In this document: one piece after another, positions 1-44,996 of the stretch
How the letters are laid out: the number at the start of each line of letters is the position of its first letter
Position numbering within the stretch: the first letter of the stretch is position 1
Source: a phage
Strand: one strand, 5' to 3'
Length of the DNA: 44,996 nt
Sequence record: PZ789432.1
The notes under the pieces: model-generated
What the model saw: the letters and a program-made list of their open reading frames with translations, nothing else
Told to the model about the DNA's origin: nothing
The model's database searches: none
Made by a program: the position numbers and the translations under genes

Positions 1-257
1 GCCCTCGCCGGGTTGCCCCCATATGGGGTAGATCGGCGGTTGACCTAGGAATTGGGCTGGGCTGGTCCGTCTTCGACGGGTGGGCGAGGGCTTGCCGAGG
101 TCTGCTCTTAGTGGCTGCACAAGGAGAACGCCTAGGAAGCGCTAGGGCACGCCTTAGTATTGGACAAGGTGATTGCCTTAGTGAAGCCTCTTAGTGCATT
201 CCTTAGGTCATTCAGGGCGTTTATGAGGGATTGACAGGGTGGATGCGTGTGTGGGCT
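1..257. repeat. left direct terminal repeat of the linear phage genome
   Basis: 1..257 recurs in the same orientation at 44742..44996. Contains the perfect palindrome CCCCATATGGGG at 17..28. The two copies differ by one substitution and a 2-nt indel at the inner edge (ggatgcgtgtgtgggct vs ggatgggtgtgggct). Confidence 0.85.
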
Positions 258-264
258 ATCTGTT
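258..264 (+). terminator. ATCTGTT motif, T7-type class II RNA polymerase pause/termination signal (concatemer-junction-like)
   Basis: Exact ATCTGTT immediately after the inner edge of the left terminal repeat (gtgtgtgggct|ATCTGTTcc), the same position as the T7 CJ pause site. Confidence 0.5.
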
Positions 265-595
265 CCTTTGCTACGCTCACTCACTGGTTCGCTGCGCTGC
301 GGTCAGTCGCTGATGTGTACCTTAGGTTATTCCTTGATGGATGGCTTAGGTTAGCCTTAGTGGACTACCTTAGTTAAAGCCTTAGTGCTTCAGCTTAGTA
401 TCAGCTTAGTAGTGTACCTTAGTCAGTCTTAGTGTCTTCTCTTAGTGATTGCACATGCTAAAGCATGTAAGATGCCATTAGGTCGCGGTCGGTAGACCGC
501 TAAAGAAGGAGAATGGTAATAAGATGCAGTAGGAGGAACACCAGAAACCTAGCCAACCTAGCCTATCCTAGCTCTGTATCTATTGCTTTTCCTTA

Positions 596-611
596 GTCTA
601 ACATGTGAGAC
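596..611. repeat. near-copy (1 mismatch) of the 16-bp palindrome GTCTCACATGTGAGAC
   Basis: gtctaacatgtgagac; differs from the perfect copies at one position. Confidence 0.5.
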
Positions 612-645
612 AACCTAGATTTATCTTAGTGATGATATCTTAGTG

Positions 646-674
646 TTGACAAGGCCGTCTCAATATAATACTAT
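646..674 (+). promoter_or_regulatory. sigma70-like early promoter (TTGACA, 17 bp spacer, TACTAT)
   Basis: Perfect -35 TTGACA at 646..651; -10 TACTAT at 669..674 after a 17-bp spacer; upstream of the first early genes, as for T7 A-type promoters. Confidence 0.5.
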
Positions 675-817
675 TCATCACGTAGGCAGCACTGAGGTGC
701 TTAGTAGCCAGCTAGTAAGGCATACGAAGAGACTAGCGCTTACATTGCTCTTTAACAATTTGCTTAGTGTAACCTATGTATGCCGTGGTTAATTACTTAT
801 TGAATGAGGGATTAACT

Positions 818-997
818 ATGACATTAAACAACCGTGAACTATCCGTTCTCTTCACTCTGTTGTGCTACATGATTCGTAACAACGAATTACTTACAGACGA
901 TGAGTTAGCCTTGTATCACCGCTTTCTTAACGAAGGTTGGACCGATACAATTAATCAATACCGTAACATGATAGATGAGTTGAGGGAGGGTAAATAA
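818..997 (+). CDS. hypothetical early protein (59 aa, mildly acidic)
   Basis: ORF track 776..997; preferred start ATG 818 preceded by GAGGGA; stop overlaps the next start (TAATG). Confidence 0.6.
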   Translation: MTLNNRELSVLFTLLCYMIRNNELLTDDELALYHRFLNEGWTDTINQYRNMIDELREGK

Positions 998-1221
998 TGT
1001 ATCAGCATGAGGTTTTCTTTGAGTCAGCTAGTGAAGCTATCCGCTTCCTTGAAGATATGCTACAAGCTGGCGTAGGTGTTGATGTACATCACTTCCTACT
1101 AGATTACGACACTGAATATCACCGAGTTACCTTAGTATCTGAGTATGACAACCAAGTCATTACTGAGTACCTAGGCAGTGAAGATTACGATTACGATGAA
1201 GTAATCACGACAAATCTCTAA
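997..1221 (+). CDS. hypothetical early protein, 74 aa, strongly acidic and aromatic-rich (candidate DNA mimic / anti-defense)
   Basis: ORF track; SD GAGGGAGGG upstream; about 17 Asp/Glu against 2 Arg and no Lys, 7 Tyr; translationally coupled to the upstream ORF; immediately upstream of ocr. Confidence 0.65.
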   Translation: MYQHEVFFESASEAIRFLEDMLQAGVGVDVHHFLLDYDTEYHRVTLVSEYDNQVITEYLGSEDYDYDEVITTNL

Positions 1222-1229
1222 ATTAACTG

Positions 1230-1258
1230 TTGACAGCCACGGCATACAAGGTTACATT
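1230..1258 (+). promoter_or_regulatory. sigma70-like early promoter (TTGACA, 17 bp spacer, TACATT)
   Basis: TTGACA at 1230..1235, -10-like TACATT at 1253..1258. Confidence 0.4.
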
Positions 1259-1350
1259 AAGCATCAAGACGGCGACGTCTTTAAACATCCCGCTCTTTAA
1301 CAATATGGTTTGTGTCTTGATAGGCTAACTAACTAACTAAGGTAATTATC

Positions 1351-1461
1351 ATGAAAGGTTTAATTTGTGTAGAACGTATGGTCAATGGTAAACTTGAAAT
1401 ATTACCACTGGAAAACCAATCTAGCTTCAAAGAGTGGTATGGCTGTTTCTCACTGATTTAA
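1351..1461 (+). CDS. hypothetical small early protein (36 aa)
   Basis: ATG 1351 preceded by ctaactaactaAGGtaattatc, the same leader context as ocr; below the ORF-track size cutoff. Confidence 0.3.
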   Translation: MKGLICVERMVNGKLEILPLENQSSFKEWYGCFSLI

Positions 1462-1612
1462 GGTAAAGGCTGGCATTAGTCAGCCTATCAAGGCGCAAAC
1501 CAAGCTCTTTAACAATTTGGATGGTAGCTTCTTAGTCTGGATAGGTTAAACCTAGGGGATTCTCTTGAGTCTCCTATAATGTAACCTAACTAACTAAATG
1601 AGGATTAATAAC

Positions 1613-1966
1613 ATGGCTATGTCTAATATGACTTACTCTCAGGTTTACAACACCGCTCATGCTGCATTAGTTGAACGTATCTGGAATGATGCTATTGATT
1701 GTATTGATAACGCACATGATGCAATCCATGATGCGGCGGATAGTGCTGTACCAATCTATTATGCTGACATCTTCTCCGTGATGGCGAGTGAAGGAATTGA
1801 TCATTTCTTCGAAGACTCCGGCCTGATGCCAGACACTAAGGATGTAACCGTAGTATTGCAAGCCCGTATCTATGAGCAACTCACAATTGATCTATGGGAA
1901 CGTGTTCAGTATATGATTGTTGAATACGTCAACTCCGCCGAATATTTAGAAGAAGAAGAGGAATAA
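1613..1966 (+). CDS. ocr: Ocr-like anti-restriction protein (T7 gp0.3 homolog, DNA mimic)
   Basis: Translation MAMSNMTY...[49 protein letters not shown]...EEEEE aligns over its full length with T7 Ocr as I remember it (117 aa); SD GAGG upstream of ATG 1613. Confidence 0.9.
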
Positions 1967-1968
1967 GA

Positions 1969-2082
1969 ATGGAAAAGCTATACAACTTCATCTTTTCAGA
2001 CGGTGTAACCCTGAAGTGTTCCCTGCGTTTCGCACAAATTCGTGAGGAAGTACTAGGCACTACATACAAACTATTTAGCTGA
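1969..2082 (+). CDS. hypothetical small protein (37 aa)
   Basis: ATG 1969 with GAGG 8 nt upstream; overlaps a promoter-like sequence; weak. Confidence 0.25.
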   Translation: MEKLYNFIFSDGVTLKCSLRFAQIREEVLGTTYKLFS

Positions 2083-2098
2083 CACTATAAGAGAAGGC
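2074..2098 (+). promoter_or_regulatory. phage RNAP promoter-like sequence (variant: atttagctgacactataagagaag)
   Basis: Matches the SP6-type core GACACTATA but has A in place of the +1 G; activity uncertain. Confidence 0.35.
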
Positions 2099-2158
2099 TT
2101 AACAAGGCGTTGCTACGGTAGCGCCTGATTAAACTTTCACTTACTAGGAGTTAAGACT

Positions 2159-2386
2159 ATGGATTTAGATAGCATCATTATGGCATTTGCTCTTATTGGC
2201 TTAAGCTGGTGCTCCTATAACCTTTACCGTGAGTTCTTATTTGATAAAGCTAAACGCAAACTAAGAAAAGAAGGCGGCAATTACCTTTGTGTAAGAGGTG
2301 GGCTTGTAGAATACATTGCACCTAACGGCACGGAATGCGCCATTAGCAAAGATGCATTTATAGAAACGTGGCATTACATCAAGTAA
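2159..2386 (+). CDS. hypothetical early membrane protein (75 aa, N-terminal TM helix)
   Basis: ORF track; SD AGGAG upstream; hydrophobic N-terminus IIMAFALIGLSW. Confidence 0.6.
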   Translation: MDLDSIIMAFALIGLSWCSYNLYREFLFDKAKRKLRKEGGNYLCVRGGLVEYIAPNGTECAISKDAFIETWHYIK

Positions 2387-2449
2387 CTAGCCTATAGCCT
2401 ACCTGAGTGGGCTATGTGATATTTACTTACACTATATAAGGTGACTATT

Positions 2450-3373
2450 ATGACTACTGAAAACATCCTCCTGTCTGTCCGTGAAGCTGCAACCGCTGAG
2501 ATTAAGCAGCATTTGGATAATATCGGCACTTCTTACATCAAAGTTGGCGCTTGTCTGAATGAATTACGCGGTGATTTCGAAGGTCAAAAAGACTTTTTAG
2601 CTTATGTCGAATCAGAGTTCGGCATCAAGAAAGCACAATGCTACAAGCTGATGAGTGTAGCCCGTGTCTTTGAAGGAGACGAACGCTTTAAAGGTGTGGC
2701 TATGCGTGTAATGCTGGCGCTTGTTCCTTTCGCTGATGAAAATATGATCATGGAGAAGGCCGCAGAACTCGCCGCAGAGGGCAAGCTGGACACTAACGCC
2801 GTAAACGCCCTGATTGATCCTAAGAAAGAGACAAAGGCCGAGACGGTACAACCTAAGGTTGAGTCGGTAAAACCGCAGGAGAACGCGACTGAGGCCGCAG
2901 AAACTATGCAAGGACATGCAACCTTTGAGGATTTCATATTAGAGAAGGCGAAAGAGGAGCTACAAAGTGTGCCGCCAGCAAGTGAGTCGGATGACGACAA
3001 ATCAGCACCGTGGGAAGAGGAAAGCAAGCCGGAAGCGCCAAAGACTGCGCCACTGGACAACACGGCTAACACCGAGAGTGCCGCTATTGCTGGCCTTCTG
3101 GCACAAATTAAAGCACTGACTGAGCAATTACAGGCAGCCAATGACCGCATCGCCTCCTTAAGTAGCGCACGCGAAAGCAAGAAGGCAGCCGCGCCTATGC
3201 TGCCGCAATTCAAATCTTCCTGCTTCTATGCTCGCTTAGGTTTAAGCGCTGAGGAGGCAACGAAGAAAACAGCAGTTAACAAGGCACGCCGCGAACTGGT
3301 TAAGCTAGGCTACGGCGAAGGCCATGAAGCATGGCCCTTAATCTCTGAGGCAGTAGAAGAATTAACTAAGTAA
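2450..3373 (+). CDS. hypothetical early protein (307 aa), Ala/Glu-rich with a C-terminal coiled-coil-like region
   Basis: ORF track 2441..3373 starts at GTG; ATG at 2450 preceded by AAGGTG. Sits where T7 has gp0.7, but I see no kinase motifs. Confidence 0.7.
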   Translation: MTTENILLSVREAATAEIKQHLDNIGTSYIKVGACLNELRGDFEGQKDFLAYVESEFGIKKAQCYKLMSVARVFEGDERFKGVAMRVMLALVPFADENMIMEKAAELAAEGKLDTNAVNALIDPKKETKAETVQPKVESVKPQENATEAAETMQGHATFEDFILEKAKEELQSVPPASESDDDKSAPWEEESKPEAPKTAPLDNTANTESAAIAGLLAQIKALTEQLQAANDRIASLSSARESKKAAAPMLPQFKSSCFYARLGLSAEEATKKTAVNKARRELVKLGYGEGHEAWPLISEAVEELTK

Positions 3374-3436
3374 CCTTATCGGTGGCATCTTCTTAGGTGT
3401 CACCTATTAAGGTTTCTTTCACTAGGAGTAAACAAG

Positions 3437-6064
3437 ATGCAAGACCTACACGCTATTCAACTTCAACTTGAAGAAGAAATGTTTAACGGCGGTATCCGTC
3501 GCTTTGAAGCGGACCAACAACGCCAGATTGCATCCGGTAATGAATCAGACACGGCATGGAATCGCCGCTTATTGTCCGAGTTAATCGCGCCAATGGCTGA
3601 AGGTATTCAGGCTTATAAGGAAGAGTACGAAGGCAAGCGCGGTCGTGCACCACGTGCATTGGCTTTCATTAACTGCGTAGAAAATGAAGTGGCAGCGTAT
3701 ATCACGATGAAAATCGTAATGGATATGCTTAACACTGATGTAACCTTGCAGGCTATAGCCATGAATGTAGCTGACCGCATTGAGGACCAAGTACGTTTTA
3801 GCAAGCTGGAAGGTCACGCCGCCAAATACTTTGAGAAAGTTAAGAAGTCACTTAAGGCAAGTAAGACTAAATCATATCGCCATGCGCACAACGTAGCGGT
3901 CGTGGCTGAGAAGTCAGTAGCTGACCGTGACGCTGATTTCTCTCGCTGGGAGGCGTGGCCTAGAGATACCTTGCTACAAATTGGTATGACCTTGCTAGAA
4001 ATACTGGAAAATAGTGTATTCTTCAATGGTCAGCCTGTCTTTCTTCGCACCTTGCGCACTAATGGTGGCAAGCATGGCGTTTACTACTTACAGACTAGCG
4101 AACACGTGGGTGAATGGATAACTGCATTTAAAGAGCACGTAGCTCAGCTGAGTCCAGCCTATGCACCTTGCGTTATTCCTCCGCGTCCGTGGGTTTCTCC
4201 GTTTAATGGTGGCTTTCACACCGAGAAGGTGGCAAGTCGCATCCGTCTAGTAAAAGGTAACCGTGAGCACGTCCGTAAGCTGACTAAAAAGCAAATGCCA
4301 GCGGTTTACAAGGCTGTTAACGCCTTACAAGCTACTAAGTGGCAGGTTAACAAGGAAGTATTGCAGGTAGTAGAAGATGTTATTCGTCTAGACCTCGGTT
4401 ATGGTGTACCTTCCTTTAAGCCGCTCATTGACCGCGAGAACAAACCAGCTAACCCTGTTCCTCTTGAGTTCCAGCACCTGCGAGGCCGTGAACTTAAAGA
4501 GATGCTAACGCCGGAACAATGGCAAGCCTTTATAAACTGGAAAGGAGAATGTACCAAGCTGTATACCGCTGAAACTAAGCGCGGAAGCAAGTCGGCGGCG
4601 ACCGTTCGCATGGTTGGACAAGCCCGTAAATACAGCCAGTTTGACGCAATTTATTTTGTGTATGCACTGGACAGCCGTTCACGCGTTTATGCGCAATCTA
4701 GCACGCTCTCGCCGCAATCAAACGACTTAGGCAAGGCATTGCTCCGTTTTACCGAAGGGCAGCGTCTTGATAGCACTGAGGCGCTTAAGTGGTTTTTGGT
4801 GAACGGGGCGAATAACTGGGGTTGGGATAAGAAAACTTTTGACGTGCGCACCGCTAACGTGCTGGATAGCGAATTTCAAGACATGTGCCGCGACATTGCA
4901 GCGGATCCGCTGACCTTCACTCAATGGGTAAATGCTGATTCCCCTTATGGCTTCCTTGCATGGTGCTTTGAATATGCGCGTTATCTGGATGCACTGGACG
5001 AAGGAACGCAAGACCAATTCATGACGCACCTACCCGTCCATCAAGATGGTAGTTGCTCTGGTATCCAGCACTATAGCGCGATGTTACGAGATGAAGTAGG
5101 TGCGAAAGCAGTAAACCTTAAGCCTTCTGACTCCCCTCAAGATATTTATGGCGCGGTTGCGCAGGTTGTTATCCAGAAGAATTACGCCTACATGAATGCA
5201 GACGACGCAGTGACTTTCACATCCGGAAGCGTCACACTTACAGGTGCAGAACTGCGTAGCATGGCTAGTGCGTGGGATATGATAGGAATCACTCGCGGCC
5301 TGACCAAAAAGCCCGTAATGACACTACCTTATGGCAGCACACGTCTAACCTGCCGTGAGTCAGTGATTGATTATATCGTTGATTTAGAAGAAAAAGAGGC
5401 CCAACGAGCTATTGCGGAAGGGCGTACCGCCAATCCTGTACACCCTTTTGATAATGACCGTAAGGACAGCCTGACACCTAGCGCAGCTTATAACTATATG
5501 ACAGCTTTAATCTGGCCTTCTATTTCGGAAGTGGTTAAAGCTCCTATAGTGGCGATGAAAATGATTCGTCAGCTTGCCCGTTTCGCAGCTAAAAGGAATG
5601 AAGGCTTAGAGTATACCTTGCCTACTGGCTTCATCTTGCAACAAAAGATTATGGCTACTGATATGCTCCGCGTATCCACTTGCCTGATGGGAGAAATCAA
5701 GATGAGTCTCCAGATTGAAACGGACGTAGTGGATGAAACGGCTATGATGGGCGCTGCTGCTCCTAACTTTGTGCATGGTCATGATGCCAGTCACCTTATC
5801 TTAACGGTCTGCGACCTTGTTGATAAAGGGATTACATCTATCGCAGTAATTCATGATTCTTTTGGCACTCATGCAGGTCGCACCGCAGACCTACGTGATA
5901 GTCTAAGGGCAGAAATGGTGAAGATGTATCAAGGCCGTAACGCTCTGCAAAGCCTGTTAGATGAGCATGAAGAACGCTGGTTAGTAGACACCGGAATCCA
6001 AGTGCCAGAGCAAGGAGAGTTTGACCTTAACGAAATCTTAGTATCTGACTATTGCTTCGCATAA
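3437..6064 (+). CDS. single-subunit DNA-dependent RNA polymerase (SP6-type)
   Basis: 875 aa; N-terminus [32 protein letters not shown] and C-terminus ...[12 protein letters not shown]...[10 protein letters not shown] closely match SP6 RNAP as I remember it; T7-family motifs present ([39 protein letters not shown]). Confidence 0.97.
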
Positions 6065-6073
6065 TATTAATAG

Positions 6074-6104
6074 GCCATTCCTTAGGGAGTGGCCTTTTCT
6101 TTTA
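6074..6104 (+). terminator. intrinsic terminator after the RNAP gene
   Basis: Hairpin ggccattcc-ttag-ggagtggcc (9-bp stem, one G-U pair) followed by TTTTCTTTT. Confidence 0.6.
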
Positions 6105-6137
6105 CCTATTACCTGTAACATTTAATTAACATAACCG

Positions 6138-6153
6138 TGTCTCACACGTGAGA
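6138..6153. repeat. 16-bp palindrome GTCTCACACGTGAGAC
   Basis: 7-bp inverted arms GTCTCAC/GTGAGAC; lies just upstream of a phage promoter. Confidence 0.8.
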
Positions 6154-6156
6154 CTT

Positions 6157-6179
6157 ATTTACCGGACACTATAGGATAA
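6157..6179 (+). promoter_or_regulatory. phage RNAP promoter (atttaccggacactatagg)
   Basis: Matches the genome-wide consensus ATTTACYGGACACTATAG; predicted +1 G at 6174. Confidence 0.7.
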
Positions 6180-6320
6180 CCGTCGGAGACGGAAAGAAAG
6201 GGAAGATAAAGGATATAAAAGGAAGTAATAGGTATTAAAGGTTATATAGGTTTACCTAGGAATACCTATTACCTTCTTCCTTCCTCTTATTACTACTTAA
6301 AGGAAGGGCAGACCTAAGTT

Positions 6321-6336
6321 GTCTCACATGTGAGAC
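6321..6336. repeat. 16-bp perfect palindrome GTCTCACATGTGAGAC
   Basis: Same family as 6138..6153; just upstream of a second phage promoter. Confidence 0.8.
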
Positions 6337-6341
6337 TTCGT

Positions 6342-6364
6342 ATTTACCGGACAATATAGATAAG
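6342..6364 (+). promoter_or_regulatory. phage RNAP promoter variant (atttaccggacaatatagataag)
   Basis: One core mismatch (C to A); second of two tandem promoters upstream of the gene 1.1-like ORF, as phi1.1A/phi1.1B in T7. Confidence 0.55.
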
Positions 6365-6389
6365 ACTAACTTACTTTGGAGATTTAACC

Positions 6390-6518
6390 ATGCGTAACTT
6401 TGAGAAGATGACCCGTAAAGCTAACCGTTTTGACATGGAAGAAGGGCAGACGAAAGGCAAGAAGCTGAATAAGCCTGTCCGTGACCGTGCATCTAAACGC
6501 GCAGCATGGGAGTTCTGA
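6390..6518 (+). CDS. T7 gene 1.1-like small basic protein (42 aa)
   Basis: MRNFEKMTRKANRFDMEEGQTKGKKLNKPVRDRASKRAAWEF resembles T7 gp1.1 as I remember it; SD GGAG upstream; below ORF-track cutoff. Confidence 0.6.
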   Translation: MRNFEKMTRKANRFDMEEGQTKGKKLNKPVRDRASKRAAWEF

Positions 6519-6521
6519 GTT

Positions 6522-6740
6522 ATGGCTAAATACAGAATCAAGACCTGTTTAAATAGTCACGGGCAAGAATTCTACGTAGTGCAACGTAAAGTATTAGGCT
6601 TAATATGGCTCACTTGTATGATGCCTATTGGCTATACTGATACAGAGGCTATCTTCTGCACCGAAAGGGATGCAAAGAAGTTTATCTCTAAGCGTAGAAA
6701 AGCTGACTCTTACCAACCTAGAATTATTAAGGTGAACTAA
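6522..6740 (+). CDS. hypothetical protein (72 aa)
   Basis: ORF track; between gene 1.1-like and primase-helicase. Confidence 0.55.
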   Translation: MAKYRIKTCLNSHGQEFYVVQRKVLGLIWLTCMMPIGYTDTEAIFCTERDAKKFISKRRKADSYQPRIIKVN

Positions 6741-8728
6741 TGGCTATTATTAATAACATCCCGTGCCCTGCCTGTCAAAAGAATGGACATGATATTACTG
6801 GCAACCATCTTATGATATTTGAGGATGGCGCTGGTTACTGTAACCGTGGTCACTTCCATGATAATGGTAAGCCTTATTACCATAAGCCAGAGGGTGGTAT
6901 CGAGATAACCGAATTGCCTATTACTGGCAATATCAAATATACACCTTCTCAATTCAAAGAAATGGAGAAGGAAGGGAAGATAAGCGACCCTAAGCTACGC
7001 GCCATCGCACTTGGTGGTATGCGTATGAAAGATCGTTGGGAGGTCATGAATGAGCAAGAAAGGGCAGACCAAGAAGCAGAGTGGAAGCTTGATGTTGAAT
7101 GGTTCCTCACGCTTAAGCGTAAGAACCTTGTATCCCGTCACATTCGAGGTGACATCGCAGCAATGTACGATGTGCGCGTTGGACACGATGAAGAGGGAAG
7201 AGTCAACCGTCACTATTATCCACGATATGAAAAGGGTGTGCTTGTTGGAGCAAAATGCCGGACGTTGCCGAAGGATTTTAAGTTCGGACACCTAGGTAAA
7301 CTCTTTGGTATGCAAGACCTTTTCGGTATGAACACTTTGTCTCACGTGTTAGACAAGGGGAGACGAAAGGATTGCTTGCTTATTGTAGGCGGTGAACTTG
7401 ATGCACTAGCAGCGCAGCAGATGCTCCTTGATTCTGCCAAGGGTACTAAGTGGGAAGGCCAGCCATACCATGTATGGTCTGTCAACAAAGGCGAGTCTTG
7501 TCTTGAAGAGATAGTGCAAAACCGTGAGCATATCGCCCAATTCAAGAAGATTATATGGGGTTTTGATGGAGATGAGGTAGGGCAGAAGCAGAATCAGCAA
7601 GCGGCTCGCCTGTTTCCTGGCAAATCCTATATCCTTGAATACCCCTCTGGTTGCAAAGATGCTAACAAGGCATTGATGGCTGGCAAGGCTAAAGAGTTTG
7701 TAGATGCATGGTTTAATGCCAAGTCATCTGATGAAGTCTTTGGTAGCCAGATTAAATCTATCGCATCTCAAAGGGATAAGCTCAAGGCTGCACGTCCAGA
7801 GCAAGGACTATCATGGCCTTGGCCTAAGCTGAACAAGGTCACGCTAGGTATTCGTAAGAACCAACTTATCATTGTAGGCGCAGGCTCTGGTGTAGGTAAG
7901 ACTGAGTTCCTTCGTGAAGTAGTTAAGCACCTCATTGAAGAACACGGTGAATCTGTAGGCATCATTTCTACAGAAGACCCGATGGTCAAGGTGTCCCGTG
8001 CTTTTATCGGCAAGTGGATTGATAAGCGCATTGAGTTACCGCCAACCAACGACCCGAAAGAAGATGGATACCGTGAGGTGTTCGACTACACCGAGGAAGA
8101 GGCTAACGCCGCCATTGATTATGTAGCTGATACAGGTAAGCTGTTTGTAGCTGACCTAGAGGGTGACTATTCGATGGAAAAGGTAGAGCAAACTTGCCTA
8201 GAGTTTGAGGCTATGGGCATTTCTAATATCATCATTGATAACTTAACGGGGATTAAATTAGATGAGCGTGCTTTTGGTGGGAAGGTTGGTGCACTTGATG
8301 AATGCGTCAAGCGGATTGGTACTATCAAAGACCGACACCCGGTTACTATATTCCTTGTATCACACCTTACACGTCCTCCGGCAAACCGTACCCAACACGA
8401 AGAAGGTGGCGAGGTTATCCTTTCTGACTTCCGAGGCTCAGGCGCTATCGGATTCTGGGCATCTTACGCCTTGGGGATTGAGCGTAATACAAGAGCTGAA
8501 ACGCTTGACGAAAGGACTACCACGTACATCTCATGTGTCAAAGACCGCGACCAAGGAATATTTTCCGGTACTCGTATAATGCTTAAAGGTGATATTGCTA
8601 CTGGTCGATTACGTGAACCAGAGCAAAGATCTCGACCGTTTGATACTGGTGCTCCAAAAGAACAAACTGTACCAGAAGAAGTAGTGGATAAAGGAGGATT
8701 TATTGCTGACGAAGTTGAAGAGTTTTGA
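6740..8728 (+). CDS. DNA primase/helicase (T7 gp4-like)
   Basis: 662 aa; N-terminal zinc ribbon CPACQ...CNRGH; Walker A VGAGSGVGKTEF; acidic C-terminus ending EEF. Confidence 0.93.
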   Translation: MAIINNIPCPACQKNGHDITGNHLMIFEDGAGYCNRGHFHDNGKPYYHKPEGGIEITELPITGNIKYTPSQFKEMEKEGKISDPKLRAIALGGMRMKDRWEVMNEQERADQEAEWKLDVEWFLTLKRKNLVSRHIRGDIAAMYDVRVGHDEEGRVNRHYYPRYEKGVLVGAKCRTLPKDFKFGHLGKLFGMQDLFGMNTLSHVLDKGRRKDCLLIVGGELDALAAQQMLLDSAKGTKWEGQPYHVWSVNKGESCLEEIVQNREHIAQFKKIIWGFDGDEVGQKQNQQAARLFPGKSYILEYPSGCKDANKALMAGKAKEFVDAWFNAKSSDEVFGSQIKSIASQRDKLKAARPEQGLSWPWPKLNKVTLGIRKNQLIIVGAGSGVGKTEFLREVVKHLIEEHGESVGIISTEDPMVKVSRAFIGKWIDKRIELPPTNDPKEDGYREVFDYTEEEANAAIDYVADTGKLFVADLEGDYSMEKVEQTCLEFEAMGISNIIIDNLTGIKLDERAFGGKVGALDECVKRIGTIKDRHPVTIFLVSHLTRPPANRTQHEEGGEVILSDFRGSGAIGFWASYALGIERNTRAETLDERTTTYISCVKDRDQGIFSGTRIMLKGDIATGRLREPEQRSRPFDTGAPKEQTVPEEVVDKGGFIADEVEEF

Positions 8729-9191
8729 GGCAGCAGGATATACCATCAAGGAGGATGGTACTATCCTTAACCCTAAAGGTGTAATACTTAAACCGAGCCA
8801 ATCAGGAAGGAAATTAAAGTATTTATATGTAAGTTGGAGACATCAAGGAAGAAGAGTAACAGAGCTTGTACACAGATTGGTTGCTAAGAAGTACATACCC
8901 AACCCACACAGTTTACCAGAAATTCATCATAAAGACTTTAACCCTCTTAATTGTCATAAAGACAATCTTGAATGGACAGATGGTAAGACTAATTGTGAGT
9001 ATAGTTATGCAAGGGTAGAAGCTGCACTTGCACGTCATGCTACTTTATTGTCACCTGATGGCATTAAGTACGACATATTTAATGTTCGTAAATTCTGCCG
9101 CGAACATGGCCTCAATCCACCTAGTGTATTTGAGGTGCTTAGTGGTAAACGGAAGTCACATAAAGGGTGGACTATTTACCGGACACTATAG
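8703..9191 (+). CDS. HNH homing endonuclease
   Basis: 162 aa; EIHHKDFNPLNCHKDNLEW HNH motif. No in-frame ATG; starts at TTG 8703 six nt after AAGGAGG, inside the last 26 nt of the helicase gene. Confidence 0.8.
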   Translation: MLTKLKSFEAAGYTIKEDGTILNPKGVILKPSQSGRKLKYLYVSWRHQGRRVTELVHRLVAKKYIPNPHSLPEIHHKDFNPLNCHKDNLEWTDGKTNCEYSYARVEAALARHATLLSPDGIKYDIFNVRKFCREHGLNPPSVFEVLSGKRKSHKGWTIYRTL

Positions 9192-9196
9192 AAGAG
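9174..9196 (+). promoter_or_regulatory. phage RNAP promoter (atttaccggacactatagaagag)
   Basis: Consensus match; +1 G at 9191; overlaps the HNH stop codon. Confidence 0.75.
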
Positions 9197-9225
9197 ACAA
9201 CCTTTGACGATGAACAGGAGTTTTA

Positions 9226-9387
9226 ATGGAAATTATTAAACCAGTATTGAATATCGGTATTGAGATCCTATTCATGCTTGTGATCGCAGATTATGCTGCA
9301 CGATATGGATTCAAGAAAGCTGTGAAACTTATCGTTGCATCTGGTTTTCTTATGTCAATGTTCTTTATTGTAACACGCCTTATCTAG
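9226..9387 (+). CDS. hypothetical small membrane protein (53 aa)
   Basis: ATG 9226 with SD CAGGAG; hydrophobic throughout. Confidence 0.4.
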   Translation: MEIIKPVLNIGIEILFMLVIADYAARYGFKKAVKLIVASGFLMSMFFIVTRLI

Positions 9388-9404
9388 TGTATTTATCAGG
9401 GCTT

Positions 9405-9420
9405 GTCTCACATGTGAGAC
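9405..9420. repeat. 16-bp perfect palindrome GTCTCACATGTGAGAC in a terminator-like context
   Basis: Flanks extend the pairing (gcttgtctcaca/tgtgagacaggc), followed by tcttatt. Confidence 0.8.
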
Positions 9421-9459
9421 AGGCTCTTATTAAGTACATTAAATAACTGGAGATTGATT

Positions 9460-10143
9460 ATGTATAAATTAGTATTGAATGTAGGTGATTATGTTCGTAA
9501 CATCAATGAAGCCTCACGTCGTTATCGTTGCCGTGGTGTAGTGGCTCGTGTAAGTGAGAACATGTATCATGTAGAATATGATGATGGTATTAAGGCTTCT
9601 TATCACAAGAAAACCGCACATAAATATCTTGAAAAGGTTGTAGAGGTAAACAATCAATGTAAGTGCATACATGATGAGGTTTGCGATAAATGTGCTCGCC
9701 AGATGCTTAAGAATTTCCTAGCCCCTCTTTATTATGGTGCTGGTCCTCAAACACTAGCAGAGTACATGGCAGAAAAGAAAACCACACTCAAGAAAGAGCG
9801 TCGCAATGTAATCACTGGTAAGACTCAAAGTGAGATGATTAAGCAATGTGGCACTGCATTAGGTGTTACACAGTTCAATACTCGTGCATTGGGTAAATCC
9901 ACAGGGCAAGCTATGGTGAAAATTGGTGAAGCTATGATGCAACCAAATGTACCTGTGCGAATCGTGGATATTGACCATGCAATCACAGAGCATGGTACAC
10001 CACGCCGTGTAGCTAACAATCATTTTGCCGACACTATAGAAGACATTATTCGTAAGCAAGGGTTGAAGGGTCTTCACATCTTAAATGGTGAAGAATTACT
10101 GTACCTACCTATCGTTACTGAAGAAACCTACGTGAATATCTAA
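9460..10143 (+). CDS. hypothetical protein (227 aa)
   Basis: ORF track 9454..10143 (TTG); first ATG at 9460 with SD GGAG; contains a Cys cluster CKCIHDEVCDKC. Confidence 0.7.
   Translation: MYKLVLNVGDYVRNINEASRRYRCRGVVARVSENMYHVEYDDGIKASYHKKTAHKYLEKVVEVNNQCKCIHDEVCDKCARQMLKNFLAPLYYGAGPQTLAEYMAEKKTTLKKERRNVITGKTQSEMIKQCGTALGVTQFNTRALGKSTGQAMVKIGEAMMQPNVPVRIVDIDHAITEHGTPRRVANNHFADTIEDIIRKQGLKGLHILNGEELLYLPIVTEETYVNI
10022..10044 (+). promoter_or_regulatory. phage RNAP promoter located inside a CDS (ttttgccgacactatagaagac)
   Basis: Core GACACTATAGAAGA identical to the consensus; lies within 9460..10143. Confidence 0.5.
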
Positions 10144-10153
10144 GGAGTTAATC

Positions 10154-10372
10154 ATGACTAAAGTATTAATTTATATGCGTGGACCTCATAAATGCTATGC
10201 AGTTGTAGCACCAAATGGTGTTAAGCCCTATAGTACTTCAAAAGGATTGGCATTAATAGGTGCTAGTAGTAGTGCAAGTTTCCAAATGGAACTTTTTGGT
10301 CATTGGACTGAATGGCAATTCCGTGAGGATTTTAAAGTCATTGGCAGCTTCATGGTGAAACATGCAGAATAA
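10154..10372 (+). CDS. hypothetical protein (72 aa)
   Basis: ORF track; strong SD AAGGAG upstream. Confidence 0.65.
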   Translation: MTKVLIYMRGPHKCYAVVAPNGVKPYSTSKGLALIGASSSASFQMELFGHWTEWQFREDFKVIGSFMVKHAE

Positions 10373-10385
10373 ACATAGTCTTAAA

Positions 10386-10538
10386 ATGTTCGATGGTCAT
10401 GAAGACCTGCAAGCCAAGATTACTAACCAAGCCTTCCTGTTCGCACAGTTAACTATGGCTGAAGCAAAGAAGAATAGCCTGACGCGTGAACAGGTTATCA
10501 AGGAAAGTGAAGTGAAACGTAAGATTCGCAGTCGATAA
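10386..10538 (+). CDS. hypothetical small protein (50 aa)
   Basis: ATG 10386; below ORF-track cutoff; followed by a palindrome. Confidence 0.35.
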   Translation: MFDGHEDLQAKITNQAFLFAQLTMAEAKKNSLTREQVIKESEVKRKIRSR

Positions 10539-10548
10539 GTCAAGGGTT

Positions 10549-10564
10549 GTCTCACACGTGAGAC
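10549..10564. repeat. 16-bp palindrome GTCTCACACGTGAGAC in a terminator-like context
   Basis: Extended stem ggttgtctcac/gtgagacagcc followed by tttcatc. Confidence 0.8.
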
Positions 10565-10595
10565 AGCCTTTCATCATATTGATTGGAGGTGCATT

Positions 10596-10703
10596 ATGCC
10601 ACGTGATTATGATTCTGATTGGGACTATTATGACTCAATGAATCCAAAACCCGAACGTTCAGATGATTACTACGAAACAGAGGCAATGTATGAAGACTAT
10701 TAA
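10596..10703 (+). CDS. hypothetical small acidic protein (35 aa)
   Basis: ATG 10596 six nt after GGAGG; MPRDYDSDWDYYDSMNPKPERSDDYYETEAMYEDY. Confidence 0.3.
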   Translation: MPRDYDSDWDYYDSMNPKPERSDDYYETEAMYEDY

Positions 10704-10908
10704 ATTAAGCAAGGTTTGCTCTTGCGGTAAAGGCTATCGCAGTCGTATTGATGGTAAGTGTGGACATTGTAGGTCTAAGAAAGAGGCTGCTTTGTTTTAC
10801 AAATACCACAATGAACTCTCCTATAACTACCCTCATCTAACACCTAATTCTTTATTAGGACTTGGTTATAGGGCTAAATACTTTGGAGCAATCTATGAAA
10901 TCAATTGA
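10690..10908 (+). CDS. hypothetical zinc-ribbon protein (72 aa)
   Basis: ORF track 10663..10908; ATG 10690 preferred (GAGG 6 nt upstream); CSCGKG...CGHC motif. Confidence 0.5.
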   Translation: MKTIKLSKVCSCGKGYRSRIDGKCGHCRSKKEAALFYKYHNELSYNYPHLTPNSLLGLGYRAKYFGAIYEIN

Positions 10909-11380
10909 TTGGAAGAAGGAAGCGGAAGGGCGCATCCTAGTTATGGACGCCGAGGCGAAAGGTCTACTTGATGCTATACGCTATGGTCATCGTGAAGACG
11001 TGCATATCATCTGCTGTATGGACCTGTTGACTACAGAGGAGTTTCTCTTCTTCGACCCGTATGAGATGCGTGACCCTGAAGCAAGAGAACGCCTGAAGGA
11101 ATGGGAAGGTCATCAAGATGGTGACTTGGTTGATGGTGTTAACTTCCTGAAGCATTGTGAAGCTATTGTGTCACAGAACTTCCTAGGGTATGACGGACTT
11201 CTCTTTGAGAAAGCATTCCCTGATATTTGGAAGGGCTTTAACTATACCGAGAAGCGCGGTAAGGGCAGACTCCGTGCTGACCTGTGTCCGGTGCGAGTCA
11301 TGGATACGCTGGTGATGAGTCGCCTGTTAAACCCAGATAAGACGCCTTCCTCCGCAAGCATATGCCAAAGGTATGGGTAA
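10895..11380 (+). CDS. DNA polymerase (Pol I family), fragment 1 of 4: 3'-5' exonuclease domain; frame-disrupted
   Basis: ORF track 10862..11380 (TTG), first ATG 10895; Exo motifs ILVMDAEAKGL and NFLGYDGLLFEKAF; VMDTLVMSRLL parallels T7 gp5 CIDTLVLSRLI. Homology continues in another frame. Confidence 0.85.
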   Translation: MKSIDWKKEAEGRILVMDAEAKGLLDAIRYGHREDVHIICCMDLLTTEEFLFFDPYEMRDPEARERLKEWEGHQDGDLVDGVNFLKHCEAIVSQNFLGYDGLLFEKAFPDIWKGFNYTEKRGKGRLRADLCPVRVMDTLVMSRLLNPDKTPSSASICQRYG

Positions 11381-11786
11381 CGTCGCCCCTCACTCAATTG
11401 AGGCGCACGGCATCCGTATAGGCCGCTATAAACCGGAGAACGAGGACTGGTCTAAACTAACTGACCACATGGTTCACCGTGTACGTGAGGACGTGGCGAT
11501 TGGTCGTGACTTGTTCCTCTGGCTCTTTAACGGGGAATGGATGGAGCATAAACGCCGTGGCGTGAATAAACGCACGGGCCTAGGCATTGAGACAGCCTTC
11601 CACATGGAGTCCATTGTGGCGCTGGAGATGAGCCGTCAGGCCGAGCGGGGGTTCCGTCTGGACATCGACAAGGCTTTGGCCCGATGCGAAGAATTGGACG
11701 CTAAGATTGATGAGACAGTCGCAGCGTTCCGCCCTCACATGCCTATGCGTATCAAGTCTAAACCTTTTAAACCGGAAGAAAAGTAA
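11373..11786 (+). CDS. DNA polymerase, fragment 2 of 4; frame-disrupted
   Basis: HSIEAHGIRIGRYK parallels T7 gp5 HALEAWGYRLGEMK; the frame is open upstream from 11331, so the shift lies near 11335..11372. Confidence 0.8.
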   Translation: MGNVAPHSIEAHGIRIGRYKPENEDWSKLTDHMVHRVREDVAIGRDLFLWLFNGEWMEHKRRGVNKRTGLGIETAFHMESIVALEMSRQAERGFRLDIDKALARCEELDAKIDETVAAFRPHMPMRIKSKPFKPEEK

Positions 11787-12445
11787 TGAAGTATGCCAAC
11801 GCGCAAATGAGTATGGAGCTAGCAACAATATACCTACTGTCCTTGACCCCTCACACTTTCTTCATGCCGAGAGACGAGGAGATCGCAAGACAGTATGGAG
11901 AGCTTGTCACTACTAAGTCTGGTGATTGGTCGGCTAGTGTTAAGAAAGACTTTCCTCACCTTAGAGGAAACCGTAATGACACGCCAAGCATCAAGTGGAT
12001 TGGCGCTTACTCGCCTGTTACTTTCGAAGAGATTCCCTTGGGTAACAGGGATACAGTTAAGCAAGTGCTCTATGATTATGGATGGAAAGGTGTTGAATTT
12101 AACGATACCGAGCAAGCGCATCTCGATGAGTACGGAGTGTTACCCAAACCTTGGAGTGGTAAGATAAATGAAAAGTCCCTCACTTTATGGCAAGAAAGAG
12201 CCGCACGTGAAGGTAAAACAGTACCTGATTGGTGCTTGGGTATCGCTGCATGGTACATACTCGTATCCCGTCGTGGTCAGATACTCAACCGTGGTGACGT
12301 TGAAGCCTTCAACGAGAAGGGGAACGTGGCCCTCGCAGGCTGGTGTACGAAAGTGTCGCGGCCTTGTACCTGTAGCATTCAACAAGGAGCTAGGAATCAA
12401 TGCGCAGCAATACTACGAGAGGTACGGATGTTGGCCTACGTCTGA
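11786..12445 (+). CDS. DNA polymerase, fragment 3 of 4; frame-disrupted
   Basis: Back in the frame of fragment 1; polymerase-like over its N-terminal two thirds. Confidence 0.7.
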   Translation: MKYANAQMSMELATIYLLSLTPHTFFMPRDEEIARQYGELVTTKSGDWSASVKKDFPHLRGNRNDTPSIKWIGAYSPVTFEEIPLGNRDTVKQVLYDYGWKGVEFNDTEQAHLDEYGVLPKPWSGKINEKSLTLWQERAAREGKTVPDWCLGIAAWYILVSRRGQILNRGDVEAFNEKGNVALAGWCTKVSRPCTCSIQQGARNQCAAILREVRMLAYV

Positions 12446-13448
12446 CAAAGATGACGGAGAGTGGCGTGTTCCAGCTGTTGCTATTAGTATTGGCACTTCT
12501 ACGTTCCGTATGCGTCATCGTAACGTGGTTAATATTCCTGCCCGTGGCTTGTATCCTTTACGTGATTTATTCATAGCAGGGAAAGGCAAGCTAATCCTTG
12601 GTTGTGACGGTGCAGGTCTTGAACTGCGTGTCCTGTCTCACTTCATGAATGACCCTGAGTACCAAGAGATTGTACTGCACGGTGATATTCATACGCATAA
12701 CCAGATGAAGGCTGGTCTTCCTAAGCGTGATATGGCGAAGACGTTTATATACGCCTTCCTCTATGGTTCTGGTATAGCCAACCTTGCAGCAGTCTGCGGT
12801 GTTACTGAGGAAGAAATGAAGGAAGTTGTGGCAAGATTCGAGATTGAACTACCGTCTCTTGCACGTCTTCGTGAGAATGTTATCGCACAAGGTAACAAGT
12901 TTGGCTACCTGCAAGCACCTGATGGGCATTGGGGTCGCATCCGCATGTCTGGTGGTGAACTTAAAGAGCACACGATGCTTAACGTATTACTCCAGATGAC
13001 TGGCTCTTTGTGTATGAAATATGCATTAGTCAAGGCATTTGCAGTAATGCGCAAGGAAGGTGTAGCTTTGGATGCTATGGGAAATCCTTGTGGTGTGGCT
13101 AACGTGCATGATGAAATCCAGATGGAAGTTCCTGAAGAGGAGGTCTTGTATCTTAACTACGACCTACCTTTCACCTTAGATGGGTTCGAAACAGAGAAGG
13201 CTGCTGTGAAAGCAGTTTTCGATGCAGAGGAGAAACGTGTTCATGTGGATTCTGAAGGACGTATGTGGTCTGCTGCAAACCTCGTTAGCGTTGATGCTGA
13301 TGCTGGTGTATTGCATTGCCAGCGCCGTTATCACCGTGCAGGTCATATCATTGCCGACGCCATGACTTGGGCAGGGCAGTATCTGAAGATGCGTTGCCCG
13401 ATGGCAGGAGAATATAAGATTGGCGCAAGCTGGAAGGAAACACACTGA
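12168..13448 (+). CDS. DNA polymerase, fragment 4 of 4: palm/fingers; frame-disrupted
   Basis: Motif A GCDGAGLELRVLSHF, TSTFRMRHRNVVNIP (T7 TGRATHAFPNLAQIP), KTFIYAFLYG, VHDEIQ. Reliable homology starts near 12430; the first ~260 nt of this ORF overlap fragment 3. Confidence 0.85.
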   Translation: MKSPSLYGKKEPHVKVKQYLIGAWVSLHGTYSYPVVVRYSTVVTLKPSTRRGTWPSQAGVRKCRGLVPVAFNKELGINAQQYYERYGCWPTSDKDDGEWRVPAVAISIGTSTFRMRHRNVVNIPARGLYPLRDLFIAGKGKLILGCDGAGLELRVLSHFMNDPEYQEIVLHGDIHTHNQMKAGLPKRDMAKTFIYAFLYGSGIANLAAVCGVTEEEMKEVVARFEIELPSLARLRENVIAQGNKFGYLQAPDGHWGRIRMSGGELKEHTMLNVLLQMTGSLCMKYALVKAFAVMRKEGVALDAMGNPCGVANVHDEIQMEVPEEEVLYLNYDLPFTLDGFETEKAAVKAVFDAEEKRVHVDSEGRMWSAANLVSVDADAGVLHCQRRYHRAGHIIADAMTWAGQYLKMRCPMAGEYKIGASWKETH

Positions 13449-13564
13449 TGGATAGGCTTGACATTATTTGCCTATTCTTCACTCTCTTTCTTACACTCCT
13501 TATGCTTGCTTGTTATGGGAGTATGAGACTAGATATACCTGATGAAGAAGAGGGTTACGACTAA
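13448..13564 (+). CDS. hypothetical small membrane protein (38 aa)
   Basis: ATG overlaps the polymerase stop (TGATG); hydrophobic core. Confidence 0.35.
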   Translation: MDRLDIICLFFTLFLTLLMLACYGSMRLDIPDEEEGYD

Positions 13565-13662
13565 TGCAAACTGCTTTTATTATTCTTGGTATCATATTAT
13601 TTATGGTAGTACTCTGGGCCTTCTCTGGCATTGACCCGGATTGTGATGGTAACTACGACTGA
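13564..13662 (+). CDS. hypothetical small membrane protein (32 aa)
   Basis: ATG overlaps the previous stop (TAATG); hydrophobic. Confidence 0.3.
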   Translation: MQTAFIILGIILFMVVLWAFSGIDPDCDGNYD

Positions 13663-13730
13663 GTTATACTCAAGGTCACTTACGGGTGGCCTTTATGGAT
13701 AACTTATCCCTACTTATTTTGTCTAACATG

Positions 13731-13753
13731 ATTTACTGTACACTATAGAAGGA
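13731..13753 (+). promoter_or_regulatory. phage RNAP promoter variant (atttactgtacactatagaagg)
   Basis: Consensus with G to T at -9; +1 G at 13748. Confidence 0.6.
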
Positions 13754-13817
13754 AAGCCTAGACAATCTAGGTTTATAAGGTAGTATAGGTAATTAAGTAA
13801 ATATAGGAGATATAAAC

Positions 13818-14195
13818 ATGTCTATGGTAACTACTCTGGTATTTGTAGCTCAATACTTTCGTGGTCTGGCTAATAAGTTCAAGTCCAAGGCTATCAAAGC
13901 TATTGAGTCTCGCATCGAGGCAGTACAGGCAGAGCAAGTTAAAGTTGAAGAACATCGTAGTTCTCAAATGATTGACTGTCATAACCGCTACTATGCATCT
14001 CGTGATGAACTAAATGCACGTCAAGTCAAAGAGGTAGAAGATATGCTGGCACGTCACCAGCAAGAGCGTGACAGCCTGAAAGCTGAATTTGAAGAGAACA
14101 AGGCATCAATTGCTCTTGTAAATCAAGCTGCATCTGACAGCCTGAAGAAAGAGATTGTTATGCTGGAAATAGAACTGGACAACTTGACTAAATAA
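13818..14195 (+). CDS. hypothetical coiled-coil protein (125 aa)
   Basis: ORF track; SD AGGAG; Glu/Lys/Gln-rich heptad-like sequence. Confidence 0.7.
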   Translation: MSMVTTLVFVAQYFRGLANKFKSKAIKAIESRIEAVQAEQVKVEEHRSSQMIDCHNRYYASRDELNARQVKEVEDMLARHQQERDSLKAEFEENKASIALVNQAASDSLKKEIVMLEIELDNLTK

Positions 14196-14204
14196 GGGGT
14201 TATG

Positions 14205-14501
14205 ATGGAAGAAGTGATTCAAGCTAAACATGTAGGTATCATCTTTCGTGATCTAGAGCAGCGTAAAGTTGCAGGTCACACTCGTCTGGCTAAAGAATAC
14301 GATACAGCAATCACTACTGTGGAACAAGCAGATGCCTATCGTGGTCCAGAGTTTACTCAAGGTGAAACTTGTCATCAATTGAGCCTTTCACTTTGTGACA
14401 CTATGGCTAGTGTAAATGTACAAGAGGTTGAAGATGGTGAATGTGTTAGTTATGTCTACCCTCTCGACACTATTGCACGTATTAAGGTAGTTCATAAGTA
14501 A
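14205..14501 (+). CDS. hypothetical protein (98 aa)
   Basis: ORF track 14202..14501; second ATG (14205) has better spacing to AAGGGG. Confidence 0.65.
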   Translation: MEEVIQAKHVGIIFRDLEQRKVAGHTRLAKEYDTAITTVEQADAYRGPEFTQGETCHQLSLSLCDTMASVNVQEVEDGECVSYVYPLDTIARIKVVHK

Positions 14502-14522
14502 TTACTGGACACTATAGAACAA
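14500..14522 (+). promoter_or_regulatory. phage RNAP promoter (aattactggacactatagaacaa)
   Basis: Consensus match; +1 G at 14517. Confidence 0.7.
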
Positions 14523-14578
14523 TAGGTCGGCTTAGTTCGGCCTATGATTGTGTAGTGTAACAATAGGAGACTAAATAA

Positions 14579-15385
14579 ATGGCACGTGGTGATTTTGATT
14601 TTGGTGCTCAGGTTACTAAAGCTGAAGGTAAAGTATTTAAGAACCCTGAAGTTGGTGATCATGAAGCAGTAATCTCTGGCATCATTCATGTTGGTTCCTT
14701 CCAAGATATCTTTAAGAAAGGTAATACCACTGAAGTTAAGAAGCCAGCAAACTTTGTTCTTGTTAAGATTATCCTGATGGGTGACGACGATAAGAATGAA
14801 GATGATTCTCGCATGGAACAATGGATGGCTGTGCCTCTGAAGTCTGGTGATAAGGCAACACTGACTAAGTTCCTGAATGCAGTTGACCCTAAAGAGTTGC
14901 TGGGTGGCTTCGATGATTTTATCGGTGAATGCCTGACTGCAACTATGGTTGGCTCTGGCGACAAGAATGATGATGGTACTTTCAAGTATGTTAACTGGAA
15001 AGGCTTTGGCGGTATGCCTGATAAGTTGAAGAAGCTTGTACTGGCTCAGGTAGAAGAGGAAGGTCTGTCTATGACAGGTCATATCACCTTCGACAAGCTG
15101 ACCAAAGAAATCCTTGATGACATCCCAGCTAACTTGGTGCGTCAATACTTCCTTAATGAAACACCTCGTGGTAAGAACCTGTCTGTTGCTGGTTCTCACG
15201 TAGAAGCAATCATTAAAGCTGCTCGTGAAGAAGACCCAGAGTGGAAGAAAGCCAAGAAGAAAGATGACGAGGATGCTACTCCAGCTAATCGTAAATCTCT
15301 GGATACTGGTGAGTCTGTTCCACAGGAAGTACCTGAAGCAGAAGATACTCCTGCACCGGAGATGGATGAGGACGCGGAATATTAA
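14579..15385 (+). CDS. hypothetical protein with acidic C-terminal tail (268 aa); possible ssDNA-binding or replisome accessory protein
   Basis: ORF track; SD AGGAG; C-terminal 40 aa very acidic, ending DEDAEY. Confidence 0.7.
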   Translation: MARGDFDFGAQVTKAEGKVFKNPEVGDHEAVISGIIHVGSFQDIFKKGNTTEVKKPANFVLVKIILMGDDDKNEDDSRMEQWMAVPLKSGDKATLTKFLNAVDPKELLGGFDDFIGECLTATMVGSGDKNDDGTFKYVNWKGFGGMPDKLKKLVLAQVEEEGLSMTGHITFDKLTKEILDDIPANLVRQYFLNETPRGKNLSVAGSHVEAIIKAAREEDPEWKKAKKKDDEDATPANRKSLDTGESVPQEVPEAEDTPAPEMDEDAEY

Positions 15386-15394
15386 GGAGAAAGG

Positions 15395-15613
15395 ATGAAA
15401 GTACAAATCGTAACTCTGCACTGCAAGAAAGGTATCACAACGCTCGGAGGTAGCACTTTCCACTCTTTCTCCGAAGGGGAGATTTATGCTGACCTGCACT
15501 ACATCTGGCGCGACGGACAGCACGTGGTGAACTACAGCGACCCAGCTACGGGGAAACGCCACGGCGTATCGCTTCCGGCGCATGACATTGCTCAGGTGAA
15601 CACAGTTTTATAA
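15395..15613 (+). CDS. hypothetical protein (72 aa)
   Basis: ORF track; SD AAGGAG 5 nt upstream. Confidence 0.6.
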   Translation: MKVQIVTLHCKKGITTLGGSTFHSFSEGEIYADLHYIWRDGQHVVNYSDPATGKRHGVSLPAHDIAQVNTVL

Positions 15614-15614
15614 A

Positions 15615-15630
15615 GTCTCACGTGTGAGAC
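15615..15630. repeat. 16-bp palindrome GTCTCACGTGTGAGAC
   Basis: Same family; 15 bp upstream of a phage promoter. Confidence 0.8.
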
Positions 15631-15644
15631 AAATCGGTGTCCGG

Positions 15645-15668
15645 TATTTACTGGACACTATAGAAGAG
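15645..15668 (+). promoter_or_regulatory. phage RNAP promoter (tatttactggacactatagaagag)
   Basis: Exact consensus; +1 G at 15663. Confidence 0.8.
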
Positions 15669-15718
15669 AAGAATTTTAATCGGCGATAATGCCATAACCA
15701 ACAAAAGGAGAATTTAAT

Positions 15719-16099
15719 ATGTTCAAGATTGAAACTATCGTAAACCGTGTTGTTAAAGGTGCTGCTCTGGTATCCGTTGAGTCTTTCATTATCGTCGATG
15801 AAGCTGATCAACTGGTAGCTGGTACTAAGGCTTACGATACCCGTGAAGAAGCTCAGGCTAAGATTGACAGCATGGGTAACTTCGCTGCTGGTTTGGAGTT
15901 CGCTCGTGCTTGCTTCCCTGAGCAGGCTGACAAAGCTCAGATTGGTAAGGCTAATATCGTAGCTGAATATCTGGATTGGATTGCTGCTGGTAAGCCGGTG
16001 AAAGAAGTTAAGTCTGCTGAAGAAGCTGAATCTCAGGCAGTAGAAGAAGAAGTAGCTGCACCGGTAGATGCTCCGGTAAGCGAAGAGGAAGAGTTTTAA
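15719..16099 (+). CDS. hypothetical acidic protein (126 aa) ending SEEEEF; candidate SSB-like or polymerase-interacting protein
   Basis: ORF track; strong SD AAAGGAG; framed by a consensus promoter and a hairpin terminator. Confidence 0.75.
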   Translation: MFKIETIVNRVVKGAALVSVESFIIVDEADQLVAGTKAYDTREEAQAKIDSMGNFAAGLEFARACFPEQADKAQIGKANIVAEYLDWIAAGKPVKEVKSAEEAESQAVEEEVAAPVDAPVSEEEEF

Positions 16100-16105
16100 T
16101 TGATG

Positions 16106-16137
16106 CCCTGTCTGCCTTAGTGTAGGCAGGGTCTTTT
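16106..16137 (+). terminator. hairpin + U-run terminator
   Basis: ccctgtctgc-cttagt-gtaggcaggg followed by TCTTTT; similar in sequence to the terminator after the capsid gene. Confidence 0.6.
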
Positions 16138-16163
16138 GCGTAATAGTTATTGGAGAATGAATT

Positions 16164-16469
16164 ATGCCGACTATTAAATCTCGTTTAGTAGCAGACTATG
16201 TGTATGGTCGTGACTTAAAGTTAATGCAAGATTACTTTAAAGTAATCATCCTGCTGGATGGAGAAGTGTTTCACACTAAAACATTCACCCTTCCTGAATT
16301 GTTTGATTTAGGTTATTGGGGTTATACATATCAGGCCATAGCAGACAAGGTGCTACTCAGTGTATTAGAGGAGTGGCCTACATGCGACCAAACTTCGACT
16401 TCGGAGCTACAGTATCGGAAGACAATAACCTGTTGCTGTGGCCAACTGAAGGTAATAGAATCGCTTTAA
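16164..16469 (+). CDS. hypothetical protein (101 aa)
   Basis: ORF track; SD GGAG; 3' end overlaps the exonuclease start. Confidence 0.55.
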   Translation: MPTIKSRLVADYVYGRDLKLMQDYFKVIILLDGEVFHTKTFTLPELFDLGYWGYTYQAIADKVLLSVLEEWPTCDQTSTSELQYRKTITCCCGQLKVIESL

Positions 16470-17026
16470 TAGATGCTGACATGTTACCCTACATCGTAGG
16501 TTATACAATCAGTGACATGACTTATGTACGAGCCACAACTCGTGTTAAGTCAGGACAAGTCCCATCAATCAAAGATACACCTGAGTGTAAGCAAGCGTGT
16601 GACCGTGTGAACTCCTTGCTCAACTCTTGGGTGTATGCAGCAGAGTGTGATGCAGCTAAGTTATTCATGACGAAATCAGAAGCTAACTTCCGTGTTCGCC
16701 TAGCCTTCACCAAGCCTTACAAGGGTCAACGTAAGACCGAGAAGCCTCCGTTCTTCTATGAATTGCGAGAGCATCTCTTAGAGGTTCATGGTGCAATCTT
16801 GGCAGATGGAGAAGAGGCTGATGACCTCATGAGCATTGCACAATGGGACAGCCACCGCCGCTTCCAGCAAGCTACAGGTAACGAGTTCCCTATCGGTAGT
16901 CCAGAGCATAAAGCATTCTCTGATACTTGCATCGTTTCCTTAGATAAGGATTTGATGATTGTTCCCGGTTGGCATCTTCAGCCGGGTCAAGAGAAGAAAT
17001 GGGTTAGAGCCTATGGGTTGGCTTGA
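16382..17026 (+). CDS. 5'-3' exonuclease (T7 gp6-like), fragment 1 of 2; frame-disrupted
   Basis: ORF track 16316..17026 (non-ATG); ATG 16382 after GAGGAG; IALIDADMLPY, EEADDLMSIAQ and IVSLDKDLMIVPGW parallel T7 gp6. Confidence 0.85.
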   Translation: MRPNFDFGATVSEDNNLLLWPTEGNRIALIDADMLPYIVGYTISDMTYVRATTRVKSGQVPSIKDTPECKQACDRVNSLLNSWVYAAECDAAKLFMTKSEANFRVRLAFTKPYKGQRKTEKPPFFYELREHLLEVHGAILADGEEADDLMSIAQWDSHRRFQQATGNEFPIGSPEHKAFSDTCIVSLDKDLMIVPGWHLQPGQEKKWVRAYGLA

Positions 17027-17411
17027 GCTACGCCGTAAGGCTAATGGTCAGGTTAAAGACCTTAAAGGTGCTGGCCTCATGTTTCATTATGCACAGATGA
17101 TTATCGGTGATGATATTGATAACTATGCTGGCATACCTGGACGTGGTGCTAAATACGCCTATGATCTTCTCAAAGATTGTAAGACAGAGAAAGAGTTGTA
17201 CATGGCAGTGCTTGGTGCTTACAAGGCTAAGTTCGGACATGGACAAGTTAAGATTAAGAATTACCGAGGTGGTTATCGTATCGGCAAGGCTTTTGACCTG
17301 ATGCTCGAATGTGGTCGCCTAGCGCACATGGCAAGATTCAAAGGTGATATATGGCGAGCCGATAAGAACCCAATCTTGTGGGGAGATGATGCGGAATGGT
17401 TAGCAAATTAA
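16959..17411 (+). CDS. 5'-3' exonuclease, fragment 2 of 2; frame-disrupted
   Basis: MFHYAQMIIGDDIDNYAGIPGRG parallels T7 gp6 HLFQTIKGDITDGYSGIAGWG; the frame changes near 16990..17026. Confidence 0.8.
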   Translation: MFPVGIFSRVKRRNGLEPMGWLELRRKANGQVKDLKGAGLMFHYAQMIIGDDIDNYAGIPGRGAKYAYDLLKDCKTEKELYMAVLGAYKAKFGHGQVKIKNYRGGYRIGKAFDLMLECGRLAHMARFKGDIWRADKNPILWGDDAEWLAN

Positions 17412-17806
17412 AATCATCGGAGGTAGCAGCTTATAAGAGGGATTTGCTAGAGAAGCAAGGGTGGAAGTGCCCACTATGTGGCGGCAGTCTCAAGGCTGTT
17501 ACTCCTATAAACCGTGTACTTGACCATGACCATGAGACAGGATTCTGCCGTGCTGTTGTATGCCGAGGCTGCAATGGTGCAGAAGGAAAGATTAAGGGTG
17601 TTATCTCTGGTTACGGTAAGGCTGGTAACAACCGTTACTTCCAGCTTCAATGGTTAGAGCGACTATATGAATACTGGAAGTTACATAGTACGCCTCAGAC
17701 AGATAAGTTATATCACAAACATCAAACGGAGGCAGAGAAGCGCGAGGCTAAGAACCGTAAGGCACGCCTTGCTTATGCAAGAAAGAAGGAGGTTAAAGTT
17801 GGGTAA
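17396..17806 (+). CDS. endonuclease VII-like Holliday junction resolvase
   Basis: 136 aa; GWKCPLCGG...LDHDHETGFCRAVVCRGCNGAEGKIKG parallels T4 endo VII (KCLICQ...HLDHDHELNG...VRGLLCNLCNAAEGQ). Confidence 0.8.
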   Translation: MVSKLKSSEVAAYKRDLLEKQGWKCPLCGGSLKAVTPINRVLDHDHETGFCRAVVCRGCNGAEGKIKGVISGYGKAGNNRYFQLQWLERLYEYWKLHSTPQTDKLYHKHQTEAEKREAKNRKARLAYARKKEVKVG

Positions 17807-18806
17807 GCTTCGCAGCTTGTACAAAGACTCCGAGGTACTTGATGCAATCGAGCAAGCTACCGACGAGAAAGGTAATGTTAATTATAATGAGATGGCACGT
17901 GTATTATCGTGTCACCCTGTGGGTAAGAAGATTACCCGCCAGTTGGCTCGATACTGGCATGGTCAATTCAAGAAGACCAAGAAGAATGGTGATTATTACC
18001 AGACCCTTCTGCAAGAAGATAAGCGTATCAAAGAAGAGCGTAAGCTCAGGACTCCTGACCGCTACGAGGATTTGGCTATTGTACCATTGCCTGACTCGCC
18101 TCATCGAAGTGTACTGGTAATCCCTGATACTCATGCACCTTATGAGCATCCAGATACCTTAGAGTTCCTTGCAGCAGTCGCGGCACGTTACCGTCCAGAT
18201 ACAGTGGTTCACTTAGGAGATGAGGCAGATAAACACGCCCTCTCCTTCCATGACTCTGACCCTAATCTGGATAGTGCTGGCATGGAGCTAGAGAAGGCTC
18301 GTGTCTTCATGCACAAGTTGCACAAGATGTTCCCTGTGATGCGCCTGTGTCATTCTAATCACGGCTCTATGCACTTCCGTAAGGCAAGCGCCAAGGGTAT
18401 TCCAGTGCAATATCTTCGCACCTACCGTGAAGTCTTTTTCCCAAATGGAGGTGGCGACCAGTGGGATTGGCAGCATACACATGTTCTTGAGTTGCCGAAT
18501 GGTGAACAAGTGGCATTCAAGCATCAACCTGCTGGCTCTGTCCTAGCAGATGCAGCGCATGAGCGTATGAACCTTGTGTGTGGTCACTTGCACGGTAAGA
18601 TGTCTGTGGAGTACGCACGTAATACACATGAACAGTATTGGGCTGTGCAAGGTGGCTGCTTAATTGATGAGTCATCCCGTGCATTTGCCTATGGGCGTGA
18701 GTCTAAATACAAGCCAGCATTAGGTTGTGTGGTTATTCTGGAGGGTGTGCCTCATATTGTCCCGATGCAAACCAATAGCGACAACCGTTGGATTGGCAAG
18801 ATTTAG
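17799..18806 (+). CDS. calcineurin-like metallophosphoesterase
   Basis: ORF track 17667..18806 (frame open upstream); motifs VIPDTHAP, LGDEAD, HSNHG, GHLHG. Likely start TTG 17799 six nt after AAGGAGG; first ATG is at 17892. Confidence 0.75.
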   Translation: MGKLRSLYKDSEVLDAIEQATDEKGNVNYNEMARVLSCHPVGKKITRQLARYWHGQFKKTKKNGDYYQTLLQEDKRIKEERKLRTPDRYEDLAIVPLPDSPHRSVLVIPDTHAPYEHPDTLEFLAAVAARYRPDTVVHLGDEADKHALSFHDSDPNLDSAGMELEKARVFMHKLHKMFPVMRLCHSNHGSMHFRKASAKGIPVQYLRTYREVFFPNGGGDQWDWQHTHVLELPNGEQVAFKHQPAGSVLADAAHERMNLVCGHLHGKMSVEYARNTHEQYWAVQGGCLIDESSRAFAYGRESKYKPALGCVVILEGVPHIVPMQTNSDNRWIGKI

Positions 18807-18823
18807 TTGACACTATAGAACAA
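18801..18823 (+). promoter_or_regulatory. phage RNAP promoter (atttagttgacactatagaacaa)
   Basis: The copy closest to the classical SP6 promoter (ATTTAGGTGACACTATAG); +1 G at 18818. Confidence 0.7.
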
Positions 18824-18906
18824 AGGGCTAGGTAAGACTTTATCGGCTGGCGTATCCAAATGATATTGCACTAGCCCTTGATTGTATAGTGAATGGAGGA
18901 TTCAAT

Positions 18907-19410
18907 ATGTCACACTATGAATGTAAGAAGTGTCATAAGCGTTATGATTACTGTACTTGTGGTCAAGAGAAAACATCTTTTAAAGTTGGAGACAAGGTAT
19001 TTCGTAATGAAAAAGATTCGATCCCTTGGAATCAATACTGCAAAGAAGCTGGTATTGACCCTGATAGCCCTGTAACCATAGATGATATTGATGGCATTAA
19101 CTTGTGCTTTCGTGAGGTGAGGGGTACAGGTTGGGATTCCAAAAAATTCAAACTTGCATCTGATAAGTTAGACAACAATATGGTAACTCAGCCTAAGCAC
19201 TACGAGTTCTTTGATGGCGTAGAAGCAATTACTATCATCGCCCGTAGTATGACTGAGAAGCAATTCGCGGGGTATTGCATGGGTAATGCTTTGAAGTATC
19301 GTCTGCGTGCAGGTAAGAAGTTCAATACTGAAGAAGACCTGAAGAAAGCAGACTACTACAAAGAGTTATTCCAGAAGCATCGTCACGAATGTATTGATGA
19401 GGATATTTAA
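18907..19410 (+). CDS. hypothetical protein: N-terminal Cys4 zinc ribbon plus DUF3310-like C-terminal domain
   Basis: ORF track 18889..19410 (GTG); ATG 18907 after GGAGG; YECKKCHKRYDYCTCG; C-terminal HYEFFDGVEAI...GNALKYRLRAGKK...EDLKKADYY resembles DUF3310 as I remember it. Confidence 0.65.
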   Translation: MSHYECKKCHKRYDYCTCGQEKTSFKVGDKVFRNEKDSIPWNQYCKEAGIDPDSPVTIDDIDGINLCFREVRGTGWDSKKFKLASDKLDNNMVTQPKHYEFFDGVEAITIIARSMTEKQFAGYCMGNALKYRLRAGKKFNTEEDLKKADYYKELFQKHRHECIDEDI

Positions 19411-19411
19411 T

Positions 19412-19585
19412 ATGGAAGGTAAACTATATAGAGGGTACTTCGGTAACTTATATAAAGTAAGCTCTCGCGGTTTTGTATTGACCTCTGATGATGAAGGTGC
19501 AATGTGGCACCTAAGTGCATATGGTTCTAACTTAGCACACTTTAAAGAGGCAATAGTCAAAGGTGTGATGAAGGAGGTGAAATGA
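19412..19585 (+). CDS. hypothetical protein (57 aa)
   Basis: ORF track 19394..19585; ATG 19412 follows the previous stop; alternative ATG 19397. Confidence 0.5.
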   Translation: MEGKLYRGYFGNLYKVSSRGFVLTSDDEGAMWHLSAYGSNLAHFKEAIVKGVMKEVK

Positions 19586-20529
19586 ACATCTTCCAATTCC
19601 TAGGTCTTCCAGAAGACCACCGCAATCATCCATTCATGCTGGTGAAGCATCGCGGTGAAGTTCCTGAGAAGAAACTTACTTTTCCATGTTATGCACAGGT
19701 GAAACGAGATGGAATATTCAGTGCTGTTGTGGTGCGCAATGATGGTGCTGTTGCCGTCTTTGGTCGTACTGGTAAGAAGCTCGCAAATGTTGAAGCCTTG
19801 GAAAAGACATTTAGTGTATTTCCTGTCGGGTTGTATCTTGGTGAGTTGCAATCTATGGCTGTTGATGTTTATCTTGAAGCTCTGTCAGGAGTGGTAAACC
19901 CTAATCGTACAGAGCCACTTGACTTCATAGGCCAGCAGATTAAAGACAACCTGTATATCGACTTCTTCGATATGTTAACTATTAAGGCATTCCATGATGG
20001 ATTCACTGATGTTTCTTATCTCAAACGTTACGATGCTTTACATCGTCGTATCGGCACTCATCTTAGCGGGTGCAACGCTATCCTTCCTATCACTCCTTGC
20101 CATAATGAGCGAGAAGTTGAAGCGTTTGCGCAAGAGCAAATAGATGCAGGACGTGAGGGTGCTGTATTCAAACTGGACTGCGATTATGAAGCAGGACACA
20201 AAGGTTATCGTCAGACTAAAGAAGTCCGTAAGGTAACTTATGACCTTACTTGTATTGGCTTTGAAGAAGGTAAAGGTAAATACAAAGGTAAGGTAGCTAA
20301 CCTCATTTTCAAGTGGAAAGGGGGCAAGACAATCAAAGCTATGCTCGGTAAAGGGTGGACTCATGCAGATGCAGAACAGATGTTCCACGATATTAAACAT
20401 GGCGGACGGTTGAATGTCATTGGTAAAATCTTTGAAGTCAAAGGTCTTCAGGATTCAAGCAAGGGCAACATTCGTCTGCCCAAAGCGGGAGAATTAAGAC
20501 ATGACAAAGATGAACCAGATTTCTTTTGA
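19582..20529 (+). CDS. ATP-dependent DNA ligase
   Basis: 315 aa; adenylation motif I AQVKRDGIF (KxDG); SD AAGGAGG. Confidence 0.85.
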   Translation: MNIFQFLGLPEDHRNHPFMLVKHRGEVPEKKLTFPCYAQVKRDGIFSAVVVRNDGAVAVFGRTGKKLANVEALEKTFSVFPVGLYLGELQSMAVDVYLEALSGVVNPNRTEPLDFIGQQIKDNLYIDFFDMLTIKAFHDGFTDVSYLKRYDALHRRIGTHLSGCNAILPITPCHNEREVEAFAQEQIDAGREGAVFKLDCDYEAGHKGYRQTKEVRKVTYDLTCIGFEEGKGKYKGKVANLIFKWKGGKTIKAMLGKGWTHADAEQMFHDIKHGGRLNVIGKIFEVKGLQDSSKGNIRLPKAGELRHDKDEPDFF

Positions 20530-20716
20530 TAGCATGAAGGCAACTCGTGCAGTTGAGGTAGCAGAAGCTATCTTTGAAACTTTATCATGTGGCATGGAAG
20601 TGCCATATACTTTACTTGCTGATGCAGAAGAACTTGGTCTTTCTGTAGAAGCTATCCAAGAGAAGGTTGACGAATTATATGGTACAGACGAAGAAGAAAC
20701 CGACGATTTCATTTGA
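20501..20716 (+). CDS. hypothetical small acidic protein (71 aa)
   Basis: ORF track; start overlaps the ligase 3' end; acidic C-terminus EEETDDFI. Confidence 0.55.
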   Translation: MTKMNQISFDSMKATRAVEVAEAIFETLSCGMEVPYTLLADAEELGLSVEAIQEKVDELYGTDEEETDDFI

Positions 20717-20720
20717 AGGA

Positions 20721-20849
20721 ATGGAGATGCTTGAGATGATTCTCAAGCCTTCTTCTCCGAAGGTGACTAAGACTCATGAAGAGTTAATCGTTGATGAAGT
20801 GAAGCGTTACATCATGGATTGTGTCAGAGCACAACTGGTGGTCCAATGA
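20721..20849 (+). CDS. hypothetical small protein (about 42 aa)
   Basis: ORF track 20667..20849; first ATG after the upstream stop is 20721; alternative ATG 20736. Confidence 0.3.
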   Translation: MEMLEMILKPSSPKVTKTHEELIVDEVKRYIMDCVRAQLVVQ

Positions 20850-21307
20850 TACGTCCAGCTTCCTTCCTAGATATTCCTGAGATTATAAACCTTGGGAATA
20901 AATATGTGGAAGAGGAAGTCAAGGTAGTGGCCCATCACTCAGCATCATGGAATGCAGAACAAAGCGCACATAACCTTTGCGCATCTCTTAGTAGAGAAGA
21001 TTTATTCCTATGGGTTGCTGTAGATGAAGGGCGGATTGTAGGGTTCCTGTGGGCTGGCTATCACGAGTTGGCCCCTTGGACACCTGTAAGGGTTGCCTCT
21101 GACATTCTCTTTTATATTATACCAGAGAAGCGAGGAACCCTACTTGGTATGCGTCTCATCAAAGCCCTAAAGCAATGGGCCAATGATAATGAATGCTCTG
21201 AGGTTCGCCTGTCTATCGCCTCTGGTATTAATGAAGAACGTGTCGGACGTATGTATAAGCGACTTGGCTTTGAACCGTTTGGCACTGTGTACAACCTGAA
21301 GTTCTAA
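20846..21307 (+). CDS. GNAT-family N-acetyltransferase
   Basis: ORF track 20819..21307 (TTG), ATG 20846; acetyl-CoA-binding region IIPEKRGTLLGMRLIKAL and C-terminal YKRLGFEPFG. Confidence 0.75.
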   Translation: MIRPASFLDIPEIINLGNKYVEEEVKVVAHHSASWNAEQSAHNLCASLSREDLFLWVAVDEGRIVGFLWAGYHELAPWTPVRVASDILFYIIPEKRGTLLGMRLIKALKQWANDNECSEVRLSIASGINEERVGRMYKRLGFEPFGTVYNLKF

Positions 21308-21316
21308 GGAGATAAC

Positions 21317-21526
21317 ATGGGTGTTGTAAAGAAAGCATTTAAGGCTATCGGTCTTGCTCAAGATGCACCACGTATTGAAGCCAAAGTCCCAGCACAGCAG
21401 CTTGAGCGTAAGCCTGAGACTGAAGCTGAAGATATTCAAATTGGTGCAGGTGGTGATGATTCGACTGCATCTGCAAAAGGTAAGCGCGGCCTTGTCCGTC
21501 CGGTAGCTTCTAGCTTGAAGGTGTAA
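21317..21526 (+). CDS. hypothetical protein (69 aa), possibly virion-associated
   Basis: ORF track; SD AAGGAG; directly upstream of portal. Confidence 0.6.
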   Translation: MGVVKKAFKAIGLAQDAPRIEAKVPAQQLERKPETEAEDIQIGAGGDDSTASAKGKRGLVRPVASSLKV

Positions 21527-21527
21527 T

Positions 21528-23078
21528 ATGAAACAGAGCACAGATTTGGAGTATGGAGGTAAGCGGTCTAAGATACCTAAGCTATGGGAGAAGTTCTCCA
21601 CTAAACGTAGCTCTTTCCTTGATAGGGCGAAGCATTACTCCAAATTAACCTTGCCCTATCTGATGAATGACAAAGGTGATAACGAGACTTCGCAGAATGG
21701 ATGGCAAGGTGTAGGTGCTCAGGCAACTAATCATCTAGCCAACAAGCTAGCGCAAGTACTATTCCCTGCACAGCGTTCCTTCTTCCGTGTAGACTTAACT
21801 GCACAAGGTGAGAAGGTTCTTAATCAGCGTGGCCTGAAGAAGACAGAGCTAGCTACCATCTTCGCTCAAGTGGAAACACGGGCAATGAAAGAGTTAGAGC
21901 AACGTCAATTCCGGCCTGCTGTAGTAGAAGCATTTAAGCATCTTATTGTTGCTGGCAGCTGTATGCTATACAAGCCGAGCAAAGGTGCAATCAGTGCTAT
22001 CCCAATGCATCACTACGTAGTTAACCGTGACACCAATGGCGACCTGTTAGACATTATCTTACTGCAAGAGAAAGCCTTACGCACCTTTGACCCAGCTACA
22101 CGTGCTGTAGTAGAGGTTGGCCTGAAAGGTAAGAAGTGCAAGGAAGATGACAGCATTAAGCTGTACACACATGCTAAGTATCTTGGTGATGGATTTTGGG
22201 AACTCAAGCAGTCTGCTGATGATATCCCTGTGGGTAAGGTGAGTAAAATCAAATCAGAAAAGCTACCTTTCATCCCATTAACTTGGAAGCGAAGCTATGG
22301 TGAGGATTGGGGTCGCCCTCTTGCAGAGGATTACTCCGGTGATTTATTCGTTATCCAATTCTTATCTGAAGCGGTTGCCCGTGGTGCTGCGCTGATGGCA
22401 GATATCAAGTACCTGATTCGTCCTGGTGCTCAAACTGATGTTGACCACTTTGTTAACTCTGGCACTGGTGAGGTTGTCACTGGTGTAGAAGAAGACATCC
22501 ATATTGTACAGTTAGGTAAGTACGCAGACCTCACACCTATTAGCGCGGTTCTAGAGGTATACACTCGCCGTATCGGTGTTGTCTTCATGATGGAGACAAT
22601 GACACGCCGTGACGCCGAACGTGTTACTGCTGTAGAAATCCAGCGAGATGCGTTAGAGATTGAGCAGAACATGGGTGGTGTATACTCCCTCTTTGCTACT
22701 ACTATGCAATCGCCAGTAGCGATGTGGGGTCTGCTGGAGGCAGGGGAGTCCTTCACTAGTGACTTAGTGGACCCTGTGATTATCACAGGTATTGAAGCTT
22801 TAGGACGCATGGCTGAGTTGGATAAACTGGCTAACTTTGCTCAGTATATGTCACTGCCATTACAATGGCCTGAGCCTGTCCTAGCTGCTGTGAAATGGCC
22901 TGACTATATGGATTGGGTGCGTGGTCAAATCTCTGCTGAACTGCCGTTCCTTAAATCGGCTGAAGAGATGGCACAAGAACAGGAAGCACAGATGCAAGCA
23001 CAGCAAGCACAGATGCTTGAAGAAGGTGTGGCTAAGGCCGTGCCGGGTGTAATTCAACAAGAACTTAAGGAGGCGTAA
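21528..23078 (+). CDS. portal (head-to-tail connector) protein
   Basis: 516 aa; position before scaffold and capsid, and size, match T7 gp8-like portal. Confidence 0.88.
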   Translation: MKQSTDLEYGGKRSKIPKLWEKFSTKRSSFLDRAKHYSKLTLPYLMNDKGDNETSQNGWQGVGAQATNHLANKLAQVLFPAQRSFFRVDLTAQGEKVLNQRGLKKTELATIFAQVETRAMKELEQRQFRPAVVEAFKHLIVAGSCMLYKPSKGAISAIPMHHYVVNRDTNGDLLDIILLQEKALRTFDPATRAVVEVGLKGKKCKEDDSIKLYTHAKYLGDGFWELKQSADDIPVGKVSKIKSEKLPFIPLTWKRSYGEDWGRPLAEDYSGDLFVIQFLSEAVARGAALMADIKYLIRPGAQTDVDHFVNSGTGEVVTGVEEDIHIVQLGKYADLTPISAVLEVYTRRIGVVFMMETMTRRDAERVTAVEIQRDALEIEQNMGGVYSLFATTMQSPVAMWGLLEAGESFTSDLVDPVIITGIEALGRMAELDKLANFAQYMSLPLQWPEPVLAAVKWPDYMDWVRGQISAELPFLKSAEEMAQEQEAQMQAQQAQMLEEGVAKAVPGVIQQELKEA

Positions 23079-23773
23079 TGTCTTTCTCATTTACTGAACC
23101 GTCAACCACTCACCCTACTGCTGAAGAGGGTCCGGTAGAAACCAAGGAGGTAACAACTGATGCTGCTACTACTGATACTCCTGCTGACGCTGGCACTGCT
23201 GTACAAGATGACAATGCTGGTGCACAACCTACTGAAGACACCGGAGGAGAAGCTTCTGGACAGCCTTCAGAAAAAGGAGACAATGGCGGAGAGAATGGTG
23301 AACCTAAGCCAGATGATACCGCGACCGACACTGAGGAAGTGCAATACTTCTTCGGAGAACATGAAGTAACAGTAGACATCCCACAGGATGTAACTGACAG
23401 CCTTAAAGAGAAAGGCATTGATGCCAAGCAGGTTGCCAAGGAACTCTATTCCAAAGGTGGCAAGTTTGAACTGTCAGATGCAACCAAGCAGAAATTGTAT
23501 GATGCTTTTGGCAAGTTTGCGGTAGATGCTTACCTGTCAGGTCTAAAGGCTCAAAATGAAGCCTTCTTCCTGAAAGAAGCCAACGCAGCTAAAGAGTTGG
23601 AAGCAGCTAACACCCAACGCTTCTCTGATGTTTCTAAGGAAATTGGTGGCGAAGAAGGTTGGTCCCGTCTTGAGGAGTGGGCACTTGAAGCGCTGTCTGA
23701 TGACGAACTCAACGGCATTCAATGCGGTGATGGAATCTGGCAACCAGTACCTCCAGCAGTACGCTGTGCGTGA
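23078..23773 (+). CDS. capsid scaffolding protein, fragment 1 of 2; frame-disrupted
   Basis: SD AAGGAGG; acidic, Ala/Thr/Glu-rich N-terminus; reading frame is lost near 23712. Confidence 0.75.
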   Translation: MSFSFTEPSTTHPTAEEGPVETKEVTTDAATTDTPADAGTAVQDDNAGAQPTEDTGGEASGQPSEKGDNGGENGEPKPDDTATDTEEVQYFFGEHEVTVDIPQDVTDSLKEKGIDAKQVAKELYSKGGKFELSDATKQKLYDAFGKFAVDAYLSGLKAQNEAFFLKEANAAKELEAANTQRFSDVSKEIGGEEGWSRLEEWALEALSDDELNGIQCGDGIWQPVPPAVRCA

Positions 23774-23999
23774 ACTGGAAAGTCGCCGGAAGGCTGCACA
23801 GGGTGATGACAAACCAAACCTGATTGAACCCTCTGCACCTGCTGCTGCGTCTGAAGATAATGGCCCACTCTCTCGTGAGCAGTACCTGCGTGAGATGATG
23901 ACTCTTAGCTCTCGCTTCGGTACAGACAAGAAAGCTGCTGCTGAGTATCAGGCTAAACTGGATGCTCGCCGTCGTGCTGGTATGGCTCGCGGTCTGTAA
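23628..23999 (+). CDS. capsid scaffolding protein, fragment 2 of 2; frame-disrupted
   Basis: Removing one G from aacGGcattc at ~23711 joins ...ALSDDELN to AFNAVMESGNQYLQQYAV... giving a ~307-aa protein. Confidence 0.7.
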   Translation: MFLRKLVAKKVGPVLRSGHLKRCLMTNSTAFNAVMESGNQYLQQYAVRELESRRKAAQGDDKPNLIEPSAPAAASEDNGPLSREQYLREMMTLSSRFGTDKKAAAEYQAKLDARRRAGMARGL

Positions 24000-24003
24000 T
24001 CAG

Positions 24004-24027
24004 TATTTACTGGACACTATAGAAGGG
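24004..24027 (+). promoter_or_regulatory. phage RNAP promoter for the capsid gene (tatttactggacactatagaaggg)
   Basis: Exact consensus; +1 G at 24022; transcript starts with hairpin gggagaaaatgtctccc. Confidence 0.8.
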
Positions 24028-24076
24028 AGAAAATGTCTCCCTAAATTATCAATTTGATTTATAAGGAGGTTTATTA

Positions 24077-25282
24077 ATGAGCACCCCGAATAACCTGACC
24101 AACGTTGCAGTCTCCGCTTCCGGCGAGGTAGACAGCCTTCTCATTGAGAAATTCAATGGCAAGGTAAATGAGCAGTACCTGAAAGGTGAGAACATCATGT
24201 CCTACTTTGATGTTCAGACTGTTACTGGTACTAACACTGTAAGCAACAAATATTTGGGTGAAACCGAGTTGCAGGTTCTGGCACCGGGCCAGTCTCCGGC
24301 TGCAACCTCTACTCAGGCCGATAAAAACCAACTGGTAATTGACGCCACTGTTATTGCTCGTAACACTGTGGCTCACCTGCATGACGTACAGGGTGATATT
24401 GATAGCCTGAAGCCGAAGCTTGCTACTAACCAAGCGAAGCAGCTGAAGAAGATGGAAGATGAAATGCTGATTCAGCAGATGCTGCTGGGCGGTATTGCTA
24501 ACACTCAGGCTAAGCGTACTAATCCGCGTGTTAAAGGACATGGCTTCTCTGTCAACGTAGAAGTTGCAGAAAGTGAAGCACTGGTCAACCCGCAGTATGT
24601 AATGGCGGCTGTAGAGTTTGCTCTGGAGCAGCAGCTTGAGCAGGAAGTAGACATCTCTGATGTAGCTATCCTGATGCCGTGGCGCTACTTCAACGTACTG
24701 CGTGATGCAGACCGTATCGTTGACAAGAGCTACACCATTAGCCAGTCTGGTGCAACCATTCAGGGTTTTGTTCTGTCTTCTTACAACTGCCCTGTTATCC
24801 CGTCTAACCGCTTCCCTAAATTCTCTGCTGGTCAGAAACATCACCTGCTGTCAAATGAAGACAACGGTTATCGTTATGACCCGACTGCAGAAATGAATGG
24901 CGCTATCGCTGTACTGTTCACTGCTGATGCGTTGCTGGTTGGTCGTTCTATTGATGTTACTGGCGATATCTTCTATGAGAAGAAAGAGAAGACCTACTAC
25001 ATTGATACTTTCATGTCTGAAGGTGCAATCCCTGATCATTGGGAAGCAGTGTCTGTTGTGACAACTAAGCGTAACTCATCTACTGGTGAGGCTGAGGGTA
25101 CTGATGGAGCACAGCACACTCAAGTTCTTAACCGTGCACAGCGCAAAGCTGTATACGTCAAGAATGCTGCTCCGGCAGGTGCTGCCGCTGCTGCTAGTCT
25201 GTCTGCTGAAGACTTAGTTGCTGCTGTCCGTGCTGTCATGGCAAATGACATTAAGCCGACTGCAATGAAACCTGCTGAGTAA
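24077..25282 (+). CDS. major capsid protein
   Basis: 401 aa; strong SD AAGGAGG; framed by promoter and terminator like T7 gene 10. Confidence 0.85.
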   Translation: MSTPNNLTNVAVSASGEVDSLLIEKFNGKVNEQYLKGENIMSYFDVQTVTGTNTVSNKYLGETELQVLAPGQSPAATSTQADKNQLVIDATVIARNTVAHLHDVQGDIDSLKPKLATNQAKQLKKMEDEMLIQQMLLGGIANTQAKRTNPRVKGHGFSVNVEVAESEALVNPQYVMAAVEFALEQQLEQEVDISDVAILMPWRYFNVLRDADRIVDKSYTISQSGATIQGFVLSSYNCPVIPSNRFPKFSAGQKHHLLSNEDNGYRYDPTAEMNGAIAVLFTADALLVGRSIDVTGDIFYEKKEKTYYIDTFMSEGAIPDHWEAVSVVTTKRNSSTGEAEGTDGAQHTQVLNRAQRKAVYVKNAAPAGAAAAASLSAEDLVAAVRAVMANDIKPTAMKPAE

Positions 25283-25290
25283 TACCTATG

Positions 25291-25323
25291 CCCTATCTAC
25301 CTTGCGTAGGTAGGGTTCTTTTT
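25291..25323 (+). terminator. hairpin + U-run terminator after the capsid gene (T-phi analog)
   Basis: ccctatctac-cttgc-gtaggtaggg followed by TTCTTTTT. Confidence 0.65.
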
Positions 25324-25336
25324 GTTAGGAGGATTC

Positions 25337-26074
25337 ATGCCTGTAATTAAACAAACCAGTAAAGTAGGACACATGATGGAAGATGTGGCCTTCCAGATTA
25401 TTGATAGCAAGCTTGAAGCGGTCAACTTGTGTATGCGAGCTATTGGTCGTGAGGGTGTGGATTCTCTCGACTCAGGCGATCTTGATGCAGAAGATGCAAG
25501 TAAGATGATTGATATTGTATCCCAGCGCTTCCAGTATAACAAAGGCGGTGGCTGGTGGTTCAATCGTGAACCTAACTGGCAGCTTGCACCAGACACGAAC
25601 GGTGAGATTAACTTGCCTAATAACTGCCTAGCTGTATTGCAGTGCTACGCATTGGGTGAGAAGAAAGTGCCTATGACTATGCGTGCAGGTAAGCTTTACT
25701 CCACATGGAGTCACACCTTTGATATGCGCAAGCATGTTAATGCTAATGGCATGATTCGTCTTACCTTACTCACCTTACTACCCTACGAGCATCTACCTAC
25801 AAGTGTAATGCAGGCTATTGCCTATCAAGCTGCTGTAGAGTTTATTGTGTCTAAGGATGCAGATCAGACTAAGCTAGCCACTGCGCAGCAGATAGCCACT
25901 CAGCTTCTTATGGATGTACAATCTGAGCAAATGTCACAGAAGCGATTAAACATGCTGGTACATAACCCCACTCAGCGTCAGTTTGGTATCATGGCTGGTG
26001 GCTCTCAGAATGTACCTGCTTACTCTCATTCACCTTATGAAAGTTGGGCGCTCCGTCCGTGGGAGGATCGTTAA
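25337..26074 (+). CDS. tail tubular protein A (T7 gp11-like)
   Basis: ORF track 25322..26074; ATG 25337 after AGGAGGA; position and size. Confidence 0.75.
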   Translation: MPVIKQTSKVGHMMEDVAFQIIDSKLEAVNLCMRAIGREGVDSLDSGDLDAEDASKMIDIVSQRFQYNKGGGWWFNREPNWQLAPDTNGEINLPNNCLAVLQCYALGEKKVPMTMRAGKLYSTWSHTFDMRKHVNANGMIRLTLLTLLPYEHLPTSVMQAIAYQAAVEFIVSKDADQTKLATAQQIATQLLMDVQSEQMSQKRLNMLVHNPTQRQFGIMAGGSQNVPAYSHSPYESWALRPWEDR

Positions 26075-28476
26075 TGGAAGTACAAGGTTCATTAGGTAGA
26101 CAAATCCAAGGGATTAGCCAGCAGCCGCCAGCGGTACGCTTGGATGGTCAGTGCACAGCTATGGTTAATATGATACCTGATGTAGTGAATGGTACTCAAT
26201 CACGCATGGGTACAACTCATATTGCAAAGATACTTGATGCTGGGACTGATGACATGGCTATTCATCATTATCGCAGAGGTGATGGTGATGAAGAGTATTT
26301 CTTCACGTTGAAGAAAGGACAAGTTCCTGAGATATTTGATAAGTATGGGCGCAAATGTAATGTGACTTCACAAGATGCACCTATGACCTACCTCTCTGAG
26401 GTTGTTAATCCAAGGGAAGATGTACAATTCATGACGATAGCTGATGTTACTTTCATGCTTAATCGTAGGAAAGTAGTTAAAGCTAGTAACAGGAAGTCAC
26501 CTAAAGTTGGAAACAAAGCCATTGTGTTTTGTGCGTATGGTCAATATGGTACATCTTATTCCATTGTAATTAATGGGACCAACGCTGCTAGTTTTAAAAC
26601 ACCGGATGGTGGAAGTGCAGACCATGTTGAACAAATTCGAACTGAACGTATCACTTCTGAATTGTACTCTAAGTTGCAGCAATGGAGCGGTGTGAGTGAC
26701 TATGAAATACAAAGAGACGGTACTAGTATATTTATCGAGAGACGGGATGGTGCTAGCTTTACAATAACAACCACCGATGGTGCAAAAGGTAAGGACTTAG
26801 TGGCTATCAAGAATAAAGTTAGCTCTACTGACCTACTCCCTTCTCGTGCGCCTGCTGGTTATAAAGTACAAGTGTGGCCCACTGGCAGCAAACCTGAGTC
26901 TCGTTACTGGCTGCAAGCTGAGCCTAAAGAGGGAAACCTTGTGTCTTGGAAAGAAACAATAGCTGCTGATGTATTACTTGGGTTTGATAAAAGCACAATG
27001 CCTTACATTATTGAACGTACAGATATCATCAACGGCATAGCTCAATTCAAGATAAGACAAGGTGATTGGGAAGATCGTAAAGTAGGGGATGACTTGACTA
27101 ACCCTATGCCCTCTTTTATTGATGAGGAGGTACCACAGACAATAGGTGGAATGTTCATGGTGCAGAACCGCCTATGCTTTACAGCAGGTGAAGCGGTTAT
27201 TGCTTCTCGTACATCATACTTCTTCGATTTCTTTCGTTATACGGTTATCTCTGCATTGGCAACTGACCCATTTGATATTTTCTCAGATGCTAGTGAAGTC
27301 TACCAGCTAAAACATGCAGTGACCTTAGATGGCGCTACCGTGTTGTTCTCTGATAAGTCACAATTCATACTGCCAGGCGATAAGCCTTTAGAGAAGTCAA
27401 ATGCACTGCTTAAGCCTGTTACAACATTTGAAGTGAACAATAAAGTGAAGCCAGTAGTAACTGGTGAATCGGTAATGTTTGCCACTAATGATGGTTCTTA
27501 CTCTGGTGTACGAGAGTTCTATACCGACTCTTATAGTGACACTAAGAAGGCACAAGCAATCACAAGTCATGTGAATAAACTCATCGAAGGTAACATTACC
27601 AACATGGCAGCAAGCACCAATGTCAACAGGTTACTTGTCACTACCGATAAGTATCGTAACATAATCTACTGCTACGATTGGTTATGGCAAGGAACAGACC
27701 GTGTACAATCAGCATGGCATGTATGGAAGTGGCCTATAGGTACAAAGGTGCGAGGTATGTTTTATTCTGGTGAATTACTTTACCTGCTCCTTGAGCGAGG
27801 AGATGGCGTATATCTGGAGAGGGTGGACATGGGTGATGCACTAACCTACGGTTTGAATGACCGCATCAGAATGGATAGGCAAGCAGAGTTAGTCTTCAAG
27901 TATTTTAAAGCAGAAGATGAATGGGTATCTGAACCGCTCCCTTGGACTCCTACTAACCCAGAACTTTTAGATTGCATCTTAATCGAGGGTTGGGATTCAT
28001 ATATTGGTGGCTCTTTCTTATTCAAGTACAACCCTAGTGACAATACTTTGTCTACAACCTTTGATATGTATGATGACAGTCATGTAAAAGCGAAGGTTAT
28101 TGTTGGTCAGATTTACCCTCAAGAGTTTGAACCTACGCCTGTGGTTATCAGAGACAATCAAGACCGTGTATCCTACATTGATGTACCAGTTGTAGGATTG
28201 GTTCACCTTAATCTTGACATGTACCCCGATTTCTCCGTAGAAGTTAAGAATGTGAAGAGTGGTAAAGTACGTAGAGTGTTAGCGTCAAACCGTATAGGTG
28301 GTGCTCTCAATAATACAGTAGGCTATGTTGAACCGAGAGAAGGTGTCTTCAGATTTCCACTGAGAGCTAAGAGCACGGATGTTGTTTATCGTATTATTGT
28401 AGAGTCACCTCACACATTCCAGCTTCGTGATATTGAGTGGGAAGGGAGCTACAATCCAACCAAAAGGAGGGTCTAA
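26074..28476 (+). CDS. tail tubular protein B (T7 gp12-like)
   Basis: ORF track 26044..28476; ATG 26074 overlaps the upstream stop; GISQQPP motif as in T7 gp12 N-terminus. Confidence 0.85.
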   Translation: MEVQGSLGRQIQGISQQPPAVRLDGQCTAMVNMIPDVVNGTQSRMGTTHIAKILDAGTDDMAIHHYRRGDGDEEYFFTLKKGQVPEIFDKYGRKCNVTSQDAPMTYLSEVVNPREDVQFMTIADVTFMLNRRKVVKASNRKSPKVGNKAIVFCAYGQYGTSYSIVINGTNAASFKTPDGGSADHVEQIRTERITSELYSKLQQWSGVSDYEIQRDGTSIFIERRDGASFTITTTDGAKGKDLVAIKNKVSSTDLLPSRAPAGYKVQVWPTGSKPESRYWLQAEPKEGNLVSWKETIAADVLLGFDKSTMPYIIERTDIINGIAQFKIRQGDWEDRKVGDDLTNPMPSFIDEEVPQTIGGMFMVQNRLCFTAGEAVIASRTSYFFDFFRYTVISALATDPFDIFSDASEVYQLKHAVTLDGATVLFSDKSQFILPGDKPLEKSNALLKPVTTFEVNNKVKPVVTGESVMFATNDGSYSGVREFYTDSYSDTKKAQAITSHVNKLIEGNITNMAASTNVNRLLVTTDKYRNIIYCYDWLWQGTDRVQSAWHVWKWPIGTKVRGMFYSGELLYLLLERGDGVYLERVDMGDALTYGLNDRIRMDRQAELVFKYFKAEDEWVSEPLPWTPTNPELLDCILIEGWDSYIGGSFLFKYNPSDNTLSTTFDMYDDSHVKAKVIVGQIYPQEFEPTPVVIRDNQDRVSYIDVPVVGLVHLNLDMYPDFSVEVKNVKSGKVRRVLASNRIGGALNNTVGYVEPREGVFRFPLRAKSTDVVYRIIVESPHTFQLRDIEWEGSYNPTKRRV

Positions 28477-29198
28477 TGGCTATAGGTTCAGCCGTTATGG
28501 CTGGTATGTCTTCTATTGGTAGTATGTTTGCAGGCAGTGGTGCAGCAGCCGCTGCTGGAGGTGCTGCCGCAGGTGGCGGAGGCTTGCTAGGTTCTCTAGG
28601 TGGCTTCCTAAGCGGCTCTACTGCTGGCTTCTCTAATGCTGGGCTTCTTGGTGCTGGCCTTCAAGGTTTAGGCTTGATTGGTGATCTCTTTGGTGGAAGT
28701 GATGAAGCCAAGGCAATGAAGAAAGCACAAGAAGAACAGTGGCGGCAGCAACTTATTGCTACACAAGAAGCATACAAAACAGTAGCAGATGCAGAGCGTT
28801 CTGCTGCTAAACAATATCATGCAGATGCAATAAGCAATCAGGCTTCACTACTACAGCAGCGAGCACAGGTTGCATTACTAGCAGGTGCTACTGGTACTGG
28901 TGGTAACTCTGTAACTTCTATGCTGAATGACTTAGCAGCAGAGGGCGGGAGGAACCAGAGTACAATTATTGATAACTATGAGAATCAGAAGATTAACTTC
29001 ACCAATCAGCTTAAGTCTATCCAGCGAGGTGGACAGATGCAGATGCGTGAGTTTAAGAAGCCTTCTGCCGTGAGCACCTTGGTGCAAGGTATACCGAGTC
29101 TGGCATCTGCCTATGTAACAGGTAGTAAGTCCGGCATGGCTTTAGGTAAAGCTTTAACTGATTCTCGTACATATTCATCTGGAACAAGAGGTATTTAA
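28476..29198 (+). CDS. internal virion protein (Gly/Ala-rich)
   Basis: ORF track 28437..29198; ATG 28476 after AAGGAGG; Gly/Ala-rich N-terminal segment. Confidence 0.7.
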   Translation: MAIGSAVMAGMSSIGSMFAGSGAAAAAGGAAAGGGGLLGSLGGFLSGSTAGFSNAGLLGAGLQGLGLIGDLFGGSDEAKAMKKAQEEQWRQQLIATQEAYKTVADAERSAAKQYHADAISNQASLLQQRAQVALLAGATGTGGNSVTSMLNDLAAEGGRNQSTIIDNYENQKINFTNQLKSIQRGGQMQMREFKKPSAVSTLVQGIPSLASAYVTGSKSGMALGKALTDSRTYSSGTRGI

Positions 29199-32146
29199 TG
29201 GCAATTGAGCGACAAGCAGTACAAGGTCTGCCACAAGTGCAGGCCACTTCTCCTAATGTCATGACCTTTGCACCTCAGCGAGTTGGAGGTGTGGAGGCTG
29301 GCGTAGCTTCTACCTCCGGTAGTCGATTTATCGAAGACCTTATTCGAGCAGCCAGTAGTGTAGCTGATGTAACCACTGGTATCCTTAATCAAAAGATTGA
29401 GGAAGATAAGGTTGTTCAAATGGAACGGGCATATAACGGATTAATGCCTTCTGAGGATGCAACTCGTGGTGGCGCTCGTGCTAACATGCTTGTCAAAGCT
29501 CAACTGCTAGCTAATGATGAAGCAGCACGAATGAAAGACATGGCTACTCGTTTCCAAGGGACGGATGACGAGTGGACACAACTTATGGTTGACTCTCGTA
29601 ATGAGATGCAGAATAAGCTGTTCCAGCAATACCCTGAGTTGCAAGGTGACAAAGATACTATGCGTATGGTCACTAATGTCTTCCAAGAACAGCAGCCTCA
29701 GATTTGGGCGACACGAACCCAGCATAAACTTGACCGTGAACAAGCAGACCGTGAGGATACCTTTGACGGGCGAGTGGCTTCTACTTGGGATTCTAATATT
29801 GACCCTGAAGCATCTGGCTATGCTTTACAGGAACGAATCCGCGAAGGTCTTACTCAAGGATTACTACCTGAACAGATGCACAAGAAGTTAGTCCAGCGAG
29901 CAATTTCACTTGCACAAGGCGGTGATGTTAGCATGGCTGAAGCCCTGAAGTATGTGAAGGACGATAAGGGTGTTTCTGTTTATGCTAAGAATCCACAGCT
30001 TATCACAGCCATCACTAGTGGTAATGCAGTTTGGGCTAGGAATAATGTAGCTGATGTAACTCGTATGTCTTTCGAAGTTAAAGAATCATACCTTGCAGGT
30101 GATTTAACTGATGAAGAATTGTTGGAACGAGCACAGCACATTAATAATCTGACAGGTAACTATGTCTTCTCTAATCCAGAACTAGAGGCACTGATGCGCC
30201 AACGGGCTAAGCAGAATGCAGAGCTAGGTGCAATGCAGGATATGCGACGTGAGCTTTACTCCGACCGCCTGACTGGCTTCCAAGGTAAGACTGATAAAGA
30301 GAAGAAGGCTTACATTGATGTTATCAAACAGGATAGCCAACTTTATGCAGACCAGCAAATCAAACAACGTGGCTTGGACCCTTACAGTCAAGAGGCTGAA
30401 GCTATTCGTGGTGCAGTGGAAGTGCAGCGCCTGCAATTCATGAACTCCAAAGGCTTAGTGGATGATACCTTTGAGTCTCGTATCAAAGCCATGGAATCTA
30501 TGCTATCGCCTGAGCACTTTGCCAAGGGCGAACCACAGGAGTTGATGACTATTCGCCAGTTGTGGGAACAGTTGCCAGAAGAGAGCCGAGGTGTCTTTGG
30601 TGACACGGTTAATGGCTACATGGATAACTACAACACTGCACTACAAATGGGAGAGACACCTTTGCAGGCTGCAAGGTTTGCGCGTGAAGCACAGCAGAAA
30701 TTCTCTCGTACTGAGAAGGAAACCAAGAAGTTCAACTCAGCTATTGGAGATGCACTGGATGAGGTATCTGGTGCTGGCTGGTTTGATGGTAAAACCGAAG
30801 TGTCAGACTTAGGTAAAGCTATTGCGGAAGAAGAGTTACGAGCTAAGGCCAATATGTTGTGGTCTAGTGGTATGCGTAACATGGATTCTATCAAGAAGGC
30901 TTTAATTACTTGGGGCAATAAACGCTACACTCAAACAGAGGATGCAAAGACTTCCGGTGGCTATTTCATTAAAGGTGATTACACTTCTGCATCTGATATG
31001 CTTATGTCAGTTGGGAAAGGCGTAAACCCTACCGATGTACCTCTGGCGCTTGGTAGGTATGTAGAAACACAGATGCCAGAATTGAAGAAGGAGCTTCAAG
31101 AGTGGGAAACTAAAGATGATATATACATTGATTACAATGAACAGAAAGGTACTTTCGTGATTCGTGCTGGTGCAGCAGGTCGCCCTCTTTCTGGAGTAAT
31201 CCCTGTAACCTCTTTAGATACCACTTCACTACTAGATTCTGCCTATCAGAAGAAAGTAGAGGAACGAGATAAAGGCGAGTATGTTCACCCTTATCGTACA
31301 GATATTGGTGCACAAGAGCCTATGCCAGCTAAACCCACTGCCAAAGATATTGGTAAATTTGGACTAGCTAACTTCCTCATGTCTTCTGCTTTTGCTTCTG
31401 GTGAGAATCTGCCTTCTAACTTCGAGATTAACTATCGAGGTAATATGCAACAATTCTATGACAAGCTAGCTATGGATGAGAATAAAGATAAAGTTGGCTT
31501 TAATAAGGCAACTGGAACCTTTACTCCATATAAAGATGCTCACGGTGAGTCTATCGGTTACGGTCATTTCTTAACGGAAGAAGAGAAGCGAAACGGGTAT
31601 ATTAAGATTGGTGATGAACTAGTTCCCTATCGAGGGTCTATGTCTCAGCTTACAGAGAGCAAGGCTCGCGCTCTTATGGAGCAAGATGCCAAGAAGCATG
31701 TGCCTCCTACTCGTGACTGGAAGATTCCGTTTGACCAGATGCATCCTGCACAGCAACGTGGCTTGATGGATTTAACCTACAATTTAGGTAAAGGTGGAAT
31801 CCAGAACTCACCGCGTGCTCTTGCTGCATTCAAAGCTGGTAAGCTTACGGAAGGCTTTATCGAAATGCTGGGCACTGCATCAAGTGAAGGTAAACGTATT
31901 CCGGGCCTACTGAAGCGACGCGCTGAGGCATACAATATGGCAGCTGCTGGTGGTGTACCTAAGATCACAGAAGTGGAGACGAGGGAAGATGGCTCTATGT
32001 GGGTTAAGTTTGGTGGACCTATGCCAGCAGGCTCTATTTCTGCGTGGACGCATAAACGTATTGGAGCCGATGGCTGGTATCAGGTTTATGAGGCTGCACC
32101 TACCAAGTTAGCTAAAGACTCTAAGGTAGGTAAAGTTAAATTGTAG
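29198..32146 (+). CDS. internal virion protein with C-terminal lysozyme-like domain
   Basis: 982 aa; C-terminal region (~31400..31950) ...GESIGYGHFLTEEEK...LMDLTYNLGKGG... resembles T4-lysozyme-type muramidases. Confidence 0.75.
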   Translation: MAIERQAVQGLPQVQATSPNVMTFAPQRVGGVEAGVASTSGSRFIEDLIRAASSVADVTTGILNQKIEEDKVVQMERAYNGLMPSEDATRGGARANMLVKAQLLANDEAARMKDMATRFQGTDDEWTQLMVDSRNEMQNKLFQQYPELQGDKDTMRMVTNVFQEQQPQIWATRTQHKLDREQADREDTFDGRVASTWDSNIDPEASGYALQERIREGLTQGLLPEQMHKKLVQRAISLAQGGDVSMAEALKYVKDDKGVSVYAKNPQLITAITSGNAVWARNNVADVTRMSFEVKESYLAGDLTDEELLERAQHINNLTGNYVFSNPELEALMRQRAKQNAELGAMQDMRRELYSDRLTGFQGKTDKEKKAYIDVIKQDSQLYADQQIKQRGLDPYSQEAEAIRGAVEVQRLQFMNSKGLVDDTFESRIKAMESMLSPEHFAKGEPQELMTIRQLWEQLPEESRGVFGDTVNGYMDNYNTALQMGETPLQAARFAREAQQKFSRTEKETKKFNSAIGDALDEVSGAGWFDGKTEVSDLGKAIAEEELRAKANMLWSSGMRNMDSIKKALITWGNKRYTQTEDAKTSGGYFIKGDYTSASDMLMSVGKGVNPTDVPLALGRYVETQMPELKKELQEWETKDDIYIDYNEQKGTFVIRAGAAGRPLSGVIPVTSLDTTSLLDSAYQKKVEERDKGEYVHPYRTDIGAQEPMPAKPTAKDIGKFGLANFLMSSAFASGENLPSNFEINYRGNMQQFYDKLAMDENKDKVGFNKATGTFTPYKDAHGESIGYGHFLTEEEKRNGYIKIGDELVPYRGSMSQLTESKARALMEQDAKKHVPPTRDWKIPFDQMHPAQQRGLMDLTYNLGKGGIQNSPRALAAFKAGKLTEGFIEMLGTASSEGKRIPGLLKRRAEAYNMAAAGGVPKITEVETREDGSMWVKFGGPMPAGSISAWTHKRIGADGWYQVYEAAPTKLAKDSKVGKVKL

Positions 32147-32163
32147 TACCTAACTCAAGGCTT

Positions 32164-32179
32164 GTCTCACATGTGAGAC
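32164..32179. repeat. 16-bp perfect palindrome GTCTCACATGTGAGAC in a terminator-like context
   Basis: Extended stem cttgtctcaca/tgtgagacagg followed by tcttt. Confidence 0.8.
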
Positions 32180-32210
32180 AGGTCTTTATGATAGGCACTA
32201 TGGAGGAACT

Positions 32211-35200
32211 ATGGAACAAGATATTAAGACTAATTGGGCTGGATATGTCCAGTCTACTCCTGAGCCGTTTTCTATTGAGGCGGCTCCGGTATCGGCTCCT
32301 ACGATACGCCAGCGTAATGAGTTACAAGAGCAAGTTCTTGAAGCTAAAGCGGATGCTGATATCTTAGGTGCTGTAGGTGCTGCCTTCCAGAATGAGTGGT
32401 TGGCATTCGGAGGCAAGCGGTGGTATGACCGTGCCACTGCTGATTTCACACCTCAACCAGACTTCGAGATACAACCTGAGCAACGTGAAGCACTACGTTT
32501 CAAATATGGTACAGATATGATGCAGACAATCACTGAGGGTGTTCGTTCTGAGGATGAATTGAACTTCCGTATTCAGAATGCTGATGAAGACCTTGAGCGC
32601 AATAAGCGCATTGCTCAGGCTGGCTGGGTTGGCTCTGTGGCGACGATTGGCGCTGCTGTGCTTGACCCTGTGGGATGGGTTGCCTCTATTCCAACCGGTG
32701 GTGCCGCTAAAGTTGGACTCGTAGGCCGTGCTGTGCGTGGCGCTATCGCCGCTGGCGTAAGTAATGCCGCTATTGAATCCATATTGGTCCAAGGTGACAT
32801 GACTCGTGATTTAGATGACATTATGGTAGCACTAGGCTCCGGTATGGCTATGGGTGGCGTTATTGGAGCTGTAGCGCGTGGTAGGGCCACTAAGCTCAGT
32901 GAGCAAGGAGATGACAGGGCTGCGAGCATTGTGCGCAGTGCAGACGCAGGGGACCGCTATGTGCGTGCTGTTGCTGATGATAGTATCGGTGCGATGCGTG
33001 TTAAGGGTGAAGAGGTACTCACTGAGGGTGCATTTGATATCTCTAGCAAAGGTGAAGATTTGCTGAAAACCCTACAGCGGGAAGGTAATGCAATTGATAT
33101 GACCCCTCGCCGCTGGGCCGGAACTCTGTCTGCCCTTGGGACTGTCGTGCACTCCTCTCATGATACTAGTGTTCGTGGCCTCGGTGCTCGCCTGTTTGAG
33201 TCTCCGCAAGGTTTAGGTATGCAAAAGGCATCTGCCAGTCTTATGCAGAATACCAACTTGAATCGACTGAAGTCTGCTGATATGAACCGTTTCAATGACG
33301 GGTTTGACTTATGGCTCAAAGAAAATAATATCAATCCAGTTGCAGGCCATACTAACTCTCACTATGTGCAGCAATATAATGAGAAGGTATGGGAAGCTGT
33401 ACGCATCGGTATGGATGAGTCTACGCCTAAGTCTATCCGCATGGCAGCAGAGGGGCAGCAAGCTATGTACCGTGAAGCCTTAGCTTTAAGGAAGCGCTCC
33501 GGTGAAGCTGGCTTTGAAAACATTAAAGCAGATAATAAGTATATGCCTGATATCTTTGACACTATGAAAGCTCGCCGTCAATTTGATAGGATAGGAAAGG
33601 ATATAGATAAAGAAGATATCATTGAGTTATTCTCTCGTGCTTATCAGAACGGCGCTCGTAAAATTCCAAAAGAAGTAGCGGATGAAATTGCACGAGCACA
33701 AGTAAACCGCGTTGCTGGATGCCACCTTGACCGGACAGCTATGAGCTTTGAAAAGGCTATGTCTGGTCAAACCAAAGCAGAATATGAAGCACTAATGCGC
33801 AAAGCAGGCTTTAGTGATGAAGAGATTGAAAAGATGGTAGAAGCTCTGGATAATAAAGAAACCAGAGATAATATCTCTAACCGAGCTAAGATGAGTTTAG
33901 GCTTAGATGTCACTCAAGAGTACAATGGCATTCGTATGCGTGACTTTATGAACACTAACGTGGAAGAGTTAACAGATAACTACATGAAGGAAGCGGCAGG
34001 TGGTGCTGCCTTGGCTCGTCAAGGTTTCTCTACCTATCAGGCTGCACTTAATGCAATTGATCTTGTAGAGCGAAATGCACGAAATGCAGCTAAAGATACA
34101 AAAGCACACGCACAATTTGAAGCGGAGTCGGCTAAGATCCGTCAATCAGAGCCTGATTACAAGAGGGCACAAGAGAAGATTGAAGAGTTAAAGAAGCGAC
34201 TTAAATTGAAAGAGAAAGATGAAGCAGCTGGTCTGGCTATTGATGAAGAAATCCGTCAGATGCGAGAAGGGCTTCGCTTGATTATGGGTAAATCTATCGA
34301 TTCAAACCCACAAGATTTGTCTACTAAAATGCTGCGTCGTGGGCGTGACATTACAGGTGTACTTCGCTTAGGTCAGATGGGCTTCGCACAGCTAGGTGAA
34401 CTTGCTAACTTCATGGGTGAGTTTGGTATTGCTGCCACCACTATGGCTTTAGGTAAGCAATTCCGCTTCACCTCTAAGGCGTTGCGTAATGGCGATGGCT
34501 TCTTTCGAGATAAGAATTTAGCTGAGGTTGAGCGAATGGTAGGTTACATTGGTGAAGACAACTGGCTAACAACTAAGGGTGCGCGTCCAGATGAGTTTGG
34601 TGATGTAACCACAGTGCGAGGGATGATGGCCCATTTTGACCAGTCCATGAACTCTATACGACGTGCTCAGACAAACCTATCCCTCTTCCGCATGGCACAG
34701 GGTTCTCTGGAGCGAATGACCAATAGGCAAATAGCTTTGTCTTTCATTGACCATCTTGAAGGCAAGAAGATTATTCCTCAGAAGAAACTGGAGGAACTTG
34801 GTCTTACTCAGGAGTTCATGACTAACCTACAGAAGCACTATGATGCTAACTCTAAAGGCTCTGGCTTGCTTGGCTTTGATACAATGCCTTATGCCATGGG
34901 TGAAACTTTAGCTAATGCTATTCGTCGTAAGTCAGGTCTAATTATCCAACGTAACTTCATTGGTGATGAAGGTATCTGGATGAACAAAGCACTAGGTAAG
35001 ACATTTGCACAGCTTAAGTCATTCTCTCTTGTATCTGGTGAGAAGCAATTTGGTCGAGGGATTCGCCACGATAAAATTGGTCTTGCTAAGAAGACAGCTT
35101 ATGGTTTTGCTTTGGGTTCAATAGTGTATGCGGCAAAAGCCTATGTGAACTCTATTGGTCGAGAAGACCAAGATGAATATTTGGAAGAGAAGTTATCGCC

Positions 35201-35534
35201 TAAAGGGTTGGCCTTTGGTGCAATGGGTATGATGAGTACAACTGCTGTATTTAGTCTAGGTGGAGATTTCTTAGGTGGCCTAGGTGTTCTACCTTCTGAG
35301 TTAGTACAATCCCGTTATGAGGCTGGCTTTCAGACTAAGGGTTTGATAGACCAAATACCACTAGTAGGTGTTGGTCAAGATGCATATCGTTTAGCAGATT
35401 CTATAACTAAATACGCAGAGGGCGATACAGAAGGTGTAGATGTGGCACGTAGGGCTTTACGCTTAGTGCCTCTAGCTAATGTAATAGGAATCCAGAACGC
35501 ATTGCGTTATGGCTTAGATGAACTGGAGGATTAA
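32211..35534 (+). CDS. large internal virion (core) protein, T7 gp16-like by position
   Basis: 1107 aa; SD GGAGG; last of three internal proteins between tail tube and tail adaptor genes. Confidence 0.75.
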   Translation: MEQDIKTNWAGYVQSTPEPFSIEAAPVSAPTIRQRNELQEQVLEAKADADILGAVGAAFQNEWLAFGGKRWYDRATADFTPQPDFEIQPEQREALRFKYGTDMMQTITEGVRSEDELNFRIQNADEDLERNKRIAQAGWVGSVATIGAAVLDPVGWVASIPTGGAAKVGLVGRAVRGAIAAGVSNAAIESILVQGDMTRDLDDIMVALGSGMAMGGVIGAVARGRATKLSEQGDDRAASIVRSADAGDRYVRAVADDSIGAMRVKGEEVLTEGAFDISSKGEDLLKTLQREGNAIDMTPRRWAGTLSALGTVVHSSHDTSVRGLGARLFESPQGLGMQKASASLMQNTNLNRLKSADMNRFNDGFDLWLKENNINPVAGHTNSHYVQQYNEKVWEAVRIGMDESTPKSIRMAAEGQQAMYREALALRKRSGEAGFENIKADNKYMPDIFDTMKARRQFDRIGKDIDKEDIIELFSRAYQNGARKIPKEVADEIARAQVNRVAGCHLDRTAMSFEKAMSGQTKAEYEALMRKAGFSDEEIEKMVEALDNKETRDNISNRAKMSLGLDVTQEYNGIRMRDFMNTNVEELTDNYMKEAAGGAALARQGFSTYQAALNAIDLVERNARNAAKDTKAHAQFEAESAKIRQSEPDYKRAQEKIEELKKRLKLKEKDEAAGLAIDEEIRQMREGLRLIMGKSIDSNPQDLSTKMLRRGRDITGVLRLGQMGFAQLGELANFMGEFGIAATTMALGKQFRFTSKALRNGDGFFRDKNLAEVERMVGYIGEDNWLTTKGARPDEFGDVTTVRGMMAHFDQSMNSIRRAQTNLSLFRMAQGSLERMTNRQIALSFIDHLEGKKIIPQKKLEELGLTQEFMTNLQKHYDANSKGSGLLGFDTMPYAMGETLANAIRRKSGLIIQRNFIGDEGIWMNKALGKTFAQLKSFSLVSGEKQFGRGIRHDKIGLAKKTAYGFALGSIVYAAKAYVNSIGREDQDEYLEEKLSPKGLAFGAMGMMSTTAVFSLGGDFLGGLGVLPSELVQSRYEAGFQTKGLIDQIPLVGVGQDAYRLADSITKYAEGDTEGVDVARRALRLVPLANVIGIQNALRYGLDELED

Positions 35535-36497
35535 TGAGTTATACTTTCACAGAACATATAGCCAACGGTACGCAAGTAACCTATCCCTTTAGCTTTGCTG
35601 GTAGGGATAAAGGTTATCTTCGTGCCTCAGATGTGATAGTGGAGATCTCTTCAAGGTAACACTTGGATTGAGGTTACATCTGGCTGGCAACTAACTGGCA
35701 CGCACCAGATTACTTTTGATGTAGCACCAGTTGCAGGTTTGAAGTTCCGTATTCGAAGGGAAGTACAAAAGGAGTATCCATACGCTGAGTTTGACCGTGG
35801 TGTTACCTTGGATATGAAGTCTTTAAATGGTTCTTTCATTCATATACTGGAGATTACACAGGAGTTACTTGACGGGTTTTATCCAGAAGGATACTTCATT
35901 AAACAGAATGTAAGCTGGGGCGGCAATAAGATTACTGATTTGGCTGATGGCACAAATCCGGGAGATGCAGTAAACAAAGGGCAGCTTGATGCCATTGACA
36001 AGAAGCATACAGATTGGAATGCCAAACAGGACATTGAGATTGCTGGCCTTAAGGCTGGTATGACTTCTGGTATTGCGCACAGAACTGTTCCTTGGTACAC
36101 GATAGCCCAAGGTGGTGAGATTTCCGTAAAACCACCTTATGAATTTCAAGATGCACTAGTTTTCCTTAATGGGGTATTGCAGCACCAAATTGTAGGCGCA
36201 TACTCTATAAGCAACAACACTATCACTTTCGCAGAGTCGCTTGTGGCGGGTACAGAGGTGTATGTGCTGATTGGTAGTCGTGTGGCTACATCTGAACCTA
36301 ATATTCAGTTAGAGTTGAACTTTGACTTAGTAGAAGGCCAACAAGTAGTACAGATTGGCTCTGCATTTAAGTACATTGAGGTCTACCTTGATGGATTATT
36401 ACAACCTAAACTTGCTTATCAGGTAGACGGTGACATTGTTACTTTCTCAGAGGGAGTGCCAGAATGCCGGATGACTGCTAAGATTATCACAGCATAA
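35534..36497 (+). CDS. tail fiber/tailspike adaptor (T7 gp17 N-terminal-domain-like); frame-disrupted
   Basis: ATG 35534 gives MSYTFTEHIANGTQVTYPFSFAGRDKGYLRASDVIVEISSR* (ends 35659). Homology continues in another frame from ~35640 (NTWIEVTSGWQLTG...; ORF track 35739..36497). One indel near 35648..35656 restores ~321 aa. Confidence 0.7.
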
Positions 36498-36506
36498 GGA
36501 GGTAGG

Positions 36507-36701
36507 ATGATTAACTCCGAACTGGTAGATAGTGGTGTGAAGCTTGCGCCACCTGCACTCGTATCAGGTGGGTACTTCCTCGGTATCAGTTGGGATAATT
36601 GGGTGTTAATAGCAACATTCATTTATACCGTGTTGCAAATTGGGGACTGGTTTTATAATAAGTTCAAGATTTGGAGGGAGAAGCGTGAGCGTACACAATA
36701 A
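36507..36701 (+). CDS. holin (T7 gp17.5-like)
   Basis: 64 aa; SD AAGGAGG; TM segment and WVLIATFIYTVLQIGDWFYNKFKIWREK paralleling T7 gp17.5 AAIAYTVVQIGAKVVDKMIDWKK. Confidence 0.65.
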   Translation: MINSELVDSGVKLAPPALVSGGYFLGISWDNWVLIATFIYTVLQIGDWFYNKFKIWREKRERTQ

Positions 36702-36984
36702 ACATGCAGCTACAGAGGATGAGGTTGGCATTCTGCATGGTGCTATTACCAAAATCTTCAATAAGAAAGCACAGGCAATACTGGACACTATAGAAGAAGA
36801 CCCTGATGCAGCATTACATTTAGTGTCTGGTAAGGATATTGGTGCGATGTGTAAGTGGGTTCTTGATAACGGCATTACCGCCACACCTGCTGCACAGCAG
36901 GAAGAGTCCAAGTTATCTAAGCGCCTCAAGGCTATCCGAGAGGCATCCAGTGGTAAGATAATTCAATTCACTAAGGAGGATTGA
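36685..36984 (+). CDS. terminase small subunit (T7 gp18-like)
   Basis: ORF track 36640..36984; no in-frame ATG early; GTG 36685 five nt after GGAGGGA; directly upstream of terminase large subunit. Confidence 0.6.
   Translation: MSVHNKHAATEDEVGILHGAITKIFNKKAQAILDTIEEDPDAALHLVSGKDIGAMCKWVLDNGITATPAAQQEESKLSKRLKAIREASSGKIIQFTKED
36778..36800 (+). promoter_or_regulatory. phage RNAP promoter inside the terminase small subunit gene (aatactggacactatagaagaag)
   Basis: Core ACTGGACACTATAGAAGA identical to consensus; +1 G at 36793. Confidence 0.55.
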
Positions 36985-38882
36985 TGGCTAAGGCAAGAGA
37001 ATCACAAGCGGAGGCTCTTGCCAGATGGGAGATGCTACAGGAGTTACAGCAGACCTTTCCTTACACAGCGGAAGGTTTGCTTCTCTTTGCAGATACAGTT
37101 ATTCATAACTTAATTGCAGGCAACCCTCATCTGATTCGTATGCAGGCTGATATCTTGAAGTTCCTATTTTACGGACACAAGTACCGCCTCATCGAAGCGC
37201 CTCGTGGTATCGCTAAGACAACACTATCAGCAATCTATACGGTATTCCGTATTATTCATGAACCGCATAAGCGTATCATGGTTGTGTCCCAAAACGCCAA
37301 GCGAGCAGAGGAAATCGCAGGTTGGGTAGTTAAAATCTTCCGTGGCTTAGACTTTCTTGAGTTTATGCTGCCGGATATCTACGCTGGGGACCGTGCATCC
37401 GTTAAGGCGTTTGAGATTCATTACACCCTACGTGGTAGTGATAAGTCTCCTTCTGTATCCTGTTACTCAATCGAAGCAGGTATGCAGGGTGCTCGTGCTG
37501 ATATTATTCTAGCGGATGACGTAGAGTCGATGCAGAATGCTCGTACGGCAGCGGGCCGTGCCTTGCTTGAGGAACTGACTAAGGAGTTTGAATCTATCAA
37601 CCAGTTTGGGGATATCATTTACCTTGGTACACCTCAGAACGTAAACTCTATCTACAACAACCTACCTGCTCGTGGTTACTCTGTTCGTATCTGGACTGCG
37701 CGTTACCCTTCAGTAGAGCAAGAGCAATGTTATGGCGACTTCCTTGCACCTATGATTGTTCAAGATATGAAGGACAACCCAGCACTTCGCTCAGGGTACG
37801 GGTTGGATGGTAATAGTGGTGCACCTTGTGCCCCTGAAATGTATGATGATGAAGTCCTGATTGAGAAGGAAATCTCTCAGGGTGCTGCTAAGTTCCAGCT
37901 TCAGTTCATGCTTAACACTCGCATGATGGATGCTGACAGATACCCATTACGCCTGAACAATCTAATCTTCACCTCGTTTGGTACAGAGGAAGTCCCTGTG
38001 ATGCCTACGTGGAGTAATGATTCCATAAACATCATTGGTGATGCACCTAAGTATGGTAACAAGCCTACGGATTTCATGTACAGACCTGTAGCTCGCCCAT
38101 ACGAATGGGGTGCTGTCTCCCGCAAGATTATGTATATTGACCCTGCGGGTGGCGGTAAGAATGGGGATGAGACGGGTGTGGCTATCGTATTCCTGCACGG
38201 CACATTCATTTACGTGTATCAGTGCTTCGGTGTGCCGGGTGGATACCGCGAATCGTCCCTGAATCGCATTGTGCAGGCCGCAAAGCAGGCGGGTGTTAAA
38301 GAGGTATTCATTGAGAAGAACTTTGGTCATGGCGCGTTTGAGGCGGTAATTAAGCCGTACTTTGAACGAGAGTGGCCTGTAACTCTGGAAGAGGATTACG
38401 CCACCGGACAGAAAGAATTGCGTATCATTGAGACGCTGGAGCCGCTCATGGCAGCCCATAGGCTTATCTTCAATGCAGAAATGGTGAAGTCAGACTTTGA
38501 GTCGGTACAGCACTATCCGCTTGAACTACGCATGTCCTACAGTCTTTTCAATCAAATGTCGAACATAACGATTGAGAAGAACAGCCTCCGGCACGATGAC
38601 CGCCTAGACGCCCTGTATGGCGCTATACGGCAATTAACTTCTCAGATAGACTATGACGAGGTTACACGGATTAATCGCCTCAGAGCGCAGGAGATGCGAG
38701 ATTACATCCATGCTATGAACACACCTCATCTACGCAGGGCAATGCTATATGGGGATTACGGTACTGAGCGAAGAGTGACCAACACTTCCGTAGCGATGCA
38801 GCAGCGAGTTTACGGGCAGAACTACCGAAATAAATCGGCAAGCAGAAATACACTTTCTGCAAGGATTTCAAGGACTTATTAA
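36984..38882 (+). CDS. terminase large subunit
   Basis: 633 aa (ORF track 36981, ATG 36984); position and size as T7 gp19; acidic nuclease-type segments in C-terminal half. Confidence 0.9.
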   Translation: MAKARESQAEALARWEMLQELQQTFPYTAEGLLLFADTVIHNLIAGNPHLIRMQADILKFLFYGHKYRLIEAPRGIAKTTLSAIYTVFRIIHEPHKRIMVVSQNAKRAEEIAGWVVKIFRGLDFLEFMLPDIYAGDRASVKAFEIHYTLRGSDKSPSVSCYSIEAGMQGARADIILADDVESMQNARTAAGRALLEELTKEFESINQFGDIIYLGTPQNVNSIYNNLPARGYSVRIWTARYPSVEQEQCYGDFLAPMIVQDMKDNPALRSGYGLDGNSGAPCAPEMYDDEVLIEKEISQGAAKFQLQFMLNTRMMDADRYPLRLNNLIFTSFGTEEVPVMPTWSNDSINIIGDAPKYGNKPTDFMYRPVARPYEWGAVSRKIMYIDPAGGGKNGDETGVAIVFLHGTFIYVYQCFGVPGGYRESSLNRIVQAAKQAGVKEVFIEKNFGHGAFEAVIKPYFEREWPVTLEEDYATGQKELRIIETLEPLMAAHRLIFNAEMVKSDFESVQHYPLELRMSYSLFNQMSNITIEKNSLRHDDRLDALYGAIRQLTSQIDYDEVTRINRLRAQEMRDYIHAMNTPHLRRAMLYGDYGTERRVTNTSVAMQQRVYGQNYRNKSASRNTLSARISRTY

Positions 38883-38902
38883 TTACTGGACACTATAGAA
38901 GG
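38880..38902 (+). promoter_or_regulatory. phage RNAP promoter (ttaattactggacactatagaagg)
   Basis: Consensus; +1 G at 38897; followed by AT-rich motifs shared with 6226..6270 and hairpin gggtgtac-tcct-gtacaccc. Confidence 0.75.
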
Positions 38903-39037
38903 AAGGCCCAGATAATAAGAGAAAATAATAGGTAATATATAGGTTAACCTAGGTTATATAGGTATGCCTTAGTATGGGTGTACTCCTGTACACCCTATTC
39001 CTTACTACCTTACTATATTTACATAATAGGAGAGACA

Positions 39038-39316
39038 ATGGCTAATGATTATAGTAGTCAACCATTAACAGGTAAGTCTAAGAGAAAGCAGGTACAACCT
39101 GTAAGTGAAGAACTAATGCTTCCGGTAATCAAAAAAGAGGAAGCTAGTAAGAAAAACAATGCTATTAATGATGCCACCAAATCAGGTAAACAGAAAGGGG
39201 CCATGGTGTGCCTTGAAGTGGAAGGTGGTGTATTGAAGATTGCTATCGCGGTTGATGGCAAAGAAGATTCAGAGTGGAAGTTAGTAACAGTGGAACCAGT
39301 TGTTAACCCAGTTTAA
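39038..39316 (+). CDS. hypothetical protein (92 aa), paralog A of a tandem pair
   Basis: ORF track 38978..39316 (GTG); ATG 39038 after AGGAG; shares SGKQKGAMV.LE...L.IA.A motif with the next ORF. Confidence 0.65.
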   Translation: MANDYSSQPLTGKSKRKQVQPVSEELMLPVIKKEEASKKNNAINDATKSGKQKGAMVCLEVEGGVLKIAIAVDGKEDSEWKLVTVEPVVNPV

Positions 39317-39334
39317 GAGAAGGAGGAAGATTAC

Positions 39335-39628
39335 ATGGCTAAATATGGTACTAAAGGTTCTGTTACGGGTCAGGCTTTTCGAGTGAAAGCAGTACAAACT
39401 ATTGCAACGGCAATCCCGATGCCTGTTGTTAAAGAAGTAGACCTTAAGAGTAAAGATCACCCTATCAACATCAAACATTTATCAGGTAAACAGAAAGGTG
39501 CAATGGTTGCTCTTGAGAAAAGTGACACAACCTTACATATTGCTGTTGCACGTGGTAGTGAACCAACAGACCCTTGGGATGTAACTGGCATGGACTCGCT
39601 CGCTGTCACTCCAGCAGGTGGAGAATAA
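39335..39628 (+). CDS. hypothetical protein (97 aa), paralog B of a tandem pair
   Basis: ORF track; SD AAGGAGG; LSGKQKGAMVALEKSDTTLHIAVARG parallels KSGKQKGAMVCLEVEGGVLKIAIAVDG upstream. Confidence 0.7.
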   Translation: MAKYGTKGSVTGQAFRVKAVQTIATAIPMPVVKEVDLKSKDHPINIKHLSGKQKGAMVALEKSDTTLHIAVARGSEPTDPWDVTGMDSLAVTPAGGE

Positions 39629-39985
39629 TGCTTAACAAATACTTCAAGCGCCGTGAGTTCGCTTGCCGTTGTGGGTGCGGTACATCCACTGTTGATGCTG
39701 AATTACTACAGGTAGTCACAGATGTGCGTGAGCACTTTGGTTCGTACCTGTAGTAATCACTTCGGGGCATCGCTGTGCTAAGCACAATGCCAACGTAGGA
39801 GGAGCTAAGAAGGTTCCATGCATCTTACTGGTAAGGCTGCTGACATTAAGGTATCTAGGTGTCTGGTACCAATCGGAGGTACGTACAGTACCTCTGCTAA
39901 TAAATACCCTGATAAGTATGGCATTGGTGCTTATACCTACTTTTACCCATATCGACGTTACGAGACAACGAGTGCACGATGGTAA
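39628..39985 (+). pseudogene. endolysin, zinc peptidase M15-type, with about four frame disruptions in this sequence
   Basis: Successive frames give MLNKYFKRREFACRCGCG...VREHFGS / PVVITSGHRCAKHNANVGGAKK / SMHLTGKAADIKV...GIGAYTY / FTHIDV / ...SARW*, together the M15 hallmark. Each break is at a short G or T run. Confidence 0.75.
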
Positions 39986-40094
39986 GATGTGTTGAATGGT
40001 GTGAACGCATGGTTGCCAAAGCATCCAGAGGATGGCAACTATGATGACTGGAAGAACTACTCTGAATTGTTAGCTCAATGGAAAGGGAGATGCA

Positions 40095-40190
40095 ATGAAA
40101 AAGCTGTTTAAGTCTAAGAAGGTTGTAGGTGCACTGGTTGCACTGGTTATTGCACTTGTTTCTGTAGGTCTTGGCGTAGACCTTGGCTGA
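40095..40190 (+). CDS. hypothetical small membrane protein (31 aa)
   Basis: ATG 40095 after AAGGGAG; MKKLFKSKKVVGALVALVIALVSVGLGVDLG. Confidence 0.35.
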   Translation: MKKLFKSKKVVGALVALVIALVSVGLGVDLG

Positions 40191-40324
40191 AGGTACGGAA
40201 GGTTCCTGTCACTGACGTGGTCTGCCAAGTGATCACCTGTGAATAAGGTGCTTGAAGTGGTGGCAGGTCTTATTGGCCTGCTGCTTGCCGCTAAGAAGAA
40301 GCAAGGAAGAAAAGGAGGCACAAA

Positions 40325-40426
40325 GTGAAGCGAATCATGCTAGCGACAATCCTGCTGATTGGTTCGCTGACCACTTCCGGGTGTCAGACAGGCGTTACCA
40401 GAGAGTCCAATGGTGAAACCGTCTGA
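40325..40426 (+). CDS. small lipoprotein-like ORF (candidate o-spanin-like)
   Basis: GTG 40325 six nt after AGGAGG (or ATG 40337); MLATILLIGSLTTSGCQTG has a signal peptide with lipobox-like TSGC. No intact i-spanin ORF is visible. Confidence 0.35.
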   Translation: MKRIMLATILLIGSLTTSGCQTGVTRESNGETV

Positions 40427-40564
40427 AGCCGACGCTGACGGCAGTTTACGAGGTAGACGATAAGGTCTGCTTCAGTAAGCCTGACGCTACAAAATTAGGT
40501 TTGTATATTCTTTCGCTAGAACGCGGATATAATTAATACATAGCTTTATGTATCAGTGTCTTAC

Positions 40565-40588
40565 GATTTACTGGACACTATAGAAGAG
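40565..40588 (+). promoter_or_regulatory. phage RNAP promoter upstream of the tailspike genes (gatttactggacactatagaagagg)
   Basis: Exact consensus; +1 G at 40583. Confidence 0.8.
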
Positions 40589-40667
40589 GTAAGATAGCGC
40601 CGTTCTTTTGAGCGGCCTATTACTAGCCAATCTTCATAGGGAGGGTTGGAAAGTAATAGGAGATAGC

Positions 40668-41792
40668 ATGGCTAAATTAACCAAACCTAAGACTGAAGGA
40701 ATCTTGCATAAAGGACAATCTTTGTATGAGTACCTTGATGCGAGAGTTTTAACATCAAAGCCGTTTGGTGCTGCAGGTGACGCCACTACTGATGATACGG
40801 AGGTTATAGCTGCTTCACTAAACTCTCAAAAAGCTGTCACAGTCTCAGATGGTGTATTCTCTAGCTCTGGTATTAATAGTAATTACTGTAACTTAGACGG
40901 CAGGGGTAGTGGAGTACTAAGTCACCGTTCAAGTACAGGTAACTACTTAGTATTTAACAATCTACGTGCAGGTCGCTTAAGTAATATTACGGTAGAAAGT
41001 AATAAGGCGACTGATACAACTCGGGGACAGCAGGTATCTCTTGCTGGTGGAAGTGATGTTACTGTAAGTGACGTTAACTTCTCAAACGTTAAAGGTACTG
41101 GTTTCAGTTTAATAGCATACCCTAATGGTGCGCCACCTAATGGGCTTATGATTAAAGGTATTCGAGGTAGCTACTCCGGCTATGCTACTAATAAGGCAGC
41201 CGGATGCGTACTTGCTGACTCCTCAGTTAACTCCCTAATAGATAACGTCATTGCTAAGAACTACCCTCAGTTCGGAGCCGTAGAGTTGAAAGGTACAGCC
41301 AGTTATAACATAGTCAGTAATGTTATAGGGACAGATTGCCAGCATGTAACTTACAACGGCACTGAAGGGCCAATAGCTCCTTCTAATAACCTTATCAAGG
41401 GTGTGATGGCTAATAACCCTAAGTATGCAGCGGTTGTTGCAGGCAAAGGAAGTACGAACTTAATCTCAGACGTGCTCGTAGATTACTCAACTTCTGATGC
41501 TAGGCAGGCTCATGGTGTTACCGTAGAGGGGTCTGATACCGTCATAAATAATGTGCTTATGTCAGGATGTGATGGTACTAACTCTTTAGGACAAAGTCAG
41601 ACTGCTACAATTGCGCGCTTTATAGGTACAGCTAATAACAACTATGCGTCTGTATTTCCTAGCTACAGTGCTACAGGTGTTATTACTTTCGAATCCGGCT
41701 CTACCCGTAACTTCGTAGAGGTAAAGCACCCTGGCAGGAGAAATGACCTTCTCAGTTCTGCTAGTACTATTGACAGGTGCAGCTACTATTGA
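40668..41792 (+). CDS. tailspike 1 (beta-helix polysaccharide depolymerase, K5-lyase-like), N-terminal fragment; frame-disrupted
   Basis: ORF track 40608..41792 (TTG); ATG 40668 after AGGAG; beta-helix-like repeats; frame lost near 41775. Confidence 0.8.
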   Translation: MAKLTKPKTEGILHKGQSLYEYLDARVLTSKPFGAAGDATTDDTEVIAASLNSQKAVTVSDGVFSSSGINSNYCNLDGRGSGVLSHRSSTGNYLVFNNLRAGRLSNITVESNKATDTTRGQQVSLAGGSDVTVSDVNFSNVKGTGFSLIAYPNGAPPNGLMIKGIRGSYSGYATNKAAGCVLADSSVNSLIDNVIAKNYPQFGAVELKGTASYNIVSNVIGTDCQHVTYNGTEGPIAPSNNLIKGVMANNPKYAAVVAGKGSTNLISDVLVDYSTSDARQAHGVTVEGSDTVINNVLMSGCDGTNSLGQSQTATIARFIGTANNNYASVFPSYSATGVITFESGSTRNFVEVKHPGRRNDLLSSASTIDRCSYY

Positions 41793-42567
41793 TGGCACTA
41801 ATAATAGTAACGTAGTGCACGCACCTGCCTTAGGGCAGTACATCGGTAGTATGTCAGGTAGGTTCGAATGGCGGATTAAGTCCATGTCACTCCCTTCAGG
41901 CGTTCTTACTTCTGCTGATAAGTACAGAATGCTTGGGGATGGTGCTGTGTCATTAGCTGTAGGTGGGGGCACTTCTTCTCAAGTTCGCCTATTTACTTCT
42001 GATGGTACTTCTCGGACAGTGTCCCTCACCAACGGTAACGTGCGTCTTTCTACCAGTAGCGCAGGCTATTTGCAGTTAGGTGCTGATGCAATGACCCCAG
42101 ATAGTACTGGTACATACGCATTAGGTTCCGCCAGTCGAGCATGGTCTGGCGGTTTTACTCAAGCAGCATTCACTGTTACCTCAGATGCTCGGTGTAAAAC
42201 AGAACCTCTTACTATCTCAGATGCCTTACTGGATGCTTGGTCTGAAGTTGACTTTGTGCAGTTTCAGTATTTGGATCGTGTTGAGGAGAAAGGTGCAGAC
42301 TCAGCTAGATGGCACTTTGGCATCATCGCTCAGCGAGCTAAGGAGGCTTTCGAACGTCACGGTATAGATGCACATCGCTACGGCTTCTTGTGCTTCGACA
42401 GTTGGGAGGATGTATACGAGGAAGATGCAAATGGCTCTCGTAAACTGATTACACCAGCAGGTTCCCGCTATGGTATTCGTTACGAGGAAGTACTGATATT
42501 AGAGGCTGCGTTGATGCGGCGGACTATTAAGCGTATGCAGGAAGCACTAGTTGCCATTCCTAAGTAA
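41743..42567 (+). CDS. tailspike 1, C-terminal fragment with intramolecular chaperone (peptidase S74-like) domain; frame-disrupted
   Basis: C-terminus ...DARCKTEPLTISDALLDAWSEVDFVQFQYLD...ARWHFGIIAQ...YGFLCFD... parallels the autocleaving chaperone domain of K1F endosialidase (...GERKTEPVVFDDAFLDAWGDV...ARIHFGVIAQ...YAVLCYD). Joined length ~633 aa. Confidence 0.8.
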   Translation: MTFSVLLVLLTGAATIDGTNNSNVVHAPALGQYIGSMSGRFEWRIKSMSLPSGVLTSADKYRMLGDGAVSLAVGGGTSSQVRLFTSDGTSRTVSLTNGNVRLSTSSAGYLQLGADAMTPDSTGTYALGSASRAWSGGFTQAAFTVTSDARCKTEPLTISDALLDAWSEVDFVQFQYLDRVEEKGADSARWHFGIIAQRAKEAFERHGIDAHRYGFLCFDSWEDVYEEDANGSRKLITPAGSRYGIRYEEVLILEAALMRRTIKRMQEALVAIPK

Positions 42568-42573
42568 GCAACA

Positions 42574-42596
42574 GGCAGTGCGTAAGCACTGCTTTT
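42574..42596 (+). terminator. hairpin + U-run terminator after tailspike 1
   Basis: ggcagtgc-gtaa-gcactgc followed by TTTT. Confidence 0.55.
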
Positions 42597-42652
42597 CACG
42601 CAACTTTTCTTAAAGGTTATCATGGTGGTAGCCTTTCAGAAAAGGAGGTTAC

Positions 42653-44365
42653 ATGCTTCAAAGATTAAGTGCTTACTTGGTGAAGTACAAGAGTAAACTA
42701 ACAGGTACTATTGAGCGCCTGCTATCTGATAAACTATCGGATACAATAGACGTTGCGGATTTTGGAGTTAATCCCTCTTCTAATGACAACAGGCAAGCCC
42801 TTCAAGCTGCATTCAATGCGGTCAGATTGCTAGGCGGTGGTACTGTATCAGTCACTAAAGCTGGCGAATATAAACTCAGTGGTACTGTTGAGATATTTGC
42901 TAATACACACTTCAAGGTTGCTAAAGGTGTAACATTTGTACGTGACTACGAAACAGGAGATACGCTATTCAGATTATCACAAGGGCAAGCTAGTAATGTA
43001 ACAGTCAGTGGAGGTATCTATGAAGGCAATGGTCACACTAAGGGAGATACACCTTTTGTAGTATTTGCATCTACTAGTAATAATGATTTGAAGTTTGAAG
43101 GCATAACAGTTAACAATGTAGTGGACTACCACGCCATAGATTTAGCAGATTGGAACAACGTAGTTATTCGTGATTGTAAATTCCTAGGGTTTAAGAATAC
43201 AGGCAGTCGTAACTTCTCAGAGGCTATACAGTTAGACCCAGGTCTTATTACAGTTGGTCACTATGTACAGTCAAGCGGTATGCTGGTGGAGAATTGCTAT
43301 GCTGGTCCAAACCCAGAATCAGGGTTTGGGGGTTATGGTGCACTAATCGGAAATCACGCCTCAGCTTATGGTGTACAGGACAACAATATCCGTATCTTGA
43401 ATTGCACTACAGATGGTGCTCTCTTTGCAGGTGTACGTGTATTTAACTGGAAAAACTGGACAGTACGTGGTTGTACCTTTAGAAACTCTAATGCAAGAGG
43501 TGTTCATGTTACACCTGTCTCCTCTCAAACTAAACCGCAAGGAACTCGACAAGGTAGTGTTGTAGATTGTACTTTTGATGGCGTAAGAACACCAGTGCTA
43601 ATTGCTGCACCATCTTGGCCTTTTACAGATATTAGTGACATTTGGCATGACCATATTGAAATTTCTAATAATACTATGATCCTCACAGAGGATGTATCCT
43701 ATGGTGTAGATGCAAGGTGGTGTAAGAATTTAATTGTAAAAGGTAACACTGGTTCTGGCGGCTTAGGGTTAATCGGTTTACGCTTTGGAACAAAGTACCA
43801 CATCGAAGGTAATACTTGGGAAAACGGAAGAGGTAGTGGGATTTGGTTAGGTGAGTCTGATGCTACTACATTCATTGGTACTGGCTTATCTGGAGAAGGT
43901 ATACTTAGTCGTAATATCCTCTCTAAATTAGGGCAATATGGTATTCATGTAAACTGCAAGGCTGGCGGTCTAGTGATTAAAGCTAATAATATGAAGGAAG
44001 TATCTACAGCTGAAGCAGGTAGGCACTTCATTAGCATAGACACAGGAGCTAACAACATCCTAGTAGAAGGTAATATTGGAGTAGATGGAGAAAGCCCTAA
44101 CAAGCCAAGCTTGGGTATTCGTGTTACTTCTTCTTGTTCCAATATTAAACTCATTGGCAATGATTGCTATGGTACACAGGCGCCTCAGAATAACCAAGGG
44201 GTTGGTTCTAGTACGGTGATTGTTTATGGACTAAATGGCAATCCTACAACTTTAGGCGTAGGTGCACCTGTTGGCTCTTTAGCAACTGATATCAATGGGT
44301 CTGGTGGTAGTACATTGTACGTTAAAGAATCTGGTACATCTGCTCAAGGTTGGGTTGCAAAGTAG
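42653..44365 (+). CDS. tailspike 2 (pectate-lyase-fold beta-helix depolymerase)
   Basis: 570 aa; SD AAGGAGG; N-terminal DVADFGVNPSSNDNRQALQAAFNA...GGGTV typical of pectate-lyase-type tailspikes, followed by beta-helix-like repeats. Confidence 0.85.
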   Translation: MLQRLSAYLVKYKSKLTGTIERLLSDKLSDTIDVADFGVNPSSNDNRQALQAAFNAVRLLGGGTVSVTKAGEYKLSGTVEIFANTHFKVAKGVTFVRDYETGDTLFRLSQGQASNVTVSGGIYEGNGHTKGDTPFVVFASTSNNDLKFEGITVNNVVDYHAIDLADWNNVVIRDCKFLGFKNTGSRNFSEAIQLDPGLITVGHYVQSSGMLVENCYAGPNPESGFGGYGALIGNHASAYGVQDNNIRILNCTTDGALFAGVRVFNWKNWTVRGCTFRNSNARGVHVTPVSSQTKPQGTRQGSVVDCTFDGVRTPVLIAAPSWPFTDISDIWHDHIEISNNTMILTEDVSYGVDARWCKNLIVKGNTGSGGLGLIGLRFGTKYHIEGNTWENGRGSGIWLGESDATTFIGTGLSGEGILSRNILSKLGQYGIHVNCKAGGLVIKANNMKEVSTAEAGRHFISIDTGANNILVEGNIGVDGESPNKPSLGIRVTSSCSNIKLIGNDCYGTQAPQNNQGVGSSTVIVYGLNGNPTTLGVGAPVGSLATDINGSGGSTLYVKESGTSAQGWVAK

Positions 44366-44376
44366 TAGGAAGTTGA

Positions 44377-44526
44377 ATGCCATTAATCAAATCAGTTAAG
44401 CAAAGTGCTGTACGCCAGAACACAGAAGAGCTTATTCAATCAGGCCGTGACCCTAAGCAGGCTTATGCCATTGCCAAGGATGTACAACGTCGTGCCATGA
44501 AGAAACCTTCTGCATCTTCTGCGTAA
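44377..44526 (+). CDS. hypothetical small basic protein (49 aa)
   Basis: ATG 44377 after AGGAAG; MPLIKSVKQSAVRQNTEELIQSGRDPKQAYAIAKDVQRRAMKKPSASSA. Confidence 0.45.
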   Translation: MPLIKSVKQSAVRQNTEELIQSGRDPKQAYAIAKDVQRRAMKKPSASSA

Positions 44527-44597
44527 GCAAGTTAATATCTTAGTGTACACAAGGGCAGACCTAGGTTTGCTCTTAGTGTATTTACAATGGAGGTCTT

Positions 44598-44678
44598 ATG
44601 TATATACCTATGGAAGCAATAGTAGGTTGCCTATGCTTGTTGATAGGTTTCGTTATAGGCTTAATAGCAAATCCTTAG
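44598..44678 (+). CDS. hypothetical small hydrophobic peptide (26 aa)
   Basis: ATG 44598 after TGGAGG; weak. Confidence 0.25.
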   Translation: MYIPMEAIVGCLCLLIGFVIGLIANP

Positions 44679-44741
44679 TCCTGTACAAGGATTAACCAAG
44701 TCAAAATTTTGATGTAGGCGTGTGTCAGCTCTCTCGCCCTC

Positions 44742-44996
44742 GCCCTCGCCGGGTTGCCCCCATATGGGGTAGATCGGCGGTTGACCTAGGAATTGGGCTG
44801 GGCTGGTCCGTCTTCGACGGGTGGGCGAGGGCTTGCCGAGGTCTGCTCTTAGTGGCTGCACAAGGAGAACGCCTAGGAAGCGCTAGGGCACGCCTTAGTA
44901 TTGGACAAGGTGATTGCCTTAGTGAAGCCTCTTAGTGCATTCCTTAGGTCATTCAGGGCGTTTATGAGGGATTGACAGGGTGGATGGGTGTGGGCT
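44742..44996. repeat. right direct terminal repeat
   Basis: Same orientation copy of 1..257; preceded by extra ctcgccctcgccctcgcc units that the truncated left copy does not show. Confidence 0.85.

Follow-up and report, generated by a model that had tools for sequence, protein, structure and literature searches.

The window, by which we mean the whole stretch of 44,996 nucleotides that was analysed (PZ789432.1), is an E. coli phage genome of the K1-5-like type. The gene of interest is an open reading frame at 29198..32146, the presence of which was confirmed, and its product is referred to below as the gp35-type protein. The features in and around it are listed here in order of position.

26074..28476, + strand, nozzle / tail tubular protein B gene (Pfam PF25675 Phage_nozzle, E 1.8e-177)
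28476..29198, + strand, gp14-like internal virion protein gene (Pfam PF24072 T7_gp14, E 1.7e-32; PHROG 805)
29198..32146, + strand, gp35-type ejection protein gene (982 aa)
29372..31270, + strand, mostly helical body with a fold like the T7 gp15 core / periplasmic tunnel (aa 59-691)
31271..31432, + strand, linker joining the helical body to the lysozyme domain (aa 692-745)
31433..31942, + strand, predicted GH24 / T4-lysozyme-like muramidase domain (aa 746-915 by secondary structure)
31478..31480, + strand, codon of E761, the predicted catalytic glutamate (equivalent of T4 lysozyme, T4L, Glu11)
31523..31927, + strand, envelope of the Pfam PF00959 Phage_lysozyme match (aa 776-910)
31535..31552, + strand, D780 to S785 in the beta-hairpin PYKDAHGESIGYGH (equivalents of T4L Asp20 and Thr26 in the HMMER alignment to T4L)
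31964..32143, + strand, beta-rich module of about 60 aa after the lysozyme fold (aa 923-982)
32211..35534, + strand, gp16-like internal virion protein gene (1107 aa; PHROG 342)
39628..39985, + strand, M15-peptidase endolysin gene, split over three reading frames by small insertions

The gp35-type gene is flanked directly by the gp14-like gene upstream and the gp16-like gene downstream. The stop codon of the gp14-like gene and the ATG of the gp35-type gene share bases (TAATG), and the sequence AAGAGG is found 8 nt upstream of the latter. The VEc3 annotation, together with the ATG at 26074, gave the inferred start of the nozzle gene, and that of the gp14-like gene was set by alignment with K1-5 gp34. 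The order nozzle, gp14-like, gp35-type, gp16-like is common to VEc3, K1-5 and SP6. PHROG 4290 matches the product of 29198..32146 over its full length (1515 bits), and the gene is, judged by its sequence, the orthologue of K1-5/K1E gp35 and SP6 gp36. A scan for the SP6-type promoter consensus gave just two sites with one mismatch, both distant from the gp35-type gene, and it was uninformative, as many sites being obtained in 1 out of 100 shuffles.

The helical body is preceded by a short region (residues 1-58) that is predicted to be disordered. The full-length AF2 model of the protein has a mean pLDDT of 77.7, and its best four PDB matches in Foldseek are all T7 core entries, i.e. 6ysz_A (gp15), 6yt5_A (gp15-gp16 complex), 9jyy_G and 7eyb_A (titled 'core proteins'), with E-values of 5.7e-8 to 6e-3, probability 1.0 and a target-normalised TM-score of 0.58 for 6ysz_A. 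The global TM-scores to T7 gp15 are low (0.24-0.58, target-normalised), which limits the structural claim, although low values are to be expected of a protein that refolds between states. The likeness to T7 gp15 was found by the full-length fold search alone; sequence-level PDB searches, with the single sequence or with a profile, gave no match to it. The position of the gene and the long helical body with T7 gp15 fold similarity mark the product as a gp15-type protein. The linker that follows the body is probably flexible, as the pLDDT of the full-length model falls below 50 at aa 693-708 and 731-733.

An earlier note on this DNA had described a T4-lysozyme-like domain at 31400..31950, embedded in the 982-aa open reading frame, and this description is borne out. 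Both motifs that it quoted are present, GESIGYGHFLTEEEK at aa 783-797 (nt 31544..31588) and LMDLTYNLGKGG at aa 856-867 (nt 31763..31798); the extent was nearly exact, the fold spanning nt 31433..31942, and the word embedded is fair as the beta-rich module follows the lysozyme domain. The search against Pfam Phage_lysozyme/GH24 that the note had proposed gives a significant match to PF00959 (E 2.2e-10; 41.4 bits, the gathering cut-off being 22.3), which places the domain in the GH24 family. A profile of 23 homologues matches solved GH24 lysozymes in the PDB with E-values of 6.9e-13 to 1e-7. The AF2 model of aa 721-982 (pLDDT 93.2, pTM 0.87) has the two-lobed alpha+beta architecture of lysozymes, as predicted folds go: Foldseek pairs it with phage 21 R21, T4L and other GH24 structures at probability 1.0, and the target-normalised TM-scores to 3hde, 9kbq, 6et6 and T4L are 0.55-0.73.

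The homologues used for the conservation analysis came from an exhaustive representative search, on which the alignments were built; a word-indexed search with the C-terminal 262 aa had returned three fragments only. The lysozyme domain is kept across Molineuxvirinae genera, in phages of E. coli, Salmonella, Klebsiella, Proteus, Erwinia and Pectobacterium. In the AF2 models the predicted catalytic glutamate, E761, forms part of the C-terminal end of helix 746-762. It is invariant in all 23 full-length homologues and aligns with T4L E11 and with the corresponding Glu of P22. Residues G789, H790 and D830 are likewise invariant in the 23 homologues and align with T4L G30, H31 and D70. The hairpin is less uniform: 18 out of 23 homologues have Thr or Ser at position 785, and position 780, which is Asp in the window protein, is Ser in 15 out of 23, with an acidic residue adjacent. 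In T4L, Asp20 and Thr26 belong to the inverting hydrolase mechanism; a second catalytic carboxylate at the Asp20-equivalent position of the window protein is uncertain because that position is Ser in most homologues.

It is useful to compare the domain with the T4 lysozymes themselves. The GH24 fold of the window protein is also that of gpe, the T4 lysozyme, and of the corresponding domain of T4 gp5; the equivalents of Glu11, Gly30-His31 and Asp70 are kept in the window protein, although identity is only about 18-20%. The window domain differs from T4L by two insertions, one of about 10 residues, forming a beta-hairpin, that lies after the catalytic Glu and before the first conserved strand, and another after the GYGH strand. 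The settings differ as well, since gp5 belongs to the baseplate spike and gpe is an endolysin free in the cytoplasm, whereas the window protein is of the capsid-internal ejection type.

The closest known relative is gp35 of K1-5 (YP_654136.1, 'lysozyme domain-containing protein' in RefSeq). It also has 982 aa, lies at the same position between gp14-like and gp16-like genes, and is 99.0% identical to the window protein with no gaps. The ten substitutions include four in aa 721-982 (T860S, A916S, K937R, I947V) and none at the conserved catalytic positions, so on sequence grounds the two can be regarded as in effect the same protein. K1E gp35 is 98.5% identical over the C-terminal 262 aa. SP6 gp36 (NP_853596.1) is more distant, with 42% identity over the full length, and it comes from a phage of another genus (Zindervirus) and another host; still, it has a Pfam lysozyme domain (aa 770-905), the C-terminal beta module and the identical gene order. 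In phiKMV gp36 and Ar-KM gp42, as in the window protein, a GH24 domain comes after a gp15-like body, near the C-terminus. The search also recovered homologues of 895-954 aa in which the same ENxxxxG...GYGH motifs occur and the lysozyme domain ends the protein; they are about 25-35% identical to the window lysozyme domain, lack the beta module and, from their length and layout, would be of the phiKMV type. The protein of the phiKMV-like phage LKA1 (854 aa) matches the lysozyme model weakly (E 0.04).

Several of these relatives have been characterised. A review (PMC5380687), with Moak and Molineux 2004 as its source, counts K1-5 gp35, SP6 gp36 and phiKMV gp36 among the virion-associated lysozymes, and it reports that SP6 gp36 is an internal protein of the head and has lysozyme activity. 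The activity of phiKMV gp36C has been demonstrated biochemically (PMC5380687), and for K1E/K1-5 gp35 both homology to gp15-like proteins and lysozyme activity are described (PMC8954989). Cryo-EM has resolved, in a phiKMV-like phage, a periplasmic-tunnel protein that carries the lysozyme at its C-terminal end; there Ar-KM gp42 is the tunnel protein with a C-terminal T4-lysozyme-like domain, its position in the core stack being seen directly, and this layout is reported for 31 out of the 127 Autographivirales genomes in which the ejectosome has a lysozyme or transglycosylase domain (bioRxiv 10.64898/2026.05.18.726046). A lysozyme domain on a gp35 ejection protein is thus already known, because the 99.0% identical K1-5 protein is listed as a virion-associated lysozyme and the layout has been resolved by cryo-EM; the feature is real but ordinary.

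In its ejectosome role the arrangement resembles that of T7, where gp15 and gp16 likewise provide a tunnel protein plus a murein-cleaving module at the height of the cell wall. The module itself is different: in T7 the N-terminus of gp16 carries a lytic transglycosylase with catalytic E37, and in the window it is the gp15-type protein that carries a module, a GH24 domain (PMC8954989; bioRxiv 10.64898/2026.05.18.726046). The gp16-like protein of the window agrees with this division. Its PHROG 342 match begins at profile position 162 of 1235, it appears from this alignment to be without the N-terminal transglycosylase domain of T7 gp16, and a Pfam scan detected no muralytic domain in it. SP6 gp37, the gp16-like partner in SP6, is longer (1270 aa against 1107 aa in the window phage) and is named 'internal virion protein with endolysin domain', a label taken from the PHROG family. 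Pfam scans of the first ~977-979 residues of SP6 gp37 and of Era103 gp42 found no muralytic domain in either, and the idea that the gp16-like partner or SP6 gp37 carries a muralytic domain of its own was rejected on these scans. In this phage group the muralytic module is on the gp15-type protein, as opposed to the N-terminus of the gp16-type protein in T7. The locus is a clean example of how a murein-cutting module moves between the ejection proteins of T7-like phages, which is carried by gp16 in T7 but by the gp15-type protein in the phiKMV and SP6/K1-5 groups.

We consider it very probable that the segment is the peptidoglycan-cutting domain of a gp15-type ejection protein of the K1-5/K1E gp35 and SP6 gp36 type. 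The earlier note had likewise proposed an ejected internal virion protein that opens the cell wall, and this proposal is supported by the gene order, the T7 gp15-like body, the GH24 domain, the identity to K1-5 gp35 and the reviews. The analysis itself shows the lysozyme domain and its fold, a gp15-like body, the conserved key residues and the arrangement of the genes. Muralytic activity of the window protein would be expected from the literature on orthologous virion proteins, and presence in the virion core and ejection from the K1E/K1-5/SP6 literature together with the cryo-EM work on a phiKMV-like phage. On the analogy of T7 and phiKMV-like phages, the gp35-type protein would be stored in the capsid's internal core and, at infection, would leave through the tail after the gp14-like protein. 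The helical body would then form, with the gp16-like protein, a tunnel that spans the periplasm, while the lysozyme domain of T4 type, tethered by the linker, would hydrolyse the murein locally so that the tunnel could reach the inner membrane, with E761 presumably acting as the general acid. We infer the order of ejection and the site at which the lysozyme domain would act from the same analogy.

Two other explanations have to be weighed against this reading. The domain might be a catalytically inactive remnant that serves as a structural or murein-binding spacer, placing the tunnel at the cell wall. Such a role could account for the lack of conservation at the T4L Asp20-equivalent and for the ~10 extra residues, compared with T4L, that separate the catalytic Glu from the beta-hairpin. 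However, E761 is invariant and position 785 is mostly Thr or Ser; the K1-5 and SP6 orthologues and the C-terminal domain of phiKMV gp36 are reported active (PMC5380687), and homologues of the phiKMV type are described there with the Ser variant and are still active. We therefore regard an inactive domain as extremely improbable. The other explanation concerns the end of infection, when newly made, unassembled gp35 might reach the murein through holin lesions and contribute to lysis or replace a defective M15 endolysin. The earlier note had suggested such a backup of the damaged endolysin, and it is true that the endolysin open reading frame reads as broken in the window. Moreover, T7 gp16 compensates once the T7 endolysin is inactivated, and one SP6 muralytic gene has been described as serving two functions, a dual role that was once proposed (PMC2680503).

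The nature of the breakage speaks against this backup. Within 39744..40421 (~680 nt) the window has 19 inserted bases and 0 deletions relative to K1-5, and once these bases are taken out an intact endolysin of 114 aa is obtained (88.7% identical to the K1-5 endolysin), while the holin-like gene (96%) and the spanin (93%) are restored as well. Single-base insertions also split the tailspike adaptor and a tailspike. The frameshifts in the endolysin and tail genes are likely to be sequencing error, as far as the letters can tell, because there are insertions only and because like insertions break two tail genes; this is the simpler explanation, and the notion that the M15 endolysin is a true pseudogene was rejected. 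For annotators it means that the frameshifts of the lysis and tail genes look like sequencing errors here and not like biology. An independent read of the endolysin region was sought in public assemblies, and the exact gp35 sequence had no match in them. In the related annotated genomes that were examined, VEc3 and K1-5, genes for an M15 endolysin, a holin and a spanin are present, and in other relatives an endolysin is annotated at the same place. The gp35-type protein itself does not look like a canonical endolysin: its gene lies in the structural operon, about 7.5 kb upstream of the lysis genes (M15 endolysin, holin-like, spanin; 39628..40533), its product is a multidomain protein of 982 aa and not a small soluble or signal/SAR enzyme, and no hydrophobic, signal or SAR-like segment was detected in it (maximum Kyte-Doolittle mean over 19 residues 0.98). 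In wild-type T7, lysis is little affected by the loss of gp16 muralytic activity (PMC2680503). A backup role is not required by anything in the window and is not supported; we hold it to be very unlikely, and the delivery role of the domain is preferred.

The beta-rich module at the C-terminus distinguishes the window protein from the shorter homologues in which the lysozyme domain ends the protein, and its conservation extends over the SP6-like clade and to some short lysozyme proteins. With E-values as high as 10 allowed, Pfam gave no match to the window sequence of this module; its homologues drew nothing beyond weak, scattered matches. The PDB profile matches, which are designed beta-propeller repeats with a per-domain E of about 500, were set aside as spurious. 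We speculate that the module is a functional add-on of the SP6/K1-5 lineage or, with still less weight, that the gp35 lysozyme aids lysis at the end of infection, although both suggestions must be seen as rather unlikely. As an add-on, the module could, for example, bind murein, gate the activity of the lysozyme domain, or provide a docking site for the gp16-like partner.

The open reading frame at 29198..32146 (plus strand) encodes gp35, a 982-aa protein, and the lysozyme-like domain that the earlier note had recognized in it was confirmed by Pfam, by a PDB profile search and by AlphaFold2 modelling combined with Foldseek. The domain search proposed in that note gave a match to PF00959 (Phage_lysozyme, GH24) at aa 776-910 (nt 31523..31927) with 41.4 bits and E 2.2e-10, the curated Pfam cut-off being 22.3 bits, and the two motifs it had quoted are found at aa 783-797 and 856-867. 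PHROG 4290, "lysozyme domain-containing protein", matched over the entire protein. As a single sequence, gp35 retrieved only T4 lysozyme (T4L) variants from the PDB, and these weakly (E 5.6e-4); a profile made from 23 full-length homologues retrieved the prophage muramidase 6et6 (E 6.9e-13) and T4L (about 1e-8). The AlphaFold2 model of aa 721-982, built from an alignment of 36 sequences, is confident (pLDDT 93.2, pTM 0.87), and Foldseek matched it to phage 21 R21, PHAb10/11, 6et6 and T4L with probability 1.0 and target-normalised TM values of 0.55-0.73. It also resembles viral models annotated as lysozymes, e.g. a 953-aa protein of Erwinia phage vB_EamP-S2 (query-normalised TM 0.86). By secondary structure the fold covers aa 746-915 (nt 31433..31942), so the previously proposed limits of 31400-31950 were accurate. 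The lysozyme assignment is far beyond chance.

The full-length model (mean pLDDT 77.7) consists of four parts:
aa 1-58, disordered N-terminus
aa 59-691, long, mostly helical body
aa 692-745, linker with low-confidence stretches
the lysozyme domain and, after it, a small beta module (aa 923-982)

Its best four PDB matches are all entries of the T7 core, 9jyy_G, 6yt5_A, 7eyb_A and 6ysz_A (E 5.7e-8 to 6e-3, probability 1.0; TMt 0.58 for 6ysz_A). According to the PDB titles 6ysz is gp15 and 6yt5 the gp15-gp16 complex, while 9jyy and 7eyb are called only "core proteins"; we infer that the 9jyy_G and 7eyb_A chains are gp15. The SP6-like clade and some lysozyme proteins of 330-420 aa have conserved the beta module that follows the lysozyme fold (about 60 aa, nt 31964..32143); it is missing from shorter, phiKMV-type homologues that end with the lysozyme domain. 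It had no match in Pfam and none by sequence in the PDB.

Among the 23 full-length homologues E761, G789, H790 and D830 are invariant, and N762, G767, N862, G864 and R908 nearly so. HMMER pairs D780 with Asp20 of T4L, S785 with Thr26, G789-H790 with Gly30-His31 and D830 with Asp70; His31 and Asp70 form a salt bridge in T4 lysozyme. E761 lies at the C-terminal end of helix 746-762, the same place as Glu11 of T4L, and in the multiple alignment it shares a column with Glu11 and the corresponding Glu of P22 lysozyme. In contrast to T4L, gp35 has about 10 extra residues after this Glu and before the first conserved strand, which the model shows as an additional small hairpin, and another hairpin past the GYGH strand. 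The identity of the second catalytic carboxylate is uncertain, since residue 780, Asp in gp35, is Ser in 15 of the 23 homologues and has acidic neighbours. The domain may act as a hydrolase or as a lytic transglycosylase, either being compatible with the sequence.

The domain as such is already known: K1-5 gp35 (YP_654136.1; 28049..30997 of NC_008152.1) is 99.0% identical to the present protein without gaps, reviews and a cryo-EM study describe relatives, and the domain occurs in orthologues across Molineuxvirinae genera infecting Escherichia, Salmonella, Klebsiella, Proteus, Lelliottia, Pectobacterium and Erwinia. RefSeq names such proteins "lysozyme domain-containing protein". SP6 gp36 is 42% identical to gp35; this protein (107 kDa) and YP_654136.1 (109 kDa) are listed as virion-associated lysozymes by Latka et al. 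2017 (PMC5380687), who credit Moak and Molineux 2004 for both. phiKMV Gp36 is on the same list; its C-terminal domain has been characterised as a thermostable lysozyme (PMC5380687). Swanson and colleagues (2022, PMC8954989) place lysozyme activity on gp15-like proteins in K1E and K1-5, as opposed to gp16 in T7. In a phiKMV-like phage, cryo-EM resolved a T4-lysozyme-like domain on the gp15-like protein, and 31 of 127 Autographivirales genomes having an ejectosome muralytic domain show the layout "C-terminus of the periplasmic tunnel protein" (2026 preprint, bioRxiv 10.64898/2026.05.18.726046). The enzymatic activity of gp35 is predicted from this literature on orthologues.

The genes around gp35 are as follows:
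upstream, nozzle gene (PF25675)
upstream, gp14-like gene (PF24072, E 1.7e-32)
32211..35534, downstream, gp16-like gene (PHROG 342)

The start codon of gp35 overlaps the gp14-like stop (TAATG) and is preceded by AAGAGG, which suggests translational coupling. Since the gp16-like protein has no muralytic domain by Pfam and matches the PHROG 342 profile from position 162 onward only, gp35 with its lysozyme is the only one of the ejection proteins in which a murein-cleaving module can be recognised. Homology to characterised proteins supports the earlier view of an ejected protein that opens the cell wall at DNA delivery. The domain, fold, conserved residues, gp15-like body and gene order come from the present analysis, and we infer the ejection order and site of action from the analogy to T7 and phiKMV-like phages. 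In this view gp35 would be held in the capsid core, leave it following the gp14-like protein and form a trans-periplasmic tunnel with the gp16-like protein, where the tethered lysozyme would digest murein locally and give the tunnel access to the inner membrane.

The window is the complete linear genome (44,996 bases) of a K1-5/K1E-like podovirus (genus Vectrevirus, Molineuxvirinae), with a perfect direct terminal repeat of 251 nt (1..251 and 44742..44992); the terminal redundancy of this linear T7-supergroup genome is contained in it. The gp35 gene matched 65 phage records at 80-99% nucleotide identity, mostly Escherichia phages and Vectrevirus, and the genes of the window are collinear with those of VEc3 and K1-5. 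There are two tailspike genes:
40668..42567, first tailspike, K5-lyase-type, 97-98% identical to K1-5 gp46 (K5 lyase)
42653..44365, second tailspike, 570 aa, right-handed beta-helix protein (PF13229)

At the nucleotide level the second does not match the gene for the K1-5 endosialidase. The probable targets of the phage are K5 and a different polysaccharide, not K1.

It was also proposed that gp35 could back up a damaged M15 endolysin. In the sequence as given this frame is indeed broken, with K1-5 endolysin residues 1-39, 40-60 and 60-114 lying in three different frames, but the insertion pattern suggests a sequencing artefact. Compared with K1-5, 17 insertion events have added 19 bases to 39744..40421, where no base is deleted, and alignment with VEc3 gives a similar run of insertions in the window. 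The genes affected by insertions are:
39628..39985, M15 endolysin, broken
40095..40243, holin-like gene, broken
40334..40533, spanin, broken
35534..36497, tailspike adaptor, split by a lone single-base insertion at 35645

The first tailspike is likewise split by a lone base at 41775. With the inserted bases taken out, an endolysin of 114 aa (88.7% identity to K1-5), a holin-like gene (96%, one internal stop remaining due to a substitution) and a spanin (93%) are restored. Tailspikes are described as attaching to the adaptor (PMC5380687), and we therefore take adaptor and first tailspike as needed for infection. Judged by flanking bases the insertions are not simple homopolymer extensions. As there are only insertions, removal restores frames 89-96% identical to K1-5, and tail genes are split too, sequencing errors are likelier than gene decay. 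An exact-sequence look-up with gp35 found no independent copy of the genome in public assemblies.

A backup role has precedents: in T7 with inactive gp3.5 amidase, gp16 becomes nearly essential for lysis and evolves to restore fast lysis, and SP6 was once described as having one muralytic gene serving both jobs (PMC2680503). However, the gp35 gene sits in the structural operon, no hydrophobic export segment was found in the protein, and the annotated relatives examined have a dedicated endolysin. The proposal is not supported, and the damage itself is probably artefactual.

A few minor points concern the gp16-like gene and its surroundings. In databases "internal virion protein with endolysin domain" is the name for gp16-like proteins of this group, SP6 gp37 (3856..6786 of its locus L002) among them, and it appears to derive from the PHROG 342 label; when the first ~977-979 residues of SP6 gp37 and of Era103 gp42 were scanned, Pfam found no muralytic domain. 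Relative to K1-5, the gene has a 12-nt insertion, ATAGGAAAGGAT, at 33591 beside similar sequence, and +1/+2 insertions at 33717 and 33740 that shift the frame for about 7 codons; the differences in 33591..33740 are either local variation or further sequence error. A perfect 16-nt palindrome, GTCTCACATGTGAGAC (32164..32179), lies 18 nt past the gp35 stop and ahead of the gp36 (gp16-like) ribosome-binding site. Its stem might be extended with flanking bases. The palindrome is not followed by a T-run and may therefore act in RNA processing or stability, not as an intrinsic terminator.

Follow-up and report, generated by a model that had tools for sequence, protein, structure and literature searches.

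Gp37 of phages K1E, K1-5 and SP6 is a small trimeric adapter that links the tail to the tailspikes, according to the cryo-EM work cited in PMC6872550 and PMC6966330. The N-terminus of gp37 resembles the fibre anchor of T7 and K1F (PMC6872550, PMC6966330), and this gp17-like domain is the part that attaches to the tail, at its gp11/gp12 junction (PMC6872550). Beyond the N-domain, the adaptor carries a T4 gp10-like region that grips separate tailspikes (PMC6872550). Two tailspikes are held by gp37 in K1-5, one through the N-terminal heptapeptide MAKLTKP and the other through the undecapeptide MIQRLGSSLVK (PMC6872550).

The DNA analyzed here (the window, record PZ789432.1, 44,996 nt) is the complete genome, about 45 kb in length, of a K1-5-like Vectrevirus (Autographiviridae/Molineuxvirinae). 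Its best public relatives are 95–97% identical overall, and none is identical. Perfect direct terminal repeats of 251 nt were found at 1–251 and 44742–44992, with four extra bases after the right repeat, and these repeats mark the window as a complete linear genome. Two further features of the genome were recorded alongside the adaptor locus. GATC is depleted 4.5-fold in the window (31 sites versus 141 expected). Of AGATCT, about 14 sites would be expected but just two are present, at 8627 and 35643; the site at 35643–35648 exists solely owing to A 35645. In addition, an ORF of 162 aa at 8703–9191, which overlaps the primase/helicase gene at its 3′ end, encodes an HNH-type motif (HHKDFNPLNCHKDNLEW). 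It occupies about 0.5 kb with no counterpart at this point in EEc2 and is probably a homing endonuclease insertion.

The adaptor gene lies between genes for the gp36 internal virion protein and the gp38 holin, as it does in relatives. The homologous gene is one 963-nt ORF in EEc2, in K1-5 (gene 37) and in AAPEc6, whose record names the product "adaptor protein". In the window the gene measures 964 nt, whereas every relative has 963 nt (320 aa). The stop codon of the gp36 homologue (TAA, 35532–35534) overlaps the adaptor ATG in the sequence TAATG, consistent with the expected translational coupling from the gp36 homologue to the adaptor. The original prediction placed a halt of the reading frame at 35659 and the remainder of the gene in another frame to 36497, and ORFs and translations agreed with this. 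The ORF opened by ATG 35534 encodes MSYTFTEHIANGTQVTYPFSFAGRDKGYLRASDVIVEISSR in 41 codons and ends at TAA 35657–35659. The +1 frame is open from 35640, reads through SLQGNTWIEVTSGWQLTG, and ends at TAA 36495–36497. Coordinates of the locus and of the related features are collected in Table 1.

Table 1. Positions of the adaptor locus, the tailspike genes and the window-specific insertions that break genes
Feature	Position	Strand	Remarks
Shine-Dalgarno GGAGG, adaptor gene	35525..35529	+	direct reading
Adaptor codons 1–37, native frame, MSYTF...DVIVE	35534..35644	+	100% identical to EEc2 over 37 aa; DNA alignment
Extra A, frame-breaking	35645..35645	+	outside homopolymer; makes AGATCT (BglII) and GATC; alignment
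Adaptor codons 38–320 and stop	35646..36497	+	+1 frame relative to start; 99.3% identical to EEc2 over 284 aa
Premature TAA	35657..35659	+	closes 41-codon ORF; direct reading
Tailspike 1, K1-5 gp46 homologue ("K5 lyase" in K1-5 record)	40668..42567	+	starts MAKLTKP; broken by extra A 41775
Tailspike 2	42653..44365	+	starts MLQRLSAYLVK, variant of undecapeptide MIQRLGSSLVK; intact
DNA polymerase gene	10895..13448		insertions 11339 A, 11784 T, 11901 AGCT (11901–11904), 12319 G
Insertion in exonuclease gene	17005		T; absent from 7/7 relatives
Insertion in scaffolding protein gene	23712		A; absent from 7/7 relatives
Insertion in adaptor gene	35645		A
Insertions in peptidase M15 gene (gp43 homologue)	39744, 39812		2 nt each; versus 5/7 relatives
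Insertions in gp45-like small gene	40388, 40421		A and G; 33 nt apart
Insertion in tailspike 1 gene	41775		A; absent from 7/7 relatives

DNA alignment with relatives located the lesion at 35645, where one A has been inserted, GTGGAG[A]TCTCTT (alignment column 112); this A is the sole length difference. The gene had been described as broken 41 codons after its start. The stop does follow codon 41, but the frame is already lost after codon 37: only codons 1–37, to GAG 35642–35644, are native, and codons 38–41 (ISSR) are out of frame. The uninterrupted version around the site is GTGGAGTCTCTT, and the version carrying the extra A is GTGGAGATCTCTT. As given, the adaptor does not form one uninterrupted frame; the 320-aa ORF returns once A 35645 is removed. 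Residues 32–70 of the repaired adaptor begin ASDVIVESLQGNTW, and a tryptic peptide expected from the intact frame is ASDVIVESLQGNTWIEVTSGWQLTGTHQITFDVAPVAGLK. A tblastn search of EEc2 proteins against the window matched the EEc2 gp17-like protein at 100% identity over 37 aa and at 99.3% over 284 aa. Because the two pieces match 320-aa gp37 homologues this closely, the split is not a chance ORF pattern.

Judged by its sequence, the gene is the gp37-type tailspike adaptor of K1-5 and SP6. The predicted resemblance of the N-terminus to T7 gp17, in an adaptor of the SP6/K1-5 type, was confirmed by a Pfam domain, a solved structure and annotated relatives. Pfam PF03906 (T7 tail fibre N-terminal domain) matched residues 3–153 of the repaired protein at 27.3 bits, barely over the cut-off of 25.2; as the sequence is given, this domain is split after residue 37. 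The repaired protein also matched PHROG 2710, "tail fiber protein". Residues 1–317 aligned with residues 1–325 of PDB chain 7y22_e (328 aa, "tail adaptor protein") with E=1.7e-80. As this alignment runs end to end, the solved homologue, which is more distant and comes from another phage, extends across the break. Searching the literature for the PDB code 7Y22 gave nothing relevant. Pfam found no enzymatic domain in the 320-aa repaired adaptor. Unlike T7 gp17, which continues past the domain into a fibre shaft and receptor-binding tip, the window adaptor has neither.

Relative to gp37 of K1-5 (AAR90079.1), SP6 and K1E, the gene occupies the same position, has the same repaired length of 320 aa and shares the docking peptides of its partners. 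It differs from these only by A 35645 and a few substitutions. Alignment with the K1-5 adaptor, which had been proposed as a check, gave 16 nt differences over 963 nt plus one extra A. The proposed role in anchoring the tailspikes also fits the window, where both tailspikes start with docking peptides and lack an anchor domain of their own. The peptide MLQRLSAYLVK (42653–42685), on a 570-aa tailspike, is a variant docking peptide common to EEc2. Since both tailspikes carry nothing but docking peptides at their N-termini, they would depend on the adaptor, and the literature on gp37 suggests that the adaptor would be needed for infectivity.

The extra A was then sought in other sequences; the window's own record was not included in any collection searched. 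It was absent from the genome alignment of all seven full-length relatives and from all 62 phage records covering a 91-nt query around the site, each of which spans 90 nt. This gap is the only difference from the window in 29 of those 62 records. Among 23 fetched loci, the inserted version occurred in none, and the exact uninterrupted 23-mer was present in 20. A 33-mer with the insertion had no exact match in viral, metagenome and genome contig collections, and the uninterrupted 32-mer had three exact matches in viral contigs. Look-up by the terminase gave many related contigs, none of them demonstrably from the same isolate and every one with an intact 320-aa gene; in ten independent assemblies with an identical large terminase, a 320-residue gene is called at this place. 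Searches for exact product matches to the gp36 homologue (1107 aa) and to the 41-aa ORF returned none. A conserved 41-aa ORF followed by a separate downstream ORF, the arrangement that would have spoken for two genuine genes, was looked for and does not occur, the relatives all having one 963-nt ORF.

The same genome contains further breaks of this type. Comparison with the seven relatives, together with tblastn of EEc2 proteins, identified about 12 window-specific frame-breaking insertions including that in the adaptor (Table 1). They sit in coding sequence that is otherwise 95–100% identical, and the genes are intact in all closely aligning relatives. DNA polymerase is cut into five frames, and an 848-aa ORF is obtained once its four insertions are removed. 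Removing the insertions in the six larger genes gave single ORFs, five of them at the exact lengths of the relatives. The restored ORFs equal those of EEc2 for DNA polymerase (848 aa), exonuclease (342 aa), scaffolding protein (306 aa), adaptor (320 aa) and tailspike 1 (632 aa). A phage whose DNA polymerase is spread over five frames, and whose other essential genes are broken, would be non-viable, so the set cannot all be biological. A reading of the adaptor as a biologically broken essential gene is not supported; the original prediction did not take in the further window-specific insertions, about eleven in number, that break other genes too.

Several properties of these events were noted. 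The in-gene, window-specific, frame-altering events are insertions throughout and never deletions, and about half lie outside homopolymers. They cluster at 11.3–12.3 kb and at 39.7–40.4 kb; part of the region of the second frame-break cluster (39628–40460) is also diverged from EEc2 and EEc4. A window-specific deletion at 6191 and insertion at 6251 are intergenic, after the RNA polymerase gene. The gp36/gp16-like protein has +1 at 33717 and +2 at 33740 versus most relatives (net +3, 23 nt apart), which puts a short local stretch out of frame in a 1107-aa ORF that is otherwise intact. Either two errors that compensate each other or a real variant could account for this pair.

Record-specific breaks are also present elsewhere in the genus. 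In Sem2 (PV775413.1), singleton indels number about 20 and many structural genes are split; the gp16 homologue is split in KMB47, and a tailspike is split in EEc4. These cases indicate a high base rate of such artefacts in Vectrevirus records.

Based on the sequence comparisons, the extra A at 35645 is very probably a base-calling, assembly or editing error specific to this record. An error in the record is favored because about eleven more window-specific insertions occur elsewhere in this genome. The adaptor locus would then be an ordinary gp37-type gene of a Vectrevirus phage, K1-5-like and of the T7 supergroup. Its product would be a 320-aa trimer that is attached to the tail by an N-terminal T7 gp17-like domain and holds the two tailspikes, through its middle and C-terminal parts, by their short N-terminal peptides, a mechanism drawn from the literature. 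A 35645 would most probably be absent from the phage DNA, as one of about a dozen like errors, and the real gene would be intact and working as in K1-5 and SP6. Two observations count against an artefact. The inserted A does not lengthen a homopolymer, as the commonest type of error on several platforms would, and the all-insertion signature, with about half of the events outside homopolymers, could not be assigned to a sequencing platform.

The extra A could instead be a genuine mutation, a very recent null allele carried by defective genomes, in a mutant or high-multiplicity lysate, that are complemented by co-infecting wild-type phage. Complementation can let defective genomes persist, and the insertion is clean, single and outside a homopolymer. 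The substitution pattern downstream bears on this explanation as well. Six of the seven differences between the repaired adaptor and that of EEc2 are synonymous, and those from most of the seven relatives are mainly synonymous third-position changes. Four adaptor substitutions are unique to the window, all downstream of the break and three of them synonymous; a window-unique Pro-to-Ser change at 36237 is absent from K1-5 gp37. Pseudogene decay of the adaptor, in the form of several lesions or relaxed selection, was not found, the lesion being single. This pattern fits an intact gene under purifying selection, and a very recent mutation would fit too, as a recent origin would leave no downstream decay. 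However, a genuine mutation at 35645 requires that the breaks in DNA polymerase (four), exonuclease, scaffolding protein, tailspike 1 and others be real as well. It is implausible that a replicating lineage would have a consensus in which essential genes carry about 12 null mutations, and none of the events was seen in any other sequence searched. We consider a genuine null allele unlikely.

An extra A that is real could in principle be bypassed by a +1 ribosomal frameshift at UCA-AGG-UAA (35651–35659). The two frames overlap by 20 nt (35640–35659), and a +1 slip at AGG/TAA restores the length, so that the product stays at 320 aa with residues 38–40 changed from SLQ to ISS. In E. coli, +1 shifting is known to make use of pauses at rare AGG (Arg) codons and at stop codons. 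Programmed frameshifts are conserved, however, and the two-frame arrangement occurs in none of the 62 records and none of the 23 loci; a programmed +1 frameshift was rejected for this reason. Inspection of 35640–35659 further suggested that a tRNA on UCA or AGG would re-pair poorly in the +1 frame, and showed no stimulatory Shine-Dalgarno-like element at the short spacing typical of +1 sites. Frameshifting here would also leave the other 11 breaks, at unrelated sequences, unexplained and their genes unrescued. Bypass by frameshifting is extremely unlikely on this evidence, and the same very small probability applies to the specific case of a real A with a working adaptor made through unprogrammed +1 slippage at UCA-AGG-UAA. 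If such slippage were true, an essential structural gene would be kept alive by translational slippage.

A separately initiated downstream protein was considered as another route to a product from the +1 frame. The first canonical start in this frame is TTG 35739, corresponding to residue 69, which has no credible Shine-Dalgarno sequence. Its product would miss 68 residues, half of the anchor domain, and this candidate was rejected.

Finally, the insertions might be deliberate, either through engineering, with the A introduced to make a BglII site, or through editing of the record. The A does create AGATCT, one of two such sites in the window, and the window-specific in-gene events are insertions without exception. 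Against this, inspection of the contexts showed that the other insertion sites make no common restriction site, and relatives have no site whose fill-in and duplication would yield the 4-nt AGCT at 11901. That 12 random insertions should produce one six-base palindrome is no surprise, and null mutations engineered in seven genes of one phage are implausible. BglII-site engineering was rejected, as the other contexts share no site, and AGATCT was treated as a coincidence. Deliberate insertion or editing is overall very unlikely.

An error in the record thus remains the preferred explanation of A 35645, and the locus reveals nothing new about the adaptor itself. If the break were true, the phage would lack a tailspike anchor, and the context is strongly against this. 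When the record is annotated automatically, the DNA polymerase, exonuclease, scaffolding, adaptor and tailspike proteins will come out split or will be missing. The finding serves as a quality flag on the record, from which gene loss, pseudogenes or frameshifting in Vectrevirus should not be argued.

Follow-up and report, generated by a model that had tools for sequence, protein, structure and literature searches.

The window, that is the whole stretch of DNA that was analysed (44,996 nucleotides; sequence record PZ789432.1), comprises the whole genome of a K1-5-like coliphage of the genus Vectrevirus (Molineuxvirinae, Autographiviridae). Near its right end, between the genes for the large terminase and the M15 peptidase endolysin, lie two small intact genes, 41 and 42. 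The region 38880–39660, which includes both of them, shares a DNA identity of 96–98% with several Vectrevirus isolates and of 95.8% with K1-5. The following features could be assigned to this locus:

36981–38882: large terminase, 633 amino acids in a single open reading frame, upstream neighbour of gene 41
38885–38903, plus strand: phage-RNA-polymerase promoter (SP6/K1-5-type), exact match to ACTGGACACTATAGAAGGA
38976–38995, plus strand: stem-loop in the 5′ leader of the gene 41 mRNA, 8 bp stem and 4 nt loop (terminator-like scan; minimum-free-energy fold)
39028–39032, plus strand: Shine-Dalgarno sequence AGGAG of gene 41, 5 nt before the ATG at 39038
39038–39316, plus strand: gene 41, open reading frame of 92 amino acids with ATG start, gene-1-type family member (PHROG 2725, E 1.2e-36)
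39320–39326, plus strand: Shine-Dalgarno sequence AAGGAGG of gene 42, 8 nt before the ATG at 39335
39335–39628, plus strand: gene 42, open reading frame of 97 amino acids with ATG start, gene-2-type family member (PHROG 2725, E 5.7e-44)

The original prediction, which had been made from the sequence alone, described two open reading frames of 92 and 97 amino acids between terminase and endolysin, each with its own strong Shine-Dalgarno sequence and the pair being preceded by a promoter. All of this agrees with the annotation above, and the peptides quoted there were found at 39038–39316 and 39335–39628. The promoter is a late phage-RNA-polymerase site which begins 3 nt past the stop codon of the large terminase gene and drives genes 41 and 42 as well as the lysis genes. 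Eight related promoter sites are present in the window (expected by chance: 0), and the site upstream of gene 41 is kept in K1-5, K1E, mutPK1A2, SP6, Kp7 and PP1. At the other end of the pair, the ATG of the endolysin gene overlaps the stop codon of gene 42 (TAATG, 39626–39630).

The leader of gene 41 (38904–39037) is untranslated, conserved across genera and contains TAGG-rich repeats including the palindrome TAGGTTAACCTA. Compared to shuffled sequences, this leader as a whole shows no increased stability (z 0.32), with the local hairpin at 38976–38995 alone standing out. The letters of its stem differ in SP6, Kp7 and PP1 with the pairing being retained, and both sides have changed in four of seven pairs (n = 4 sequences). 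This comparison of four sequences weakly hints that the hairpin might be an RNA processing or stability element.

The endolysin gene downstream of the pair is broken in the window (39628–39985). The open reading frame starting at the ATG at 39628 ends at 39753, and the remainder is found in other frames, for example at 39818–39985. An alignment with K1-5 and K1E exhibits two 2-nt insertions plus a divergent stretch with more insertions, and the endolysin stretch as a whole comprises 1001 nt in the window versus 982 nt in the closest relative. The K5-lyase tailspike region (40608–42567) consists of two overlapping open reading frames (40608–41792 and 41743–42567), whereas gp46 of K1-5 is encoded by a single one of 632 amino acids. 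The DNA-polymerase region (10862–13448) and the region of the internal virion protein and adaptor (32211–36497) look fragmented, too. As all of these regions look fragmented, an assembly rich in insertions and deletions is suspected, which suggests that assembly errors and not real pseudogenes are seen here.

gp41 and gp42 share 34% identity over 87 residues (BLASTP, E 6e-14) and are thus true paralogues, as had been predicted. A purpose-built family HMM recognised both of them (E 3e-33 for gp41 and 1.5e-37 for gp42) and no third copy anywhere in the window. The family is characterised by an N-terminal T-G-(K/Q) ... R.K motif, P-V-V, HPIN followed by SGKQKGAMV, IAVA.GS.P.D.W and a C-terminal VTPA. 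The invariant columns of an alignment of 11 sequences from six phages (T-G near residues 11–12, N45, S-G-K at 50–52 and G55) are all present in gp41 and gp42. W81 is found in at least 90% of the aligned sequences, and both window proteins contain a tryptophan near residue 81.

Across genera the two copies fall into separate groups, of which one (gene-41-type) includes the gene 41 products of the window, K1E and SP6 along with mutPK1A2 gp49, Kp7 gp45 and PP1 43, and the other (gene-42-type) the gene 42 products of the window, K1E and SP6 along with mutPK1A2 gp50 and Kp7 46. Both copy types are positional orthologues in Vectrevirus, SP6, Kp7 and PP1. As these groups extend across genera, the duplication is ancient, with the gene order being conserved, both copies being retained and their positions not being interchangeable. 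The duplication that had been predicted is therefore real, but it did not occur recently in this phage.

Both proteins match the profile of PHROG 2725 over its full length, and this PHROG is labelled 'acetyl-CoA acetyltransferase', a name that is repeated in RefSeq and in many GenBank records. Scans of gp41 and gp42 against Pfam, NCBIfam and PADLOC yielded no match. The earlier statement that the pair contains no known domain holds in this respect, but the two genes were already catalogued as K1-5 genes 41/42 and as PHROG 2725, under the wrong name of an enzyme. That gp41 and gp42 are indeed acetyl-CoA acetyltransferases (thiolases) has practically no chance of being correct. What speaks for it is the label on PHROG 2725 and on the database records. 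Thiolases comprise about 390 amino acids, compared to 92 and 97 in the window proteins. Even at E ≤ 10, Pfam revealed neither Thiolase_N nor Thiolase_C nor any other enzyme family, only a chance match to Adeno_E3 (E 0.13), and NCBIfam did not contain any enzyme match for the two proteins either. As gp42 lacks cysteine and gp41, with its single cysteine, lacks histidine, a Cys-His-Cys catalytic set is impossible, and also the predicted fold, a small beta domain, gave no enzyme match. Failing every thiolase test (length, domains, catalytic residues and fold), the enzyme name was rejected and is regarded as a misannotation that has been passed on between records. One relative carries a 'Sema domain' label, which could likewise be traced to a chance-level plexin match (E 0.09). 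Phages of the K1-5, K1E and SP6 type serve as model podophages and in therapy, and in each of them two or three well-expressed late genes carry the false enzyme name. A corrected label matters for safety screens, which flag 'metabolic' genes in therapeutic phages.

Relatives of the two proteins are widespread among podophages of the Autographiviridae. Using tblastn, relatives of gp42 were found in at least 185 phage records (305 places) and relatives of gp41 in 144 records, and when 1.84 billion cluster representatives were searched with a profile, 220 clusters were obtained at E ≤ 0.001. Among the hosts are Escherichia, Klebsiella, Salmonella, Proteus, Vibrio, Erwinia, Pectobacterium, Pseudomonas, Edwardsiella and Aeromonas. 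In every genome opened (the window, K1-5, K1E, mutPK1A2, SP6, PP1, Tola, PP99, Kp7 and L008, a 44.8-kb metagenomic T7-like contig) the family genes directly follow the large terminase and precede the lysis genes.

At this locus the family occurs as one to three tandem genes, as one three-domain gene or as an N-terminal domain with various C-terminal extensions. Two copies are present in K1-5, K1E and the window, and three tandem genes in SP6 (41, 42 and 42.3), PP1, Kp7 and mutPK1A2. Many uncultured T7-like phages encode instead a single protein of 260–300 amino acids with three tandem family domains, which in L008 is found at the same locus, just after the large terminase. In longer proteins the family domain is always N-terminal. 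In Kp7 gp47 it is followed by an Ig_3 domain (31.2 bits, cutoff 30) which matches the Ig domain of the T5 decoration protein pb10 (5lxk, E 3e-16) as well as Hoc-like PHROGs. In gp63 of the Aeromonas phage Tola and in the protein P0241, the family domain is fused to the C-terminal region of the head fibre of phi29 (PF11133, above threshold), and in P0187 to an Sf6-type knob (PF16532). C-terminal domains of unknown type are carried by P0185, P0190, P0259, P0264 and mutPK1A2 gp51. The latter, a third paralogue of 225 amino acids in a phage of the same genus as that of the window, consists of a family domain and an extension of ~150 amino acids with unknown fold (PHROG 32357). Its gene (L011, positions 1791–2468) lies between gene 42 and the endolysin gene, and this type of third paralogue is present in 31 phage records and absent from the window and K1-5. 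The window proteins gp41 and gp42 did not exhibit any Ig match; the Ig domain sits only in the third paralogue of relatives such as Kp7 gp47. Two further candidates were discarded. The knob protein gp48 of PP99 is encoded at the same locus, yet its N-terminus is not detectably a family member, and P0256 (794 amino acids, eight repeats) was judged to be a spurious repeat match. Judged from sequence, an N-terminal family domain combined with varied C-terminal domains has the architecture of an anchor which holds display domains on a particle.

The family units most likely assemble in threes. This is suggested by the three-gene and three-domain forms occurring at one locus and by a comparison of ten three-domain fusions, in six of which domains 1, 2 and 3 are closest to the same-numbered domain of another fusion. 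It also fits with an AlphaFold2 model of a three-domain protein (m7d18d01f5842), for which a pTM of 0.71 was obtained although 68 of its 291 residues are disordered. Given the definition of the pTM, this value points to the three domains being placed as one body. Trimers are also formed by the head fibre of phi29 and by the knob of Sf6, to both of which the family domain is fused in relatives. That the window contains two paralogues, not three, speaks against such an assembly.

Experimental evidence for the presence of family members in virions comes from the Klebsiella phage Kp7, another member of the Molineuxvirinae. When virions of Kp7 were purified and their gel bands analysed by mass spectrometry, gp45, gp46 and gp47 were identified and reported as 'minor capsid proteins', with no localisation being given (bioRxiv 10.1101/2024.05.19.594906). 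The GenBank record of Kp7 uses the same name for all three, which is a statement of the depositors, who had determined the structures of both capsid and tail. The three proteins belong to the family (HMM E 1e-20, 3e-22 and 5e-14, respectively) and are encoded between the large terminase and the endolysin; gp41 of the window shares 43% identity with Kp7 gp45 (E 5e-10). A literature search for virion proteomics or cryo-EM of SP6, K1E or K1-5 mentioning these genes returned the Kp7 preprint only. In PDB sequence searches with single proteins and with the family profile no chain matched the family, the only hits being chance-level matches to plexin. Within the deposited Kp7 capsid 7y3t, the only entry matching the major capsid protein of Kp7, this protein alone was matched, and not gp45–47, while the tail complex 7y22 matched two tail proteins that were queried.

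Structure prediction had been named in the original prediction as one way of checking it. The AlphaFold2 model of gp42 (pLDDT 69, moderate confidence) exhibits disordered residues 1–21 and beta strands at 31–33, 57–61, 66–72 and 81–90, and the predicted combination of a flexible N-terminal arm with a small beta domain had no fold match in the PDB. No fold in common with a solved decoration protein (the cement folds of lambda gpD, T4 Soc and phage L Dec) was found.

The two genes evolve exceptionally fast on the protein level. In the comparison with K1E, at a dS of about 0.5–0.55, dN is 0.32 for gp41 and 0.17 for gp42, compared to 0.002 for the adjacent terminase, and in general the protein-level evolution of genes 41 and 42 is 35–150 times faster than that of this neighbour. 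Between K1E and mutPK1A2 the terminase is near-identical (dS 0.008) and gp41 very different (dN 0.50). For gene 42, dN/dS values of 0.15–0.38 were obtained. Such a fast protein evolution would fit with exposed, exchangeable surface modules.

It appears moderately likely that gp41 and gp42 are decoration or anchor proteins on the virion surface which assemble in threes, the window containing bare versions of the anchor. In line with the strong late expression signals, the proteins would be made abundantly late in infection, each unit consisting of a flexible basic N-terminal arm with the conserved T-G-K/Q ... R.K and a beta domain of ~60 residues, which carries the HPIN...SGKQKGAMV loop-and-strand, the IAVA.GS.P.D.W motif and the C-terminal VTPA. 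Three such units would join in non-equivalent positions, and it is proposed that gene-41-type and gene-42-type copies are both kept because the positions in the assembly are non-equivalent. Arms and conserved loops would then attach the assembly to the outside of the particle, most likely to the DNA-filled T7-like capsid, where it could cement the shell and/or offer a platform. From this platform, an additional paralogue of relatives may extend a display domain (Ig, head-fibre tip, knob or a domain of unknown type) for weak surface adhesion, whereas the phage of the window would, like K1-5, carry only the two bare anchors. Of the three options offered in the original prediction, virion decoration is thus the favoured one, given the Kp7 orthologues in purified virions and the fusions to Ig, head-fibre and knob domains; nothing points to lysis regulation or to a superinfection function. 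The weakest step of this anchor reading is the location, capsid versus tail, with the virion evidence coming from orthologues that are 40–45% identical.

It is possible, yet rather doubtful, that the family represents a previously uncharacterised decoration fold. A unit of ~90 residues with arm and beta domain would in this case form a three-part platform on T7-like capsids and serve as a universal N-terminal anchor, to which the Autographiviridae attach interchangeable adhesion domains. Either separate paralogues would join as a heterotrimer in this platform, or one three-domain chain would form a pseudo-trimer. Therapeutic phages of the K1-5 and SP6 type would in that case possess a natural and dispensable scaffold for display, with paralogues at non-equivalent capsid sites.

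With the location being the weakest step, it has to be considered whether gp41 and gp42 are structural proteins of the tail or neck, bound to the portal, adaptor, nozzle or tailspike-adaptor as short whiskers or anchors of accessory fibres. This appears unlikely. The presence of orthologues in virions would also be explained by such a location, an Sf6-type tail-needle knob is among the fusion partners, the Ig domain also matches tail and neck-whisker proteins (9c2d and 9occ) and major-tail-protein PHROGs, and the genes belong to the right-end block that includes the tailspike genes. However, the family was without a match among the chains of the PDB, including those of the Kp7 tail complex 7y22, and the Kp7 depositors, who know both structures, speak of capsid proteins. 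The remaining fusion partners are moreover of the head type (the phi29 head fibre and the Hoc-like and pb10-like Ig domains). The family is also kept across phages with different tail appendages, namely T7-type tail fibres in L008 and SP6-type adaptors with tailspikes in the window, and because of this range a shared partner such as the capsid is favoured.

A different explanation would be that gp41 and gp42 are non-structural late proteins, such as helpers of assembly or packaging, regulators of lysis timing or factors of superinfection exclusion, with the detection in Kp7 virions resulting from carry-over. The genes follow immediately after the packaging genes in all genomes examined, are transcribed together with the lysis genes, and the TAATG overlap couples the translation of gene 42 to that of the endolysin gene. 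Yet Kp7 gp45–47 were among the proteins from visible gel bands of purified virions, and fusions to Ig, head-fibre and knob domains make little sense for an intracellular regulator. Neither membrane-spanning nor signal sequences are present in gp41 and gp42, no defence or anti-defence family matched them, and the combination of high dN with conserved short motifs fits with exposed structural modules. A non-structural role is for these reasons very unlikely.

T7-like capsids are usually described as undecorated. If gp41 and gp42 are anchors on the virion surface, they would represent a new family of decoration proteins for this type of capsid, which would make a natural site available to phage display or to the engineering of capsids and help to explain the swapping of adhesion modules. 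The genes of the window themselves are near-identical copies of catalogued genes (K1-5 41/42, PHROG 2725). The modular three-way anchor reading and the explicit rejection of the enzyme name are absent from the accessible literature.

Among known systems, the closest likeness is to K1-5, which also contains two copies and whose gp41 shares 93.5% amino acid identity with gp41 of the window. The identity of gp42 is 74–75% to K1E and 51–53% to SP6 gp42. Position after the large terminase, promoter and motifs are common to K1-5, K1E and SP6 and no substantive difference was seen, except that SP6 contains a truncated third copy (42.3). Kp7 gp45–47 represent the same family in the same synteny, gp45 being of the gene-41-type and gp46 of the gene-42-type. 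In contrast to the window, Kp7 contains a third member with a C-terminal Ig domain, and the identity is only 40–45%.

T5 pb10 and T4 Hoc resemble the long family members by combining an N-terminal anchor with a C-terminal Ig-like domain that is exposed on the head. Their anchor domains, however, do not share detectable sequence similarity with the family, and the window proteins do not contain an Ig domain. Furthermore, pb10 and Hoc bind as monomers at the centres of hexamers, whereas the gp41/gp42 family exhibits signs of a three-part assembly. Lambda gpD and T4 Soc (9–11 kDa) resemble gp41 and gp42 in size, gpD likewise possesses a flexible arm at its N-terminus, and both gpD and Soc are abundantly made late and added to the outside of the shell in threes. 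By analogy it is proposed that the bare anchors gp41 and gp42 could act like this cement. The head fibre of phi29 (gp8.5) is a trimer whose N-terminal base is anchored at quasi-three-fold sites. A segment of Tola gp63 and P0241 matches its C-terminal region, but this distal segment is all that is common, as the sequence of the base domain is not related to the family and gp41 and gp42 of the window are fibreless. Pairs of small decoration proteins, of which one is bare and the other extended, have been described for T7-like capsids (PMC11440229). These are helix-turn-helix dimers at two-fold axes, unlike the putative beta domain of the gp41/gp42 family, for which the profile search gave no PDB match, the entries of those dimers included. 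Having different folds and no sequence link, P2_50 (a vertex protein of Peru-2) and the alpha-claw proteins of phiM1 were rejected as relatives. On the sequence level, gp41 and gp42 are not members of the pb10, Hoc, phi29 head-fibre, gpD or Soc families.

Some minor observations concern individual loci of relatives. In K1E (L010, positions 1–1036) the annotation divides the large terminase into two parts (40B and others), and a putative homing endonuclease gene (40.5) is inserted upstream. In L008, the gene next after that of the three-domain protein is immediately preceded by a stop-to-stop frame with a partial family match (11007–11453; HMM positions 49–86, E 2e-7), which is possibly the remnant of a fourth unit. 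The metagenomic protein P0127 is a natural chimera, its N-terminal half being of the gene-41-type and its C-terminal half of the gene-42-type, which indicates recombination between the two paralogues.

Follow-up and report, generated by a model that had tools for sequence, protein, structure and literature searches.

Between positions 39628 and 39985 of the phage genome in sequence record PZ789432.1, all the hallmarks of an M15-type peptidase endolysin can be read, spread over successive reading frames. This raises the question of whether the endolysin of this phage is truly decaying or whether its frame breaks were introduced by base calling or assembly. To answer it, the locus was compared base by base with the corresponding genes of related phages, and the comparison was extended to the whole genome.

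Genome and relatives

The window, meaning the whole stretch of 44,996 nt that was analysed, is the complete genome of a K1-5-like podophage (genus Vectrevirus, Molineuxvirinae), a phage of E. coli. An exact direct terminal repeat of 245 nt (1-245 = 44742-44986), G + C-rich relative to the genome, indicates that the window represents the full-length linear genome. From this repeat we infer that the DNA was packaged DNA of a replication-competent phage, and not a genome with as many gene breaks as are described below. Nearly full-length matches at approximately 95-97% identity were obtained with Sem2, Sem3, KMB47, VEc3 and related records, and the gene order of the window is that of VEc3 and K1-5.

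The endolysin was aligned globally with those of VEc3, T145P2 and K1-5. Together with 24 IMG/VR loci (77-95% protein identity), these three make up the 27 endolysin relatives examined. For the genome as a whole, an indel was counted as private to the window when it was seen against all of VEc3, Sem2 and KMB47, using position-tolerant clustering of BLAST alignments. No exact protein match was found for gp48, gp49, the second tailspike or the corrected endolysin, and no second independent assembly of the same phage came to light. Literature on endolysin frameshifts in Vectrevirus was also searched for, and nothing relevant was found.

The two small genes at 39038-39316 and 39335-39628 are adjacent paralogues with approximately 37% mutual identity, and both contain the motif SGKQKGAMV. 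Their homologues are labelled 'acetyl-CoA acetyltransferase' in RefSeq, a label that looks doubtful for proteins of 92-97 aa.

The endolysin gene as written

The endolysin starts at an ATG at 39628, overlapping the stop of the upstream gene, and ends with the TAA at 39985. Three-frame translation between these bounds confirmed that the M15 motifs follow each other in different frames, as had been noted in the sequence-only reading. The frame of 39628 encodes MLNKYFKRREFACRCGCGTSTVDAELLQVVTDVREHFGS, which includes EFACRCGCG. The second frame encodes ITSGHRCAKHNANVGGAKK, VVITSGHRCAKHNANVGGAKK and PTFTHIDV (with FTHIDV), and the third encodes SMHLTGKAADIKVS, SMHLTGKAADI, KYPDKYGIGAY (with GIGAY) and SARW (with ARW), the last followed by the stop. 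The whole M15 domain is present in no single ORF; the ORF pieces are 59, 55 and 25 aa long. Against Pfam PF08291, a 41-aa N-terminal fragment scored 23.4 bits and the 55-aa C-terminal ORF gave no match.

Each of the three global alignments gave the same result: 13 bases were inserted in 12 events and none was deleted (Table 1). The sequence-only reading had counted about four frame breaks, all at short homopolymers. That count overlooked the six events of the densest run. Several insertions compensate each other over short distances, so that a reader who follows the motifs counts fewer frame switches than there are. The placement at homopolymers was also incorrect. None of the inserted bases lies within a run of three or more identical bases, and 11 of the 13 are unlike both neighbours, on which ground homopolymer errors were rejected as the explanation. 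At cTTTTac, where one of the breaks had been placed, the run is identical in VEc3 and the actual extra base is the A at 39935.

Table 1 Positions of the endolysin, its inserted bases and the other genes with frame breaks in the window
Feature	Position	Strand	Observation
Endolysin gene (Peptidase_M15_3)	39628..39985	+	358 nt as written, 345 nt (114 codons) in all relatives; 13 inserted bases, very probably spurious (alignments; PF08291)
Inserted G (39744) and A (39746)	39744..39746	+	TTCGTACC, against TTC-T-CC in relatives; first frame break
Inserted GG	39812..39813	+	AGAAGGTTCC, against AGAA--CTCC in relatives
Densest run, six single-base insertions in 42 nt	39857..39898	+	39857 A, 39863 C, 39867 T, 39874 C, 39888 G, 39898 T (alignments)
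Three further single-base insertions	39935..39970	+	39935 A, 39961 C, 39970 G (alignments)
Whole error cluster	39744..40421	.	19 inserted and 0 deleted bases in 678 bp (global alignments)
Small ORF, homologue of VEc3 gp51	39979..40117	+	Overlaps endolysin stop; broken by inserted A at 40023
49-aa membrane protein gene ('holin' in RefSeq records of relatives)	40095..40246	+	Broken by insertions at ~40188 and ~40206
i-spanin-like gene, homologue of KMB47 CDS 39366-39587	40239..40463	+	Split across frames by insertions at ~40304, 40388 and 40421
Rz-like, o-spanin-like gene	40325..40536	+	Contains LTTSGC; overlaps i-spanin-like gene; broken by 40388 and 40421, restored on their removal
DNA polymerase	10895-13445		Four frame breaks: 11339, 11784, 11901 (4-nt AGCT insertion), 12319
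Exonuclease			Broken at 17005
Scaffold			Broken at 23711
Tail-fibre adaptor (tail adaptor)			Broken at 35644
K5-lyase-like tailspike	40608-42567		Split at 41775 by single inserted A into ORFs 40608-41792 and 41743-42567

The corrected endolysin

Deletion of the 13 bases yielded an intact ORF of 114 codons, and 111 of the 114 amino acids were identical to the VEc3 endolysin (YP_009796115.1, 'endolysin; peptidase M15'). The three differences are A84T, H91P and K111S, and P91 is also found in T145P2. A single uninterrupted ORF of about 114 codons is therefore lacking only from the endolysin as written; it is present in the window minus the 13 bases and in 27 of the 27 relatives examined, none of which has the extra bases.

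Compared to VEc3, 17 codons of the corrected endolysin differ, 14 of them synonymously and 3 non-synonymously (P ~1e-6 for at least 14 of 17 under neutrality). The alignment to relatives showed no nonsense change among the substitutions, and no deletions. The 49-aa membrane protein, once corrected, matches that of T145P2 at every residue (100% identity), and the two genes differ by 8 synonymous and 0 non-synonymous changes. If 25% of changes are expected to be synonymous, the excess in the two genes has P values of 1e-6 to 6e-11. At the codon level these comparisons show strong purifying selection on both genes once the inserted bases are removed.

In the search against Pfam PF08291 (Peptidase_M15_3), the corrected protein scored 115.1 bits (cut-off 23.2) and covered profile positions 1-108 of 108. 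In the M15/LAS family, the residues of an H-x6-D stretch and a distal H serve as zinc ligands. H64-x6-D71 is present in SMHLTGKAAD, and the distal H104 lies within FTHID, a motif kept in 27 of 27 relatives; as written, H64/D71 and H104 are in different frames. The zinc D-Ala-D-Ala carboxypeptidase of Streptomyces albus (PDB 1LBU) is more distant, and its H-x6-D zinc-binding stretch aligns with the window endolysin (NSMHLTGKAAD with NSRHMYGHAAD of 1lbu_A). 1LBU carries an N-terminal peptidoglycan-binding domain, whereas the window endolysin is a small single-domain phage protein.

The endolysins of VEc3 and K1-5 (YP_654144.1) also have 114 codons, and the motifs EFACRCGCG, SGHRC, SMHLTGKAAD and FTHID are common to all. 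They occupy the same genome position as in the window, between the gp48/gp49 pair, which they follow directly, and the spanin cassette. This is the conserved place in the Vectrevirus late region, upstream of the spanin genes and the tailspike. The gene underneath the frame breaks is, by prediction, a standard Peptidase_M15_3 endolysin of the SP6/K1-5 type, the biology of which is already known. Judged from its family membership, the enzyme would act as a zinc peptidase: once the membrane has been opened by the T7-type holin, it would cleave the peptide stems of peptidoglycan. The gene of this holin (36507-36701) is intact.

Extent of the error cluster

The region had been said to hold frame errors at a higher density than anywhere else in the genome, which proved correct: 14 of the 29 window-private indel events fall within 678 bp, where 0.24 would be expected (Poisson P ~2e-20). 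The errors had been described for the endolysin (39628-39985). They reach beyond it, to 40421, with six more single-base insertions downstream of the endolysin, and four more genes of the lysis cassette are broken (Table 1). The density of the cluster is approximately 1 extra base per 36 nt, with a peak of 1 per 7 nt at 39857-39898. Its span of about 680 nt is approximately that of one Sanger read. Upstream, between 39000 and 39743, no indel was found within a gene against both relatives, the sole shared indel (39029) being intergenic. A composition anomaly was sought as a reason for the location of the cluster and none was found; the base composition of the region is ordinary.

Indels in the rest of the genome

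The 29 window-private indels comprise 28 insertions and 1 deletion (binomial P ~1e-7). Outside the cluster, the protein sequence flanking each break on both sides is approximately 93-100% identical to relatives. In the DNA polymerase, the breaks are grouped in a second cluster of the same insertion errors, less dense than the first. In T7-like phages DNA polymerase, scaffold, tail adaptor and tailspike are essential, and an obligately lytic phage cannot lose them. Four breaks in the DNA polymerase, together with those in scaffold and adaptor, would preclude replication or assembly, so the sequence as written cannot be the virus's own.

In the gene of the large internal virion protein, two insertions 22 nt apart, at 33715 (+1) and 33737 (+2), compensate each other, leaving the ORF open with about seven codons scrambled.

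The record of Escherichia phage vB_Eco_Sem2 (PV775413.1), with 96.9% identity to the window, has its scaffold, major capsid, tail-tube and internal virion genes each annotated in pieces. Unlike that of the window, the Sem2 endolysin is intact (CDS 38635-38979, 345 nt). Which genes are split differs between the window and Sem2, a pattern that random technical errors would produce. The split annotation suggests that the Sem2 record contains the same kind of uncorrected indel errors, and that the artefact may recur in the records of this group.

At the 3' end of the primase/helicase gene (6740-8728), a free-standing HNH endonuclease ORF of 162 aa is present (8703-9191). The last 16 helicase codons of the relatives recur past this ORF, at 9176-9223, and the helicase ORF of the window has a different tail. 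The arrangement resembles the insertion of a homing endonuclease accompanied by duplication of the gene end. The second tailspike (42653-44365, 570 aa) has no counterpart in the second tail protein of VEc3, and its length is that of Sem2 CDS 41640-43352. Receptor-binding modules are swapped among genomes that are otherwise 97% identical.

Alternative explanations

The given sequence does contain the frame breaks, and a second muralytic domain is intact in the genome: the lysozyme-like domain that the sequence-only reading had attributed to the internal virion protein (29198-32146) was confirmed (Phage_lysozyme, residues 776-910). The endolysin and the rest of the lysis cassette could accordingly be in true decay, lysis having passed to another enzyme such as this one. 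We consider this very unlikely. Neutral decay predicts a dN/dS near 1 with substitutions spread over the codon positions, whereas the ratios of synonymous to non-synonymous changes (14:3 in the endolysin and 8:0 in the 49-aa gene) point to purifying selection. It also predicts mixed lesions in one dispensable gene. Instead, deletions and nonsense substitutions are absent from the cluster, insertions are almost the only lesion (19 against 0 deletions in the cluster, 28 against 1 genome-wide), five overlapping lysis genes are broken at once, and the same lesions occur in the DNA polymerase, scaffold, tail adaptor and tailspike. The take-over of the endolysin role was not supported either. All 27 relatives keep the endolysin intact and also carry the internal virion lysozyme; the protein of the window is 99% identical to that of VEc3, the endolysin of which is likewise intact. 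Because the internal virion protein is equally conserved in relatives that keep the endolysin, there is no hint of a hand-over of function. In T7-like phages, internal virion proteins with a lysozyme domain act during DNA entry, and not in lysis. Even less probable is that the insertions are real and belong to a defective Vectrevirus genome, with frameshifted lysis, replication and structural genes, that hitch-hiked in the same lysate and was complemented by a co-infecting intact phage.

Expression of the endolysin by programmed recoding, through ribosomal frameshifting or transcriptional slippage, has nothing in its favour beyond the presence of frame changes, and its probability is negligible. 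Twelve events would be needed in 345 nt, at bases that mostly differ from both neighbours and never lie in a run of three or more. No slippery sequence kept in the relatives and no two-frame coding was found for the endolysin; in the relatives, the same protein is read from a single frame that lacks such sites, and these intact single-frame orthologues effectively refute recoding. An origin as the consensus of a mixed sample, which would still be an artefact, is unlikely. In that case VEc3-type and K1-5-type Vectrevirus alleles would have been merged, with both bases left at polymorphic codons. By eye, several inserted bases do lie in codons that are polymorphic among relatives (for example TCGTA, against TCT or GTA). 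With the inserted base internal to a 7-mer, 3 of the 13 were found in other alleles against 5.7% expected (P ~0.035), a weak excess. However, a looser k-mer test 'explained' random insertions as often (approximately 57%, against 62-69% observed), and for several insertions, among them those at 39812-13, 39970 and 40023, no allele offers a counterpart. Moreover, the alleles differ by substitutions only, so that merging them need not add bases.

Conclusions

The frame breaks of the endolysin are very probably a base-calling or assembly artefact of some kind and not a feature of the phage DNA, a judgement that rests on comparison with related sequences. A technical error is indicated because the lesions are insertions only, mostly outside homopolymers, lie over sequence under strong purifying selection, break genes essential in T7-like phages as well and are absent from relatives. 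The spurious extra bases would stem from a low-quality stretch of about 680 bp (39744-40421) in the assembled or deposited genome, and the same insertion-only type of error occurs more sparsely across the genome. Of the earlier suggestion of a low-coverage or homopolymer-prone stretch, the error-prone, low-quality part was upheld; the homopolymer part was not. Random insertion-dominated errors outside homopolymers are typical of poor overlapping read tails and of an unpolished consensus from insertion-prone long reads, and either may be the technical cause here. Beneath the errors, the real gene would be a normal endolysin of 345 nt and 114 codons in the usual lysis cassette, made up of the endolysin, the small ORF, the 49-aa membrane protein and the i- and o-spanin-like genes.

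The multiply frameshifted endolysin is not a real feature, and the locus holds nothing new beyond the need of this genome for polishing. If the genome were annotated as it is, the endolysin, the four other genes of the lysis cassette, the DNA polymerase, the exonuclease, the scaffold, the tail adaptor and the K5-lyase-like tailspike would be missed or truncated. Left uncorrected, the record could give rise to erroneous database entries labelled 'pseudogene' or 'novel small ORF'. The main import of the finding concerns data quality: the record has to be polished or resequenced before comparative or therapeutic-phage work can build on it.

Follow-up and report, generated by a model that had tools for sequence, protein, structure and literature searches.

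The window, by which is meant the whole stretch of 44,996 nucleotides analysed here (record PZ789432.1), very probably carries at positions 39628-40536 a standard late lysis cassette of the K1-5/SP6 type, in which 19 extra bases most likely arose through faulty sequencing or assembly and not through mutation. The original prediction held that no intact spanin pair is visible in this genome, and this is confirmed for the sequence as read: a scan of the whole window on both strands gave no other credible candidate, and the plus strand between 39754 and 40607 contains no intact open reading frame (ORF) of more than 40 aa. Two explanations had been offered for this situation. The idea of a frame-damaged spanin region proved right, as the tiny ORFs seen there are the N-terminal stumps of a gp44-like membrane protein and of an o-spanin, whose full-length genes are found in relatives. 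On the other hand, the idea of a non-canonical outer-membrane disruption system falls away, for removal of the 19 bases private to the window restores a standard cassette of the K1-5/SP6 type. It had been overlooked that the endolysin gene is broken as well and that essential genes elsewhere in the genome are damaged in the same way.

Genome context and transcription

Megablast searches with positions 39300-40700 and 20500-44996 against a phage collection place the window among the K1-5/SP6-like phages, in Vectrevirus (Autographiviridae, Molineuxvirinae). The closest genomes, those of VEc3, vB_Eco_Sem2/3, KMB47 and K1-5, are about 97% identical over most of the length, and with the first three of these the identity outside the damaged patch is 96-97%. 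Positions 1..251 recur as a direct terminal repeat at 44742..44992, with 250 of the 251 bases identical, and this 251-bp repeat implies that the window is a complete, terminally redundant linear virion genome and thus packaged, viable phage DNA. The single base at which the copies differ may itself be an error.

A consensus scan of the window for the promoter of the K1-5/SP6-type phage RNA polymerase, ATTTACTGGACACTATAGAAGAG, returned seven matches with zero to three mismatches, all on the plus strand (9174, 13731, 14500, 15646, 24005, 38881 and 40566), where none would be expected by chance. The match at 38881..38903 (three mismatches) lies upstream of two small paralogous genes and the lysis cassette, while that at 40566..40588 (no mismatch) starts the tailspike transcription unit and marks the downstream end of the cassette. 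Given that these two promoters stand before and after it, the lysis cassette belongs to a late transcription unit. The two paralogues (39038..39316 and 39335..39628) are arranged in tandem just upstream of the endolysin gene, are about 36% identical to each other and encode proteins of 92-96 aa, which are named 'acetyl-CoA acetyltransferase' in the RefSeq records of relatives, a label that looks like annotation carry-over.

Differences from the relatives are also seen at some distance from the cassette. A 162-aa ORF (8703..9191) that follows the primase/helicase gene shares 38-40% identity with two HNH endonucleases of VEc3, both of whose sites (VEc3 6396 and 36367) are empty in the window, and it looks like a mobile homing endonuclease at another insertion point. 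The second tailspike (42653..44365, 570 aa) is dissimilar in sequence to its counterpart in VEc3; this stretch is not covered by K1-5, whose second spike is an endosialidase, and is covered by vB_Eco_Sem2/3 and by Klebsiella phage Sem4. It is, to judge from its sequence, a cassette exchange of the receptor-binding enzyme.

Layout of the lysis genes

In T7-like phages the holin gene normally lies between the tail fibre gene and the small terminase gene (TerS), with the spanin genes apart from it. The holin that had been claimed beside TerS is present as an intact 64-aa ORF on the plus strand (36507..36701), located between the tail fibre/adaptor gene and TerS. It belongs to the T7 gp17.5 type (class II) and does not differ from the VEc3 holin (100% identity); with PF10746, whose cut-off is 25.4 bits, it scores 95.5 bits (E=1.5e-27), and phrog_920 'holin' is matched as well (E=5.8e-28). 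The description of the lysis genes as dispersed is therefore correct as regards their layout, but not as regards its being an oddity, since K1-5, VEc3 and LL11 are arranged alike; a scattered layout that is normal in T7-like phages and identical in K1-5 and VEc3 is not an anomaly.

Downstream of the large terminase gene (TerL) and the two small paralogous genes, the relatives carry a conserved chain which consists of an endolysin (114 aa), a protein of 43-47 aa, gp44 (48-49 aa), a protein here called ORF-X (61-73 aa) and a lipoprotein (gp45 in K1-5; 66-71 aa) whose gene starts inside ORF-X. These ORFs are intact in all 24 close relatives (K1-5, LL11, VEc3 and 21 IMG/VR contigs) and in the five distant relatives examined, namely Proteus Pm5460, Klebsiella K61PH164C1, Edwardsiella WCT72P1, ECBP5 and Salicola CGphi29. 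The last of these is the loosest fit: its gp44 counterpart is a different membrane protein of 62 aa, and neither an endolysin gene nor a 43-47-aa ORF was identified in the stretch examined around its o-spanin.

The locus is the already catalogued lysis cassette of K1-5 and SP6. When compared with genes 43-45 of K1-5, PK1Ep58/59 of K1E and gp46-48 of SP6, the window has the same genes, order and overlaps, with 90-100% identity once repaired, and in each case the genes follow TerL and two small paralogues and precede a phage promoter and the tailspikes; the frame damage is found in the window only. Annotation of these genes differs among records, as SP6 annotates ORF-X (gp48) and omits the lipoprotein, whereas in K1-5, VEc3 and LL11 the lipoprotein is annotated and ORF-X is missing. 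In the LL11 record gp44 is labelled i-spanin and the lipoprotein o-spanin, the equivalent of the latter in K1-5 being the lipoprotein gp45.

Inserted bases in the cassette

Changes private to the window were defined by an alignment of positions 39300-40700 with the 24 close relatives (25 sequences). They include 19 inserted bases in 13 events, all of them within 39742-40421 and present in none of the 24 relatives. Thirteen of these bases fall in the endolysin part (39742-43, 39812-13, 39866-69, 39888-89, 39935, 39958 and 39970) and the others in the downstream genes (40023, 40187, 40207, 40302, 40390 and 40421). The same alignment shows no private deletion in the cassette and 11 private substitutions, none of which creates a stop codon. 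Homopolymer-length errors of the 454, Ion Torrent or nanopore type were considered and rejected, because the insertions do not extend homopolymers but add one or two bases in mixed context.

Deletion of exactly these 19 bases restores five overlapping ORFs simultaneously and at the lengths of their families, and the repaired products lie within family variation. Thirteen events in 680 bp stand against a rate of some 0.2 per kb in the rest of the genome, which corresponds to an approximately 100-fold enrichment (Poisson P ~1e-21). We infer that this concentration may reflect a patch of low coverage, perhaps as lysis genes clone badly or are toxic.

The endolysin gene (39628..39985, plus strand) encodes, once repaired, a Peptidase_M15_3 zinc peptidase of 114 aa. 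As read, tblastn with the VEc3 endolysin finds it distributed over three frames (39628-39744 in frame 1, 39747-39959 in frame 3 and 39809-39982 in frame 2), and its zinc-ligand motif FTHIDVRD, which is out of frame in this state, returns in frame and at full length after repair. The K1-5 orthologue matches PF08291 (E=6.7e-34, 116.7 bits), a domain that is absent from the window as read at full length in one frame. The endolysin gene is followed by a small conserved gene (39979..40111, plus strand; phrog_1312), which encodes 43 aa once the one extra base at 40023 is removed and overlaps both the endolysin stop and the gp44 start. Searches of Pfam and NCBIfam gave no match for this 43-aa protein, gp44, ORF-X or the o-spanin.

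The 31-aa transmembrane ORF of the original prediction is present in the ORF listing (40095..40190, plus strand; MKKLFKSKKVVGALVALVIALVSVGLGVDLG), with a lysine-rich N-terminus followed by a hydrophobic segment. It is what remains of a gene for a gp44-like single-pass membrane protein (40095..40246, plus strand) that is cut by extra bases at 40187 and 40207. The repaired product (49 aa; phrog_4712, E=2.8e-27) is 100% identical to a gene product in four phage records. It has five lysines among its first nine residues, followed by an uncharged transmembrane segment of 19 residues that is conserved in all relatives (hydropathy over 19 residues of 2.76 in the window and 2.3-2.8 overall) and by an acidic C-terminus of about 21 residues with a CxxxxC motif, and by the positive-inside rule its topology would be N-in/C-out.

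ORF-X (40239..40463, plus strand; 73 aa once repaired; phrog_9219, E=4.6e-32) corresponds to gp48 of SP6. Its start overlaps the gp44 stop (GTGAATAA); it runs out of frame into the o-spanin gene and is reduced to a 29-aa stump (40239..40328) in the sequence as read, with extra bases at 40302, 40390 and 40421. Its repaired product is 95% identical to its best match, and its counterparts lie at 4923..5144 of the K1-5 locus (L001) and, as gp48, at 1343..1561 of the SP6 locus (L032). The o-spanin gene starts at ORF-X codon 29 in another frame, an arrangement which is kept in 29 of 29 relatives.

The lipobox-containing ORF that had been proposed next to these is likewise present (40325..40426, plus strand), with 33 aa from a GTG start (MKRIMLATILLIGSLTTSGC...) or 29 aa when read from the ATG at 40337 (MKRIMLATILLIGSLTTSGCQTGVTRESNGETV). 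It represents the beginning of the gene for an Rz1-like outer-membrane lipoprotein, the o-spanin (40325..40536, plus strand; 69 aa once repaired): as read, the frame stops at 40426 after 33 codons and homology resumes in another frame at 40423-40533, the break being caused by the extra bases at 40390 and 40421. Its signal peptide MKRIMLATILLIGSLTTSG is followed by the lipobox cysteine (40325..40384), Cys20 being predicted to be lipid-modified, and the repaired mature part CQTALPESPMVKPLKPTLTAVYEVDDKVCFSKPDATKLGLYILSLERGYN has Gln and not Asp at position +2, six prolines in 50 residues and no transmembrane segment. The repaired protein is 95.7% identical to that of Citrobacter phage CrRp3 and 95.5% identical to K1E gp45, homologues are found in 158 phage records, and the K1-5 orthologue matches phrog_8971 'Rz-like spanin' (E=1.7e-38).

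It could be supposed that the lipoprotein alone acts as a unimolecular spanin, as T1 gp11 does, or that a cationic disruptin-like peptide breaches the outer membrane, and the unusual shortness of both candidate inner-membrane partners might be taken to speak for such a view. Nevertheless, the C-terminus of the lipoprotein (...KLGLYILSLERGYN) has only eight consecutive hydrophobic residues and no C-terminal transmembrane segment, and the repaired translations of ORF-X and of the gp44 ectodomain are acidic and not cationic; both readings are thus rejected on sequence features and can be given hardly any credence.

A second lipobox ORF in a lysis context was not found in the whole window on either strand, the one at 40325 being alone credible, nor was an alternative endolysin or spanin found elsewhere in the window. 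A 38-aa ORF at 13448 with a lipobox-like LMLAC was rejected as a spanin, as it lies among early genes and adjoins the polymerase gene. This ORF (13448..13564, MDRLDIICLFFTLFLTLLMLAC...) comes next after the DNA polymerase gene, and its product, which shares 100% identity with VEc3 gp17, could be a lipoprotein or a small membrane protein that belongs to the block of replication genes.

Sequence error or loss of function

Frame breaks outside the cassette were located with tblastn, in which each VEc3 protein served as query and the window as target. The DNA polymerase gene (10862..13448) is divided into five frame segments, with breaks near 11340, 11784, 11901 and 12320, and one break each was found in the exonuclease (about 17004), the scaffold (23711), the tail fibre/adaptor (35645) and the K5-lyase tailspike (41775). 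On both sides of each of these breaks amino-acid identity is 96-100%, and the breaks consist of extra bases that are absent from VEc3 and, wherever it aligns, from T145P2. Across the genome there are about 22 frame-breaking events, all of which are insertions, and errors of this type appear to affect the record as a whole.

Were the frameshifts real, the endolysin, gp44, ORF-X and o-spanin would all be pseudogenes and lysis would have to proceed by another route, such as the holin alone together with a virion-borne lytic transglycosylase, or a non-canonical outer-membrane disruptor. In favour of this view it may be said that damage is about 100-fold denser in the lysis cassette and ends in its flanks, and that no near-identical genome showing an error-free sequence was found in the phage collection, where the best match is about 97%, so that there is no second copy of the genome to contradict it. 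However, the polymerase would then also be in five pieces and the scaffold, adaptor and tailspike genes would be broken, a state that cannot be reconciled with a virion genome that is complete and terminally redundant. Besides, all 13 cassette events are insertions, without any deletion or stop-creating substitution, which is unlike pseudogene decay, the repaired proteins are up to 100% identical to those of relatives, and the window holds no replacement endolysin, spanin or lipobox gene elsewhere. Real frameshifts are accordingly regarded as very improbable.

Sequence error is the preferred reading for two reasons. A packaged phage could not survive with its polymerase, exonuclease, scaffold, adaptor and tailspike broken, which makes error the most likely source of the damage. 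In addition, the presence of insertions only, with no deletion or stop-creating substitution in the cassette and few private substitutions, points to a process that adds bases and not to the decay of pseudogenes.

Relation to known spanin systems

Work on the spanins of this group is represented in the literature searches by a single catalogue, no experimental work on SP6/K1-5 spanins having turned up beside it. In this catalogue K1-5, K1E and SP6 are listed as having their own small i-spanin and o-spanin families (Kongari 2018, PMC6139136). Its supplement treats gp44 and gp45 as a 'separated' pair, in which the i-spanin gp44, with about 20 periplasmic residues, is marked 'Too small?' and the pair, with a total of 71 periplasmic residues, is flagged 'Too short'. 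For UAB_Phi78, by contrast, the pair is described as 'overlapped', and the 69-aa i-spanin used there is an ORF-X homologue (Kongari 2018, PMC6139136).

The window resembles T7 (17.5 holin, 18.5/18.7 Rz/Rz1 and 3.5 amidase) in that a T7-family holin gene (PF10746) lies directly upstream of the small terminase gene, the late region has its lysis genes at separate places and the o-spanin gene is overlapped by a gene read in another frame. In T7 the Rz1 gene is embedded in the 143-aa Rz gene, between the two terminase genes. Unlike in T7, the cassette of the window lies after TerL, the endolysin is an M15 peptidase and not the 3.5 amidase, the candidate partners measure only 49 and 73 aa, and neither Pfam nor PHROG gave a cross-match that would link the cassette to T7 Rz or Rz1, to which its sequences show no similarity.

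With lambda Rz/Rz1 and P2 LysB/LysC the cassette shares an outer-membrane lipoprotein with a proline-rich mature part and a periplasmic cysteine. As in the overlapped architecture of P2, the lipoprotein gene overlaps an upstream gene out of frame, whose product has a hydrophobic helix followed by a charged region. It differs from lambda and P2 in its far shorter periplasmic total (71 residues with gp44 or about 105 with ORF-X), in the lack of a predicted coiled coil in the AlphaFold model of ORF-X and in the lack of homology.

The inner-membrane partner of the o-spanin

The partner of the lipoprotein in the inner membrane is either gp44 or ORF-X. On the features of its translation, gp44 is the only protein with a convincing predicted N-in/C-out anchor, yet its ectodomain is minimal: after the transmembrane segment there are only about 21 residues, and they do not form a substantial charged helical periplasmic domain. 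In phrog_4712 and in RefSeq it is labelled 'holin'.

ORF-X, for its part, is a real and conserved coding gene, as follows from its pattern of variation. In the 77 nt that belong to ORF-X only, between gp44 and the o-spanin start, variability by codon position is 0.121/0.019/0.242 among 21 distinct relatives. In the part that encodes the o-spanin signal peptide it is the ORF-X frame that sets the periodicity, and o-spanin third-position variability is 0.052 there as against 0.185 where the o-spanin is encoded alone. Furthermore, the ORF-X motif SDNPADWFADHFRV is nearly invariant. A large protein search returned 50 clusters of ORF-X homologues, all of 56-73 aa and from SP6-like contigs, and no bridge from ORF-X to any full-length Rz family.

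Out-of-frame gene overlap is a hallmark of Rz/Rz1 pairs. It is conceivable that the true pair of SP6-like phages is an overlapped one of Rz/Rz1 type, in which ORF-X is the i-spanin and the lipoprotein the o-spanin, while gp44 would be a holin, antiholin or regulator, as its RefSeq label suggests. Such a pair is compatible with the coding constraint on ORF-X, both in its own 77 nt and across the o-spanin signal peptide, with the typical out-of-frame overlap, which is always kept as far as Salicola phage CGphi29, with the highly charged domain that follows the hydrophobic segment, and with the use of the UAB_Phi78 homologue as an overlapped i-spanin in the catalogue. Nonetheless, the hydrophobic N-terminal stretch of ORF-X is weak: a 19-residue hydropathy of 1.46 was obtained for the window and of 0.8-1.4 for distant homologues, its longest uncharged run is 6-13 residues, and it stays below the usual transmembrane threshold, the lambda Rz and T7 gp18.5 controls for hydropathy being indicative only. 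Four lysines directly after this stretch speak against export of the C-terminus. The AlphaFold monomer, which is of low confidence (pLDDT 62), has helices at residues 3-29 and 38-45 and a disordered tail (residues 51-68, pLDDT <50), and no long periplasmic coiled coil is predicted in it. Lastly, the uniformly small size of the homologues and their lack of a link to any full-length Rz family tell against a function as i-spanin. An ORF-X/lipoprotein pair is therefore possible, if rather doubtful. Slightly favoured is the arrangement in which gp44 serves as the anchor and ORF-X as an extra conserved component.

Implications

From what is known of the protein families involved, lysis would proceed in the usual succession of steps. 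The T7-type holin (36507..36701) would permeabilise the inner membrane, after which the M15 zinc peptidase, which is cytoplasmic and lacks a signal sequence, could reach and cut the murein. The o-spanin, lipid-anchored in the outer membrane, and its inner-membrane partner would then fuse or disrupt the two membranes.

The record needs correction: its frame breaks affect at least 10 genes, and any automatic annotation of it will overlook the endolysin and the spanin. The apparent loss of spanins in this phage is a problem of sequence quality and matters very little for its biology. With regard to the SP6/K1-5 clade as a whole, it is tentatively proposed, with confidence that falls only somewhat short of balanced, that the outer-membrane step is carried out by an ultra-compact module of gp44, ORF-X and the lipoprotein, in which ORF-X would be an overlapped i-spanin or a third partner. 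If ORF-X were indeed a functional component of lysis, this would account for the 'too short' appearance of the curated gp44/gp45 pair in relation to the periplasm that it has to span. The coding constraint on ORF-X across the clade, a gene which the records treat inconsistently, is in this sense a side result of modest value.

Follow-up and report, generated by a model that had tools for sequence, protein, structure and literature searches.

A K5 lyase tailspike gene divided by one extra base in a K1-5-like phage record, almost certainly an artefact of an error-rich sequence

In the phage sequence record PZ789432.1, the gene for a K5 lyase tailspike is written as two open reading frames (ORFs) lying in different frames, and the question arises whether this split reflects the biology of the phage or the quality of its record. 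The window considered here is the whole stretch of DNA analyzed, 44,996 nucleotides in length. The preliminary description of this locus had placed at 41743-41792 a single extra base that divides one tailspike, and both the letters and the two ORFs are as it described them. The letters of 41758-41792 read gct agt act att gac Agg tgc agc tac tat tga, in which the capital marks the extra base. According to the ORF list and its translation, the ORF in the original frame (40608-41792) has the C-terminal end ...LSSASTIDRCSYY followed by the stop, while the ORF in the next frame (41743-42567) starts with MTFSVLLVLLTGAATIDGTNNSN and contains ...GAATIDGTNNSN.... As written, the lyase gene thus consists of a product of 374 amino acids (aa), counted from the ATG at 40668, and one of 274 aa, counted from the ATG at 41743. 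The features of this region are as follows.

40668..41774, plus strand: codons 1-369 of the K5 lyase tailspike (gp46/KflA homologue), with the MAKLTKP peptide and the beta-helix lyase domain (tblastn with K1-5 gp46 residues 1-369, 98.4% identity; alignment with 2X3H)
41775..41775, plus strand: extra A, a single-base insertion private to the window, shifting the frame by +1 (MAFFT gap in K1-5, K5 and EEc4; five comparators; 34 of 34 records)
41790..41792, plus strand: premature TGA that closes the original frame once five wrong codons (RCSYY) have been read (ORF list and translation)
41776..42183, plus strand: codons 370-505 of the K5 lyase, which complete the mature spike at its C-terminus, with ...FTVTS505 as the last residues (chain end of 2X3H; coordinates from the restored ORF)
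42184..42567, plus strand: C-terminal intramolecular chaperone domain (Peptidase_S74), residues 506-632 and the stop codon (PF13884; 3GUD and 3GW6)
42653..44365, plus strand: second tailspike, intact, 570 aa, beta-helix, N-terminus MLQRLSAYLVK (ORF; Pfam Beta_helix; 98.6% identity to EEc4_0055)

The window is a complete genome of a K1-5-like Vectrevirus, since it carries direct terminal repeats: bases 1-251 recur at 44742-44992, the copies being identical at 250 of 251 positions. The one mismatch, between copies that are expected to be identical, is a further hint of base-call error. Upon megablast comparison of 40608-42567 with the phages of GenBank, 99 records were found, the best with about 97.7% identity (VEc3, the K1-5 gene gp46 annotated as "K5 lyase", and Y10025.2, each aligned over 1959 nt of the 1960-nt query), and other parts of the window show 96-97% identity to Vectrevirus genomes. 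A collection of 15 billion proteins held no exact match to the proteins of the window, the intact second tailspike included. Outside the tailspike region, about 500 extra bases are present after the primase/helicase gene (8725-9226), with an HNH-type endonuclease-like ORF carrying the motif IHHKDFNPLNCHKDNLEW; this ORF has no counterpart at that spot in EEc4 or K1-5, and is probably a homing endonuclease insertion.

When the gene was aligned by MAFFT to its counterparts in Y10025.2 (K5 lyase), K1-5 (gp46) and EEc4, the base found only in the window was identified as A 41775, in the context GAC-A-GGT. It has no counterpart in any of the five genomes used for the whole-genome census. In a search with a 71-nt query across the site, the base was present in none of 34 phage records: full-length matches span 70 nt, and two partial, 69-nt matches span 68 nt. 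A 33-mer bearing the insertion does not occur in IMG/VR, nor a 24-mer bearing it in JGI metagenomes or GTDB genomes, and the intact 23-mer lacking the extra A was found in four IMG/VR contigs. Thus, the claim that one extra base splits a single tailspike ORF is borne out by its absence from all relatives checked. The lyase is a single 1899-nt coding sequence (CDS) in K1-5, K5, 6948 and KMB14 (632 aa in K1-5 and K5). The downstream frame stays open through 263 conserved codons, far beyond what chance would give.

Deletion of A 41775 restores an ORF of 1899 nt, starting at ATG 40668 and encoding 632 aa, close to the approximately 633 aa first estimated for the single tailspike. This ATG is the true start, and the TTG at 40608, with which the listed ORF opens, was dismissed. 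The restored protein begins with MAKLTKPKTEG, of which the heptapeptide MAKLTKP is the reported site by which the K5 lyase docks on the adaptor gp37 (PMC6872550). K1-5 gp46 starts with this peptide too, and its gene likewise lies between the lysis genes and that of the second tailspike. Toward KflA of coliphage K5A (Y10025.2; structure 2X3H) and K1-5 gp46 (AAG59821), the DNA identity of 97.7% holds over the whole gene, but KflA and gp46 are each encoded by one uninterrupted ORF, whereas the window gene is two ORFs with the extra base at codon 369/370.

The domain borders were set by comparison with solved structures. In a phmmer search of the PDB, restored residues 1-505 matched residues 38-542 of the 2X3H chain with 1060 bits, so that this structure covers residues 1-505 at about 98% identity with scattered substitutions only, ...LLSSASTIDGAATIDGT... 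included. Lyase function is predicted from this identity of about 98% to the characterized KflA. The mature chain of 2X3H ends in ...FTVTS505 and the alignment with the chaperone 3GUD opens at residue 505, placing the cleavage serine at the junction and the chaperone domain at residues 506-632. PDB entry 3GUD covers residues 505-623 and 3GW6 residues 453-582, and the chaperone structure 4UW8 aligns as well. Peptidase_S74 (PF13884) was detected at residues 147-207 of the downstream ORF (E = 4.8e-15; 56 bits against a cut-off of 22). A chaperone of this family is also carried by the endosialidase of K1F, gp12 of phi29 and pb1 of T5; the domain in the window is an ordinary member, only out of frame.

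The C-terminal chaperone domain proposed from the ORFs is therefore confirmed by the Pfam hit and the 3GUD and 3GW6 alignments, but the border drawn for it, at a split between beta-helix body and chaperone, has to be moved. The frame is lost at codon 369/370, which leaves 136 residues up to the autocleavage serine, and the chaperone begins only at residue 506. Besides the chaperone, residues 370-505, which form the mature spike's C-terminal stalk, lie in the downstream piece, and the 374-aa product as written lacks both. In KflA, the region of residues 370-505 includes a knob-like domain (PMC6116203).

The state of the codons downstream of the break was examined in the restored frame. Against five relatives, dN/dS was 0.14-0.24 downstream and 0.10-0.16 upstream of the break; none of the 263 downstream codons is a stop, and the MAFFT alignment contains no further indel in the lyase gene downstream of the break. 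Purifying selection is thus still acting on these codons in the restored frame. An old, decaying pseudogene is ruled out by the downstream dN/dS together with the lack of further lesions.

The lyase is one among a number of genes broken in this record. All annotated CDS of K1-5 and EEc4 were translated and compared with the window by tblastn, and several conserved proteins mapped to at least two frames with contiguous coordinates. A total of 10 frame breaks in seven proteins were identified by this test. The same test gave no break in the control genomes K1-5, LI10P3, 6948 and KMB14, and one in EEc4. In the whole-genome census against five relatives, about 20 frameshifting insertions were private to the window; within coding sequence, the census turned up no frameshifting deletion private to it. 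Insertion positions were taken from gene-by-gene alignments, interruptions were confirmed by the ORF lists, and the detail of the endolysin came from a four-way alignment. The genes affected are listed below.

10895-13448: DNA polymerase, insertions A 11339, T 11784, AGCT 11901 (4 nt) and G 12319; five ORF fragments; insertions absent from five relatives
16382-17411: exonuclease, insertion T 17005; two overlapping ORFs
23078-23999: scaffolding protein, insertion A 23711; two overlapping ORFs
35534..36497, plus strand: tailspike adaptor gp37, insertion A at about 35645; ORFs of 41 aa and 252 aa
Endolysin gp43: compared with the KMB14/6948 allele, eight insertion events within about 230 bp, adding 13 bases; three frames
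gp44 and gp45: insertions at about 40189, 40205, 40388 and 40421, with one or two extra bases per gene; split
K5 lyase: insertion A 41775; 374 aa and 274 aa

The stretch 39628-40430, with the endolysin gp43, gp44 and gp45, is dense in errors. In the gene for gp36 (internal virion protein), insertions of +1 and +2 lie 22 nt apart at 33715-33740 and compensate each other relative to the five comparators; the two may be errors, or they may be natural variants.

The identification of gp37 as the tailspike adaptor follows earlier studies (PMC6872550, PMC5380687). Since no lytic phage could survive on a DNA polymerase in five pieces and with breaks in its scaffold, exonuclease, adaptor and endolysin, the insertions in these genes must be errors, and by this base rate A 41775, being of the same kind, is most likely an error too. 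The first account of the locus was right on the single gene and the extra base, but in treating the split as a matter of the tailspike it overlooked about 20 further private insertions, that is, a quality problem of the whole record.

Taken together, the split is very likely an artefact of base calling or assembly in an error-rich record, and the true gene is most likely one ORF of 632 aa. This reading is supported by the private nature of the insertion, by the many essential genes broken in the same manner, by the one-sided profile of insertions and by the clean control genomes, and also by the purifying selection still acting on the downstream lyase codons. The position of the inserted A outside any homopolymer stands against it, homopolymer indels being the classic type of error of 454, Ion Torrent or Nanopore sequencing. 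With all of this considered, A 41775 is almost certainly an error and not a mutation. From the intact gene, a single 632-aa precursor would be made, as in K1-5 and K5A, the C-terminal chaperone domain of which would aid trimerization and folding and would then be cleaved off after Ser505. With a mass of about 52 kDa, the mature spike would bind gp37 via MAKLTKP, and its beta-helix domain would degrade the K5 capsule polysaccharide by beta-elimination. If the gene is intact, peptides of the mature lyase should span ...STIDGAATIDGT..., across the site of the break.

The alternative next in order is that A 41775 is real, a very recent mutation inactivating the lyase after growth on a non-K5 host by means of the second tailspike, with the lyase free of selection, and representing an early step of the type of loss known for K1E. 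Biologically such a knockout is possible, because the lyase is dispensable, a frameshift is located nearby in EEc4, and K1E, by published accounts, has lost its lyase. The dispensability on non-K5 hosts follows from the presence of an intact second tailspike. This second spike is a 570-aa beta-helix protein in the window, in contrast to the K1 endosialidase of K1-5. In phage 6948 an intact lyase gene is followed by a second-tailspike gene equal in length to that of the window. The N-terminus MLQRLSAYLVK of the second tailspike resembles MIQRLGSSLVK, the docking undecapeptide of the K1-5 endosialidase.

EEc4 (ON210145.1), a member of the same genus with a second tailspike 98.6% identical to that of the window, has its lyase gene likewise split by a single-base indel. 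The lesion differs, however: one nucleotide is missing from a CCC run, some 70 nt upstream of 41775, instead of one being added, and this is the sole frame break in the EEc4 genome, whereas nine or more further breaks are present in the window. The EEc4 lyase extends over 40497-42394 of its record, is annotated as two CDS, and has its deletion at the site corresponding to window 41704-41706. Either a homopolymer error or a genuine knockout may account for this deletion. In K1E, also a Vectrevirus, the lyase was truly lost by truncation and only a remnant is left (PMC5380687), in contrast to the full, conserved gene with one extra base in the window. A very recent event would also fit the lack of downstream decay. 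Against a real mutation, at least 10 equally private insertions are present in essential genes, which is impossible in a viable phage, so that the base rate points to error. Moreover, the adaptor gp37, which the surviving tailspike would require, is broken in the same way, and A 41775 occurs in no other public sequence (34 records, IMG/VR, JGI metagenomes and GTDB). A real knockout is therefore unlikely. The wider proposal, that a real recent knockout and an independent EEc4 frameshift together show two-spike Vectreviruses repeatedly starting to lose their first tailspike, along the route thought to have given K1E, is a shade less likely again.

That the break is decoded as written, either by programmed +1 frameshifting or transcriptional slippage or as a truncated lyase complemented by a trans-acting stalk-and-chaperone protein, is highly improbable, even though both frames are open across the overlap 41725-41789, the rare codon AGG directly follows the insertion, and ATG 41743 could start the downstream ORF. 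The stretch 41725-41792 lacks a shift-prone codon pair, a Shine-Dalgarno-like stimulator placed as in prfB, and any homopolymer run. No slippery motif is present; neither can GAC in the P site pair anew with ACA, nor UAU with AUU. The two-frame arrangement is kept in none of the 34 relatives, all of which have a single ORF. On these grounds programmed frameshifting and slippage were rejected. For the two-protein form, the 374-aa product would still be without residues 370-505 of the mature spike. An intramolecular chaperone folds the C-terminal domain adjoining it, which speaks against action in trans; work by Schwarzer and colleagues from 2007 is said to be the basis for the view that this chaperone acts in cis only.

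The split is thus almost certainly an artefact of an error-rich record and no real biological feature. Annotation of the sequence as written would turn the lyase into a truncated "tail fiber" followed by a "hypothetical protein" that is spurious, and host-range prediction from the record might miss its specificity for the K5 capsule. DNA polymerase, exonuclease, scaffold, adaptor and endolysin would likewise be mis-annotated as fragments. The record is usable for host-range or depolymerase work only after resequencing or frame-aware correction. If the extra base were real, it would add a minor case of tailspike loss under relaxed selection to the one already known from K1E.

Follow-up and report, generated by a model that had tools for sequence, protein, structure and literature searches.

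The receptor-binding cassette in this 44,996-nt phage sequence (PZ789432.1; the window, meaning the whole stretch of DNA analysed) is in all likelihood the standard cassette of K1-5-type vectreviruses in the LL11/KMB47/EC120/Sem1-4 variant; the extra A at 41775 that splits its first spike gene is probably an error, and an intact 632-aa spike 1 is expected in the real phage. The whole genome of a Vectrevirus (K1-5-like) is contained in the window, and the cassette is already known, consisting of a K5-capsule lyase and an uncharacterised second spike of K1-5-like coliphages. The pair of spikes is present in ~18 deposited phage records at ~97% nt identity (40500..44600), and the combination of the lyase with an LL11-type spike has been described (PMC6687929, PMC11162368, PMC13005862). 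The relevant features of the window are as follows.

35534..36497, plus strand: gp37-type adaptor ('tail fiber') gene, the predicted docking base for both spikes, located by tblastn with K1-5 gp37
40566..40588, plus strand: SP6/K1-5-type phage RNA polymerase promoter, ATTTACTGGACACTATAGAAGAG, an exact consensus match
40668..41792, plus strand: 5' fragment of the K5-lyase (KflA/gp46) gene, with 369 native codons, 5 aberrant codons and a stop
41775, plus strand: extra A, a +1 insertion that breaks the lyase frame (TTGAC[A]GGTGC), not in a homopolymer
41776..42567, plus strand: 3' part of the K5-lyase gene, codons 370-632 and stop, out of frame with the 5' part
42181..42564, plus strand: Peptidase_S74 C-terminal intramolecular chaperone of the lyase (PF13884, residues 505-565, E = 1.5e-14)
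42573..42594, plus strand: conserved intergenic hairpin with a 9-bp stem and a GUAA loop, followed by UU, annotated as a terminator in LL11
42653..44365, plus strand: tailspike 2, 570 aa, an intact ORF matching phrog_2234 (tail spike)
44377..44526, plus strand: small conserved ORF of 49 aa closing the cassette, a homolog of K1-5 gp48 and LL11 gp54
44545..44581, plus strand: strong terminator-like hairpin 3' of the cassette (dG -20 kcal/mol, z = -4.6; terminator scan)

The arrangement of two tandem tailspikes behind one promoter, as originally predicted, was borne out by the sequence. The window holds seven copies of the promoter, against none expected by chance; the copy at 40566..40588 is the last of them, and no further copy with up to three mismatches was found from there to the genome end. 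The K5A record Y10025.2 has an annotated promoter that overlaps with this copy. The 85-nt spacer between the spike genes, which is near-identical in K1-5, K5A and LL11, holds the hairpin at 42573..42594 (dG -15.4 kcal/mol, z = -3.4), and the terminator scan also flagged this hairpin. The 49-aa ORF downstream is 100% identical to LL11 gp54 and belongs to phrog_2423, a family of unknown function.

The N-termini of spikes 1 and 2 match those of gp46 and gp47, respectively, and neither spike has a T7 tail-fibre N-terminal domain according to Pfam. A BLASTP comparison of the two spikes gave E = 0.82, and no kinship between them was found at the sequence level. They had also been predicted to have different folds; in fact, both are right-handed parallel beta-helices, and what differs is their sequence and the C-terminal maturation module.

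Spike 1 had been predicted as one ORF at 40668..42567, but this interval is 1,900 nt long, which is not a multiple of 3, and it is split by the +1 insertion at 41775. In the ORF list, 40608/40668..41792 and 41743..42567 are read in separate frames, and a single uninterrupted 632-codon lyase ORF is not present in the window. The 5' fragment matches positions 1-369 of the 632-position K5-lyase PHROG (phrog_14895, E = 2e-233), and its N-terminal 50 aa are those of K1-5 gp46 apart from K8N; the 3' ORF matches positions 368-632 of the same PHROG (E = 4e-162), as well as PDB 2x3h and 9vvr. When the A at 41775 was removed, the repaired spike 1 differed from K1-5 gp46 at 13 of 632 residues, was identical to K5A KflA at 619 of 633 translated positions (stop included) and matched PDB 2x3h, the K5 lyase, over residues 1-505 with E = 0. 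The predicted K5-lyase size, beta-helix and endosialidase-type S74 chaperone are thus all found in the repaired frame, but not in the frame as given. The S74 domain contains the autocleavage motif S505-DARC-K510 with its Ser/Lys dyad, and the mature crystallised KflA chain (PDB 2x3h) stops at residue 505. The KflA fold (PDB 2X3H) was reportedly found by Thompson et al. in 2010 to be a right-handed parallel beta-helix. Because spike 1 is ~98% identical to this biochemically and structurally characterised lyase, the K5 heparosan capsule, cleaved by beta-elimination, can be inferred as its substrate, and the earlier statement that substrates cannot be read from sequence was too cautious for this spike. 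The beta-eliminative cleavage of heparosan by K5 lyase is summarised in PMC5380687.

The extra A was located by alignment with the lyase genes of LL11 and K1-5, which are 1,899 nt each; among the sequences aligned (the window, LL11, K1-5, EEc4 and K5A), the window alone has it. None of the 53 phage records bearing this segment has it, and all of them encode the lyase in one frame. In addition, the 23-mer junction with the extra A had no match in IMG/VR, JGI metagenomes or GTDB genomes; the intact junction occurs in 4 IMG/VR contigs. Relative to LL11, K1-5 and EEc4, the window carries 30 private frame-breaking indels, among them four in the DNA polymerase gene and one each in the exonuclease, scaffold and gp37 adaptor genes, the adaptor being indispensable to any spike; 15 lie within 39744..40421, just 5' of the cassette. 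The lysis genes also carry single-base insertions that resemble sequence errors. Given this pattern elsewhere in the window, the A at 41775 most probably arose during sequencing or assembly and is not biology.

If instead the frameshift were real, which we consider quite improbable, the isolate would have no functional K5 lyase and would effectively be a one-spike phage relying on spike 2, much as in K1E, which retains just a short remnant of the first-position spike. The insertion lies outside a homopolymer and is therefore not the most typical sequencing error, and the 374-aa product, although still equipped with the peptide that docks to the adaptor, would be missing both the S74 domain and the C-terminal portion of the spike, so that it could not trimerise. 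The first 27 residues of the lyase are also hit by a PHROG of 111 positions with unknown function, which may be this K1E remnant. According to PMC5380687, one spike position of K1E is occupied by a protein that is truncated and inactive. Moreover, EEc4 has an independent 1-nt deletion in its lyase gene, although the annotation gives intact versions of the DNA polymerase and other genes, so that the lyase could conceivably have been lost for real in this lineage; however, this deletion falls in a CCC run and could be an error too. Among the matches listed (of 65), EEc4 alone also has a split lyase, and a recurrent decay of the lyase was dropped as an explanation because this one case at a CCC run is too little for a trend. 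Against a real loss, the 29 other private frame-breaking indels affect genes including the DNA polymerase and the adaptor, and a lytic phage that truly had all of them would not be viable; in addition, the allele at 41775 was seen nowhere else in the records and databases searched. Furthermore, there is no decay 3' of the break: downstream of 41775, the window and K1-5 differ by 11 synonymous and 7 non-synonymous codon changes with no internal stop, and constraint on these lyase codons is not relaxed.

It is extremely improbable that the lyase is still made from the split gene, either through a +1 ribosomal shift near 41775 or as two polypeptides (residues 1-374 and a product from the ATG at 41743) that assemble. 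The codon created by the insertion is AGG, a rare codon in E. coli, and a private C-to-T change at 41744 creates the downstream-frame ATG with an AGGAG before it at 41736..41740. However, the spacing from this Shine-Dalgarno sequence to the ATG is only 2 nt, and in the lyase frame the change at 41744 is synonymous, replacing one Asn codon by the other; the ATG, where the ORF list starts the 3' part, thus looks incidental. A programmed +1 frameshift was rejected: the site lacks a slippery motif, tRNA-Asp slipping by +1 from GAC would meet ACA, which is non-cognate, and the site is not conserved, with all 53 relatives single-frame. Assembly from two chains is also opposed by the chaperone, since the C-terminal chaperones of endosialidases and the K5 lyase act within their own polypeptide chain.

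Spike 2 is one intact 570-aa ORF at 42653..44365, exactly as predicted. It differs from LL11 gp53 at 7 residues and is at least 97% identical in ~22 vectreviruses. A gp47-like N-terminal docking peptide (~residues 1-28) is followed by a right-handed parallel beta-helix body; the AlphaFold model (pLDDT 85.9, pTM 0.87) shows beta-strand rungs across residues 63-506, with the C-terminal 60 residues forming a small beta-rich region of lower confidence. With Pfam at E <= 0.01, PF13229 Beta_helix matched residues 142-290 with 40.8 bits, and PF05048 NosD reached 23.5 bits, just under its cut-off of 23.6. The predicted absence of an S74 chaperone was confirmed, Pfam giving no PF13884 match in spike 2, whereas the predicted pectate-lyase-type N-terminus was not: Pfam found no PF12708 (Pectate_lyase_3) match at E <= 0.01, Beta_helix alone scored clearly, and PF12708 is confined to distant homologs with at most 33% identity. 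Structure comparison, which had been proposed as a check, was run with Foldseek and returned PfbA, the HK620, Sf6 and CBA120 TSP3 tailspikes and the AlgE4 epimerase (probability 1.0, TM ~0.45-0.5, ~15% identity).

The closest solved structure to spike 2, by both sequence and structure, is PfbA, which its PDB entry describes as a surface adhesin of Streptococcus pneumoniae. This would suit a spike 2 that is a non-catalytic beta-helix adhesin, in which case the cassette would hold two binding specificities and one enzyme; catalytic residues could not be assigned, and Pfam gave Beta_helix and NosD only, with no glycosidase or lyase family. Nevertheless, we regard an adhesin as unlikely. The next structural matches, from the tailspikes to AlgE4, are enzymatic, and the columns H160, Q193 and H235 are invariant across homologs down to 23% identity, with D163, E190 and D195 at least 90% conserved; all six lie on the helix body and are compatible with an active site. 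KMB47, which has spike 2 together with the K5 lyase, also forms halos, although the lyase could be their source (PMC11162368). The same study reports halos for KMB14 as well, and the host on which halos were scored is not stated.

A depolymerizing spike 2 remains the preferred reading. As a hint to its receptor, KMB47 (lyase and LL11-type spike 2) plaques on CFT073, whereas KMB14 (lyase and another second spike) does not (PMC11162368). Our literature search returned no report of a depolymerase activity or substrate for spike 2, and the supplement of PMC10408124 gives no serogroup for the LL11-type spike. Searched at the DNA level, complete E. coli genomes contained no match to spike 2. Outside enterobacterial phages, the N-terminal half of spike 2 is nearest to spikes of Bacillus (SPO1 group), Staphylococcus and Streptomyces phages and to pneumococcal PfbA. 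We presume that wall teichoic acids are the targets of these spikes from Gram-positive phages, and the K2 capsule of E. coli, a polymer of galactosyl-glycerol-phosphate, is teichoic-acid-like. It is tentatively possible, if rather doubtful, that spike 2 is the first identified depolymerase for the K2 capsule; the O6 O-antigen or another surface glycan of CFT073 is equally allowed by the evidence.

The adaptor gene was recovered by tblastn with K1-5 gp37 in two pieces, residues 1-37 lying in frame 2 and 37-320 in frame 3, at 97-99% identity. It carries a window-private 1-nt insertion at ~35645, and the comparison with the LL11 gp37 homolog is likewise split. Cryo-EM of K1E and K1-5 placed six copies of each spike trimer on the adaptor (Leiman et al. 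2007, as cited in PMC5380687). By analogy with these phages, both spikes of the window would be mounted on the virion through gp37.

In the mechanism that we propose, the phage RNA polymerase would transcribe both spike genes from the promoter at 40566..40588, with the 85-nt hairpin spacer between them. Spike 1 would form a trimeric right-handed beta-helix that cleaves the K5 heparosan capsule by beta-elimination, and its S74 chaperone would aid folding and then cut itself off at Ser505. Spike 2 would most likely bind and degrade a second surface polysaccharide on strains such as CFT073 (O6:K2:H1). The two spikes would dock to separate sites on gp37, each through a short peptide at its N-terminus, in the geometry of K1-5 and K1E, and with separate docking the virion would carry both specificities.

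The gain for biology is small, as the dual-spike design and the exact pair of lyase and LL11-type spike have been published and deposited often. For annotators, the single-base insertions in the K5-lyase, gp37 adaptor, DNA polymerase and lysis genes look like sequence errors; automated annotation of this record would list the spike as truncated, and the K5 host range could then be called lost in error. Spike 2 is widespread, occurring in the ~22 vectreviruses and, as ~50% identical relatives, on P22-like and other phages, and its substrate, once defined, would make it easier to predict the host range of phages against uropathogenic E. coli (UPEC).

Among known systems, K1-5, which carries the gp46 K5 lyase and the gp47 K1 endosialidase on gp37 (Scholl 2001, Leiman 2007), shares its genus, gene order and promoter sequence with the window. 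The first spikes are 98% identical and the gp37 proteins 99%, the 85-nt spacer with its hairpin is near-identical, and the +1 insertion in the lyase is present in the window but not in K1-5. The docking peptides of the second spikes are related (MLQRLSAYLVKYKSKL... in the window and MIQRLGSSLVKFKSKI... in K1-5), whereas the bodies differ, being a 570-aa beta-helix without S74 in the window and an 811-aa endosialidase beta-propeller in K1-5. Homology to K1-5 is lost from ~42706 and is back at 44371, 5 nt past the stop of gene 2. The kflA locus of K5A (Y10025.2) shares the promoter, lyase and spacer up to codon 6 of the second gene (MLQRLS), and homology ends 17 nt into that gene; consistent with the predicted exchange of the cassette, the second-spike position is thus a swap hotspot. 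Beyond residue 6, the second ORF of K5A is unrelated to spike 2 (19 of 147 aligned residues identical). We therefore rejected the idea that spike 2 corresponds to the second ORF of classical phage K5, since spike 2 and the partial K5A ORF have only their first 6 residues in common.

The beta-helix body of spike 2 is homologous over its full length to the tailspike of a P22-like prophage of E. coli ST131 (P0006) and to similar spikes, at 45-51% identity. These relatives sit on phage types other than that of the window, and the ~50% identical spikes have PF18668 or PF09008 N-termini (P22 head-binding or TSP1/gp66-type) instead of the short gp47-type peptide. The P22-like spike occurs in 24 complete E. 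coli genomes, several of them labelled O25b:H4-ST131. A transfer of specificity from this 47%-identical ST131 O25b:H4 prophage spike was rejected as too divergent; at an identity of only ~50%, the two probably differ in specificity. The same pair of spikes as in the window is found in the group of LL11 (MH729818), which comprises KMB47, EC120, 101101UKE1, 6948/6949, EEc2/EEc4, Sem1-4, LI10P3/P5 and G9. Here the cassette is 96-97% identical at the nt level and spike 2 97-99% at the aa level, with the same flanks, and the differences from the window are point differences only, apart from the A at 41775 in the window and the 1-nt lyase deletion of EEc4.

The 251-bp direct terminal repeats of the window are perfect (1-251 and 44742-44992), which shows that the linear genome is complete; another four bases stand after the right repeat, at the window end. 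The phage is a member of Vectrevirus, the genus of K1-5-like coliphages (Autographiviridae, Molineuxvirinae). The region spanning both tailspike genes (40500..44600) was matched over its full length at 96-97% identity by 18 phage records, including LI10P3, KMB47, EC120, 101101UKE1, 6948/6949, EEc2/EEc4, LL11, Sem1-4 and G9, whereas in K1-5, AAPEc6, VEc3 and KMB14 the identity was confined to the first ~60% and the second spike differs. Elsewhere in the genome, an HNH-endonuclease-like ORF lies between the helicase and gp10 homologs (~8733-9179); its product shares 33-40% identity with three HNH proteins of LL11, and it probably represents a mobile homing endonuclease that has inserted here. 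A tandem pair of small paralogs (39038-39313 and 39335-39619), ~34% identical to each other, is homologous to K1-5 gp41 and gp42; their LL11 annotation as acetyl-CoA acetyltransferase is dubious.

Elements of the tailspike cassette
40566..40588, exact match to the phage promoter consensus ATTTACTGGACACTATAGAAGAG
40668..42567, tailspike 1 (spike 1), 1,900 nt
42573..42594, hairpin in the inter-spike spacer (dG -15.4, z = -3.4); the LL11 annotation lists it as a terminator
42653..44365, tailspike 2 (spike 2), one ORF of 570 aa, exactly as predicted

The original prediction treated tailspike 1 as one gene, but its span holds two ORFs in different frames, the first ending at 41792 and the second starting at 41743. 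When the span was aligned globally with the K5-lyase genes of LL11 and K1-5 (1,899 nt), the sole gap was an extra A at 41775 (TTGAC[A]GGTGC). As encoded, the first product comprises 369 native and 5 aberrant residues, and the K5-lyase PHROG (632 positions) is matched over 1-369 by the first fragment and over 368-632 by the second. With the extra A removed, the repaired protein differs from K1-5 gp46, the first spike of that phage, at 13/632 residues and is identical to KflA of K5A at 619/633 translated positions (stop included). Its residues 1-505 match the solved K5 lyase (PDB 2x3h) and residues 31-630 a newer tail-spike entry (9vvr); in the repaired frame, the C-terminal chaperone that had been predicted was found as a Pfam Peptidase_S74 domain (residues 505-565) with the Ser/Lys autocleavage motif S505-DARC-K510. 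Given the near-identity to gp46 and KflA, the 2x3h match and the S74 domain, repaired spike 1 is, judged by sequence, the K5 lyase itself, so its description as a protein of that size was right but understated. That the K5 heparosan capsule is its substrate can likewise be inferred with confidence (review PMC5380687), and the view that substrates cannot be read from sequence was over-cautious for this spike.

We then considered whether the frame break is an error or real. The extra base was present in 0 of 53 phage records holding the surrounding 151-nt segment, and the insertion-spanning 23-mer had no match in IMG/VR, JGI metagenomes or GTDB genomes, whereas four IMG/VR contigs carry the junction in its intact form. 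Comparison of the window with LL11, K1-5 and EEc4 further revealed 30 indels that break reading frames and are private to the window, of which 26 are insertions; the private insertions in conserved essential genes are 1-4 nt each.

Private indels in the window
11340, 11784, 11901-11904 and 12322, four frame-breaking indels, DNA polymerase gene
17005, insertion, exonuclease gene
23710, insertion, scaffold gene
33717 and 33740-33741, insertions, gp36
~35645, 1-nt insertion (GTGGAG[A]TCTCTT), gp37 adaptor gene (35534-36497)
39744..40421 (~680 nt), 15 insertions of 1-2 nt, gp43 peptidase (endolysin-like) and gp44/gp45 spanin genes

The DNA polymerase gene is broken into five frame segments, and the gp37 adaptor is, apart from its insertion, 97-99% identical to K1-5 gp37. 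The 39744..40421 cluster, immediately upstream of the cassette and before the spike promoter, looks like a low-quality sequence stretch. Because a viable lytic phage cannot bear four DNA polymerase frameshifts together with a broken adaptor, the private indels are best read as sequence errors in an error-prone record rather than as biology. The extra A in the lyase gene conforms to this pattern and is therefore most probably a sequence artefact.

A real, recent knock-out of the lyase would agree with the position of the insertion outside any homopolymer and with the broken lyase gene of EEc4, but the absence of the extra A from every collection searched and the abundance of similar indels in the window make it improbable. 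The repaired lyase matched 65 records (tblastn), and among the matches listed the gene was whole in all but EEc4. The EEc4 break is a separate event, the loss of one C from a CCC run 71 nt upstream of the window's insertion, and is either an error in a homopolymer or another instance in which the lyase has been lost; in that record (ON210145.1, 41519-41628; window ~41704) the lyase is annotated as two CDSs and the other genes as intact. Downstream of the window's break the lyase codons contain no internal stop, and synonymous and non-synonymous codon differences from K1-5 stand at 11:7, similar to the 19:6 of the upstream part. That the lyase is made despite the extra base, by recoding or from a split gene, is very unlikely: the insertion lacks a slippery site, the S74 chaperone acts in cis, and the ATG opening the ORF 41743..42567 was created by a C-to-T substitution at 41744 that is private to the window and synonymous (AAC to AAT, Asn359). 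This ATG is probably incidental, since the preceding AGGAG lies only 2 nt away (window 41736-41745). An artefact thus remains our preferred explanation of the frame break.

For spike 2, Pfam identified Beta_helix at residues 142-290, with NosD just under its cut-off. It gave no Pectate_lyase_3 match, at odds with the proposed pectate-lyase-type N-terminus, and no S74 match, in agreement with the proposed lack of a chaperone domain. The sole solved relative by sequence is PfbA, a pneumococcal beta-helix adhesin (3zpp, E = 4e-9). The AlphaFold model, built on 14 homologs, was confident (pLDDT 85.9, pTM 0.87) and predicts a long right-handed beta-helix spanning residues ~63-506; confidence is low for the N-terminal peptide and reduced over the last 60 residues. 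Foldseek against the PDB returned PfbA first; behind it came three tailspikes (HK620, Sf6 and CBA120 TSP3) and the epimerase AlgE4, with ~15% identity and TM ~0.45-0.5 throughout. The predicted fold is thus that of tailspikes in general, and no characterised enzyme is close to it. Six conserved residues of the helix body (H160, D163, E190, Q193, D195 and H235) may mark a catalytic site. KflA is reportedly a right-handed parallel beta-helix too (Thompson et al., 2010), and the claim that the two spikes have different folds is therefore wrong. They show no sequence kinship (BLASTP, E = 0.82), and the C-terminal maturation module is not the same in both.

The promoter consensus occurs in 7 copies in the genome (0 expected by chance), none of them downstream of 40566..40588, which supports a single promoter for the cassette at the sequence level. 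The 85-nt inter-spike spacer is nearly identical in the window, K1-5, K5A and LL11. Homology to K5A stops 17 nt into gene 2, where MLQRLS alone is common and the remaining K5A ORF is unrelated, and homology to K1-5 picks up again at 44371, just ahead of a small gp48-like ORF. [quoted passage not shown] Taken together, the conserved flanks, homology breaks and gp47-like N-terminus argue that the second position is a clean swap cassette between conserved recombination arms, consistent with the predicted exchange. Spike 2 itself is at least 97% identical in ~22 vectreviruses, and in relatives of ~50% identity the same body is joined to a different virion anchor, either PF18668 or PF09008, the P22 head-binding domain. 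One is a genuine P22-like prophage tailspike (E. coli GCA_017038635.1, locus L007, 6001-8079), in which the P22 head-binding domain is fused to a body that shares 47% identity with spike 2; this tailspike occurs in 24 complete E. coli genomes, of which several bear the label O25b:H4-ST131.

The dual-spike architecture was already described for K1-5 in 2001. If K1-5 and K1E serve as a guide, both spike trimers would sit on the gp37 adaptor, KflA would degrade the K5 capsule, and spike 2 would recognise, and probably degrade, a second glycan. The expected masses are ~52 kDa for mature KflA and ~61 kDa for spike 2. No receptor assignment for spike 2 was found in the literature, and the sole functional hint that we found is a comparison of two halo-forming phages: KMB47, which has the lyase and this type of spike 2, plaques on CFT073 (O6:K2:H1), whereas KMB14, with the lyase, a different second spike and an 89% identical genome, does not (PMC11162368). 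This comparison hints that spike 2 finds its receptor on CFT073, where it would be the K2 capsule or the O6 antigen. The original prediction missed one defect, the frame break that is probably an error, besides its wrong claim on folds and its undue caution over spike 1; it correctly recognised the cassette, which is an ordinary, already known module, the same pair of lyase and spike 2 having been described in LL11 (PMC6687929), KMB47 (PMC11162368) and Sem1-4 (PMC13005862).
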